DNA from: Haliotis rubra
Lineage: Eukaryota
DNA length: 64,000 nucleotides
Direction: 5' to 3'
Assembly (NCBI RefSeq): GCF_003918875.1
Contig: NW_025767102.1
Location: 868,001-932,000 of the forward strand
The position numbers were made by a program, and so were the translations under genes. Shown piece after piece: positions 1 through 64,000 of this stretch. How positions within the stretch are numbered: position 1 is the first letter of the stretch; each line of letters starts with the position of its first letter. Below the pieces are notes generated by a model that was given only the letters and a program-made list of their open reading frames with translations, was not told the origin of the DNA and ran no database searches.

Positions 1-2393
1 ATTAATGAAAAGGCACCTTCTCTATCATATGATTTCCAATTTTGAAACATTATATAGAATCTTTCTTGGAGCAATCAAAAGTAAGTACATTTGTTTTGGA
101 TACATTTATATTAAGTCTCCATATTTTACCTTATGTATCAAGGCAATCTGACACTGATGACATTGCCTTGAACATCTAGAGATAGACATCTAACCCACAG
201 GGGCTTGAAACGCATTGAAAACGTCATCAAGGTATATATTGTCACTGAAAGGGTCTTAGCACTATATAGAGAGCAAAGTCCCCATCAGTGTCAATATATA
301 CCTTGATGCTATTTTTGCGTTAACAATATAGGGTGACCACTTTCAGGGACAAAATGCTCAATCAAGTGGCGCCAAATCTTTGTGCAACGAAGACTTGCGT
401 TCTAAATTACAAATTAGTAGTAGTAACACAATAATATTGTGTTAGAAGGGAAAGTGGTTTTGTACATTCAATATTTGCTGTGAATATGGAAAGCATTTAG
501 TTATGTTTATCTTCTCCGACATATGTTATATCTAATGTAAAAATTAACTTTGCGAAATACCTTTTCTATTGTCTATTAAAACATCAACTATGGTAATTTT
601 TCACATTCTTATCCGATAATCAAACAACATAACTCATTTCATTCCAGTTTTAGTATGGTAAACTGCATGTTAGCACAAATTTGATGTCAGGAATATTATT
701 CTCTTTACTAGGATATGGCCGGACGTCACACACAGGCACGGTTCGAGTTCAGCCTCAGGAAGAGATTGACGCCTCATGATATCGCAGACATGTTCAACGA
801 CTTTGCTGAAGACTATGAACAGGTAACAGAGGGCATGAGGAGAACATTTCATAATTTGACCAAAATGATGTCCAATACAACAGCCTAGTTCAAGTTTGCC
901 ATAATAGCTGTATCTCTGACTTTTGAACACGACTCCCAATACGTTTGTTGAATCGTGGTAGACAGATCAAGCTCGACTGTACCCGAAAACTTATGTTATG
1001 AAGACACCTAAGACATGATAAACATATTGACTTTGTTGTTTACTTGCCTAAATCGAATTCTGCAGGTATACAGAAGCATCGGTTGGAAACGTTATGAAGT
1101 TGTCGGAGACTTCATGGCTAAAATTATCCCAGAGGAAAATAGATCAAAACTAAAAGTCTTGGACGTTGCAGCTGGCACAGGTCTTCTTGGAAATGAGGTA
1201 AATAATAGCTTAAAAACCCTTTCACATCCATAGAAACTCTCTTTTAAAAGCAGAGTCGATAGAACAAATCCGACTACATCGTGAGCATGTATTTATGCAT
1301 TACTATCAAATAATGGCGATACCAGATGTTCGCGAAAGGAAGGCAAATCTTGCCCCACCCGTGGCACTCATTAAAAACAAATAGTCAATTGTTCTCCAGA
1401 ATCAAAACCACGTTGGCGTGTTCAAAATATGGAATTGCACTTTGTCACCAATGCGTCAACTTTGGAAATGTCCTCTACATGTCTACCATAAAATGTTTTA
1501 AAAGTTTTTCTCAGGCCATGTGGTACAGTCATGTACAAAGTTGACAAATAATGTTTTAAGAGAGTTGAACTTGGTAGTACTACGTTCCTGACAGTGTAAC
1601 AATTGACTTTGAAAATGTGTCTTTGAGAATCTTCATTGTAGTTCATTTGTATCAAATACTGTCTGTGAATGTAAGGAAAGTCCTTCCTTGACAGTGTTTA
1701 AACGGCTATTGTTTTGGTTATCTTTGAGACAGACATTTGGTCTTACAATTGATGGAGCTGGGATTGTTTCTGTCTCTGTACGGATTGTTAATGGAGATTT
1801 GGAATCCAGTTCAAAAGAGAAATGGGACATGTCTCCAGATTTTAGGGTGAAGCCAAAGGTTGATAGAATTTATTGATGGTTTGGGCAGATTTCTTACTCG
1901 GTTAACATACTGACCATATAAGTGACATTTCGCGAACAGCTGGTATCATCACTATTTCACAGTGATTCATAAACACATGCTCTGTGTCATCGTATCGCAT
2001 GGTGACAATCGCTGGATTGTCTGGTAAAGACTAGATTTTGTTTACAAACAACATGGTACAGATGTAATTTTGCTTAAACAGTTGTACAATCGACTCTGCT
2101 TTTATCAGAGATTTCTTGTGGATGTGGAACGAGTTTGTCTCGTCTACATATTATGTAATTGTCAGTTGGACAACTAAAACCTTTTCATGTAGGGCAGTTG
2201 GACCGTGGCCATATATGTTCCTCCTTTCGGTGCGTAAATTCTAACAATGACGACAGCGAGCTCTGTATGAAATCCAGGCCCCCGTTTCACAAAGCTATCG
2301 TAGCACTACGACTGTCGTAATTGTAGGAGGCATTTTTTTACTTATATACGGGGCCCAGGTTCCATTCCTTTCCTGGCCCATTTTTTACTTATA

Positions 2394-3919
2394 TACTGAA
2401 CCACAAAAGAAACGTCGGTTTTCGAAACCTAATGCAACATTTTGTTCTTGCAAGGTGATGTTATATTATGATTGTACCGTTTGTTAACATGTTTTTCAAT
2501 CCAAATTGACAGTTATTACAAACATCAGTGTGCTTTCTGATTAAAAAGCATATCGACCAAATGCACCGAAAAAGGCAGACATGGTAAAAGGTTCCGTATG
2601 GCATTCATGAAAATGAAAATGTAAGTGCATGTTGTGACAACCCTACCAATAAAAGCAAGTCCCAAACTCGCCTGAAATCATTTTTGTTTTGACACAATCA
2701 CCATGCCACGACGTACGAGACTTCAGAGGAACCAAGTCTTGTGATGCTATCAAGTTGTCCAGACTGCACGAAGGATAGCCAATCATTTTAATGTCCATGT
2801 TAGGACAATCTACCGACTGCAGGAGTGGTATCGGGTCACTAACAGCATCCAAGACGGTCCACGCAGTGGGCGACCTTCAGTAACGTCAAGACCGACAGAT
2901 AGTGCGCCATCATCTGCAGGATCGCTTCCCCAGAGCGACGGAAACACCACGCCATACTACTGGGACTAACAACAGACCCATCAGTGCCGGTACAGTGCGT
3001 CGATGTTTGCGCGGAAGAAACCTCTGCTGTCACAGACCCTATCGTAGTCCTGTCCTCACCGATCATCACCGTCAAAACCGACTGCAATGGGCAACTAAGC
3101 ATCGAAATTGGCGTTGTCGACAATGGAAAACTCTTATCTCATGAAAGCTGATATTGTGTTTCGACAGTCGATGGCAGAGTGAGACTAAAGCAAAGGCGTG
3201 AGAAAATGTTTTCCATTTAGTGTATTCTTGAAAGAGACTCGTGGGGTCAATCATAGTGTGGTGTGCAATCAGTCTGAACCAGTTAGTTGACACCGTGGTG
3301 TTCCATAATCTTGGTCTAGGATGAGGAAATGACGTGACAGCTGCTCGCTATATTGATTATGTCATAAGATCCCGATTTGTACCTCATTTTGGACGTTACA
3401 GAGAACACATCTTCCACATCTTCCAGCAAGACAACGGTCGTGCCCACATTACCAGAGCAACGTTGGACTTCCTAAGACAACATGGCATCTAAACCCTACA
3501 ATAGCCCGCACTCAGTCCGGATTGAAGTCCAATAGAACACCTTCGGGACGAGATTCAAAGACTGAATGTCCTCAAATCAAGGCCGACAACTGTGGTTGGA
3601 CTCCATCAGGCATTTTGCAGAGTATGGACCCAAATGCCTATGGCCTTCATCAACCGGCTAATTCATTATATGTACAGACGATGCAACGCTTTCATCGATG
3701 CCCATGGAGGCCAAACACGATACTAACTTTGGAGTATCTTAATGGTACCAGGTTTGGTGATTTTGTTTGTGTGAACTCTAAATGTGATTCCCGAAAATGT
3801 GTTAACCATAATTGTCAAGTTTGACCTCAGTCCTCCGTTTTGATTGTTAATTAGTGTGAATTAAAATGTGTGCTTTAAGGAAATGGCTATCGGTGCGACA
3901 TTTCTTGTGTGGTTCAGAA
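2394..3919 (+). mobile_element. Tc1/mariner transposon, decayed, in an intron of copy 1
   Basis: Imperfect TIRs TACTGAACCACAAAAGAAACGTCG / CGACATTTCTTGTGTGGTTCAGAA flanked by TA. Frameshifted transposase from 2703 with ISAGTVRRCLR, FQQDNGRAH and PALSPD-like motifs. Confidence 0.9.
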
Positions 3920-5399
3920 TAGTTTGACAGCATCCCTACTGATTGTAATAAATAATCCGAATTGGAAAGATAATATTTTGGGGCATATTTGAATAACGGT
4001 TTTATATTGTCAATAATACAGAGGCCCCCTGTGATTACATAGCCTACAGGTTGGTAGCAGTAGTATGAGTCTTGGTGGCCACAAGTAGACTTAATTTTTG
4101 GGGAAACTGGTTTTTGTCTCAGGATGTTACATGAATTTACACCATCAATTTCCATGTTTTCAAAAACATGAACTGGCGGTCTTTGTCTGGGTTAGCAGAG
4201 ATACTAATGACAGATGCCCGCTCGATATGAACTATACCAAATGATTTGTTGATAAGGAGCAACAATGGAAACATTTTGTTACTATTTCACTTTGGCAGTT
4301 TTAAAATTTACCATGTTTTGATGAAATGGAACATTTAACAGTAAACATACCCTCCACATACAACCCTAGTATAATGACCTGAACAGCCTTTACGTTGCAA
4401 TATCGAGACAAATTGTGTCAGTCAGCAATTTATGTTCACTGATACGGCAGCTTCTAAATACTACCACAATTTTGTAGATTTGTAATTTCAAAACCTTGAA
4501 AACATTTTATATAACATGTATATTTACTGAATATTTTGCTCTCCAAAATTGACAGATCAGTTCTTAAACTTCTATAACTTCTATATTTACATTCTTTGGT
4601 CATGGTTGGGGAATCAATCTCTTGATTTTCTTCAGACCAAAATACTTATATGTGAGCAACTGTACTTGAAACGTTCCAGCTAAAGAATCATGGGTTCACA
4701 CACATCGATGCTTTGGATCCAGCAGAGAAGATGCTGAGTATGGCCAAACGTCGCAACATCTACCAAAAGATACCTCTGTGCATTCATGAACAGAGACAGG
4801 AACAATGCCATAGAAACGGGTGAGAAACACAATCAAAGTAAATGCTTAGTGTGGTCGTGTTCAATGGGTCGACACAACTGATATCAAAACCACCGAAAAA
4901 GAAATATATTTGAGACATTTCTCTTAAAATATTTATCAGCCGTTAATAAGTTATAATGGCAAAAACATGATTTTCATAAACGTCAATTGTGTTCCGTTTT
5001 TTTAGGATGAAAAATGCACAAGATTAGACTATTTTTTTCTGACGAACATTGGTGTGATGACCATGTTGTTGCTAATCACTTCTCAGTTCCACGGCCGGTC
5101 TCATTGGTTTCATCCTCGATAATCTCCAGGGTATACGTACCGATATACCTCCACTATACCCTGGATGCCTCTACGGATGATTTTATTACCTCCTTTGGCT
5201 GCCTTTATCCAATCAGGTGTCTACGCTGGGACGTTCAGCGCACCAATCACAAGGTTTCTATCATAACTCACTTTCGCTTTTTTATCTAACCGATTAAACT
5301 TGGCAACACAGTTGTTGCAGAGGTACTCTGAAGCAGGTAGAAGGAGTTCTTGCATATATTTTGAAGGTTTCAGACCTGTCGCACAGCGAACAAACATCA

Positions 5400-6030
5400 C
5401 TGGAACAGCATCAACTTACCAGAATTTTTAAACGTAGCAATTGTGTGTGATTTTTAAATTATGAGATACAATTACTCGCACAAGATCATCACCTTCCCTA
5501 CAATCGCCACGGCTGAAGTGATGCAAAATCGAAAGTACCATCGATCATTTGGTACGATTAGAATCTATGTTAAAATCGCCGCCAGTATCTAAACAACATG
5601 TGTCTCTATTTTCTTTGACTTGGTGAAAGCGTACGATACTACTTGGAAGCATATGTAAACCTTGGAAAATGGTTTAATTTTTCTAAATCCAAAACAAATT
5701 GTATACATTTCTGTAGAAAATATAAACCGCATAAAGACCCAGAACTATTTTTAAATGGCACAATCCATCAAGGTTGTCAAAGAGGCCAAGTTCTTGGGAC
5801 TTATTTTTTACTTCCTCATCTGACTCCTCATCTGACTCTCATCTTTTAATGACAATCGCCAGCGGCTGAAGGAATGGTAAATCCAGAGGGTCCATGCATG
5901 TAGCAAAGGTACTGTAAGTCCCCATGGTCCCTAGTATGGAGATCTACCTTCAGTTGTTGGTGATCTATAGCCCGTTTTTATATTGTATTGACCTAATTTG
6001 AAATCCAGTTTTAGAGATAGATACTAGTTT
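5400..6030 (+). mobile_element. Scrambled fragments of the I-group LINE (RT and 3'UTR)
   Basis: FNFSKSKTNCIHFCRKYKPHKDPELFLNG and the 3'UTR motif gtactgtaagtccccatggtccctagtatgg both match the LINE at 56206-62173. Confidence 0.75.
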
Positions 6031-7207
6031 TACTTTTTGTGTCTGTGATATTGTTGAAATATTTATATAAAATATATATACATTTTTCAATACACACTTG
6101 ACTACCTGCAAAACGGATATAGCTGTAACTGTTCCCAGTAAAATCCCCATGATGAACAGTAATTACGGTTATTATCAAGCCATTTTCAAGATGATGCCTA
6201 TTACCTACCCGCACATAATTAGCTGTGTCCTACCCATTATGTAGCGCTGAACTATTGATGTAAAATGGGACACAACTTTCTTAACTATTCTGCTTATATT
6301 TGCTTAGATCACTATGACCACATTGTGGCATCGGGTGCTTTTAATGAAGGTCTGGTTCCCTGTGACGCCTTCCAGGAAATGATTCGGATCGTTAAACCAG
6401 GTGACGATCTTATTTGAATTTGGCTCTATATGTGTTCTTGTGTGTGTTTGTCTGGTTGTAATCATCGGCAGACTACATAACTTTAAAACTAACGATGTAT
6501 ATTTTATATTTTGATTGTTGTCAGAACATGTGTTCGTAAATCTGTAAAACTCGAGAAAAACATAATAGTTTCCCCATGATGTTTTCTGGAACAAATCATA
6601 TCCCAAAGAATGCACCATTGACTTTCAATCTTCAAATTTCACGAAATATCAATTAATTTATATTTTCGATTCTTCTTAGAATTTGCCTTCACCATCCTGA
6701 CTATATCAGGATTTGTTGTGCATATTAGCTTGACTTGGTTGATGCATGTCATTATATCCAAGTTGCATAGATCGATGCTTATGATGTCAATCACTGGATT
6801 ATTTGCATAATGCCGTCATATAGCTGGAATGATGCTGAAGACGCCGTAGACAACAAGCAAACATTCACTAACTAAATAACTCAAAATTTAATACTCCCTA
6901 GGTGGTCGAATCACTTTCACGGTTCCAACCAAGTTCATCAACAGCTCAGACAACTTACGGGATCAGTTACTTCCCCTTATAGACAAGCTGGCACAAGAGG
7001 GCGTGTGGGAAGTCACTTCCGTTGCACTGGCAGATGGGGAAACATCTCCTACAAACGGTCCGGCGACTTTGTTTAGTTTGAAGGTTCTTATGTCAGAAAA
7101 GAAGTTTTAAGAATCTAGAAATGTCTGTTCCTTATTACATACTAATGCTTCTCATCTCACAAGACAGCTTAAGAAACAAAAAGACCAGTATTGATCAGCG
7201 TAATGAT

Positions 7208-8745
7208 CATTATACCCTTGGAGCTGTGATTAAGCCATAGCGATACTGTTGTATTGATGTGTAACATTCGTTAATTCTAGAATACAATTATCAATTACCA
7301 CATGGCTTTGTTGTTTGTTGGTTCCACCACGTGGTTCATTACGGACTGATTCCCGGTTAATGGTTTTGTTCAACTTGGGAATCAACCTTCGTGTCTCCTT
7401 CATTGATTTCCAGGAACCGACATTTCAAGCAATGAACTCGACATACCACAGTTTAAGGTTATAACTTGCTCAATCAAGTGTTTAGGTTTCCTGTCAATGC
7501 ACAATAAACGCACTTAGGTAATTATCCTTACATATATTACACTAGTGTTATGTTTTTCCAACTCCCAGAACAATTTTGAATTATAGAATTATAGTTCCTT
7601 GATAAATTTGTTATCAAGTGCTCAAGTGCCATGCCAATATTTAAATTCAGTTATGTATCGAAACACACCTGTCACTCTTAAAATATCCGGCGTATGCTAT
7701 GTCCGTTGTTTCAAATCTTGCCTGTCATTATTTCATTTAGCAGTTAAAGGTTTACTGTGTTACAAGCATTCCTTAACACCAAACGGAATCTGTTTTTGAG
7801 GACAGTCTAGACTGGGTATCCGTTTGCAATTTTTGTTTTTGTGAAGTGTTCATTCCCCAAGTGGGGCGGTAGGGTAGCCTAATGGTTAAAGCATCCATTA
7901 TACCCAGGGAGCTGTGATTAAGCCACAGCGATACCGTTGTATGGATGTGTCACATTCGTTAATTTTAGAATACAACTGTCAACTACATGACATGGCGTTG
8001 TTGTTCTTTGGTTTCACCACGTGGTTCATTACGGCACCCGTGAAGGTCCGGATTAGAATATTGGCCTTCAGTAACCCATGCCTTGTCGTAAGAGGCGACT
8101 AACGGGATCGAGTGGTCAGGCTCGCTCACTTGGTTGACACATGTCATCGGTTCCCAATTGCACAGGTCGATGCTCATGCTGTTGATCACTGAATTTTCTG
8201 GTCCAGACACGATTACTGACAAACCGCCGCCATATAGCTGGAATATTGCTGAGTGCGGCGTAAAACTAAACTCAGTCACTCACTTCATTACGGACTGATT
8301 CTCGGTTAACGGGTTTGTTTCAACTTGGGAATCAACACGTAAGAAAAAACTTCACGTATCCTTCTTTGATTTCCAAGAAACGACTTGATTTGTTCAAAAC
8401 AAGCAAGACATATCAAGTAATGCACTTGATATACGACAGTTTGAAGTTATAACTTGCTTAGTCAAGTGTATCCAATCAGTGCACAAAAGTGATACTTAGG
8501 TAACTATCACATATATTACACAAGTGTTAAGTTTCTCCAACTCCCAGAACAGATTTGAATTATAGACTGACAGTTCCTTGATACATTTGCTATCAAGTGT
8601 TCTTCAAGTCCTCTGTATTCTACACATGCCAATATTCAAATTCATTAACACCAAAGGGAATCTGTTTTTGGGGACAGTCCTTTTGCAATTGTTGATGATG
8701 TACATTTGTTGTTTTTGTGAAGTGTTCATTTCTCAAGTGAACACG
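7208..8745 (+). repeat. Local tandem duplication of about 650 bp in the 3' flank of copy 1
   Basis: 7208-7860 aligns with 7896-8745 (cattataccc..ggagctgtgattaagcca). The second unit carries a SINE at 8035-8283 and the first shows the empty site. Confidence 0.8.
8035..8283 (+). mobile_element. tRNA-less SINE-like element (family 2) with structured 5' end and LINE-type 3' tail
   Basis: 10-bp TSD TTCATTACGG (8025-8034, 8284-8293), empty site near 7335, ACTC-like tail. Confidence 0.85.
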
Positions 8746-8989
8746 AAGGTTAACCAAGAAATCGGTCTGTACTGATTTTTTTTAAATAACCACGTATAAT
8801 CATGATCAATTAACAATCAGCAAGAAATACTGAAATACACGGCTTTCATTAAAGGCACTACGATAGGTCAAATGGGTGTTAACAAGAAAAACAATAGGCC
8901 CTGATACAAACGTCAGAGGAATCTTGAATTTCAAGTATTTGTGAGAGTTTTTCACAATGGAATGTTTCCAAAAGGAGGCAGGTTCTTGA

Positions 8990-9166
8990 GGGGCGGTGGG
9001 GTAGCCTAGTGGTTAAAGCGTTCGCTCGTCACGCTGAAGCCCCGGGTTCGATTCCCCACATGGGTACAATATGTGAAGTCCACGTCTGGTGTCCTCCGCC
9101 GTGATATTGCTGGAATATTGCTAAAAGCGACGTAAAACCAAACTCACTCACTCCCTCACTCACTCC
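8990..9166 (+). mobile_element. tRNA-derived SINE (family 1)
   Basis: A box TAGCCTAGTGG, B box GGTTCGATTCC, (ACTC)n tail, 8-bp TSD GTTCTTGA. Confidence 0.9.
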
Positions 9167-9230
9167 GTTCTTGAATCCAGAAATCAGCCCAGTAAACAGA
9201 CAAATCATTCTAGCAAATTCCACAAAGGAG

Positions 9231-9341
9231 GACATCAGAAATGTGGTTTACACATTGTACCCATGTGGGGAATCGAACTGGAGTGATACGCGTGACAAGC
9301 GAACGCTTTAACATTCAACAGCTAGGCTACCCCACCGCCCC
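9231..9341 (-). mobile_element. Family 1 SINE, partial
   Basis: Reverse complement of the head of 8990-9166. Confidence 0.8.
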
Positions 9342-9524
9342 TCTCAGAAATCAACTGGCTAATATACTATCAGTCAAATCTCTATAAAACTATCACATAA
9401 TATCACATAACAGACCAATTCTTACATATTTGAGACTATATATCATCACAGTATTTCACAAACACACATGAAGTGTAGGTAAGGTGTATTTCTATATAGG
9501 GTAACATCTGTATATGCATTGAGT

Positions 9525-9760
9525 TGTTATTGTTGTTGTTGTTGTTGGTTTGTTGTTTAACGCCCCGCCCAGCAATATTCCAGCTATATGACGGCGGTCT
9601 GTAAGTAATCGAATCTGGACCAGACAATCTGATCACTCCGGTGAACAACAGCATGAGCATAGATCTACGCAAATCATCGAGCCTGACCATGCATCCTACG
9701 CCGTTAGTCGCCTCTTACGACAAGCATGCGTTGCTGAAGACCAGTTCTAACCCGGATCTT
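9525..9760 (-). mobile_element. Family 2 SINE
   Basis: Reverse complement of 8035-8283 with a (CAA)n tail. Confidence 0.8.
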
Positions 9761-9786
9761 GAACTTTAGGGGAATGAATCCCATTC

Positions 9787-9853
9787 GGGATTCGAACCCA
9801 CACCAGTTTAATCGCAAGCACGCAAAGTCAACGATCTAACCCACTCAGCCTCC
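9787..9853 (-). mobile_element. tRNA-like head of a third SINE family
   Basis: Minus strand reads GGCTGAGTGG (A box) ... GGTTCGAATCCC (B box); no convincing cloverleaf. Confidence 0.55.
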
Positions 9854-10051
9854 ATTGGATGTCGTTGGCTTTTCGCTAACCTCAGTGTAAATTTACACTT
9901 GTGTATCTGTACAACGTGGATCTTGTCTGTCCTCTCATCGCTGGCAAATTCCGACGAGGAAGCAGAATCAACTTGGCTGCACCATGTCTTGGTCGGAAAC
10001 TTCCGCATATATATTTCCGTTTGGGATATTATCAGTATCTCATGTGTAAGA

Positions 10052-10293
10052 GACCCGTGAAGATCCGGGTTAGAATGAACCTTCAGTAACCCATGTTTGT
10101 CGTAAGAGGCGACTAACGGGATCGGGTGGTCAGGCTCGCTCACTTGGTTGACACATATCATCGGTTCTCAACTGCACAGATCGATGCTCATGCTGTTCAT
10201 CACTGGATTGTCTGGTCCAGTCTCGATTATTTACAGACCGCTGCCATATAGCTGGAATATTGCTGCGTAAAACTAAACTCACTCACTCACTCG
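10052..10293 (+). mobile_element. Family 2 SINE
   Basis: 9-bp TSD TGTGTAAGA; (ACTC)n tail. Confidence 0.85.
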
Positions 10294-10690
10294 TGTGTAA
10301 GACAGGGGTGCTTCAACATATACTGTATATATAAGGAAGGCTTATAAATATTATAAACATGTTATATCATACTTAATAGTAGGAATCCTTTCACAGATGC
10401 CTAGATCGAGGACTCATGGAGACGCCAGACACTTGACCCTTAAAAAATAATTTGTTTCCAGAAGATATTCGTAGAATACAAGCATCAGAACTGTGACCAA
10501 GAGGAAATGGTTTTGTTGCTCTCATTGACAGTGCGTGGAATTGATGGTAAAACATCAGAGGAACAAGCTGGTTTTCGATATGGGTATTCCATACCAGACA
10601 TCATAGTTGAATGCCTTCTGAATGAAAAGAAAAATTAGTACGACATTTTAAACAATAAAGTAAACATACCACAGTTTAAGGTTATAACTG

Positions 10691-10885
10691 GCCCATGAAG
10701 ATCCTGGTCTTCAGCAACCCATGCTTGTCGTAAGGCGTGACTAGCGGGATCGGGTGGTCAGACTGGCTGACTCGGTTTACACATGTCATTGCATCCCATT
10801 TGCGTACATCGATGCTCAATCTGTTGATGACTGGTTTGTCTGGTCCAGACTCGATTATTTACAGACAAACAAAACAAATCAAACC
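10691..10885 (+). mobile_element. Family 2 SINE, internally deleted
   Basis: Aligns to 10052-10293. Confidence 0.75.
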
Positions 10886-11264
10886 AAAAATCCAAGGCAA
10901 AGCCTGAGGCATTGAGAAAATATAACATTTTTAAATTGCTTTTACAAACTCCATCATAAATTATAGAACTGTCATCAAATATAAAACGGATCGGTGCTCT
11001 GTTTTGCAGGCAGAGGCTTGACAGATCCCTCTTTGAAACTGAAACAACATTCTAATATGTCCTGTGCCTTCCGGTGCCTTCCGGTGCATTCTACAGTAAA
11101 TATAATACACTAATTCCAAGGGAATTTTTAGCGGTGCCATCTCACTCTTGTTCTCTGTCTTTATATGGTCTATATTTTCTGCAAAAATCAATACAACTGC
11201 GTTTGGTTTTCGATAATTTAAATCCATTTATGTGTTATATTTAGACGTAACTGAAGTTTCCGTT

Positions 11265-11630
11265 CAATCAGTTAATTTCTATTTTCTCACCTTTTGGGGT
11301 ATGCATGTTTTTATTATGACAAGAGACATTAAAATCATCCACAAAGAGCGATCCATCAATTGAGTCGCTTAAAACCGTTGACAAACTATAAATTTTAATG
11401 CTAAATAATGTGACGGACAAAGTGCATCCATGTGGGACACCCCGATGTGACTGTAAATGCCACGTTGGGTACAACCCAAGCACACTTAAAATTTACAAAT
11501 TTGGATATAAATTAAGGCAAACGGCTTTTTCTAATTAAAACAAGATATACATTCCCTGTCGTTGTTTTTCTATAATGGCATTTTTGACAAATGACTCTAA
11601 ACGCACTAAATGATGACCTTATCCGACAGG
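11265..11630 (-). mobile_element. I-group LINE RT fragment
   Basis: GVPHGCTLSVTLFSIKI..SLFVDDFNVSC. Confidence 0.8.
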
Positions 11631-12726
11631 CTGGTAGCGATTAGTACTTACGAAGCTGTCAGCGTTCGGTTTTAACATGATGGGGTGAATATGGTTATAT
11701 AAAAAGAACTTTGGGCCTGCTCGAATATTGCGAAACTGTTTTTTGTTTCTGAACTGGTTTCTCCTGTCATAAACGAGTGTCTAGATTCGGATACATCGTT
11801 TTAAAGTGAAACTAAATTCTATTTTTATAAACGAGTGGATGGTTTCACCATCCGGTTTCAAAATGGATACCCCCAAAATGTCCCAGCTACTATATATGTG
11901 GAACGAATTGGATTGCAGCATATTTTTTTGTTATTTTATCAGTGAATTAACAAATAATAAAGAGATAAGATGCTTTTGGAGGTGAATATTTGCATATATG
12001 TAATCATACTGTTACTGTAATTATATGTATACAATTTACATAAAATAGCCATGTTCAGTAGACTGGGGTTTGGATAATGTTTTCCTAGGTCTCAGTTGAT
12101 TTATTATTATTTTGGTTACAGAAACTGCTGCTCTATTTTGCCACCAAGATCAGCCGAACTTGGCGCTTGCAAATGCAGATCAGCCTGGTGGCTTCATGGT
12201 CCAGATATGCCCCAAAGGGTTAAGATTGGGGCTCACTCAATCGTGAGATATGTCTTAGTGTATAGTTCACGAATCAGGATTCCTTGACACCATGTAAAAT
12301 GTTATTTGTTATTTATAGAAAAATATTCATACATGTATACTAAATTGGCGAGTATAATGCATTTAAATGGGACATGTTCCTGTCAAGTGTCATTGCAAAA
12401 TGGTAAATGGTCAATGTTCGGTATATTCCGAGGTAGGCAGTATTTAGTATCGCAGAACAACAAGTTCAGCATCAAGTCGAGAAGAAGGGATACTGTCCAT
12501 TGGAAGTGTTGCAATAAGGATTGCACGTCCACCATCAGGATTAACCTGTCAGCAGCTACAGAGACACTCACAACCAGAAGTAGACAAGTTGCTTGGTAAG
12601 CCCAAGGAAGTTGGGAGGACATCTTCGACGCTAATCCCTACACTCTATATGAAAGAACTCGCTCGAGGTACGTATTTTTATAAATAAAGGTGTTCGCCAA
12701 TGTTTTACATTAAGTACCAATACAAT

Positions 12727-13972
12727 AGTGAGTTAAGATTTTAAGTCACATCAGCTATATTTCAGCCATATCATCACTAAATCAAGCTATAGATATATAA
12801 TAATTAATAGTAAATTATATACACCTGTCAACGAAGGACAGTAAAACAACAAGACTATCACACATATAAATTTAAAACTAGTAATTAAGTCTAAAACACT
12901 TTAACTATACAAAACAATACAATATAAACCCAGGCTGTAGATCGCCAACAACTGAAGGTAGATCACCATACTAGAGACCATGGGGACTTACAGTACTTTA
13001 GCTACCTGCATGGACCCTACCTGGATTTACACCATCCCTTCGAATTCAGTCGCTGACGATTGTAGGAAAATTTTGCCCAAATTAAAATCACAAAAATGCT
13101 ACGTTTAAAAAATTCTGGTAAGTTTAAATTTACTATGAATGTATTTGGACTCACTTACCCTCTCTTACAATACTTCAACCCCCTTTGAGGATACAGCCCT
13201 GAACAATCTTAGTTGATAATCTAAACTACCAATAATAAAACATTTATCTATTTGCAAATCATGTAAAAATTTACGCAACAATTCTATTTCGTTAAAAAAA
13301 AACAATTTTTAAATGATAATTATCATCGTAGAAAATATCCCTAACTGTTTTGACATTGAAATATTTATCCCTTGTGATGGAAAAATCAATACATCCTAAG
13401 TGATGCAAAATGGAGGATCTTCGCCTTTTAACAGATACTCATGAGTATATCTAATATGGCATATCCGACATCATCGTATGACCTCCTCAAATCTGGACTG
13501 ACAACCCAAGTAGGTGTAACCGATGGTTGCCTTTATATGATGTAATTTATTCATACATACTTGGGTGTCCCACTTCTTTTGCAGATCACGGATATAAGAT
13601 CTAATAACAGCTATATAATCAGATTATTGGATAAGAAGTGGTATCACATATATGTTGAGTGCTGCCTTAGCAGCAAAATCGGCCGTTATGTTTCCAGAAA
13701 TACCAACATGGCTAATAACCAACAGAAGATGATGTCATACTGGCAAGTAGCAAGATCATTATATAATTCAATTATTTCGATTAAGAGTGGATGTTTAAAA
13801 GAAAGATTTTAAATAGACTGAAGGCACGAACGAAAGTCAGAACAGATCACATACTGTTTATATTTGAGGTATTTACCAATATATTTTAGGGTTGTTAATA
13901 TGGCGTTTGCTTCGGCTGTGAAAATTGAACTGACGTTGGGTAATCTAGAAGATATTGTTCTGGATACCAATA
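12727..13972 (-). mobile_element. 5'-truncated I-group LINE (RNase H end and 3'UTR)
   Basis: Reverse complement matches 60890-62170, including the terminal stem-loop and ACTC tail. Confidence 0.85.
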
Positions 13973-14129
13973 CTATAAATATGTAGATGAATAAGTATAT
14001 CTAATGTTACAATGCAATATATATGTATATAAATAAATATATCAAATTTCCATATTAGCATGTATGTTTTTCATGTTACTGATTATTTCTTGAGTGGCAT
14101 TTTAGTTGTAAAGATGAAGGAAAACCAAA

Positions 14130-14281
14130 TTCTATGGATAGTCAACTTCTTTATTGCAGTGAGTGCGACGTTTCGGTGTAGGTACTAATAACATCACTTG
14201 CTTGATAACGGTGTTAGTACCTCCCACACCGAAACAGATGTCGCACTCTCATGCAATGAAGGAAGTTGACTATCCATAGAA
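14130..14281. repeat. About 150-bp imperfect palindrome resembling inverted Penelope-like pLTR ends
   Basis: Arms TTCTATGGATAGTCAACTTC / GAAGTTGACTATCCATAGAA, with ACACCGAAAC(GTC) and AATAAA-like motifs in each arm. Confidence 0.6.
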
Positions 14282-15282
14282 GATCGAAAGGTGTTTCTTT
14301 TTTCCTTTATGTTACTGATTGTCACACCAAAAACCTATGTATTTATTCTTTGCCGATGGCGCCGGCGATGAAGTCGTCATGAAGGTCCCAACGTATCCGC
14401 TGTGTCCCTTCTTGTGAGACGGGCAATAGCGCTGCCACTTGTGCCTGTACATCTAGTGAATGATGTTTTGGTGACAGACATTAAAGGAAGCCCCTGACGG
14501 TCGAAATGTGGTACATTACACATATTATGTAACAACGTTTTGAGTGGAAGAAAAACACGGGCGGAGCTTGTGGAACCACTATGAGACCGTGGAGCCACGT
14601 ACAAAAACCCACGTGGAAGGCTGGCACCGGAAACTCAGTCTCCAAACAGCCAGCTCACATCCAAATATCTTTAAGTTCATAGATTCTTAAAAACAGAGCA
14701 GGTATACATGGAAGGCAGCGTACTGCTTCTACGAGGTGGTGGCTCGAAACCACCTCGCAATAGGAAATATAGACAACTGGACAATGCCTTGTCTCTGTAC
14801 AAGAGGCATTATATCAGTAGGGTCAAGTGTATCATGGCGTATCGTGAAGCAGTCTCACATTTAACTGGGTGTTAAATGAACGTCTGTGAACTTGTCATTT
14901 ACAGGAAACTGTATATATGTATGTATATATTTACATTGTTATTGTAAACGAGAATAAGACATGGATGAATGTATATTTATGAATTTATTCATATTTATTA
15001 TGTATGTATAAGAAATGAATATTATGAATCTATAATTTGTACAGTATGAGTATGCATTGCATGTAATATACGAGAATTTGATATGTTTCTGTGTTTTGTT
15101 ACTATATGATACAAGGGCTACCAAATATCCCAGTCCGACTAGGGTGACCAAATGTCACAGGGGATTAAATAAAAAGCGCACCTTACTTTACCTGAGATTC
15201 AAAAGATTTGGAAAATACGACTGTTCAAACTATGATCTTATATGGCAAAAATGTCCTTGCTTACAAACAAGAGAAAAGTCTG

Positions 15283-15431
15283 GTCACGTGATAAACTTAC
15301 ACACGTGGTGTGAACACTGGAACAGAAACGTGTTATAAACGAGCAGAGTAAGATTGAGAGTTATCAGCTATTGTTGTCAGAACGGTGAGGTAGGGTAACT
15401 GCTGAATTCGCCCTCGAAGCATTAGGTGAGT
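15283..15431 (+). promoter_or_regulatory. Putative core promoter and non-coding first exon of copy 2
   Basis: TATAAA 15334-15339, Inr-like TCAG about 30 nt downstream, donors GTGAGG 15385 and GTGAGT 15426, upstream CACGTG and TGATAA. The block is conserved upstream of copy 3, and the ATG exon is preceded by an AG acceptor. Confidence 0.6.
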
Positions 15432-17049
15432 TGAATTTGTTACATGTCTTTCCTTTCATTAGCTGCTGACACTGGTAATGAGCTGTAATAGTCCAGTGTA
15501 TAATGTTACCTTGTTTTAGAAAAGGGATATTTGCGAATTTGTATATTTTTATAAACCCATTGACTTCATGTGTAAAAATAATAGAGATTTTTTGTCTTTA
15601 AAAACCACTGTTTACCAGACGTGTACATTTTGTTGGTGGTGTCCAGACACTGACTAGTCCATTCAACCTATATCATTTGTACTCTTGATACTCTCTTCAT
15701 CTCTACTGCCATCAATGTTCTGGGACACAGGCATGATGTATCAAGTTATAGAACAAGTCTTATTCATTGTGGAAAGGATTACCATGGTAGTGTTTGATTT
15801 TGTCCAAAACAGTATCATCTCTCTTGAAAAACACCTGGTAAGAGCCCATGATGTCCCTTCACTTTGTTTACCTCAAGATCAAACTCTTAAAGCTCACCTG
15901 CAAGGCCTGTACCAATATATACAAACGGCACTTCATTCTTTGAGACAAATATGTTCTCAAATTGAAGTTCCTGATAGGTATCTGGAACATTATCGCTTAC
16001 ATTTCATCCGCCCCATTGTAAGAAACAAAACAACGTACAGAGAGCTTCCATAGCATCATATTGTAGATGCAAAACTCCATTCCCATCAGGGGTGTCTTCA
16101 GCAAAGAAAACAAAGGAATCCTTCCTTAGAAATGGCGGTAGATATAAGCTATAGAACTTTTTTCAACGACTGTATGGCAGTATATGTTTCCAGCAACAGA
16201 GGATAGCCTGTATAGGATGCAATAGGTGTGTGCACTTAGCACATGTTGTGGACTGTATGGGCTAATTCAAAAACCGGAGTATTTTCCTTTTCACATGAAA
16301 ACCTGAATATTCCAGATTTCCTCCGCTTGTATTTGACATGTCTTCTCAGTCTTTGCACCATAACAATATATCTGACATACTGTAAGTATTGTTCTGTCAA
16401 TTTTACTGTTTTTGCAAGATCTGTCGCCATTGTCCAGCCTTTGAGTGTGTATGAAACATTGTCTTTAGTGTTTTTTAATATGGATTGTTTGGTTTTATCT
16501 TTTTTGTCAAACATTTCAAAAGAATGTACAACAGGTGGTTTACTTTTGTGTTGAGTGGAGAACAGACCTTGCTCATGATGTTTCAGAAATGATTTGTCCT
16601 TTAGATGAATAGATAGGGACGTGCCTGTTCAATAGAGACGTTTAAGTTTTGGCGATATCTTGCACACTGTATTTGAATTTTATTTTTGGCAATGGAACAG
16701 AAATTAGTGGAATGTATGGATACTTTCGTAATTAAGGAGAAACCCGAATAGCCGAGTCGAATAAAAACACAAGAAAATATGTTCATTTCATAACAAGAAT
16801 GACATAATAGTTTTCAAATATCAATGTATAATGGTAGCACAGTAGCTTCCAGTAGATATATCTTTTTCACAGAAATATTGTATCTATATTTGTAGATCTA
16901 ATTTATTTATAATTAAAGCACTAACATTCAGTAAGTATCACAGCATCAGTAGGTAGCACTGTAGCTTTCAGTTGTCATAATATATACATAGTTCATGTAC
17001 AGTTATCCAAGTTTTATGAGGTTGGCCACCGCACCACGGTACTGGAGTG

Positions 17050-18270
17050 GGGTCTTCTCTCCGCCACTTGGCGTGTTTTTAACCTCATGATACTGTGGTT
17101 ATCTCTCTGTGGATTCGCTTGCGACTTGGAGGAGCAGCCCCAAAGTCGAGGTGTCTCAGCTTGACTCTGTCAGCCATCTCGATCCTCCAAAACAAAGCGA
17201 ATGATGTTGGAGTGGCGTTGTGGAAGGGCCCTGTTTACCTAACTGTTGTTGTTGGTCCTTGATCCTACGGTGTCATGATGGTTCCAAAATGACAGGGGGA
17301 AGCGGCTGTCGTAGTCCACCCATGTCACGACCATGTAATCCTCAAAGTCCTCGATGCGGTCAGAGGTTGGGGAGGAGTTCATGGCATCAATCCAAGTGTT
17401 TTGAACCCGATCTTGAGGTAGCAAGGCAAGGGCGGATGCTCTCCTGATGAACTGCTTCACAGCTGGATCCTCCTTGTATGCAACTGCGAGACCTAGTGCT
17501 TGTGTCTTCCTCCACTGGGCTTTGGAGAAACGGAAGTAGCATCCCTTGGTCTCTGCATTTGGAAATTCCGTCTCTATGGCCTGGATGGTGGCAAGCTCAA
17601 AGTCTGTCTGTATTCTTGCTGGGGCCAAGGACGATTCAGTTCCTCGCCCTGAGGAGACAGTCTTACGTAGGTGGTCTCTCAACGATCAGGCAGAAGGGCA
17701 AAATCTAAGGGGTATGACACAGAGATAAATGATGTAAACCTGATCCCAAAGCTCAGGAAATGAGGTGAAAGTTCCATCCATGTAGATGGTATCAGCGGTC
17801 TGCAACACCTGGAGCAGTTCAGTGACAGAGAACACCAGAATCTTGTCTTGTTCTCCACTAGAAAGAAGAAGGAAACGGCGTCCATTACTTGTCTTTGTCG
17901 ACTTGTCTTCCAAATCTACATCTCGGAGGGTAGCAGGTAACGCTGGTATGGTCATGCGGCGGTGTCTGCAGACAGAACTGCTTACGCTGGGAAAAGATGG
18001 AATAACGAGTAGGTTCTGTCCATTCTCTACTGCAAGCTGTTCTGTGTACAAGGTCTGCATCTCTGTAGTCTCTTCTCTTGCTCGCTTGCGCAGCGCAGTT
18101 CACTGTCAAACTTATGCTTGGTACCGTCATCAGGTGCGTGGTTGTGCTCGTTCTGTGTACGAAGGAAGTCTCCGACAGTTGAACATCTCCCTATGCAGGT
18201 CTTGACCATGCATCTCCAGCTGATGCAGATCTGTCTGACCTTATTTCTGGTGTCCGGGTGGCAATTGTCC
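17050..18270 (-). mobile_element. MULE transposase pseudogene with FLYWCH-like N-terminus
   Basis: WRCMVKTC..HNH, YMDGTF, IQTDFELA..KGCYFRFSKAQWRK, WNHHDTVGSRTNN; frameshifted. Confidence 0.9.
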
Positions 18271-19598
18271 TGCTCCCGCGTAATACAATATAAAATGTAA
18301 AAACTGTCACAATTTATTTATATTTTCATTCAAAGCACTAAATTACCGTTCTAGCATAAATTACGTGACTATCAATTTAATTAACTTTCATGCACATTTC
18401 CTAGCAATCATTAGCAATTTATTCATAGACCTATTCAAGCATTCGATTAAAAATTTGATACGAGCTGTTACAATCATGTTTTAGAAGACAAATATGCATA
18501 TACTCTCTCTGTGCAGCGTACTCGCATAACTATATTATATATTTAATGCATAATATTAACACATGCTCGAGTACATCAGCTTTACACCTAATGTATACGG
18601 TTTGTTTTGTTTTCCTTTTCCCTTTTGTTTACGTTTCACCTAGTGACTGACGTGCTGTCATCCCCATTGATAGGAGAGATTTCTTTCCACATTTCCCAAT
18701 GTTTAAATGAATCCGACTGTTCTGGATTAAAGCAGCCAGTAAGATAAATGTCACGCAAATATAAAAATAGTTTGAACGCTTCATTCCATAAAACAAACAT
18801 GCAAAAAGTCTGTTGGCATGAAAAACCCTGGGAAATATAAGTTCAAAAAGGCAATTGCATCTAATGCGTCAAATTTGAAAACGATCCTCTGTATGCCTGC
18901 CAAAATACCCTTTGTAATAATCCTGATATAAAATACTTTTTGTACAAGAGTCAATTGTACATCGTTTGAGCTGCAAAAGCATAGTTTTTCAGATATCTTC
19001 TGGTGGGAGAGAACTGGCTATTTTATTATTGCATCATCAGATCATTGATACAGCTGAAACTACATGTATGTTTTGCCAATTCGAGCAGAAAATTCAATTC
19101 ACATGCAGATTGGAACAGATCAGCAAGAAGGACGTCATCAAAGTATATATTGTCACTGACGGGGTCTATACACAGAGCAGGTACCCCGTCAGTAGCAATA
19201 TATACCTTGATGCTACTTTTGCGTTGACAGTCTATGTGACAACGTCAAGGAACAAAAAGCGCCATCATTTTACCCCAAATCTTTGAGAAATAATGTCATA
19301 CACTTGCTTCCAAGATTACAATAATGTATCAGAAGGGAAAGTGCTTTTGAACATTGAAGATTTATTGTGAATATGGAAAGCCTTTTGTCACGAATATCTT
19401 CTCCAACATAAAATATGTTATATCTAATGTAAAATGAACTTGTGAAATATCCTTTCTGTTGTCGATTAAAACATCAATTATGGTAATTTTCCACATAATA
19501 ATTAAACAAGAGAACACATTTGATTCCAATTTTTGAGCATGGTAAAATGCATGTTAACACAAATTTGGCGACAGAAATATTATGCTCTTTACAAGGAT

Positions 19599-22500
19599 AT
19601 GGCCGGACGTCACACACAGGCACGGTTTAACTTCATCCTCAGGAAAAAATTGACGCCTCGTGATATCGCAGACATGTTCAACGATTTTGCTGAAGACTAT
19701 GAACAGGTAACATAAAGTAGTAACATAAATCCGTCGTTTAGTTTCAATGTTCAATGCTTAAAGTTTTTTAAGGATTACATCCCGAGGCCCAAGGATTTTA
19801 CTCAGGGCATATGGATAACATTTCAAAATTTGTCCAAAATGAAGAACATAAAGTTGTCTCTATCTCTATCTTTCTTTGTACTTTGTGCTGACATGGTGCA
19901 AATCCAGTTCTGCCTGTAGGTGTATTTCAACATCGGTTGGAGACCTTATGAAGTTGTCGGAGACTTCATGGCTAAAATCATTCCAGAGGAAAATAGATCT
20001 AAACTGAAAGTCTTGGACGTTGGAGCTGGCACAGGTCTTCTCGGAAATAAGGTAACTAATAGCTCAAAGACCTTTTCACATCTATGGGAAATCTCTTCTA
20101 AAAGCAGAATCGATTGTACAATTCTGACTACATCATGAGCATATGTTTATGCATTACTACCAATTGCCACCACTGCCCAACAGGTGGCACTCATCAAAAT
20201 CAAATACATGTCAGTTGTTCAAAATAAGGTCAAAATAAGGAATTGCCTTTTGTCACTGATGCGTCAAATTTGAAAAAAATCACCAACATGTCTACAATAA
20301 ACTGTTTTAAAATTTTACTGAAATCTTTGACTGTGACCTTGACTGTAACAACTTCTAAGCAAGTATCATATATGACTCTCTTTGAAATCTTGATTAAAAA
20401 GAACATGCTCGGTTGTACAAAAAAGGTTGAGAAATGTAAACAGCAAAGGCTGGACGATATTTAAGGAAAGTTTCAATTAAGTTCAGTTTGCGATTTATAG
20501 CCTACAGTATCCTTACTGATACGACAGCTTCTAATACCACTAAAATATTGTAGATTTGTACTTTCCGAATCTTGAAAACATTTTATAATATATATTTACT
20601 GAATATTTTACTCTAGAGAATGAAAACATCACATTTTCTTCTCAAATGTTTTGCATGTCGTAAAAGTGGTGTTGACAGGGTTGACAACTTGTTATAGGTT
20701 ATTTTTGACATTCTTTGGTTATGGATGGGACATCTCTTCAGACCGATATTGAGAGACAGTCACAAATCTGCCTCAACAAAATTTATAGTTGGTGTCTTAA
20801 AAACGAGTTTAAGTTTTCTAAATCCAAAACCAATTGTAAACATTTCTGGAGAAAAAAACAAACCTCATAAAGACCCTGAATTAAATCTTTAAATGGAAAC
20901 ACCCATCAAAATTGTGAAGGAAGCTAAGTTCCTTGGTCTCATCTTTGACTCGCATTTAACCTTTCTGCCACATATTAAATCCCTAAAAGCCAAATGCCTC
21001 AAGACGCTCGATTTGTTAAAAGTCGTTTCAAATCAAAGTGGGCAGGGGACCAAACTACCCTCCTACACTTATAGAGATAACTGTCCGATCGATACTTGAT
21101 TATGGCTCCATCGTATATGGTGGGGCCTGTAAAAGCAACCTCAAACTACTTGATACTGTCTACCACCAAGGTCTTTACGTTGAGGCTTCGCCGTATTAAA
21201 TTATCTTTACAATATATCACAAAGCTACAGTCAAATGAATTCGATCCTGCACACAGTTGTGTTTTTAATCCTCTTTATGAGGATCTATATAATAAAAAGT
21301 CCTGACTTGTTCCACCTCTTGGGATAAGAATTAAACCATTCATTTCTGATGCAGGCACTTAACTGGAAAAGATATCTCCTTCCCGTCTTCTTTCTTCTCC
21401 TCCTTGGCAATTGATGATGTCACAAGTTGACCTAACACTAACAACATTTAAAAAGTCAGAAACAAATGAATTACAATATTAACAAGAATTTATACAATTA
21501 CAAAATATATATAATACATACAAATCTTTATTTCCAAGGATGGTGGAGCAGTTGCTTGTGCCACTGTCATTGGATCCAGAACTGTATCTTCCAGGTTACC
21601 AGGCGACAGCTCTATTTTCACAGCCGAGGCTAACGCCATATTAACAGCTCTTAGATATATTAATAAACACCGTAACTATAAACAATGCGTAATATTTTCA
21701 GACTCGCTTTCTTCCCCTCAGGCTATTAAGAATTTGTCTTCTTAACATCCATTTTTAATTGCAACAACTGAATTGTATAATGATCTGGCTACTGGCCAAT
21801 GCGACATCGTCCTCTTGGTTACCCAGCCACATTGGAATTTCTGGTAACACGATGGCCGATTTTTGCTGCTAAAGCAGCACTCAACAAATCTGTGGCACCA
21901 ATACTTATTCCATACTCTGATTATCCCCCGCAACGCATTTTGCGGGGGTATTAAAATGGTCTCCGTCTGTGTGTGCGTGCGTCCGTGCACATTTGTCTTT
22001 TCCGGAGCAGAACTTTAAAACCGTTCAATATTTCTTCACCAAACTTGGCACATAGATAGATCTGGTGGTGTACTGGTGCCTTTTGGTAGTTTTGGATTTC
22101 TGAATAAAATATATTTGCATTTCCATGCCAACAAGTTTGACTTAGACTGAAACTGGTGGTAGTGCTCCTTTCTGGAGCAGAACTTTTAAAACCTTTCAAT
22201 ACTCTCCTTCCACTTTTCTATATACACGCCAAAACATTTGACATAATCTTAACTCGTAGACATATTCATGAAGAGTATTTTGCCCTTGCGGGGGATATTG
22301 ATGACTTTGTCTTCTTGTTATAAAGCAATCATCAGATCTTATATCCGTGATCTGATGCAGAAGAAGTGGGACACCCACTCAATGACTCACCCTTCAGACC
22401 GAAAATACTTGTAACTGAGCATTTGTACTTAATACTTTTCAGCTAAAGAATCATGGATTCACACACGTCGATGGTTTGGATCCAGCAAAGAATATGCTGA

Positions 22501-25500
22501 ATGTAGCCAAAAGGCGCAACATCTACCAAAGATACATCTGTGCATTCATTAACAAAGACAGAAACAATGCCATAGAAACGGGTGAGAAACACAAAGTAAA
22601 TGCTTAGTGTGGTCATTTGCATTGGGTCGACATAACTGATATCAAAACCACTCAAATAGAAATATGTCTGAGATTTATTATTAAAATATTTATCAGATGT
22701 TATATGATAAAATCATGATTTTCATCAACGTGAATTGTGCTCGGTTTTTAGGTGAAATGTGCATGGCGTCATGGGCTATTTATTTCTAATGAACGTTGTT
22801 AGCCATGCTGGTTGTATCTGTCAGTGTTACAATTGGTCTCATGGGTTTCACCAAAGTAGTAAACGGATGACTCCAAGATCACCTTGGGCATTCCTCAAAT
22901 ATCAAGCTGAAAGACCGCTAAGGGATAAATATTTCACCACTGTTTCATTTTCATTTAATTATTGGTTTTTAAACAAAATTGATTTAATTGATGAATTTTG
23001 ATTACGATATTCTGTAGATAGATGTATTTTAATGATTGGTAATTTAGATTAGTAACTTAGATTGTTAGTGGCTGTACCCTCAATGGGGGTTAAAGTATTA
23101 TAAAATTATTGTCCACCTGAGAGGGTACGTAAGTCCCGAAACATTTAAAGTAAATTTCAACTTACCAGATTTTTTTTAAAGTAGTATTTTTGTGATTTTA
23201 ATTTATGGCTACATTCGACTACAATCGCTAGCGGCTGAAGGGATGATATATATCCAGCTAGGGTTCATGCAGGTAGCAAAAGTACTGTCAATCCCAATGC
23301 TAGCATGGCGATCTTCAGTTGTTTGCGGTCAATAGCCTATTTGTAAATTCTATTGACCAAAAGTAGGTTTCTACTTTTAAAGATAATAATATTATAGATT
23401 ATATAGATGATGCCCATTACCTACCCACACACAATTATCTGAGTAGTACAGGGGGGGTTCTGCCGCAGATGCGGCTTAGAGGCTTATTTGTGGGAATTAA
23501 GCCTTACAGCCCCCATTAAAAACATCCTTCGATGTGCAAAAAAAGAGATAGAAAGGTTAAAAAGTAGCAAAACGTCCCCGGCAGCCACACTTCCCCAAGG
23601 GTGAAATCGAAAGATTGATGGTTGCACATTTTTCTCCCAAGGGGAATTGCGTCGGCTGCCTTTCTCTCGCCGTGAGAGTGCCCCGCTCAGCTAGGCCCTT
23701 TTGACTGCCCCAACTGATGTGATCCTGATTCCTTACCGAAACACCACAACCATCACCACTGAAAGTTGCAAGGAATCCACTGAGGCAACGGCGGAATACT
23801 AACTGATAATGCATAGCTGCGCCACTATCCATTATAAGCCCGCACCACTCAACCAATTGCGCTACCAGGGACTTGATAGCTAAATTTCGGTTTAACGGGT
23901 CTATCCTGAGATTGCATCATCCTCTTAAACCGGGCTCCGTCTATAGTAGCGCACAGGATGTCTGAAACCAGTTTTATGATGTCATTCCACTTCCGCTTCA
24001 AACATTAAAAATGAGATCGCTCACTTCGAACACGTTTGGTGGCTTTTCACCTCGCATTGAGGTTTTTCTGTATGTAAATCGATGTTTTCCAGGCCAACGG
24101 ATGTTTACTCCCGTTATAATTTCAACTTCTCGGTCGGGTGATGCTTCCCCGAGAAAGACTTCGATATAAAGCATAGAATTGTTTGGAATCCTTTTGTGAA
24201 ATCGGTCATGTCTTCGAATTCAAGCACCAACTTACAAAACTCGTAGTTCGACTATCCCGCCGACTCGCTAGCAAATGACCCGCTTTATTCGGGATGAGGC
24301 TCATGATCACACTCCTTCGTTGCGAGGGGACGTAAGCCGCGATGAGAATCCCCTTATTGAGGACTTTCGGTAGATAATTATCCCTCGGCTCTACAAACAC
24401 GTAGGGAAAAACGAGGGTGATATCGAGTAGCCAGTCGATTTGTGAGGAGATCAACGTCCATTGGTTATCATCGGTTAGGACGAACTGGTACAACATGTTT
24501 TTTAAGAGACCTCGGGCCTCGACATTGTCTAAATCGCCTAGATTGCCATCGAATGCTGGGACCATCACCCATTTGTTATTGTCGTTGAGGACGAGATTGT
24601 ACTGGGTGTTTTTCAAGAGCCCTCCGGTTATGACATCGTCTTAATCTCCTAGGTTACCACCACCACCACTGCATCCCCTCGCCTGTAAGTGTTGCTTCTT
24701 AATTCTAAACCGTATATTTTGCCTTCGACCCCAGGTTCGTCGAAGCCGCACGTGTGAAAGGACGTTGGCCTTGAATATTATCGGTCGTGCTTACCCGGTC
24801 GAGATGAACGAACACCTCGTGATAGACCACGAGGCTTGGTAATTTCGAACCTGTGACGGTGTCTCAGGGTTGTACGTTGTTCGACGGCAACCCGAGAGTT
24901 CTCGCCAAGGGCCTACCGAATCGGATGGGATTTTCCCCATTCGTGAACGTCAGCGTGCCATTCGACTCGTTGAGTTTGAGGCTGGCTCCAATCGGTTTCA
25001 AAATGTCATAGTTGAGCATACACACCCTATAATGACCGTCGGACAACTCGTGGCGATTTTCATCGATGAATAGCTTGTTGTTCCCTTGATGTTGACTGAT
25101 GTTCGTCCATCTTGGGTAGTAGGTGAGATCGCATAGCATGACTTCGAGGTCCCCCGACGTGTTATCGATCGCGTGCAGCAGTAAAAGGGGCTCGCCGTTC
25201 GTGATTCCCGGGAGCGTGATGTACATGTTACACATATACGAGAGACTGTGGTATACTTTCAATATGTCTACACCCAAGTACCAGGCTGGAGTGATTTGTC
25301 CTAAAAGCAATACGAAGGTCACCACTACCGATCTCACGCACATGAAGATCGTGGTGGATGCAATGGAGGGTTCCCACTTTCGAGCTCGATTTATCAATGT
25401 TTTTCAAAGTATAGGCTGACGATCACGAACGTCAAGGCAGTCCACGCATGGTTTAACAACCCGATGCCGTTCTGGCAGAATCAACTCAATTTTGCCGCGT

Positions 25501-28500
25501 GGTGCGCAACAACGGGGTGTGGCGTGACCTTGAACGATACTTGTTGCGATGAACTGAGTCGGTCCGTGTTTTATTTTCACGTGTAGAACCAGATCAGGCG
25601 CATCCTGAAAGAGATCATCGCCCCGATTCCGCAGGACAAGGCATGGGATGCATTGAACAATCCATACGATCGGCTTACGAACGGATTTGTGGCGATTTCG
25701 AAATCGATCCGAACACAGATTGGTGTATACCGGTAGGAGTGAACCACGGTTTGGGTATTCCATACAGCGATGGACTTCCCGTGAAAGAAGCCAGCACTAC
25801 TTTGTTGAAGAAAGTAATGAATGGAGAGATGATGGCATGAACTTTACAGGTCAAGGTAGAATTCCTTTCACCATCCAAAAAGTCGAGCAGCCCCAATACG
25901 TTGAAGACGATTGGAAAATATATATGCTGGACACGTCGAAAGGGTTAACTCGCGTGGGCACCGTACGGTTGAACGATTCGATTCGAACGTACGTGTGGAC
26001 GCGGCTTGGCGCGCAGTCGCAAACGCGTTCTGGCATCGTGGGTCAAGGAACGCCTTACGACGCCCAGAAACAGTTCATGTCGAACGTCGAGGATGCCAAT
26101 CGTCCAGACCATGAACGCGTTGAGAAGCGACAAACACAACATCTACCGCATCACTCTCAACAAGATCTCGCTGTCGCCCCTGGATAGCAAACGATGGATT
26201 GCAAACGATGGCATCCACACTTATAGCTATGGGTACCAACAGTAGGCCTCGACGCGTTGGGAGTTTCCGAGACCCCCAATAAAGGAAACTCCACTCGCTG
26301 CATCGAGACAATTGAATAAACGATAGAGTGTATACATCATGGAGAAGGTTTACTATAGCCCTCGGGGTTACTGGAAAGGTATGAGCGCCATCCCGAAGCT
26401 AGCCAAAGCCGCTCGCGTCTCCGAGGATACCGCCAAAGCTTGGCTTAAAAACAAGCCATCTGGCAAGTGTACCTGCCGGCTCCCCAATATATCCCTAGAC
26501 GAAAGTTTGACATTTCCATGTTGCCAGTCGCTACAAGGAAGCAGAGGCGTTAACGACCAAAGATTCGAGTCAAGTCGCTAAGGCCTTAGAACGTATCTAC
26601 AAATGCAGTCGCTTGACCTGGCCAACCGAATTACAAGTCGATCCCCGACGCGAGTTCATTGGAGCTGTTGCAGCTGTTATCGAAGCATAAAGTCCAGGTG
26701 AGATGAGGCATGGCCGGAGCTCACCGAAGCCAAGCCATCGCCAAAAGATTTAGCAGGACTTTAGCCGAGCGACTTCAGTATGCCCAAGAGATGGTCAACC
26801 CAGAAAAACGATCGACGGAATGGGTGGTACACATACCACGAGAAGTCACTCGACTCCTCTATAAAAGACCTGTTGAAGCCATTCGAATGAAATCCATGAT
26901 GACTAAATCGGCTGCGCCATCGCGTCAGGGCCAAGAGAAAAAACTACCAGACCGGGTCATAGTGAGGTATCTGTACCAGCCCAGTGAACTCAAAGGAGGT
27001 GATAAATGTCGTGCCACAGACCCCGCATGGTCAATGAAAACGTACCGCATCGACCGAGTGGACATCAAAGACGACGAACCGAATCTGTATTACTTGCAAG
27101 ACGGACCAGGTAGGGGATTCGTCCCAGAGGAATTGATGATCGTCCCTCACGACACGGTATTGCCCCCTTCTTATTAAAGATTCGTCTTATGTTTATCATT
27201 AACAACATGTGGAGATTGATCGAGAAACGGTTCTTCAGACGCGTCGGGGTGGACGTCTATGGCCTCGATATTTACGCCGCCCTGCGTTGAGTCATAAGTC
27301 AAGGGAAATTCACCAGCCTGTACGATAGTTTAGGTCTCGTGGGCACCAAACAGTTACAACGTCTCATGGATACATTAGTCGATTTTAGCCTCGAGACCCG
27401 AGATCCCACCGCCCCGTACTCTACCTACTCTGTAGACCACTTGGAGTTTACAGAATTTATGGCAGACTGGTCTAGGATTAGACCTAGAAATTTTACTGCA
27501 TCTGATTGCGGTAATTTAATATAAAGATGTACGTTTCGTTTTCTTCGGTGTTGTGCTTTGAATACTACAGTTGTTGTTTTAGTGCTAGAAAGTTGGAACC
27601 CAGATTGGTTGGTCCAGTTTTTAATATGCTTAAGTGCAGCTTGAATTTGTTTTTGTGCTTTGTGTATATTTGACAATGCTAAATAATAATGTTGCTTTTA
27701 AGTATCGAACTGAGAAAGGGACTCGGTAAGAAGAACGTGTGGTGAAATAGTCAAACGAAATTATATAAACAGTTAAATCGGTAAACCACAGTCATAACAC
27801 ATAAAAAGCTCGCGCCTGTGATATATCAACAAAACATTAGAAAAATAGCTCACATCAAAGCACACCACCAGCGAAGGTTTTCCGTCTTGAAATATCGAAC
27901 GCCTCACTGGTTGACACATAGCTGATTACATCTAGATCCTTAACAAGGTTCTTTTATGTAGCGAGCGGATTATTTACTATTTGTTGTTTGTGTACACAAC
28001 CAAGATTAGACTACTCCTGCTCACAATCTTATAATCCGGACATCGCGCTTCAAGCTGCGTGAACCTATTCACTGCACATGCGCTATGAGCTCAGCGCAGC
28101 AGAGCTGTTGAAACCACTTTTTACCCCAGTTGGGGCAAATTTTATTGAATCATTTGAACTCCGATTTGGCGGGGTTTTTTCATCGCGTTATTTTTCAACT
28201 TTATATGTTGAATTCACATATTTGATCATTTGTTACTGTAAGTCCATGCCGAAAGGTATCAGAATCTGCAAAGTTGTGTTTTGCGTTGCATGTGACCTTT
28301 AAATATTGTGCTTATATGTTTTTAGATTACTATGACTACATTGTGGCATCAGGTGCTTTTAATGAAGGTCTGATTCCCTGTGGCGCCTTCCAGGAAATGA
28401 TTCGGATCGTTAAACCAGGTGACTATCTTGGTTGAAATTGGTCTTTACACGTGTTATCTTGTGTGTGTGTTTTTCTGCTGTATGATTTTGGTAAGCAACT

Positions 28501-29174
28501 CTGCTTGTAATCGTCGCTAGACCACATAACTTTACAAGTAATGATGTATATTTAATACTTTGAATTTTGTCAGAATATGTGTTTGTCAATCTGTAAAACT
28601 CGAGGAAAAACATAATAGTTTTCCCATGATATTTTCTGGAACAAATAAAATCCCAATGAATGCACCATTGGCTTTCAATCTTGAGGAAATTTCATGAAAC
28701 CTCAAATATTTTTAATGTTCGATCCTTTTCCATCTTTGCCATCCCATGCTTATCGTGATAGGCAACTATCGGGATATGGTGTTCAGAATTGCTTGACTTG
28801 GCTAATGTATGTCATTATGTCCCAGTTGCATAGATCGATGCTTATGATGTCAGTCACTGGATTGTTTACATTCCGCCGTCATGAAGCTGGAATAATGTTG
28901 GAGAGGCCTTAGACAACAAACACACATACGCCAACTAAATAACTCAACAAGTTAATATTCCCCAGGTGGTCGAATCACTTTCACGGTTCCAACCAAATAC
29001 ATCAACATCTCAGACAACTTACGGGATCAGTTACTTCCCCTTATAGACCAGCTGGCACAAGAGGGCGTGTGGGAGGTCACTTCCGTTGCACTGGAAGATG
29101 GAGAACTTTCTTCCACAGACGGTCCGGGCACTTTGTTTAGTTTGAAGGTTTTTGTGTCCGAAAAGACGTTTTAA
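19599..29174 (+). CDS. METTL27: METTL27/WBSCR27-like class I SAM-dependent methyltransferase, copy 2, intact, 226 aa
   Basis: Exons 19599-19706, 19920-20051, 22443-22581, 28326-28418, 28966-29174 sum to 681 nt with an open frame: MAGRHTQARF..FAEDYEQ|VYFNIGW..VLDVGAGTGLLGNK|LKNHGFTHVDGLDP..|DYYDYIVASGAFNEGLIPC..IVKPG|GRITF..EGVWE..KTF*. Motif order matches the METTL27 family as I recall it. Confidence 0.9.
20747..22391 (+). mobile_element. Truncated I-group LINE (RT end and RNase H) in an intron of copy 2
   Basis: 11-bp TSD CTTCAGACCGA (20736-20746, 22392-22402); EAKFLGLIFDSHLTF; absent from the paralogous introns. Confidence 0.85.
21921..22319 (+). mobile_element. Helentron-associated non-autonomous element (HINE/DINE-1-like)
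   Basis: 5' TTATCCCCCGC with adjacent inverted GCGGGGG, microsatellite, two internal core repeats, 3' GCGGGGGATA..CTTGTT; inserted at TT inside the LINE. Confidence 0.75.
22935..23400 (+). mobile_element. I-group LINE 3'UTR fragment
   Basis: Aligns to 61570-62050. Confidence 0.8.
23442..27420. mobile_element. Polinton/Maverick-like remnant, heavily deleted, in an intron of copy 2
   Basis: Host homology ends at 23441 and the insert opens with AGTAGT. Integrase 26339-27177 (YYSPRGYWKG..LQVDP.REF..RFSRTLAERL..RATDP), pPolB C-terminus 26110-26245 (LRSDKH..NKISLSPLDSKRWIANDGIHTYSYG), penton-like ORF 24864-25230 on the minus strand, conserved WQNQLNFA.WCATTGCGV ORF. Confidence 0.75.
27425..27680 (-). 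mobile_element. LINE RT fragment from a different subfamily
   Basis: QIQAALKHIKNW..GFQLSSTKT..VKFLGLILD. Confidence 0.75.
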
Positions 29175-30776
29175 GAATCTAGAAAAGTCAGTTCCTTATT
29201 ACGTACTATCTTTTGTTAGCCTTTTCATTTGTCAAGTAAATATAAGCGATGCCCATGTTTCAAATATGTATGCATCACTGATGACACATTTCCAAAAGTA
29301 GAAGTTAAATTAAACATGTAAATCCCACTCTATTCATTCTAAACTTGTGGATGTTGCGTCAATGGCCATTATTTTGTTCGGGAATCCATGGACTCACAGA
29401 CTAAACGAAAGTTCTTGATTGGTGTAATGGTTTTTGGTCGCACTGACCAGAAACGTTTTGTGGTGATTATTTCAGATCGATACCAACTTGTTTCCCTCTA
29501 AAAACTAAAGCTTAAAAACTGGAAATGTGTTTCCCCAAACAAGATACAAACAAAATAGAGGATAGATTCATGCAAACACACACAACATAAATTACTCACT
29601 CACTCATGATAATCCTGACAGTAGATTTCCAGCTACAACAATATGATATCGATATGAGATTAGCTTATGAATAATTGAATCTGCAGTTGAACATTTTCAG
29701 AATGTTAACAATATGCATTATAAATCCAGCATTGCAACTGAGACTTTTTGTCTTGTTCCATTATATATGATATATCTTATGATATGAAAAGGCAATATGG
29801 CCAGTTGATCCATTCAGTTTTATAAAATTAATACAGTATTCCAGTAAATGATTCAGCGTTCTCAAGAGCCTCCTTCCAGAATCTTGAACTGGTAATGGAC
29901 ATGAACATAGTAGTTGCTATAATGAATGTGCCCTTTTTAAATCATCTCAGAGCAATTTAGCCAGTACCTTTATGGCACTTGATACTGTTATGTGACAGTG
30001 TGTGGTATTTTTATTGTGTAACAGTGTTCCAAGTGTTGGTCACTGTACGCGTTGATATACATTTGGGGACAGTGCAGTAGTGTGCTCTACATATAGATTC
30101 TGTTAGACTTCTATTAGATCAAAATAGAAACATCTGGAAGTTACGGGGGTCTACGACCCAATGGGTTGCTGGAGAATCTCCTGGAGTCGTTTGTCATAGG
30201 CATGTAAGGGACGCCTACTCTTGCTTCTCATCTCAAGTTATATGAAGACCAGCATTGAGAGTGATGATCGTTATACCCTTAGTATTCTGCTTAGCCTTTT
30301 CTTGGATTACTGTTACTGAGAGTTGAATATTGCCTTCATTGCTGTAATGGCTTCCCTTGTATTATTTTACCTTTGAATCTGTAGTGCCGCTCTGTTTCGA
30401 CTCGTGAAAGCGATACCGTTGTATTGATTTGTGACCTCAGTTAATTTTAGAATACAATCATTAATTACATCACATGGCTTTGTTGTTTGTGGATTTCACA
30501 GCTAGTTCATTTAAGGATTACTTTCCTCTTGGAAATCAAGACGTAAGCATATCCTTCATGTTTCCTTCTTTGATTATATAAAGGCGTTTCCAGGAACCGA
30601 CTTATGATTTATTCAAAACAAGCAAGACATTTCAAACAATGCACTCGACATACGACAGTATAAGGTTATACCTTGCTTAGTAAAGTGTTTGGGTTTCCAA
30701 TCAGTGCACAATAGAGGTCCCTCGGGTAATTATCTTTACATATATTACACAAGTGTTACGTTTCTCCAGCTCTCCA

Positions 30777-31218
30777 GACCCGTAAAGATCCGGGTTAGAC
30801 GATTGGTCTTCATTAACCCATGCTTGTCGTAAAAGGCGACTAAAGGGATCGGATGGTCAAGTTCGCTGACTTGGTTGACTGACTGACTGACTGACTGACT
30901 GAGTATGGTTTTACGCCGTTTTAGCAATATTCCAGCAATATCACGGCGGGGGGCACCAGAAATGGGCTTCACAAATTGTACCCATGTGGGGAATCGAACC
31001 CGGGCCTTCGGCGTGACGAGCGAACGCTTTAACCACTAGGATACCCCACCGCCCCGACTTGATTGACACATGCCATAGTATCCCAATTGCATAGATTGAT
31101 GCTCATACTGTTGATCACTGGATTGTCTGGTCCAGACTCGATTATTCACAGACCGCCTCCGTAGAGCGGGAATATTTCTGAGTGCGGCGTTAAACAACAA
31201 ACCAACCAAACCAACTAA
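30777..31218 (+). mobile_element. Family 2 SINE interrupted by a family 1 SINE
   Basis: TSD CCAGCTCTC (30766-30774, 31219-31227). Confidence 0.8.
30880..31055 (-). mobile_element. Family 1 tRNA-SINE nested in a family 2 SINE
   Basis: 12-bp TSD GACTTGRTTGAC; (AGTC)n tail. Confidence 0.88.
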
Positions 31219-31239
31219 CCAGCTCTCAAGAAAATGGAG

Positions 31240-31680
31240 TGAGGAGTGAGTGAGTTACGATTTAGAGTCACATTGGCAATATTGCAGCCATATCGTGACT
31301 AAAATAACATATACTTTAATAATATATAAAGTTTTTCCTAAAATCTGTCAACAAAGGACAGTAAAACAAGTAGGTTATCACAGATAGAAATTTAAAACTA
31401 GTATGTAAGCATTAAAACATTTATCACAATATAGGATGATACAATATAAAAACCGGGCTATAGGTCACCAACAACAGAAGGTAGATCACCAAACAAGGGA
31501 CTATGGGGACTTACAATACCTTTGCTAACTGCAGGGGCCCTAGATGGATTTACATCATTCCTTCAGATGTTGGTCATTTTTGTACAATTTAGCCATACGT
31601 TAAAAGAACACATATACTGCGATTAAAATCACGGAAAATGAAAAATCCTCTGAATGAAATGGGACTTGCACACCCTCTCC
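31240..31680 (-). mobile_element. I-group LINE 3' end fragment
   Basis: Reverse complement of the 3'UTR with terminal stem-loop and (ACTC)n tail. Confidence 0.8.
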
Positions 31681-32588
31681 CAGAACATGGAGTAACAGTT
31701 CTTTGACAAATTTGTTATCAAGTGCTCTTCAACATTCTTCTTTATTCTCCACATGCTAGTATTCAAACACTCTTATGTATCTAAATTCACCTGTCACTCC
31801 GACGTATGATATGTCCATAAATATATGTGTCAAATCTGGGATGTCATTATTTCATTTATCACTTGATAGTTTATTAAGCATTCCCTATCATTAAAAGGAA
31901 TCTGCTTTTGAGAAAAGTCGAGACTGGGTAATTCTTGATTGGGGAACGACTTGGTATTTACGCTAATCTGTTTGCTAACATTGGCGTTTCAAGAGGCCTC
32001 GTCTACATTGAACTTTCAACAGCTGTCAACAAACTTCAATTAGTATATCTACATCATGATCAAGACATTGGTGACTATATACATTTAGTTAATACTTGAG
32101 ATTTGTGACCCGATCGTATTGCATTAGAAATGTGCACTGTCATTCATTATAACCTTGTTTATCTTCTATTCAATATGTAATTTAATATTATAGAGTCGCT
32201 TGTGTTTTATTTTGCGGATTTAAAGGGGACTCACAACCCTTTTATCACAGTAATTCCTTAACCGTAACAATTCCTTAAAACCAAACGGAATCTGTTTTGT
32301 TTTGTGTTTTAAGGACTGTTTAGATTGGGTATCCTTTTGCAAGTGTTGATGATCTACATTTTTGTGAAACGCGAAGGTTAACAAAGAAATCGGTCTGTAC
32401 TATTTTTTTTTAAATAACCACATATAACCAATGAACAGGTTCTATTGAAATACAGGGCTACAGTATGGGTCAAATATGTGTTAACAAGAATAACAATAGG
32501 CCCTGATACAAATCACAAATTTCAAGAATTTGTGACAGTGGAGTGAGTGTTCTTTTCAGAATAATGCAGGTGTTCCTTCTTAAAACCA

Positions 32589-32687
32589 CACATGGGCACA
32601 ATGTGTTAAGCCCATTTCTGGTGTCCCCCGCCGTGATATTGCTGGAATATTGCTAAAAGCGGCGTAAAACTAAACTCAGTCAGTCAG
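32589..32687 (+). mobile_element. Family 1 SINE, 5'-truncated
   Basis: 11-bp TSD TCTTAAAACCA; (AGTC)n tail. Confidence 0.85.
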
Positions 32688-33069
32688 TCTTAAAACCAGA
32701 AAACAGACCCGTAAACAGGCAGAAAATCGGTGGTATGTTTATTGGTATCCCTGAGGAGTCAGTAGAGAATACGCAATTCCGGTAGTTGGAAAGGACCTTG
32801 AATTGTTCAAATGATTTATGGGAACCAAAAATGGTTGCAAGACTGATGGTGCAGCGTTACACAATAATCACCTACTTTCATTGGAACTGTCAGCCTTATG
32901 AATACTTCTGCCTCGAAGCGTCTGGCATCATGCCAGTTTATACTGGGACCAACTGTCAGCAAGAAATTCGGGCTGGGAGTATCTCAGTTGGCAAACAAAA
33001 CAATTGACATTTTATGACTGCCTCATTTACGAGCGCTTCAACTAGTTGTTACGAACTATTCTCAGAAAT

Positions 33070-33210
33070 CAGTGGGTGAGTGGGAGAGTATAGTTTTACG
33101 CCGCTTTAGTGTTATTCCAGCAGTTCCACAGCGGAGGACAACAGAAATAGGCTTTTCACAGTGTACGCATGTGGGGAATTGACCTCGGATCTTAGGTGTG
33201 ACAAGCGAAC
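33070..33210 (-). mobile_element. Family 1 SINE, degenerate
   Basis: Reverse-complement similarity to 8990-9166. Confidence 0.7.
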
Positions 33211-33370
33211 AGAAAACTGCAGGTTTAAAAATCAAGGAACCCCATACAGATGACTGAGCATGAGAGCTGCTGGCTGTGGAAGCAGTTTATTCCTGTTACC
33301 CATCTGTAGTTGTTACACTCTCGAGGTTAACAGAATCCAATACACAGCACAATCTCTCTAAAAGCATTTG

Positions 33371-33537
33371 GGGGCGGTGGGGTAGCCTATTGGTTAAAGC
33401 GTTCGCTCGTCACTCCTAAGACCCGGGTTCGATTCACCACATGGGTAAAATGTGTGAAGCCCATTTCTAATGTCCCCCGCAGTGATATTGTTGGAATATT
33501 GTTAAAAGCGGCGTACAACTACACTCACTCGCTCACT
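33371..33537 (+). mobile_element. Family 1 tRNA-SINE
   Basis: A and B boxes, family body, ACTC tail. Confidence 0.88.
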
Positions 33538-34800
33538 GAATGTGTTCTGTGAAGTTCAAACAGCCCTACTTACAGACTACATGTATGATGTTCCTTGCCA
33601 ACCTGCTGTACTCAGTTGTCCGGGGCAAGAAGAAACTATTGTGTTCAGTAAAGTTTAACAATTGAGGGTGTATAGCAGGCCTTAAGGGACTTGAACAGGG
33701 TGGTGACATGAACAGAGAGATCAAGTAGTCTCAGGGCGACAGTAATATGTTGAAAGGCGTAGAACTAAATCAAACGAATGAACAACGCCAGTTGAAGGAG
33801 GAACTGAAACCTGTGATCTGTTGTATACCTTTGGTAAGATGCTTGAACAGCATCTATGGGTGATGAATGAGCGGATCATGCAATTGCTGAACTTGAGGAT
33901 GGCATTGATGTCCCAGTTGTAGTATACCTTGGGTTTCACTATACAAGTTCGTCCAGAGGGTGGTCTTATTCAATCCAGGGAAAGAGAAACGAATAGCAAT
34001 ATCATGCCGACATCTTTATTCCCGCTCACGATACACATATCGACCTATCGGGGAGGTAACTCTGCCTGACACTCTCTTATTCAAGAATCGAGTGGAGCGT
34101 CCGTGTAATATTTAAAACACAACACCAGTGGTTAAAGGTTTATCCTCCTGTGAACAGGGAAAAGCTGATTAAAGTGACCATTGTTCAAGGGTATGTACCA
34201 GGTGACCATACAAAGAGCAGAGAGTTGTGTAGTAGGGTAACCACTATTCACTCTTCACTTCTACCTTATGTCTGTAGATTGTGTGAAATATCCTTGTGAT
34301 TGTGCATGACAAGTGTCAAATGGGAAACATCGTTCAGAATACAAAATATAATGTAATCTAAGCTGATAGCTTTCCTCAAAACTTAATATCTCACCATGTA
34401 TGACAAAAGGTCTCCTTGACCATCCAAATGCCTGGAACATGTCTTCATGCCGTCAAATGTTGGAGGAAATAGAACCGACAAAATCCTTTCCACATCCATA
34501 CGAAATTTCTGCAAAAAGCAGAGTCGATTGTACAATTGTGGCTATATCATGAGTATATATTTGTTTCAGCAGCTGTACGACGTTGTTTGTAAAAGAAGAC
34601 TATTAGGGCTATTATTACCTTACAAGGTCAGAGCAAAGAAACTGAAGTTAAAACCATGTTGGTTTAAGTAATTATGTCTTGCAAACATCGCATCAGTTTC
34701 TGTTTCTTAGTCTTGATCTACACTTACAAATAAATAATATACGTTTATTAAAGTTGTACCAGGTAATAAATGTGTTTGCTCACGAACAAGAGACAAGTCT

Positions 34801-34954
34801 GGTAACGTGATAAACCTGCACACATTGTGAACATTGGAGCAGAAGCATCTCTTATAAACGAGCAGAGCAGAGCAATCTTGGCATTATCAGCTATTGTTTG
34901 CAAAACGGTGAGGTACAGTCCATGTTGAATTCGTCCTCGAAGCATTTGGTGAGC
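34801..34954 (+). promoter_or_regulatory. Putative core promoter and non-coding first exon of copy 3
   Basis: TATAAA 34853-34858, TCAG 34887-34890, donors GTGAGG 34908 and GTGAGC 34949; paralogous to 15283-15431. Confidence 0.6.
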
Positions 34955-36069
34955 TGACTTCGTTACATCTATTTCCTTTCATTAGTTGCTGACACCAGTA
35001 ATGAGCTGTAATAGTCCAGTGTAAAATGTTACCTTGTTTTAATAAAAGGGATATTTGCGAATTTTTATATTTTCTTACACCCACTGACAACTTTATTTGA
35101 AAAATATATATTCACAATTGTTTTCAACCCCAGCATTGTTTCTCAAAATGGCCAACAATTGAACATCTTTGTTCACTATAATCTGCAGCTGAAGATTAAA
35201 CTGTCCAGTTTTGCAATTTAAGTCAATGCATATGGTTTTTGTAACGCTGTGAAATGTTCAACTCTGAGAGAGTTGAACCCAACACACACTATTCTCTCTC
35301 AAGTAATTACAAAACAAATTACATACCAAATTTGAATTGATGAAGTCCATGCCCACATCCCACGTACACTATGTTCGTCTTACACTGGCATCTGTCACTG
35401 TTTTTACTGAAGCAGGTAACTGTGTCATCTTATGGACAACCATCATGCCATTTATCACAGAAATTGTCCATGGATGGATTTGGATAGTTTCAACAGACGC
35501 CTCTTCCATTGTTTCAGTGTTTAAGCCTGCCGATAATTCAGGATTGCTGACCATTATTTGGAGGCAACTGATCAATGTTGCCTTGACGTTACATTGTAAC
35601 GAACATTACACCACTTGGAGAAGATAATGCTCTTGGTGTCAGGGTGAATCCACGCACGCTTCAATGTCCAGGCTTGGTTTTGCGAGACCCATACATTTGC
35701 CCATATGCATTTTTGGTTTTGGTCTCTAAAGGTCACTGTTTACCAGGCATGTACATTTTGGTACTGAAACCCGGAGACCGACTGCTCCATTGAACCCATA
35801 TGGTCCCTTCTCTTGATACAACTCATATCTAATCTCATCAATATTCTTGGACATAGCCATGGTGTATCAAGTTATAGAACAGGTCTCCTTCATTGCAGAT
35901 TAGGATTACCATTGCAGTCATGGCTTTGTCGAAAACAGTATGATCTCTCTTGACATGGTCAGAGTTCATGGTGTTCTTTCACTTTGTTTACCTCGAGATC
36001 AAACTCTCAAAGAGTACATGCAAAGCTCTGTACCATTGGACACAAAGGGGATTTCATTCCTTGAGACAA

Positions 36070-36238
36070 GGGGCGGTGTGGTAGCCCAGTGGTTAAAGCG
36101 TTGGCTCGTCACGCCGAAGACCCGGGTTCGTATCCCCGCAGGGGTACATTGTGTGAAACCCATTTCTGGTGTCCCCCGCCATGATGTTGCTAGAATAATG
36201 CTAAAAGCGGCGTAAAACCAAACTCTTTGAGTCAGTCT
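36070..36238 (+). mobile_element. Family 1 tRNA-SINE
   Basis: TSD TTGAGACAA; empty paralogous site near 15940. Confidence 0.88.
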
Positions 36239-36369
36239 TTGAGACAAATATTTTTTCCAAATGGAAGGTGCTACGTATCTTGAACATAATCGCTTACATT
36301 TCATTTCGCTCCATTGTGAAAAAAAGAACAGCGTACACAGTGCTTTCATATATGTGCTAAACAGACATA

Positions 36370-36577
36370 NNNNNNNNNNNNNNNNNNNNNNNNNNNNNNN
36401 NNNNNNNNNNNNNNNNNNNNNNNNNNNNNNNNNNNNNNNNNNNNNNNNNNNNNNNNNNNNNNNNNNNNNNNNNNNNNNNNNNNNNNNNNNNNNNNNNNNN
36501 NNNNNNNNNNNNNNNNNNNNNNNNNNNNNNNNNNNNNNNNNNNNNNNNNNNNNNNNNNNNNNNNNNNNNNNNNNNNN
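36370..36577. other. Assembly gap (208 N)
   Basis: Run of n. Confidence 1.
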
Positions 36578-37485
36578 ACTGTATATTCCCTCGAAATGTT
36601 TGACAAAGAAGATAAAACGAAACAATCTATATACAAAAACCACTATGAATAATGTTCCATACTCATGACAGTCAAAGGTTGGACAATCGTCACATCTTAC
36701 ATCGTCACATTTGCATAAAACAGTAAAACTGACAGAACAAAACTTACAGTATATCAGAAAATAACGTATGGTGCAAAGACTGAGAAGATAAGACAAATAC
36801 AAGCTGACAAGCTGAGGGAATCTGGAATATTCAGGTCTTCATGTGGAAAGTAAAATACTCAGGTTCTTGAATTAATCATTACAGTCCATCGGGAAACAAG
36901 AAACAACATGTGCACACAACTATTGCATCATGTACAGGCCTGCCCTGTTGCTGGAAACATATCTTGCCATATAGTCATTGAAAATAAGATTCCTTGGTTT
37001 TCTTTGCTGAAGACACCCCTGATGGGAATGGAAAATTCGATTCACATGCATATTGGAACAGAAGGAGGTCACTATACATAGAGCAAGTAACCCTTTAGTG
37101 ACAATATATACCTTGATGCTACTGTTTGCGTTCTAATCTATGATGACCACACCAAGAAACAAAAAGCGCCTTCATTTTACCCCAAATCTTTGAGAAACGA
37201 TGTTATGGACTTGCGTCGAAGATTACAATAATTTGAATCAGAAGGGAAAGTGCTTTTGAACGTTGAAGATTTGTTGTAAATATGGAAAGCTTTTGTAACT
37301 AATGTCTTCTCCAACAAAAAATATCTTACATATAATGTGAAAATGAAATGAAATAACCTTTCTATTGTCGAATATAACATTCTTTTCCGATAATTAAACA
37401 ACATAGCTCGTTTGAATCCAGTTTTTAGTATGGTAAAATGCATGTAAGCACAGGACGACAGGGATATTATTCTCTGTACTAGGAT

Positions 37486-40400
37486 ATGGCCGGACGTCAC
37501 ACACAGGCACGGTTTGAGTTCAGCCTCAGGAGGAAAATGACGCCTCGTGATATCGCAGACATGTTCAACGACTTTGCTGAAGACTATGAACAGGTATCAT
37601 AAATCCCTAACCAATGTTCACAATTGCCACCGTCGTATTAGACATAAGAACTGACTACTCTTGCTAAAAGTTGTTGTTTTTTAAGTCAGGATTACATCGC
37701 TTGAGTTAAGATTTTACTCAGGGCATGTGGACAACATTTCAAAATTTGTCCAAAACGATGTCCAAAGCAACAAAGCAACTTCCTAGTTACACTGTTCCCC
37801 AATTGATGTCTCTCTGACCACATGACCATTTAAACACGACTCAAAGTCGCTGCATGGATATATGTATGAATGGTTTTCTGACGGTTCTTTACATCGATGT
37901 AATCCCGACTAAAAGTACCTTCAGAATACCTCGAGGCCAAGGATTTTTTATCAAGGCAAATTTGACTTCCTAGTTACACTTTGCCCTAATTGGTGTATCT
38001 CTGACCAAACATCATCTGAATACGCGCGTTAAATCATGGTAGACAGATCAAACTTCATTGTAGTTGTGAAATGTAGATACCTAAAGCTAGTCACTAGCCA
38101 TGTAATGCTACATGTGTGTGTCTGTGTCTGTGTGTCTTTGTACTGTACTTGCCAAAATCGAATTCTGCTTACAGGTTTATTCGAACATCGGTTGGAGACC
38201 TTATGAAGTTGTCGGAGACTTCATGGCCAAAATTATCCCAGAGGAAAAAAGATCAAAAATAAAGTCTTGGACGTTGCAGCTGGCACAGGTTTTCTTGGAA
38301 ATGAGGTAACTAATAGCTCAAAACCCTTTCACATCGATAGAAAATGTCTTCTGAGTTGATTGTACAATCCCGACTATGTGTACAGCGTGAGCATGTGTTT
38401 ATGCATCACTAGTTTCGATACCAGATGTTCGCAAAGGTGAGTGCATCCTGCCCAGCCGGTGGTACTCATCAAAAACAAACACAAATCACCTGAAACAACA
38501 CCAGGGCGTGTGGTACAAGTCAAAATAAGGAATTGCCCTATGTCACCGATGCGTCAAATTTGAAAAGTCCTCCACGTGTCTACCATAAAACGTTTTACAT
38601 GTTTTACTCAGGCCTTTGACTGTGACCTTGACTGTAACAACATCTAAGCATGTGTTATATGACGCTCTTTGAAATCTTGATAAAAAGTACATGCTCAATT
38701 GAACCATTAAATTCAATATTTAAGGAAGGTTTAAATCGTCTCCTCTAAGAAACCGTCTTGCAGTTCAGTCTGCGAGTTTACATAGCCTACAGTATCTTCA
38801 CTGATACGACAGCTTCTAAATACTTCTAAAATATTGTGGATTTGTACTTTCAGAATCTTGAAAACATTTGATCGTATATATTTACTGAATATTTTGCTCT
38901 CCAGAATGAACACATCGCTTTTTCATCTCAAATGTTTTGCATGTTGTAAAATTGGTGTTGGCAGGGTTGACAACTTACTACAGCTTCTATATGGACATTT
39001 ATTGGTTATGGTTGGGGCATCTCTTCAGACCGAAAATACTTGTATCTGAGCAATTTTACTTGATACTTTTCAGCTAAAGAATCATTGGTTCACAAACGTC
39101 GATGCTTTGGATCCAGCAGAGAAGATGCTGAATGTAGCCAAAGGGCGCAACATCTACCAAAGATACCTCTGTGCATTCATTAACAAAGACAGGAACGATG
39201 CCATAGAAACGGGTGAGAAACACAAAGTAAATGCTAAGCGTGGTCGTGTTCAATGGGTCGACATAACTGATATCAAAACCACCCATATATACTCACCAAC
39301 ATTGAAAACGCACCACATTACTAAAAGCACGTGTAAGGAATTGATATTTTTTGAGTGGATAATAACAGATGGACGACTGACAAAAACAACAACATAGAAA
39401 AGACGTTCATTCATTTAATTGTTCCACAGTCAGAAAGGATCAAACACACGTGGGGTCAAATCGAAAAGTCAAAATCGCGTGTGACCGCCATTTGCATTGA
39501 CACATGCCGCGAAAGACTTTGACGTACTTCGTCCCACAAGTGCTCACTGGGGGATACATCTGGCGACAGTGCTGGCCAGTGAAGTACCTGGATGTGTTGC
39601 TGGGCCAGATACTGCATGGAAAGTCTAGCTGTGTGTGCTCGTTGTTGAAAAGTATGAACATCTTGGTGGTGATTGAAGAACGATACGACGTGATTCGGAA
39701 GAATCTGGTCACGGTAGTAAAGGGCATTAACTCTCCCTTGACAGACATGAAGGCAGTCTTGTGATTGTAACTTATTCAACCCCAGACCATGACATTCCCA
39801 CCACCCAACGGTCTGTCTGAACCACACACTCATCAGCATAACGTTCACCACGTCTACGCCAAACACGTAAACGGCCGTCAGCATTACGTAAATGAAGACG
39901 TGACTCGTCAGTGACTACCACACCATACCATTGCTGTAACCTTTACTGATCATGCCTGCTGGCCCATTGTATACGCTCATTACGGTGTCTGTCAGTCATC
40001 ATTGGTCCAAGGTAAGGACGTCGAGCATGGAGCCCTGTAGCGTGTAGACGGCGTCGCATGGTGTCAACGCTGATGACCCCACGTCGCCCTTGAACTAATG
40101 CAGCAGTCCTGGCAGTTGGCAGTGTTCGATCACGGATATGGTCAAGGTCAATATGGCGATCCTGACAGGGCGTCGTGACACGTTGTTGCCAAGGTCGTGG
40201 AAGGTCACGGGTGCTGCCAATCTGCTGATGTCGTCTATTAAGCCTAACGATGGTGGAGTGGCCAAGTCCAAGTTGTGGAGCGATATCCCTATTGCTGGTG
40301 CCAACCTGAATCATGCCTAGTGCACGTTCTCTTCCGTGAGGTGTTAACCTTGGCATCTCTGTCTTCGTTTCACAATCGTTAGTGAAGCAATGCGAATCGT

Positions 40401-41808
40401 TTGTCATACACCTGCTTTTAATGTCACAGTCAGCATGATTTCAGAATGAAATTCGCGCTTGTTTCATGGCGTGGCTGCATGTTGATGCGTTTTGGAATTA
40501 AGAGTCATACTGTGAACAGGAATTTGTTTGTAAAGCATTTTTTTGACTAGACATGCCCTTCGAGTTCACGGTAGTCATATACATTGATCATTGTCATAAT
40601 AATATGGACAATTTTAGACTGGTGCGTTTTCAATGTTGGTGAGTATATTATTAAAATATTTATGAGTTGTTTATAAGTTATATGAAAAAATCAGCAAACA
40701 ATCACCCATCCCCTCCTCTCACCACACACCGCCCTTAGACATTGCTGAAATATTTATGTAAAATATTATATACATTTTTTTCAATACACACCTGACTATC
40801 TGCAATGCGGATATAGCTGTAACTGTTCCCAATAAAATCCCCATGATGAACAGTATTTACGGTTTTATCAAGTCATTTTCAAGATGATGCCCATTACCTA
40901 CCCACGCACAATTAGCTGGGTTCTTTCCTAAATATAGCCCTTAAATATTGACGTATAATGGGATATTTTTTTCATAAATGTTGTGCCTTTATGTTTTTAG
41001 ATTACTATGACTACATTGTGGCATCGGGTGCTTTTAATGAAGGTCTGGTTCCCTGTGACGCCTTTCAGGAAATGATTCGGATCGTTAAACCAGGTGATGA
41101 TCTTGGTTGAAATTGGCCTTACACGAGTGTTTTTATGGTGCTTTCGTATGTGTGTGTGCGTGCGTGCGTGCGTGCGTCTGGGTGGGTGTTTTCGTGGTTT
41201 TCGTGGTTGTAATCGTCGGTAGACCACACAACTGTAATATGAAGTTCGTAACATTGTGAACGTTGCAAGAATATGTGTTTGTAAATCTGTGAAACCTTGG
41301 GGGAAACATGATAGTGTTTTGTAACAAATCAGATCCCAATGAATGCAACTATTTTAGGAAATGTGTATGCTTGTCGTGAGCGGCGACTATTGGGATTTGG
41401 TGTTTAGATTCGCTTGACTTGGTTGATACATGTCATTATATCCCAGTTGCACAGATCGATGCTTATGATGTTAATCACTGGATTGCTCTTCCAGCTCGAT
41501 TATTTACATAACGCCGTCATATAGCTGGAAAACTACTGAAGAGGTCTTAGACAACAAACAAACATTCACCAACTAACTCAACAAGTTGACATTCACCAGG
41601 TGGACGAATCACTTTCACGGTTCCAACCAAGTATATCAACAACGCAGACAACTTACGGGATCGGTTACTTCCCCTTATAGACCAGCTGGCACAAGAGGGC
41701 GTGTGGGAGATCACTTCCGTTGCACTGGAAGATGGAGAAATGTCTTACACAGACGGTCCGGGGACTTTATTTAGTTTGAAGGTTTTTGTGTCAGAAAAGA
41801 AGTTTTAA
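37486..41808 (+). pseudogene. METTL27: METTL27/WBSCR27-like methyltransferase, copy 3 (-1 frameshift in coding exon 2 as assembled; may be a homopolymer error)
   Basis: Exons 37486-37593, 38175-38305, 39074-39212, 41001-41093, 41600-41808. Exon 2 is 131 nt versus 132 nt in the paralogues (A missing near 38255-38263). The other exons are open with intact splice sites. Confidence 0.85.
39290..40645 (-). mobile_element. Tc1/mariner transposon, decayed, in an intron of copy 3
   Basis: Perfect 26-bp TIRs TACTCACCAACATTGAAAACGCACCA flanked by TA. Transposase from 40356 (MPRLTPHGRERALGM..ISVDTMRRRLH..WPALSPDVSPSEHLWDEV). Absent from the paralogous introns. Confidence 0.92.
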
Positions 41809-43099
41809 GAATCTAGAAAGGTCAAAGTCTAAAATAATTTGTTTGATTGTGACAATGTTTATTTTGGTCTCACTACCTCACTATCTTTGGGGGGCGATTA
41901 TTTCAGGGTGATGTCAAATTGTTTTCCTTATTAAACTAAGGCTGAGAAACAAGACACGTGTTTCTTCCAACAGGACACCCATAAACTAGGAAAATGCTTC
42001 GAAAGGTGCTCATGTGTATGCAAGAAAGAACTATTTTCACATCATACACCAGAAACTGCTGTGATGAGGTATGTTTTTTTCTAAATGAAAACAAATACTG
42101 GAAACATAACGTGGTGATTCGAGGTTAAGCATCGCGTTCAAAATTATTTAGCGACATCACATAAAATGATAACGTTATTTCTATAATTTGCGGCAATGTT
42201 TTCAGATGACGTCCCTTTGCTACCAATCGAGAATTCCTGAAAACTATTTTCACCTATATCCGTGTTACCATGACTGACGAATGTTGAATGTATTTCATAA
42301 CAATTCTTAAAACTAAGTTATGTGGATGACAGTCAAAAAAGGGTAAATTTCCATGTTAACTGCAAAAGCTATTAGTTAAACAAACTAAGGGAAAGGTTCC
42401 CATAGTTTGTAACTAAAGTCTACTCTCTCATAGTCATGTGTACGCTCTCATAGTAAGCCGAGCAGCCTCTGTTCCATAGTAGCTACCGCAGTTCCCGGTA
42501 GGGCGCTGGTGTAGCTATGTTTAGAAAATGGCCAGAACTTGGTTCACCGACCCGTCGCGTTTAAGGCTTAATTACACCTATTTTTGTGAGGAATTCCGCG
42601 CGGTTTTTTTTACATATGACAAGTACAAACCTTCGAATTGGCGTATTTCGCACAACTGTATATCCTCGACGAGAAAACGATTAAATATGAGTTAAGTGAA
42701 ATTTCAGACATCTGCCAAATACCTTAAAATCAACAAAGTCAATAAAAGACGGGTAAATACGCTTAATATACATCTAAAAGAAGTTAAAAAAATTTTTTGT
42801 GTATTTTTGTTCAATCATCAAAGTGACGAAAAAAAGGCTGGAAGTTTTCAGTCGGTCAGTTGTTTAGAGTTACCTCCCCTCTTATCTGACGTCACAAATT
42901 CCCTGGCACTTCCAATGATCGATTCCGCAGAGGGTAAAAAAGGTATTTTTAATCAAAATCATCATTATGAAACCTTATATTTTCGTTGATATCGCCATCT
43001 ATTTATTTTCTGATACTTTAAGCATCATATTAATGCATCCAAATTTGAAGAAAATGCGGAAATTGTATATTAAGCGAGTTTAAAAGTTTTTGCTTGTTA

Positions 43100-43450
43100 G
43101 TAACTAATTATCATAATTTATGCTGCGTTTGCAAAAATGAAAACACTTTTCTGCTTCTTAAAAAGGCTTTAAATGAGAACAGAAGATGATTGAGCAAGTA
43201 GTTTAACCTGTCAGGAACTTACCATCTGTATGGAAATAGAGTATAATTAGTTTAGAATATTTTATGTATTTAAATAATATTATCAACTAATTTTCATAAT
43301 TATGTTGCATTTGCAAACCTTAAAACACTTTTATGCTTCTTAAACAGGCTTTAAATGAAAACAGAAAGTGATGAGTAAGTAGTTTAGCCTGAGAAACGTA
43401 CTGTCTATATGAAAATATAGTATAATTATTAGAATATTGTATGTATTTCA
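43100..43450 (+). repeat. Two-copy tandem repeat of about 180 bp
   Basis: 43100-43270 aligns with 43285-43450 (aaacactttt.tgcttcttaaa.aggctttaaatga). Confidence 0.8.
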
Positions 43451-45087
43451 ATGTAAGTTTGAAAATGTTTCAGATATCCTGATCCTGTAAGCAAAAGTTT
43501 CATTGTGATTGCCAGTGGTTGGACTAAATGGAATTGGGGGTGTGTATTTTAACTTTGTAGACATAGATCATCAATTGTTTAACATTCTACATAACAGGTA
43601 TATGTAAATGTAATGTAATAGGTGAATGTTCTTGTGGGTGCAAAAGTTATTGTTATTTCTTGTGATTAGGAAATGTTCAAATGAGCAATATTGGAAAAGA
43701 TATCGTTTCAAGCTGTCTATTATCTTCTGATTGATGTAGCTTGACAATCTTATGGATTAACTAGATGTCAATCAGCCAGCCAACTTCAATCTCAAGTCCC
43801 CAGCATCAAGTTTTTCAGCATCAAGTTTTTTTAGCATCAAGTTTTTCAGCATCAAGTTGCAGGATTGTTAAACCTCCTTTTAAATCCAAAGACCAATTAC
43901 TGGTGAAATGTCAAACATCATTCATATGCAATTTCTGAAACCACCTCATTATCAAATGTAGGAATGTAGATAAAAGATGGTATACTTCAGTGACAATGTT
44001 GAATATTTTTCAGATTTCCTCAACATATGAAATGTAAAAAAATAATTCTTAGAAAATGTCAAGTTACCTCTTTCTATGAATTTATGTAAAACACCCAAGA
44101 ATCGTTATCACCAATATAACATGCAAATGTATAATGCAGCTATGGATTCCAGTTCCGAATCGGACAGCATTATTATGCCAAGCAGAAGCCGTGCAAAGAG
44201 ACGCAAAAGGCAACAGCAGGCACAAGTCGCACAAAAGAAAAAAGAGACTCGAAAGGCTCCAGGAGGTGAAAAGGTGATCATGTAGTTTAAAATGTAACTA
44301 TGGTATCATAATCCACCCAAAAATGTTAAAGGTTAACGAGAATAACATTATCCTGCTTATGTACAATGACTTATCATCCGGTTTGATGTCATGAGTGTGC
44401 CTTTAATATCAGAACAACCTCAAACTATCATGCTTTAACATGTAGTTGTCTTACATTTTCTTAAAGCAGCTATTATTATAATGGAGATGTGGTTTGAGAT
44501 ATTTTGGATGAATAATACTAGCACCCTCTCGTAACATTATACCCTGTCTTATGAAATTCCATCTCTTTGCTTCATAGACTCTTGAGTAGAATGTCTCCTG
44601 TGACATGAACTGTTGCTTGTATGTATGCTTACAATTTTGTATAGAGTGTCATTTGTCACGAGGATATATTATAACACTGCAACCACTATATATCATTTTA
44701 TCTAATATCACAAAAGCAAGTGAGATTGATTTAGATTTTGTAACTCAACTAACCAGATATCTATTACAGGAATTACTAATTGAATCACAGGGGGATTCTG
44801 AATATGGTCAGTTTGTACCAGGAGATGCGAGTCCAGAAAGACCCACTTTAGAGTCATTTCCCCAAAACGTGAAATCAGACCAAGGATGGAATCCTTAGAT
44901 TTCTCAGAAGTACCTGTGCCCAAGACAAGGGCACCCTCTCCATGTCTTCCAAGTCAGCTCGTCTTCAGTCAAAGTCAGGAAGAACCAGGTCCAACCAGGA
45001 CATCCAGGCAGACTTATGTACCTCTCACATCATCCAAGGGTACCCAGACCCTGATTACAGGAGATATCACAGGAACTGTTTTCACGG

Positions 45088-47490
45088 GTGATCTTGTCAG
45101 TAACTAAAGAGAACATGGAGGAACTGTTTTTAAGTGAACATTCAATTAAAAACAGTCGTATAGATAGGACTATTGTTGTGACGAATGGCTTAACACTAGG
45201 CGTTTCTAAACTGGCAAAATGTTCTGATATAACTTGGGCAGATATTCTGCATCTTCTTGGAAACCCATGTGATCTCAATGCATTTCGCAGCAAAGTACAT
45301 AGACTGCAGTTACAAAGAAATAAAAAGAGTGGAAAATATTTAAAGATATTTCTATCACAAGCCTTCAGCCTTCCAACAGTTGCTGGGCAAGGAGCACCAA
45401 ACCTTGGAATAGTGACTTCATTAAATACAAGACCTCCAGTTAAGACGGGAACTGAAAGTAGGCAGCCTGTAAAGTCCACAACACTACCTCAAGTTGATAC
45501 ATGTATGCTTTTAAAAGAGACGTGTCAAACAGTTACAAGAGAGTGTTACTTTGAAGAAAAGAAGAATTGATTACTGGAAGGAATCCAAAATACGGAAAAC
45601 AAAAACAACGCCAAAGGCTAAATTACCTGGAAAGAAGGAAAAGGAAACCAAGGAACAACAGAAAATATATGAATTGGAGCAAAAAGGAAAAGCTTATCCA
45701 TGAACAGGCTCTTAAAGATTCTTGTTCAACTGTTACTAACCTCACTAAACAACTGAAGGAGAAAGATGAAACTGTAGAAAAGTCAAAAAAGAAGCAAGAG
45801 ATGCTTGAAAGCAATTTAGAGTATGTGGAAACTTTGCTGAAAGATGACCAGAGCTCAAGTTTGTCCTTATATGACCAGCAGAATAAGAGCTACAAAACTG
45901 AAGCAGAGTTGTGTGTTTATGGACTACTCAGTCACACTGTAGCTTCAGAGAAAGACCCAAAGGTCATAAAGGAAGTGGCAGAATTATGTGGCAAAACATC
46001 AATTGACCGACTACCAAGTGAAGCTATTGTTCGAGAGATGAACAAAAGGAGACTTTCACATATTCAGGCAGCTGAGCAGCTTGCTTCTAGAGACAATTTA
46101 TGCTTGCAAAGTGATGAAACTCCAGAGAGTGGTACCACTGTTGAGGGCTTCCATGTGAGTGATGAGTGTGGATACACATATGTTCTTGGATTGCGGGAAA
46201 TGGCCAACAAATCATCTGCATCCACATTAGATACCCTGAAGGAGATTCTTTCAGATATATCCTTGGTTGAGGAAACCACTGAGTCTGGCACAGAAGCAGG
46301 AAAGAAAATTCTATCAAAGATAACGGCCACAATGTCGGATCAAGCTGCCACTCAGAAGTGCTTCAATGACCTTTTAGAAGGATATAGAAAAGAAATAATG
46401 CCAGAATTAGTGGAAACATGGGAGGAAATGTCAGATGAAGAAAAATCAAGTTGTTCTAAAATCAACAACTTTTTTGCGGACTCCACCTGTTAATCAACTT
46501 CAGGTCTTGAAGAAATATGAAACAGCATGTGAAGAACTGTCAACAGGTGTGAATAAGACAAAACCAGAAGAAAGTGGTTCTGTAAAGTTCATCAGGACCT
46601 CATGCAAAGCACTTGCAAGAAGTGAGGAAGCAAAGAGTGGGGCATACAGCCTATTACGTGACTACATTTTTGACAAGCTTGGTGAAAATCTTGATTTAAA
46701 ACCCTTCCATGGAAACCGATTTAATGTGCTGTTCCAGAATGCAGGAAACATTTATTTCTATAGAGATGAAATCAAGGATTTCTTGGAAAACACGATCAAG
46801 GACAGAAATCGTCTTCTTCAGTCAGTTTTGGATGATGACAAGGTGACAGAGAACATTGCAGCAGCCAAATCTCTTGGACTGATTGAGAAGTTTATTACTT
46901 CTCCTCTCTGGAGGATCATCGAGTCCAAATGCCATATCTTGGACATGAATGAGCACTACCTGAATCTCCTAAGATTCTTAGAAGCAGCAGCCAAGGATGC
47001 CATACCATTTCTTCAAGGAAAACACATGCCATTCCCTGAGTATGCATGCAGGGAGAAAGATAGAGATGAATTGGAGGAAGGTGCAAGCACTTGCAGAACA
47101 AAAAGAAAGCAGAAATGGGGAGATGCTGTATTGAAATCTCTAATGGAAGAAAGTAGATACGATGACAAGGTCACAGACATCCTACAAATGACCTTCGCAG
47201 CCTTGCAGAGGGCAGCAGATGAATCTAATTACATTAATAGGCTCCACTTTCTCCACAAGAAGAGAAGCTGATGTAATTAGAAAAGGCAGTCCCTTGTTGG
47301 TTGGAAAGAAAGTGCTTCATACCTTTGAAGAAGATGGAGAACAAGTGACATACAGCGGACGAGTAATAGATACAGTCAGGGGTTTCCCAGAATGGTACAA
47401 CATCATCTATGACAATGCTGAAGTGGTGTACACGTACACGCTCCAGGATGACTTTGAGAAAGGGGATTTGAAACTTGTTGGTGAGCCTCA
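45088..47490 (+). mobile_element. Frameshifted hAT-like DDE transposase gene followed by a Spin/Ssty-like Tudor domain
   Basis: Coiled coil, then LQSDET (D1), TMSDQAA (D2), FF[C]GLHLL (CxxH restored across a frameshift near 46475) and GNRFNVLF (RW-like). LVGKKVLHTF..YSGRV..WYNIIYD..VYTYTLQDDFEKGDL at 47293-47480. Element ends and subfamily unresolved. Confidence 0.7.
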
Positions 47491-48527
47491 AGTTGGAATG
47501 CACCTCTCAACGTTGGAATTGGAATGTTACATGAACTTTTACACTTTGATTTGCATCATCTACATGTGATTTATTAACATGAATCCAATCAAAACCTATC
47601 AACATATTTCTGTAGCATGCATTTAAAGGAAGACCATGCTGTATGAAATTATGTGTCCATAAAACAAACATAAAGGTTGTTTCATTCCACTTTCTTGAAC
47701 CTGATCCTGGTCTCTGATGATATAGACTGTTGAATATTTACAGATGCATGCAGGTAGTCCACTACTACAGCTATACTGAAAATGGACTGAGCAGTATAGT
47801 GTCTCTTTAATGCCACTATTTCTCTGTGTGATTTGAGGAGACCATTTCCTTTAAAAACATGACAAAATGTTCTGTGAAATATGTAAGAAAATTCTGTACC
47901 TGAGAAATATTGGCAAACATACTGTGCAAAAGTTTGCATGGGTGTAAATAGGGTTGATTACTAACCAGTTTCTCACTAACAATTCAGTTTGTAGAATAGA
48001 TAAACAGGTTTTTTCATTTGTTGTATTGTTGGTAAGTTTTGTGTCGGATACTTCCAATATCATAAATGGTTGTCTTCCATTTCAGTTCTACACTGCATAC
48101 TTTGAAAGTGTAATTGTCATCCATATGAATGATGTTGTATCAATAAAAACAGATTCACAATATATTTTTCATATCAAATTTGGTTAATTGAGTACAATGT
48201 TCTGTAAACTTTACACAGTCATTTTTTATAACAAAGTGTTGTATACTACTTGTAACTAATAATATTCTACTATTTCAACAGTTGAAACCTCACCCAGTCA
48301 TGATTCCGAATAGATGAATACGGAGACAGTCTGCCCAGGTATTACTTTCATCATTTATTAGGACATTATGTTCCTCTTGAAATAATTGGATTTTAAAGAA
48401 ATAATTTATCCTGATTTATGACCATGTGGACTTAACTAATGTTTCATTGAAATATTTCTATTATAGAGCTGCAAAGACTTTTCTACTGTCCGTCCATATT
48501 GTTTTTTCCCATATTTTTATCCTCCAG

Positions 48528-49920
48528 ATGATAACAAAAAATGTGATGCGGAGACCAACCATGGAAACAACGATAACAAAAAATGTGATGCGGAGACCAA
48601 CCATGGAAACAACGACAACAAAAAATGTGATGTGGAGAGCAACCATGGAAACAACAATAACAAAAAATGTGATGCGGAGACCAACCATGGAAACAACGAT
48701 AACAAAAAATGTGATGTGGGAGCAACCAAGGAAACAAAAATAACAAAAAATGTGATGCGGAGACCAACCATGGAAACAACGATAACAAAAAATGTGATGC
48801 GGAGACCAACCATGGAAACAACGATAACAAAAAATGTGATGCCAAGAGCAACCATGGAAACAACAACAACAAAACATGTGAGTCCGAGAGCAACCATGGA
48901 AACAACGATAACAAAAAAATGTGATGTGGGAACAACCATGGAAACAACAATAACAGAAAATGTGATGCGGAGACCAACCATGGAAACAACGATAACAAAA
49001 AAATGTGATGCGGAGACCAACCATGGAAACAACGATAATAAAAAATGTGATGCCGAGAGCAACCATGGAAACAACAAAAACCAAAAATGTGATGTGGGAG
49101 CAACCATGGAAACAACAATAACAACAAATGTGATGCGGAGACCAACCATGGAAACAACGATAACAAAAAATGTGATGCGGAGACCAACCATGGAAACAAC
49201 GACAACAAAAAATGTGATGCGGAGACTAACCATGGAAACAACAATAACAAAAAATGTGATGCAGAGACCAACCATGGAAACAACAATAACAAAAAATGTG
49301 ATGCAGAGACCAACCATGGAAACAACGATAACAACAATATGTGATGCGGAGACCAACCATGGAAACAACGATAACAAAAAATGTGATGCGGAGACCAACC
49401 ATGGAAACAACAATAACAATAAATGTGATGCGGAGACCAACCATGGAAACAACAATAACAAAAAATGTGATGCGGAGACCAACCATGGAAACAACGACAA
49501 CAAAAAAACATGTGATGCGGAGACAAACCATGGAAACAACGATAACAAAAAATGTGATGTGGGAGCAACCATGGAAACAACAATAACAAAAAATGTGATG
49601 CGGAGATCAACCATGGAAACAACGATAACCAAAAATGTGATGTGGGAGCAACCATGGAAACAACAATAACAAAAAATGTGATGCGGAGACCAACCATGGA
49701 AACAACGATAACAAAAAATGTGATGCGGAGACCAACCATGGAAACAACGACAACAAAAAATGTGATGTGGAGACTAACCATGGAAACAACGATAACAAAA
49801 AATGTGATGCGGAGAGCGACCATGGAAACAACGACAACAAAAAATGTGATGTGGAGACCAACCATGGAAACAACGATAACAAAAAATGTGATGCCGAGAC
49901 CAACCATGGAAACAACAATG
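48528..49920 (+). repeat. 42-bp minisatellite, about 33 copies
   Basis: Unit ATAACAAAAAATGTGATGCGGAGACCAACCATGGAAACAACG with 41-44 bp variants. Confidence 0.97.
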
Positions 49921-50559
49921 GAATATTCATGGTAATGTAGTTCTGACATCCATGCAGGCTTCTTCCTAGGTTGACCTACACTGTGATATAACTGACCTAC
50001 CTTTGCTTAAGAAATAGTTTACTCACTCTGAACATCAAAAGAATTTTGTAAACATTTTATGTCGAAATTCAACTATCACTGTCGTTATTGTTAGTGTTAT
50101 GTTTTTAATGAAGATTTGACTTTAATTTTGAATTGGATAAACCTTGTAGGCTCCTATTGTAATGAAAAAGTAAACATCTGCTGTGGTCGATTCATTTTAC
50201 AAGTTGATGAGTCAAGCATAATAACTTTCTTCTTCCAGATGATCCCGACATTCACATCTCGCCATGTACTGCCGACTGGACACCAACAGGAATACTTTGA
50301 ATGTATGTCTTAAAAAATATATGAAAACCAAAGTTTTAAATGGAATACAAGCTGTCGTTCCACCCTCATTTCTATGACATACCATGATATACATGACCTG
50401 CTGTGGCAAAACAAACTTCTGAGGTTATAAATTACGTCTGAAATAGTAAAGAAGAAATTGAGTTCATTGTTTTATGGTTGTTCTTCCTCTATATTTCAGG
50501 TATGCTCCTGTTTCCAATAATGGCAGCCTGAAACAGAAGACAAAGATTAAGCTGAAAAC

Positions 50560-51135
50560 TGATAGTGTTCTGTTGTTAAACATATATTTTGCTTCTTTAA
50601 AACCTTGTTGATGTACAGGGGTAAATGTGATGTAAAATGTATAGTTTGTAGCTTTGTTGATATTTGGGAGTCTGCTAGTCACTGACACTTCAATTCAGCT
50701 TCTTAATCATGGAAGTGATAATTGATGCTGATATTAAGTTGTGTTTTGCTTCTTTAAAACCCTCATTGATGTACAGAGGTAAATGTGATGTAAAATGTAT
50801 AGTTTGTAGCTTTGTTGATATTTGGGAGTCTGCTAGTCACTGACACTTCAGCCTCTAAATCATGGAAATGATAATTGATGCTGATATTAAGTTGTATGTT
50901 TTGTTTTTTCAAAACCTCATTGATTTACAGAGACAAGCCTGATGAAAAACCTATAGTTAGTAGAGCATTGTTGATTTTTTTGGGATTCTGCTACTCACTA
51001 AAACTTCAGCCTCAAAACCAAGAAAGTAAGTGATGATTGATGCTGATGTTAAGTTGTATGTTTTTATTTTTAAAACCCCATTGATGTACAGAGATATATG
51101 TGATTAACAATCTATAGTTTGTAGTTTTGTTGAGA
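50560..51135 (+). repeat. Degenerate tandem repeat of about 160 bp, 3-4 copies
   Basis: Recurrent aaaacc..attgatgtacagag..tatagtttgtag..ctgctagtcactgacacttca. Confidence 0.8.
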
Positions 51136-51869
51136 GCTTTACAGACTCCTGTCTGAGAGTAGCTGAGGAAATGTGAAAATACTAAGAGAGGATATGTTTC
51201 TATTCTTGGCTTATTAGTGCTACTAATAAACAATTTTCCTCTTTGTTATTGTTATGATGGCTATGGATAAAACTCACATAGTCTTCTTTGTCGTAAAAGT
51301 GTTTTCCAGTCTGAATATATGTCATTAAATTATATTTATTTACAAGTTTTGTGTGTTGTTGTGTTTCTCGGGAGCCCCCCCTTACTGCAAAGAGTTGGTT
51401 GAAGTCATAGTAATTATTGATGTAATGATTTCATAATTTCAGGAATATATGAATGATACTTGTACATAAACCCTATAAAGTCATTACATACATACATTGA
51501 ATATTTTTATTTCCACATGAATGGACGTAAATGACTTGGGAAATGTCAATTTGGCTCGGTTTTTGGGACATATATTAAGGGCTCCTACAACATTATTATG
51601 ATATTCTTTGACATATAGTCTTCAATTCTGCCATCAGAACAGTAACTGGGACTAGACTGCATAAACAAAATAATTTTAACAGCATTAGAAAAAATCAGCC
51701 TGCGGTGCCTATCCATAGTATGCAACGTTCTCATGTTACCAAAACTGATCGCAGAAATACAGCAGATGGAGACAGCATGACGTCATTAAGTAACCAGCTT
51801 TTGGTTGGTTGAAAATGGGATCTAACCGTTTTCAACAATTCCTCATTCAGTTGGTTGTTAAACGCAAAC

Positions 51870-52320
51870 ACTTATCACAGCAGCCTGTCTCTTATCAATC
51901 CCAATTCCCTGTCGTGCTAGAGATTTCATTTTGGCGTCCAAAACAGTTCTAAGTCCGGAGAATAAGGGAGATTCGTAAAAGTTTATTTGAATTCCATTCC
52001 GGCGAAAAGTATTGAAGTGAGGCAATAACCTCATACAGTGTATTGCCCCGATATTCTTGACCCTTCCGATTCCTGACCTCCGTCAAAAAAATACATTAAT
52101 GTTTTGTTCAATTCACCTTCATTCACTGCTAATTCCAAAATGTTTGAATTTAAGTCAAAACCACTAGGACCTTCTCTTGCTTTCCTCTCGTCTACCCATA
52201 CCTGATAGAGTCTCACAGCCCACATTCTTTTGTTTTCAGTATCTGTAGAATAACATGAATTACATAACTTACTTAGAATCTGTCAACGGTTTGGCAAAAC
52301 GGGATCTATTTTCAGCAGTA
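51870..52320 (-). pseudogene. Crypton-like (DUF3504 / ZMYM-QRICH1 type) tyrosine-recombinase N-terminal fragment
   Basis: Across frameshifts: RFAKPL..KRMWAVRLYQVW..ELNKTLMYF..EVRNRKGQEYRGNTLYEVIASLQ..LRTVLDAKMKSLARQGIGIDKRQAAVIS. No catalytic domain follows. Confidence 0.75.
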
Positions 52321-53514
52321 ACTATTTCCGGAACCAATGGCTGCAGTTGCTTCTGTAGAAGGGCCCAGATTGTTTACGTTTGTTAGATAATTCATTATTA
52401 TATAAGCTTTCTTCAATAGCCTGACTTGCTTCAAACAAATAGTCAATGGGAAAAAACAATATGGACGGACAGTAGAAAAGTCTTTGCAGCTCTATAATAG
52501 AAATATTTCAATGAAACATTAGTTAAGTCCACATGGTCATAAATCAGGATAAATTATTTCTTTAAAATCCAATTATTTCAAGAGGAACATAATGTCCTAA
52601 TAAATGATGAAAGTAATACCTGGGCAGACTGTCTCCGTATTCAGATTCAGATTTGAACCAGAGGATTAAATCAAAACGTGGGGTGTCTTTTGGTTCTGAA
52701 ATAGTGGTATTAAGTAAATCTTCAAAGTCGGAATTGATTACAACTTCTAAATTTTGAGAAAAAATAATTTGCGTAATAAAAATGTCCGTATCTCAATCAG
52801 ATCATCGCAAGATGCACGTGCCATTTTCAATTTACAAGCGATTAACACTCCCATAGTTTTGTTCGTGTTAAGCTGCGTTCAGGCGAGGTGTACACACGTT
52901 TCCAGACCACGGCAAGCATTTGATAGTAACACAGACATTAGATGCGCACGAACTTTGTTTTAAGTAGGAGAAAGTCCTCAAACTCGCAATTACTTTCGCA
53001 CGTGAAACTAATCGCGAGTTTTCGGACATTCTCCTACACATAGGTTCTCCAAACTTTCAAGCATTCTTTCATTCTTACTTCTTTCATGTCTTTTAACTTG
53101 AATGCTATATTTTAACTTGAATGCTATCTACATAAACATACATTTTACACATGCATATATATAAATACATTTGGGGATTGAAAATACTTATTCTGCAGTT
53201 ACCGTAGGTGCTGGTGGCGGTAATATGAAATATCAAATAAAATGTCCCAATTTGGTGTACATCTTTTTATCATTATCACAATTATTGTTTTACCTTTAAC
53301 TTATTGGTATAGCAATACATCAGTGACTTTGGGAGTGCAACAATGTATATGATGTATTCTTGCTCGTTAAAATCCTGTGTTTAATCAGAATTGTACTTTT
53401 AAGAACACTTTTGTTTGACGAGTTCAGAGCTATATAACATGGATTTAATATCGAGGCTGTACCACTGTAGCCTTAGGCTTGGATACAGCAGTTTGTTATC
53501 TGCAGAATCATACA

Positions 53515-53680
53515 TTCATGAGCAGCCTCATGACTAAAGCGTTCGCTCGTCGCTGTGGTTTGTTTCTCCACATAGGTACGATATGTAAACCTCATTCCGG
53601 GTTACTCCCGCGATGATATTGAGGTGACTATTGCTAAAAGCGGCGTAAAACCCACTCACTCACCTACTCACTCTCTCACA
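53515..53680 (+). mobile_element. Family 1 SINE, degenerate; its ACTC tail is the LINE insertion target
   Basis: aaagcgttcgctcgtc..gctaaaagcggcgtaaaacccactcactc. Confidence 0.75.
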
Positions 53681-53688
53681 CAATCACT

Positions 53689-53746
53689 GGCACCCGTGAA
53701 GAGCCACCTCCTCGTGGTGGGTGCTGGGTAACGCTAAGAGCTCTTC
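53689..53746 (+). ncRNA. Predicted minimal HDV-like self-cleaving ribozyme at the LINE A 5' end
   Basis: P1 GGCACCC/GGGUGCU, P3 ACC/GGU, L3 UCCUCGU, P1.1 CC/GG, J4/2 GCUAA (catalytic-position C 53734), P2 GAAGAGC/GCUCUUC. Confidence 0.85.
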
Positions 53747-56205
53747 GACCGCCGTGTGGACCCGGGGGTATATTTGGTCCACCAACCTGTTTGTCGTGCG
53801 TTTCGCCCCTTTGTCGGTGGAGGACGGGATTCTGGTGGTTGAGGGCACTGGGAGCCTGGAACCGTGTTCTTTTTTGCCCAACACACCACTTCGCCCCTTA
53901 CTTCACCTAGATGGGTGGTAGAACTGGCCCGGTTCTATCAATCGGCTGGTCATGGAAAACGTTTATTTGGATTCATCATGACATAATATTATTGGTTAAA
54001 GACCGTGACAACGTTATCAATGCAAATTTACATTTTGCCTAGAGAGTCCTATGCCAGAAGGCGGTGGCACATGGGCCAATCTGGTGATATAGACCTCTAA
54101 ATTCTGAGTTTCTTAAGAAGAATGTCATGGGCCGAACCAGCCTGACACTTCTTCTTTTTGATTTCTTAGCTATTTATGTCTGTATTTCTGGAGTATAGCA
54201 TCCCCGTAGCTCTGGTCGTGCAGTTTGGTTTCCACTGCAGGATCGTCCTTGTTGACACTCGATGGTGGGTGGAGATCAGGGTTGCTGAAAATCATTCTAT
54301 TTCCCCTGGTTCAAAAAACGAATAAACGTCGACATCTTTCGACACCATCTGATGATGAAGTCTCTTCAGCGATAGTGGATTCATGGCCAAGATTCTTGGT
54401 TATTGAAACAGCAGATGGAAGTCCATTAAAATTGAACCACTTTGCTATATCGATGGGCATCAAAGGTGTCTGTGGAGAGGTAGCAAACGTCACACGTCTT
54501 CGTTCTGGCTCACTTCTTGTTGAATGTGCCCGGAGGCAACAATCTGTAAACTTGTTGGGATTACAACAGTTTGTTAATACACAGGTTGTTGTCTCTGTGG
54601 ACAGGACATTGAACTCTTGCAGAGGTATCATCCGTGACCGATCTCGTTGTCTGGCGTACATGACAGAAGAAGAAATTTTTGATGAATTGAAATACCAAGG
54701 AGTAACTGCTGTTAAACGGTTTACCAGAAAACAGGAGGCAGATATCATTAAAACAAATACTTACCTGTTCACCTCTGGGCTGTCGGCTCTACCAAAAGCT
54801 ATTAAAGCTGGTCACTTTAATATCCCAGTTGATGTCTACATACCTAATCCGCTGCGATGTTTTAAGTGCCAAAAATCTGGACACGAAGCCAAGTCATTCA
54901 CTCATAAAACAGTATGCTCTCGTTGCAGTGGGACTCATGATAACAATGCATGTACAAAAGACATCAGATGTGCTAACTGTAACGGTGAGCACATGGCATC
55001 GTCCAAATCATGTCCTAATTTTGTACTCGAGTCAAAGATTTTTTAACTCAAAATCACTAACAACTTCTCCTACCAAGAATCCAAAAAGTTAATACCTGGA
55101 CAGTCTCAAACTACTACAACTCGAACTTAGTCAGCCACTGTTTCTACCCCTGTTCATCATCCTGGAACCAAAGTTTCACCTTCATGCCAGACAGCCATAT
55201 CTTGGGTAAAGAGCAAACAAGTTACAATCAACGAATACACCCACTCCTCTCAAAACGAGCAAAGTTCGTCAACATCTGCCTCACAGACGGAACAAGAACC
55301 AGAGACACAATCAAATCCAGGAAAAGTTAGCCATTTGTCAAATAAAGAAAAGAAAAAGCTGCGAAGAGCAAATGCTCTCCAGCATTTAGAGGTACCATCT
55401 ACCTCGTCAACATCCGTGGCGGTTCATAATCCGTTTGGACCTATTGATATGGAGGTCACTCCCTCACAGCCAGGGCGAGGGAGTAGACGTTCCTCGCGGT
55501 CAAGATCCCCGGTTGAAGTGCCATGAACAACTCTATTAATTTAATACAATGGAATTGCAGAGGCCTTAGGAATAATTTTAATGATCTACAATTATTATCA
55601 CAAGGTTTTAATCCATCGGTTTTTAGTTTACAAGAGACGTACTTGAAAAGTACAGATAAAATTTGAATTGCGCCGGTACAATTCATTCTCACCTCCAGGT
55701 GATAAAGCCACTGGCGGCGCCTCTTTTCTCGTGAGGCAGGGTGTTATCCATAGCCTGGTTCCTCTTAAAAGCAATCTTCAGGCTATTGCTGTCCGTCTTT
55801 CTTTACAGATAACCTTTACGCTTTGTTCTTTGTATATTTCTCCTTCTTCAGCGCTTCAGCAGTCCAATCTTCAGGATCTCTTTGACCAACTTCCTCAACC
55901 ATGTATAATCATGGGAGATCTAAACGGCCATAACCCTTTGTGGGATAATGCCGAGACCAACAATAAAGGAAAAACCATTAAGGACTTCATTTCAAACAAT
56001 AATTTATGCATCTTTAATGATGGATCTGTCACATATATACACCCTGGTTCGGGAACTTATTCTGCACTTGATCTGTCGCTCACAGACCCAAATATTTATA
56101 ACGAATTTAAAAGGTCAGTCGACGATGACCTGTGTGGAAGTGACCATTTTCCTACAATACTTTCCGCTATAAACCCGAGTGATGACCCATCTACTACAAG
56201 GTGTA
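53689..56205 (+). mobile_element. I-group (I/Nimb-like) LINE A: 5'UTR, gag-like ORF1 and AP endonuclease; 3' part absent
   Basis: ORF1 about 54310-55526 with CFKCQKSGH, CSRCSGTH and CANCNGEH knuckles. ORF2 from 55523 with QWNCRG, MGDLNGH and GSDHFP; it breaks where LINE B starts. Confidence 0.92.
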
Positions 56206-56263
56206 GGCACCCGTGAAGAGCCACCTCCTCGTGGTGGGTGCTGGGTAACGCTAAGCACTCTTC
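56206..56263 (+). ncRNA. Predicted minimal HDV-like ribozyme at the LINE B 5' end
   Basis: Same fold; catalytic-position C 56251; one C-A mismatch in P2. Confidence 0.8.
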
Positions 56264-59200
56264 AACCCCCCGTTGTGGACTCGGGGGGATATTTGGTCCA
56301 CCAACCTGTTTGCCGTGCGCTTCGCCCCTGTGTCGGTGGAGGACGGGATTCTGGTGGTTAAGGGCAATAGGATCCTGGAACCGTGTTCCTTTTGCCCAAC
56401 AAACCACTTTGGCCCTTACTTCACCTAGGCGGGTGGTAGAACTGGCCCGGTTCTATCAATCAGCTGGTCACGCCATGCCCTGTGCATAGTGAATATTTTT
56501 GCACATTAACTCTTTTGGGGTTTTGGCCATTTTGATTTGTATTTATGAATTATTGATCTATTTAATTGCCTAGAGTCCTATGCCAGAAGGCGGTGGCTCA
56601 TGGGCCAATCTGGTGATGTTACCTCCAAATTCAATATGTATCCTATTTCTTGTCATGGGTAGAACCACCCTGACATTTAATTTGGTATACAAATATTGCT
56701 TTTTGCGTCATACTCGCTGGATTATAACATCCTTGTATCCCAGGTGTCAGCATCTTGGATATCCGGTGCTAGCTGGTTCATCTCGTCACGAAAAGAAAAG
56801 ACGTCTTGACAAAATAGATCATTCCACGGAACACATTCAGAAAAACGTTGCCTCATTGGCTCGATTTCTTGTGATAGAAGCTGCGGATTTTCTTCCTCTC
56901 AAACTCAATCCTTTTGCCATTTCCAAGGTTATTTCTGGTATTTGCAGAGAGGTGAAAAATGTTACTTGTCTCCGTAGTGGCTCACGTTTGGTCGAATGTT
57001 CACGGAAACAACAATCTCAAAATCTGTTATCCATCAAAACATTTGCAAATATAGAGGTTGGTGTCTCTATACACAGAACATTAAACTCTTGCCGTGGCAT
57101 CATCCGCGACAGGGCACGTTGCCTCGCTGATATGTCTGAGGAGGACATTGCTTTAGAATTAAAGGATCAGGGCGTTTCAGCAATGAAACGGTTCACCTTT
57201 AAGAAAGAGGGCATTATTACAAAAAAAACATATCTCTTGACCTTTTCTCTCTCTTCACTTCCAGCATCTATAAAAGCAGGCTATTTCAATATCGGGGTGG
57301 ATGTGTATGTCCCCAATCCACACCGATGTTACAAATGTCAGCATTGTGGACATGGCTCGCAGTCTTGCCGAAACTCTGTTGTATGTCATCGTTGTGGCGA
57401 TCGTCATGACGGTTCTGACTGCGACAAAGATTACAAGTGTGCAAACTGTAATGGTGCACCTTCTGCTTCATCGAAATCCTGCCATGTGTTCCAGCGTGAA
57501 TCGCAGATTATGAAACTTAAATGCGAGAAACATGTTTCATACCTGGATGCCCAAAAATTGCTAAATCAAACCTCTACTCCTTTAAACATTACCTACGCTG
57601 CGGCAGTTACCTGCTCTGTGGCAGTGTCCTCTACTGCGTGTCAGACTGACTTGACTTGGGATCCTATTGCCCTTGACTTGGGTCAAGTCAGAGAAACCTA
57701 TTTCGTCAGCTTCAACCATTAAACCTGCCACAGTCATTCAATCTACGTCTGGTTCTCAGACTGATGAAACTGAATCCGAGACATCATCGCAAACGTCTGT
57801 TTTGCAACCAGCCTTGAATAAAATTAAAAGAAGAAAGGAAAAGGGATTACTAGGGAAAAACTACCTGTTGTTCCTTCACCTCCAGAGGTACCAGAGGTGC
57901 ATAAACTCATTTGGACCTTTAGATATGGAGGTTACTCCGTCCTCACAGGGCAGGCAGAGGAGCTTATCCTCCTCGCATTCACGAGAGAGATCACCAATAG
58001 AGGCGCCATGACTCAATTGTCTATTTTAATGCAATGGAATTGCAGAGGACTAAGAAATAACTTCAATGAGATACAATTACTGATACAATATATTCAGCCG
58101 TCAGCACTCTGTCTCCAAGAGACATATTTAAAACCTACAGATAACTTTACTTTGAGACAATACAGCGATTATCAGTCCTTTTCTCCTCCAGGAGATAAAG
58201 CAACTGGAGGTGCTTCTATGTTAGTACGGCAGAGTATAATACATAGCCCTGTCCCCCTTAATACCAATCTTCAGACTGTAGCTGTTCGACTGACCCTGCA
58301 CATTGCTTTGACTCTGTGCAGCTTATATATCCCTCCATCTTCTGATGTCCGTCTGTTAGATCTTCAGAATCTGTATGATCTGCTTCCAAAGCCATGTATC
58401 ATCATGGGCGATCTGAATGGACACAATCCGCTTTGGGGAAGTGTCCATACCAAAAATAAAGGTAAAATCCTCGAGGAATTTATATCAGATAATAATCTCT
58501 GTATTTTCAATGATAATTCAGCCACTTATTTATATCCATCTACGGGAACATATTCTTCCTTGGATCTGTCACTCACCGATTCAACCTTATATAATAAATT
58601 TGAATGGATGGTTCATGATGACTTGTGTGGGAGTGATCACTTCCCTACCATTCTTAAAACGATCAACCCTGGTGATGATCCACCTTTATCGAGAAGGAAC
58701 TTCGCCAGGGCTGATTGGTCATTATATAAGACACTATGTGATGATCACTTAAAACATGATGTTTTTGCGAACAGCAAAGATCCTATACAGCTGTTTGCCG
58801 ATTTCTCAATCACATTGCTAACCATACTTTCCCCAAGTCCTCAGCAATTCCACATATTCGTAAACCATGGTTTACTAATGAGTGTAAACAGGCCAGAAAA
58901 AGTAGGAAGAAAGCTGAAAGGTTTTTCGCAAACATCCTACAGTCCATAATTTAGATAAAGTTAAAATTTTAAATGCCAAGGCTCGACGCGCATTTAAACA
59001 GAATAAGCGTCAGTCTTGGAGGAACTATGTTTCCAAAATAAATTCACGTACACCTATGTCCAAGGTGTGGAACATGGTCCAAAGAATAAAGGGCAAAAGC
59101 TCTAAATCTACTGTACACCATCTGAAGGATTGTGATAATCTCTTAACTCATAACACTGGCATAGCAAATAAACTTGGCGAAACGCTTGCGAAACATTCTT

Positions 59201-62173
59201 CATCATCAAATTATGTCCCTGAGTTTCCAAAACACCAGAAACAACAGGAGAAGAAAAGAATATTTTTTTCTCAGACAATGGTGAAGATTATAATGAATTA
59301 TTTTCACTCCATGAGTTACATACCGCTCTTGAGCAAGCTCATGATACAGCAACAGGGGCTGAAGATATCCACTATCAGCTCCTAAAGCATTTGCCCGAAT
59401 CGTGTTTGGAAACACTGCTAAATATATTTGATATGATATGGACTACAGGGAATTTCCCAGCTTCCAATCTCTTTAACGAGTTGTGTCTGTAAAACCATGG
59501 AACGAATGGTAAACAATCGATTGACATGGAATTTTGAAACCAATAACCTATCACAAATATCCAATGTGGTTTCAGGAAAAATCGTAGTACCATTGATCAT
59601 TTAGTACGTTTAGAGTCCTTTGTCAAAAATGCTATAGTAAATAAACAACATGCAGTATCGATATTTTTTTATCTCGAGAAAGCATACGATACCATCTAGA
59701 AGCATAGCATTTTGAAGGGTTTACATGATTTGGGTTTGAGGAGCCGTTTGCCTCTTTTTATATCACAGTTTTTAAAAGGCAGGCAATTTCAAGTCCGAGT
59801 GGGCTCAACCCTGTCTGATCATTATAATCAGGATCAGGGTGTCCCACAAGGTAGTATTTTGTCTGTCACGCTATTTAGTATCAAGATTAAACAGTTTATC
59901 CAAGGTTTTAAAAGATTCAGTCGACGGATCACATTTTGTGGATGATTTTAATATTTCTTGTCGTGGTAAAAATATGCATACTATTGAACGGCAATTGCAG
60001 TTGTGTTTAAATAAAATAAATAAATGGTGTCTTGAAAACGGCTTTAAATTTTCCAAGTCCAAAACTAATTGTCTACATACACTTTTGTAGAAAATATAAG
60101 CCTCATAAAGACCCAGAACTATCTTTAAATGGCATTCCCATCAAAGTTGTCAAGGAGGCCAAGTTCTTGGGTCTAATTTTCGACTCCCATTTAAAATATT
60201 TGCCGCATATCAAATCCCTTAAAGATAAATGCCTGAAGGCCCTTGATCTGTTGAAAGTTGTTTCCAACTCAAAGTGGGGAGGGGATTAAGCTACCCTCCT
60301 CCACCTATACCGATCATAGGTCCGCTCGATACTTGATTATGGCTCGATCATATATGGTGGAGCCTGCAAAAGCAACTTAAAACTTTTAGATTCTGTTCAC
60401 CACCAAGGTCTGAGACTTGTTCTTGGGTAATTCAGAACATCTCACGTTGACAGTCTCTATGTTGAGGCAGATGAGCCTTCTCTTAACCAACGCCGTATAA
60501 AATTATCATTACAATATATTACCAAACTATATTATAACGAGTCTAATCCTGCTTTTAATTGTGTCTGTAATCCTCTCTATGAGGAATTGTACAACAAAAA
60601 GTCTTCTCTTGTCCCGCCTCTTGGGCTAAGAATTCAACCCTTCATTTCTGCTGCCGGCATTGAGCTGGACAATATAGCTCCTTCCCGTCTTCTTTCTTAT
60701 CCTCCTTGGCAATTAGTGAGACCACAGGTTGACCTCACACTGACAAAGTTTAAGAAAGCAGAAACTACTGAACTACAATATAAACAAGAATATAATCAAT
60801 TAAAAAATAAATATAATACATACAAATCCTTATTTACAGATGGGTCCAAGGATGGTGGCGCACTGGCATGTGCCACTGTCATTGGATCCCGAACAATATC
60901 TTCTCGACTACCAAATAACAGCTCTAGTTTCACAGCAGAAGCTAACGCCATATTAACAGCTCTTAAATATATTAATAAACACCGTAAATATAAACAATAC
61001 ATAATCTTTTCCGATTCTCTTTCGTGTCTTCAGGCTATTAAAAATCTTTCTTGTAAACATCCACTTTTATTAGAAAGTATTGAATTGAATAATGAGCTTG
61101 CTACTGGCCAATGCGACATCGTCTTTTGTTGGTTACCCAGCCATGTTGGCATTTCTGGGAACCAAGCCATGTTGGCATTTCTGGGAACACAATGGCCGAT
61201 CTTGCTGCTAAGGCAGCACTCAACAAATGTGTGACACCACTTCTGATCCCATACTCTGATTACAAAGCTGCTATTAGATCTTACATCCGTGATCTGATGC
61301 AAAGGAAGTGGGACACCCAAGTAGATATCAATAAATTACATGCAATAAAACTAACTATCGGTTACACCTACTTGGGTTGTCAGTCCAGATTTGAAGAGGT
61401 CATCATGCGACGACGTCGCATTGGCCATACAAGGTATACTCATGAATACCTGTTAAAAGGTGAGGATCCTCCGTTTTGTATCCCTTGTGATGAAAGAATC
61501 ACGATCAAGCATGTCTTGCTTGACTGTGTTGAATATTCCATCACAAGGGATATCTATTTCAAATCACGAACTATGAAGGATCTTTTTAGGCATATAAGTT
61601 CTCATTTAATTATTGCATTTTTAAAAGACTTAGATTTGTTAATTGATTTGTAAAAAGATAAATATTTTATGATTGGAAGTTTGAATTAATAACTCAAATT
61701 GTTAGTGGCTGTATCCTCAAGGGGGGTTAAAGTACTGTAAAATTATTGTCCTCCTGAGAGGATACGTAAGTCCACAAACATTCAAAGTAAATTGAAACTC
61801 TCCGCTGTTTTTAATCGTAGAATATGTGTGTTTTTAAATGTATGGCTAGAGCTGTCTACGTTGCTAACGGCTGAGGGGATGGTGTAAATCCGGCTAGGGT
61901 CCATGCAGGAAGCAAATGTACTGTAAGTCCCCATGGTCCCTAGTATGGTGATCTACCTTCAGTCGTTGGCAATCTCTAGCCTGTTTTTATATTGTATTGT
62001 TATTTATAGTTCCAATATTTTAGTTTGCTAGTTTTAAAATGATATCTGTGATACACTAGTAGTTTTACTGTTCTTCGTCAACAGGTTTTTTAATGTCTAA
62101 CTTTATTGATCTTTAATATAATTATAAACTGTTCTCGTCACGATATGGCGTTAAATATTAACTCACTCACTCA
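56206..62173 (+). mobile_element. I-group (I/Nimb-like) LINE B, near full length, decayed (ORF1 gag; ORF2 APE-RT-RNase H-CCHC)
   Basis: ORF1 about 56790-58011; ORF2 58008-61653 with frameshifts. Motifs QWNCRG, GSDHFP, GVPQGS, FVDD, FTDGSK, FSDSLS, WLPSHVGI and CIPC..H..C; (ACTC)n tail. Confidence 0.95.
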
Positions 62174-62859
62174 CTCACACAATCACAACTCACTCACTCA
62201 CCGATGATAATCCCAAATATAGATTTCCGGCCACAACACTATGATTCCGATAAGAGGAATTAAATCTGAACATTAACGTATCCAGAATGTTAATAATACA
62301 TATTATATATCTTGCACTGTAACTGAGCCTTTTTGTCACAAGGAACAATGAATGTCTTGTTCCGTTAATATATGATTTATTTTGTGACACGAAAAAAAAT
62401 GGCCTGTCGATCGATTCATTTTATTAATCAAATACAATATTCCAGAGCGTTAAGGGTCTCTGGAGCCTCCTCTCTGAATTTTGAACTGGTCAAGAGCATA
62501 AGCATCATAGTTGCTATTATGAATGTGTCCTTTCTAAGCAATTTCTGAGCAATTTTGCAAGTACCTTTATGGCACTTGATACTGTTATGGGACAATGGTT
62601 CTTTAGTGTGCAACAGTTTTCTAAGTGCGGTGTGCTCTATGTTTAGATTTGTGCTATATCATGACTTTGCTAGCTCTAAATAGCAACATCTGGAAGCGAC
62701 TGCAGAGAATTACATCCCTATGTGTTGTTGGAGAATCCCCCGGAGTCTTTTTTTTCATAGCTATGTAAGGGGCGCTTTAACCTCTAGGCTACCCCACCGC
62801 CCCTGACATAGGGAAGAAGATAATAAAGCGATTATCCTTTAGTGTGACACTCCGATCAG

Positions 62860-63145
62860 ACTGTAATTGTCACTGGAAATTGCCTATCATTTCAAAATTT
62901 GGCTATAGATTGAGGCAAACGGCCTCGCAATCCCAAATTTGCGTATATCTTTTATAATCCCGTATTTCCATGTAGTGTCGTATGCTTTTTCAAAATAAAA
63001 AAGACAGACACTGCATGTTGTTGTTTTTGATAATGGCATTTTTGACAAATGTTGCTAAAGGCACTAAATGGTCAATGGTACTTCTGTTTTTACGGAAACC
63101 ACATTGTATATCAGTAAGTAGTTGGTTTCCAAGTACCAAACTAGT
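62860..63145 (-). mobile_element. I-group LINE RT fragment
   Basis: QCGFRKNRSTIDHLVPLATFVKNA. Confidence 0.8.
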
Positions 63146-63454
63146 CGATTTCTGATCAGGCATGGTTTGGATTGCAGTCCTCGGGTGGTCCTTCGTGATA
63201 TTATGAAATCTACCTATATTGAACATGAAGGCAACTTATATTTTAAGAAGGAAAACATTAAAACATGTTCGGTAAATTTGGAGGACATTTCCATGTAGTA
63301 TTTCAAGCCCCATGTTACTATATATATTTACTATTAGCAAATTTTTTAAAAAAACCACATAGGATCATTATTGTGAAAATATGTATACATTTGTAAAAGT
63401 TTGTCTCAAACCTTCAGAAGTTCTTCATTTCCACCTTTGTCCTTCTTAATTGGA

Positions 63455-63512
63455 GGCACCCATGAAGGGCCACCTCCTCGTGGTGGGTGCTGGGTCACGC
63501 TAAGCGCCCTTC
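63455..63512 (+). ncRNA. Predicted minimal HDV-like ribozyme at the LINE C 5' end
   Basis: Same fold; catalytic-position C 63500; P2 GAAGGGC/GCCCUUC is a compensatory change relative to A. Confidence 0.87.
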
Positions 63513-64000
63513 AACCCCCCGTTGTGGACCCGGGGGGATATTTGGTCCACCAACCCGTTTGCCGTGGGTTGCGCCCCTGTGTCGGTGGAGGACGGTAGTC
63601 TGGTGGTTGAGGGCAGTAGGATCCTGGAACCGCGTTCCTGTTGCCCAACACACCACTTTGGCCCTTACTTCACCTAGACGGGTGGTAGAACTGGCCCGGT
63701 TCTATCAATCGGCTGGTCACGCCGTGCCCTGTGCATGGAAACATTCATATTGAAATTAATGCGCATTTTTGGAATGCTACCAATGAATGTTATAATTTGA
63801 AATTTTATGATACATTTTTGCGGTGGCTCATGGGCCAATCTGGTGATGTTGACCGCTGAATTCTGTATGTTTCTAAGTTATTGTTATGGGCCGAACCAGC
63901 CTGACAGTGAACTTAGTGGACAAATATAGCTATTCATGTCATATTTGCTGGAGTATATCAGCCCTGTATCCCTGGTGTTTACGTCTTGGATATCCGATGC
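63455..64000 (+). mobile_element. I-group LINE C, 5'UTR (runs off the window)
   Basis: The first about 265 nt align closely with the 5' ends of LINEs A and B. Confidence 0.9.

Follow-up and report, generated by a model that had tools for sequence, protein, structure and literature searches.

A putative HDV-like ribozyme without P4 as the 5′ terminus of RNase H-encoding LINEs in abalone

Three sites in a 64,000-nucleotide stretch of Haliotis rubra DNA (contig NW_025767102.1, positions 868,001 to 932,000; hereafter the window) carry a 58-nt HDV-like nested double pseudoknot on the forward strand, beginning at 53689, 56206, and 63455. They are very probably the 5′ termini of a Haliotis LINE headed by an HDV-like ribozyme without a P4 helix, which would release the element RNA at its first nucleotide, G1. 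The comparisons described below show the fold and its covariation, place it at the boundary of the element, and find it conserved in related LINEs. The three sites, the LINE copies to which they belong (A, B, and C), and the associated coding regions and target-site duplications are as follows.

53689..53746, + strand: ribozyme of copy A; RF02682 29.4 bits, E 4.7e-4, match starting at 53689; predicted catalytic C at 53734
56206..56263, + strand: ribozyme of copy B; structural descriptor match; predicted catalytic C at 56251
63455..63512, + strand: ribozyme of copy C; RF02682 25.4 bits, E 0.011, match starting at 63455; predicted catalytic C at 63500
53689..56205, + strand: LINE copy A, 3′-truncated in the endonuclease-coding region or shortly beyond it
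56206..62178, + strand: LINE copy B, near full length and degenerate (frameshifts); body to 62159, then an (ACTC)n 3′ tail
63455..64000, + strand: LINE copy C, 5′ UTR only, cut by the window end
56580..57722, + strand: ORF1 of copy B, gag-like product of 380 aa; CCHC knuckles seen in the family alignment
57897..58949, + strand: ORF2 fragment of copy B, APE-type endonuclease (PF14529 4e-21, PF03372 1.6e-16)
60587..61234, + strand: ORF2 fragment of copy B, RNase H (PF00075 4.2e-7)
53680..53687, + strand: 5′ target-site duplication ACAATCAC; with the preceding part of an ACTC repeat it could reach 53666-53687
62179..62186, + strand: 3′ target-site duplication ACAATCAC, the second copy of the 5′ duplication

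In copy A, numbered from G1 at 53689, P1 pairs nucleotides 1-7 (GGCACCC) with 31-37 (GGGUGCU) over 7 bp, including a G1-U37 wobble; J1/2 is GU; P2 (8 bp) pairs 10-17 (GAAGAGCC) with 50 and 52-58 (G(A)GCUCUUC), leaving a single bulge at 51; P3 pairs 18-20 (ACC) with 28-30 (GGU); L3 is UCCUCGU; and P1.1 would pair C22 C23 with G38 G39. Then come G40-C44 (GUAAC), G45, C46, and U-A-A, and C44 directly adjoins G45-C46, so that the P4 helix is absent between J1/4 and J4/2. The initial annotation had described GUAAC or GUCAC as standing in place of P4; P4 is indeed missing, but the homologue of GUAAC in P4-bearing relatives is their conserved J1/4 linker (GGGCAAC or GGUAAC); GUAAC is thus no remnant of the helix, and P4 is wholly absent. 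Copy C has a different P2 (GAAGGGCC/G(C)GCCCUUC) and GUCAC in place of GUAAC, and one P2 pair is broken in copy B (C16/A52). The G1-U37 wobble occurs in every copy, and G1, the nucleotide after the predicted cleavage site, is also where the element begins. J4/2 reads C-N-A-A, with C46, A48, and A49 invariant and position 47 free (U, G, C, or A). The P1.1 residues C22 C23/G38 G39 are invariant in every copy, an invariance that speaks neither for nor against their pairing. The sites, the P1, P2, P3, L3, and P1.1 assignments, and the predicted catalytic C at each site are exactly as first annotated, and in their predicted fold all three sites carry every hallmark of an HDV-type ribozyme except the dispensable P4 arm.

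A generic HDV structural descriptor, run over both strands of the window, matched the three sites and nothing else, whereas simulated 64-kb sequences gave 0.03 matches on average. Two Rfam models, RF02682 (HDV-F-prausnitzii) and RF00094 (HDV ribozyme), aligned from model position 1 at G1, with P1, P3, L3, the GG following P1, and GCUAAG in register and the models' P4 positions deleted; these models were seen only in local E-value scans, and no Rfam match was obtained at gathering thresholds across the whole window. RF02682 scored 29.4 bits at 53689 and 25.4 bits at 63455 against a gathering score of 44, and RF00094 about 21-23.2 bits against a gathering score of 50. Folding by minimum free energy with nested pairs only recovered P1 with P3 or P2 with P3, at energies no better than those of shuffled sequences (z -0.3 to -1.3), and hence gave no thermodynamic support, as expected because the fold is a pseudoknot.

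Covariation was assessed in 13 copies, 10 of them distinct, that represent four to five Haliotis species; besides those of the window, the set comprises copies of H. asinina, H. cracherodii, H. rufescens, and H. rubra. Across the 10 distinct copies, paired cells amounted to 99.5%, with changes on both sides in 5 of 20 pairs and one-side-only changes in none; slid controls were 38-47% paired and contained 0-1 compensatory pairs. The five compensatory pairs, one in P1 (6:32, CG/UA) and four in P2 (11:57, AU/GC; 12:56, AU/CG; 14:54, AU/GC; 17:50, CG/AU), stem from only about three lineages. The remaining variation was confined to positions that are unpaired in the fold (8, 42-44, 47, and 51). P3 and P1.1 do not vary within Haliotis, and P3 covaries in a wider set that includes related LINEs. 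The P2 covariation first seen between window copies is real between A and C (A14-U54 versus G14-C54) and is extended by the other abalone species.

The LINE 5′ ends of A, B, and C are 76-80% identical, and the flanks upstream of all copies are mutually unrelated. BLAST similarity begins at G1 for A/B and A/C, as had been claimed for the predicted cleavage site in general, but for B/C it begins 4 nt before G1. Among 12 copies, the upstream interval from -29 to 0 shows 32% identity, against 90% at nt 1-58, 72% at nt 59-110, and 83-89% at nt 111-260, and a second conserved pseudoknot domain follows the ribozyme. The core had been called invariant; it is not uniquely conserved, as identity is high again from nt 111. 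A boundary at G1 is also compatible with a transcription start there.

The best relatives of the copy B ORF1 product are Haliotis proteins (up to 74% identity), and the ORF1 alignment contains invariant C/H columns. ORF2 combines APE endonuclease and reverse transcriptase domains with RNase H at the C terminus (Pfam matches in the window copies, an H. asinina copy, and the related element L007), a set of predicted domains that fits the I group; the Pfam matches and CCHC knuckles uphold the original description of an RNase H-bearing LINE with a gag-like ORF1. The names of ORF2 relatives in databases ('jockey', 'X-element') are automatic and were discarded as uninformative about the clade.

The occurrence of ACAATCAC at both 53680..53687 and 62179..62186 means that a single duplication encloses A plus B, and one extra T (53688) lies between its 5′ copy and G1, in agreement with the earlier statement that the duplication of A ends two bases before G1. 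A 22-nt ACTC-rich match, taken at one stage as the target-site duplication, was revised to ACAATCAC as its only secure part because (ACTC)n is the 3′ tail of the family. Homology of copy A to other copies ends at 56192, and the 13 nt between that point and copy B are unassigned. Nesting of B in A was ruled out, since the rest of A is missing after B and one duplication encloses both. Three chimeras in which a 3′-truncated sense copy abuts the next ribozyme start were found, namely A-B in the window, L004 (with microhomology at the junction), and L005, and they fit template switching at the terminus of an RNA whose 5′ end is the P1 start.

A homologous LINE in Gigantopelta aegis carries an equivalent ribozyme (RF02682, 26.8 bits) with other helix sequences, a 5-bp P4, and P2 covariation of its own. 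Of 80 metagenome loci with genes for ORF1 relatives, 15 carry canonical ribozymes with a long P4 (~75 nt), detected with the descriptor and nhmmer; these lie 500-850 nt upstream of ORF1, in the same orientation, and their flanks are unrelated. An Rfam E-value scan over 62 kb of loci found the Gigantopelta ribozyme and missed the long-P4 ones. Because these relatives carry P4, either as 5 bp or as ~75 nt, the abalone form is best read as a probable deletion of P4 from a canonical ancestor. The locus L090, considered as a transcript, is actually a WGS contig of a metagenome assembly and says nothing about RNA 5′ ends. A closely related LINE family (L007-L009) has no ribozyme: its 5′ end lies at the RNA domain that follows the ribozyme in the other elements, and an Rfam scan of the L007 5′ head found nothing. 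The ribozyme is thus not indispensable to such elements; SINEs are likewise without it.

HDV-like ribozymes were reportedly described at the 5′ end of R2 by Eickbush and Eickbush in 2010 and in Baggins and RTE by Ruminski et al. in 2011, and Riccitelli et al. are said to have reported the minimal HDV-like drz-Mtgn-1 and relatives in 2014. Such ribozymes are known from the 5′ ends of R2, L1Tc/ingi, Baggins, and RTE (PMC6765202, PMC3185411), that of L1Tc/ingi being Pr77 (PMC3185411, PMC4035085). They share with the abalone LINE the same fold at the first nucleotides, a predicted cleavage site at the element boundary, a presumed role in releasing LINE RNA from a co-transcript, and a link to template jumping; L1Tc/ingi, like the abalone LINE, also encodes RNase H and has a small ribozyme (77 nt). 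The putative abalone ribozyme differs in its gastropod host, its LINE family, its lack of P4, its length of 58 nt, and the second pseudoknot domain that follows it. Natural HDV-like ribozymes without P4 occur in metagenomes and gut phages, with self-scission of the phage theta ribozymes confirmed in vitro, and P4 is not essential to the HDV-like family because these minimal drz exist without it (10.1101/2023.06.13.544163). Minimal drz (drz-Mtgn-1 and theta) resemble the abalone form in having a P4-less natural core of similar size; however, they lie next to tRNAs in phages and metagenomes and process 3′ trailers, whereas the abalone form lies at the 5′ end of a retrotransposon in an animal.

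Read as a self-cleaving 5′ terminus, the element would be transcribed within a longer transcript, by host-gene read-through or from upstream repeats, and the ribozyme would cut the phosphodiester bond just 5′ of G1, with C46 in J4/2 as the predicted catalytic nucleobase together with bound Mg2+. The product would be a 5′-OH RNA beginning at G1, which would serve first for translation and then as the template of target-primed reverse transcription, and every full-length insertion would begin at G1 because the RNA so copied starts there. Self-cleavage, co-transcription, and release from host co-transcripts are the steps that we infer.

The fold might instead have been retained for a different function of the RNA, for example cap-independent translation or recognition by proteins that the element encodes, with no cleavage and with G1 as the transcription start. 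This is quite improbable, although the absence of P4 and the sub-threshold Rfam scores are in line with it, and the L007-L009 family and SINEs manage without a ribozyme. The residues that we take to be linked to catalysis in HDV ribozymes, specifically the wobble pair G1-U, the L3 residues U21 and G26, the putative P1.1 pairs, C46, and A48-A49, are invariant in the ten distinct copies, and a structural role alone leaves the conservation of C46 and the exact boundary at the P1 start unexplained. Additional roles, in translation and in the binding of proteins, have been suggested for the R2 and L1Tc ribozymes (PMC6765202), but natural P4-less ribozymes do cleave (10.1101/2023.06.13.544163).

Less probable again, to the point of being very unlikely, is that a DNA-level internal promoter, as in the I factor, jockey, and Pr77, explains the conserved 5′ block and that the RNA fold is incidental. 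Many I-group LINEs do have internal promoters near the 5′ end, in their first ~100 bp; however, all five varying helix positions change by compensatory double changes, which points to a constraint on the RNA that promoter function does not predict, and the relatives retain the fold with entirely different helix sequences. Pr77 of L1Tc is promoter and ribozyme at once (PMC3383444), and the LINE-derived 5′ head of mollusc SINEs has been interpreted as a promoter (PMC4758252), but promoter activity could coexist with a ribozyme and would not replace it as the explanation. Chance resemblance inside repeated sequence is barely conceivable given the descriptor control (0.03 per window), the cross-species covariation, and the structurally equivalent ribozymes at the same place in distant relatives, even though the three copies of one repeat are not independent observations and yield no Rfam call at gathering. 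A self-cleaving ribozyme at the element terminus is accordingly preferred.

A LINE-derived head of ~70 bp has been described in mollusc 'LP-SINEs', Nimb-17_LMi, I-3_DR, and RTE-9_CPB (Matetovici et al., 2016, PMC4758252); it is a short conserved module that occupies the extreme 5′ terminus of both LINEs and SINEs, those of Haliotis included, and the paper itself likens it to L1Tc Pr77. The SINE copies of the window and L007-L009 suggest that the LP head most likely corresponds to the pseudoknot-plus-hairpin domain from nt 59 onward rather than to the ribozyme. It is a tentative and rather doubtful idea that the 5′ end combines a minimal ribozyme with the widely shared LP head, which alone would head mollusc SINEs and other Nimb-type LINEs, and that this LP head is itself a non-catalytic derivative of the HDV fold without P3 and L3; the LP-head pseudoknot and the HDV fold have the strand order S1 5′, S2 5′, S1 3′, S2 3′ in common, and the LP-head pseudoknot shares ACCCGUGAAGA with ribozyme nt 4-14. 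If this were true, the 5′ module to which the 2016 paper ascribed promoter function would consist of RNA derived from a ribozyme, and ribozyme-made 5′-OH ends that lead to template jumping would explain the frequent head-to-tail chimeras.

What is new is the combination of an HDV-like ribozyme at a LINE 5′ end with the P4-less form, in a mollusc LINE, each part being known; the understanding of how such ribozymes work is unchanged. For abalone repeat annotation, G1 is an exact marker of full-length copies, and the 58-nt sequence is a candidate natural ribozyme for testing. The finding would extend ribozyme-defined LINE 5′ ends to gastropods and to an RNase H-bearing family that is widespread in invertebrates, and within one element lineage it suggests a series of P4 reduction from ~75 nt through a 5-bp hairpin to nothing. 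The minimal P4-less HDV-like form would thus not be confined to phages, and a simple deletion in an animal retrotransposon may yield it; this also gives reason to ask whether host transcripts with sense-oriented copies are cut.

The predicted ribozyme motif (58 nt, numbered from G1, its first nucleotide and the predicted cleavage site) was found exactly three times in the window, all on the forward strand, at 53689, 56206, and 63455, just where the initial annotation had placed it. These sites head LINE copies A, B, and C, respectively, and the fold in copy A is composed as follows.

1-7 with 31-37: P1, GGCACCC / GGGUGCU, with a G1-U37 wobble
8-9: J1/2, GU
10-17 with 50 and 52-58: P2, GAAGAGCC / G(A)GCUCUUC, with a bulge at 51
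18-20 with 28-30: P3, ACC / GGU
21-27: L3, UCCUCGU
22-23 with 38-39: P1.1, CC / GG
40-44: J1/4, GUAAC
45-49: J4/2, G, C46 (the predicted catalytic C), U-A-A

A generic HDV descriptor, built without any abalone sequence, specified a 7-bp P1 immediately 3′ of a 3-bp P3 rich in GC, an L3 beginning YC and 6-8 nt long, a G after P1, and C-N-A-A ahead of a P2 with 6 bp or more. Searched against both strands of the window, it matched only the three motif sites; across 30 simulated sequences matched for dinucleotide content, it averaged 0.03 matches per sequence. Rfam at gathering thresholds made no call in the window. In local E-value scans, RF02682 aligned to 53689-53745 (29.4 bits, E 4.7e-4) and 63455-63511 (25.4 bits, E 0.011), RF00094 scored 23.2 and 21.3 bits, and both HDV models aligned at G1 from model position 1, with P1, P3, L3, GG, and GCUAAG in register and the model P4 positions deleted. 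Nested-only MFE folding yielded either P1+P3 or P2+P3, the outcome that a pseudoknot should give; it was not better than that of shuffles and therefore adds no support.

Loci fetched via ORF1 relatives, specifically L001 and L091 of Haliotis asinina, L002 of H. cracherodii, L003 and L005 of H. rufescens, and L006 of H. rubra, contained 10 further motif copies, and the alignment of 13 copies (10 distinct) was gap-free. Counted for the full pseudoknotted structure, 99.5% of cells in this alignment were standard pairs, the sole broken pair being C16/A52 in copy B. Covariation, initially claimed from the window copies, was upheld: five of the 20 pairs changed on both sides and none on one side only, although the five trace to only about three lineages.

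6:32: P1, CG/UA
11:57: P2, AU/GC
12:56: P2, AU/CG
14:54: P2, AU/GC
17:50: P2, CG/AU

In a control with the 3′ partners shifted by 1-3 columns, 38-47% of cells were paired, with 0-1 compensatory pairs. The rest of the variation lay at unpaired positions, namely 8 (J1/2), 42-44 (J1/4), the bulge at 51, and 47, a free base just 3′ of the predicted catalytic C at which all four nucleotides (U, G, C, A) occur. P3 and P1.1 were invariant within Haliotis; across wider relatives, P3 covaries (ACG/CGU, GCC/GGC, GCG/CGC, GUG/CAC).

Copies A, B, and C are 76-80% identical across about 500 nt, and 5′ of G1 the flanking sequences of all copies are unrelated to one another. Similarity had been said to begin at G1, and BLAST alignments do start there for A/B and A/C, but 4 nt upstream for B/C. 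Mean pairwise identity among 12 copies was distributed as follows.

-29 to 0: 32%
1-58: 90%
59-110: 72%
111-260: 83-89%
261-360: about 55%

Because identity is 32% just upstream of G1 versus 90% within the motif, the step is sharp, and the motif is the 5′ end of the LINE. The annotated contrast between an invariant core and diverged downstream UTRs was only partly right, since conservation extends to other UTR blocks.

The arrangement of copies A and B bears on the RNA 5′ end.

53689-56205, forward strand: copy A, 3′-truncated
56206-62159, forward strand: copy B, followed by an (ACTC)n tail
53680-53687 and 62179-62186: target-site duplication, secure part, ACAATCAC

Homology of copy A to other copies stops at 56192, just beyond SDHFP (an endonuclease motif), leaving 13 unassigned nt before the start of copy B. 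The 3′ end of the family, taken from other copies, reads ...GTTAAAT(A/T)TT-AACTCACTCACTC. The ACTC-rich stretch of the duplication is ambiguous, and only the part listed is secure because (ACTC)n is the family's own tail. The duplication ends at 53687, two bases before G1 as annotated, with a single T (53688) between. Since one duplication encloses both copy A (1 to about 2504) and copy B, the pair is best explained by one insertion event, during which RT ran to the 5′ end of the B RNA and then continued on another RNA. Head-to-tail chimeras in which a 3′-truncated sense copy of about 2.3-2.5 kb adjoins the next ribozyme start, the truncated copy stopping within the endonuclease-coding region or shortly past it (53689-62186, L004:3957-6500, L005:17502-19780), fit template jumping at an RNA 5′ end. 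In L004, from Gigantopelta, a copy at 3957-6490 precedes a new ribozyme start, with junction microhomology CTC(G/C)CCTGC (7-9 nt); in L005, a truncated copy (17502-19767) precedes G1 at 19768. These junctions locate the in vivo 5′ terminus of the RNA at the start of P1, as either cleavage or transcription initiation would.

In place of poly(A), the 3′ end of the family carries an (ACTC)n microsatellite (62160-62178, 53649-53679, 62187-62202; L005:15520-15550). An older truncated copy (53524-53679) supplied the ACTC-rich tail into which A+B inserted, a hint that the element favours its own tail repeat as a target. More 5′-truncated copies of the family, at 12757-13971 (-), 20775-23355 (+), 29576-30214 (+), 31278-31635 (-), and 5665-5990 (+), are 72-88% identical to copy B and carry no ribozyme, as expected for LINEs. 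Another repeat family, with copies near 11299-11614, forms an inverted 270-nt pair (73% identity) at 59527-59794, inside copy B, and 62872-63138, downstream. In L005 (7513-9400 and 15677-17560), ribozyme starts and upstream flanks recur at an 8164-bp offset within a complex array, with following bodies only about 72% identical mutually.

A 380-aa ORF at 56580-57722 has uncharacterised Haliotis proteins as its best relatives (up to 74% identity). ORF1 carries three Cys/His knuckle patterns and ORF2 carries Exo_endo_phos, RVT_1, and RNase_H (window fragments and intact relatives), a predicted domain content compatible with an I-group LINE; names such as "jockey" and "X-element" that ORF2 relatives bear in databases are automatic. 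Relatives of ORF2 sharing 55-70% identity occur very widely across assemblies from invertebrates and metagenomes. Three related ORF2 proteins (P0166, P0206, P0214) are filed under bacterial MAGs (Chloroflexota and Candidatus Thiodiazotropha, the latter named as a symbiont of Lucinoma) and are most likely host-animal contigs binned into MAGs.

A homologous LINE of Gigantopelta aegis has three copies of an equivalent motif, to which RF02682 aligned at 26.8 bits.

P1: CCCCUGC/GCAGGGG
P3: ACC/GGU
L3: UCACCGU
P4, short: AUUCU/AGAAU
J4/2 region: GGC-C-A-A
P2: UGUGCAUU/AAUGCACA, or in another copy UGUGCUGU/ACAGCACA, differing by two compensatory changes

Metagenome contigs scanned with the ORF1 alignment gave 80 loci, 15 of which contained canonical HDV-like ribozymes by descriptor and nhmmer profile, many others having upstream sequence too short to judge. 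These read GG(G)(C/U)AAC, P4 of about 60-75 nt, GGCUAA, and P2; every one lies 500-850 nt 5′ of ORF1, on its coding strand, with unrelated upstream flanks. These related LINEs keep the putative ribozyme and not its sequence. In the abalone motif, GGGUAAC is joined straight to GCUAAG, which agrees with the absence of P4 initially described; the abalone form looks like a clean P4 deletion from the canonical layout, and GUAAC is the conserved J1/4 linker, with no P4 stump.

Directly 3′ of the ribozyme, the abalone LINEs carry an H-type pseudoknot.

63515-63550, forward strand: pseudoknot, copy C
about 53749-53786, forward strand: pseudoknot, copy A
about 56268-56303, forward strand: pseudoknot, copy B
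L005:9396-9480 and L007:9176-9250: pseudoknot in other loci

Stem 1 pairs a C-run with a G-run, stem 2 covaries (GUGGACC/GGUCCAC, UGUGGAA/UUCCACA, GUGGUGC/GCACCAC), and in some subfamilies a GUCGUAAGAGGCGAC hairpin comes next. Three 6.68-kb copies (L007-L009; ENA ERZ26052287, 9175-15854 in each), 99.9% identical, with intact ORF1 (555 aa), ORF2 (1226 aa, EN-RT-RNase H), and a (CTAT)n tail, represent a recently active LINE; the L009 copy is flanked by the duplication CTTACCGTGGTG. Their 5′ end has no ribozyme and consists of the pseudoknot and GUCGUAAGAGGCGAC hairpin, and an Rfam scan of this head found nothing. Because these copies start at the pseudoknot domain, the ribozyme is not indispensable to such elements. 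SINE-like copies in the window are headed by the same module.

about 8040-8125 (+): SINE-like head
about 9680-9770 (-): SINE-like head
about 10055-10140 (+): SINE-like head
about 30780-30865 (+): SINE-like head
41373 (+): weaker SINE-like head

The SINE head, ACCCG UGAAGAUC CGGGU UAGAAU.. CCUUCA, has the HDV-fold strand order without P3/L3 and has ACCCGUGAAGA in common with ribozyme nt 4-14. Matetovici et al. 2016 (PMC4758252) described a LINE-derived head of roughly 70 bp, interpreted as a promoter, that a turtle RTE and two Nimb LINEs share with SINEs of molluscs, Haliotis among them; judged from the window SINE copies, this LP-SINE head most likely corresponds to the domain that follows the ribozyme and not to the ribozyme itself.

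The HDV-like fold with which this abalone LINE family begins, at its very 5′ terminus, is real and conserved, and fold, covariation, boundary, and relatives together support the ribozyme initially proposed there. Read from sequence, it very probably self-cleaves, and we infer that the LINE is co-transcribed with upstream sequence. Full-text literature searches combining HDV-like ribozymes with molluscs, Haliotis, or Nimb turned up no account of the abalone ribozyme. R4, R6, and SART are reportedly also listed with HDV-like ribozymes by Ruminski et al. in 2011. Such ribozymes are established at the 5′ ends of R2 and L1Tc/ingi and reported for Baggins and RTE (PMC6765202, PMC3185411, PMC4035085); natural P4-less "minimal" forms from gut phages and metagenomes are described in 10.1101/2023.06.13.544163, which cites Riccitelli et al. 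2014. Both LINE 5′-end ribozymes of the HDV type and P4-less forms are thus already known; the novelty lies in the host and LINE family concerned and in an animal retrotransposon whose ribozyme has naturally lost P4 altogether.
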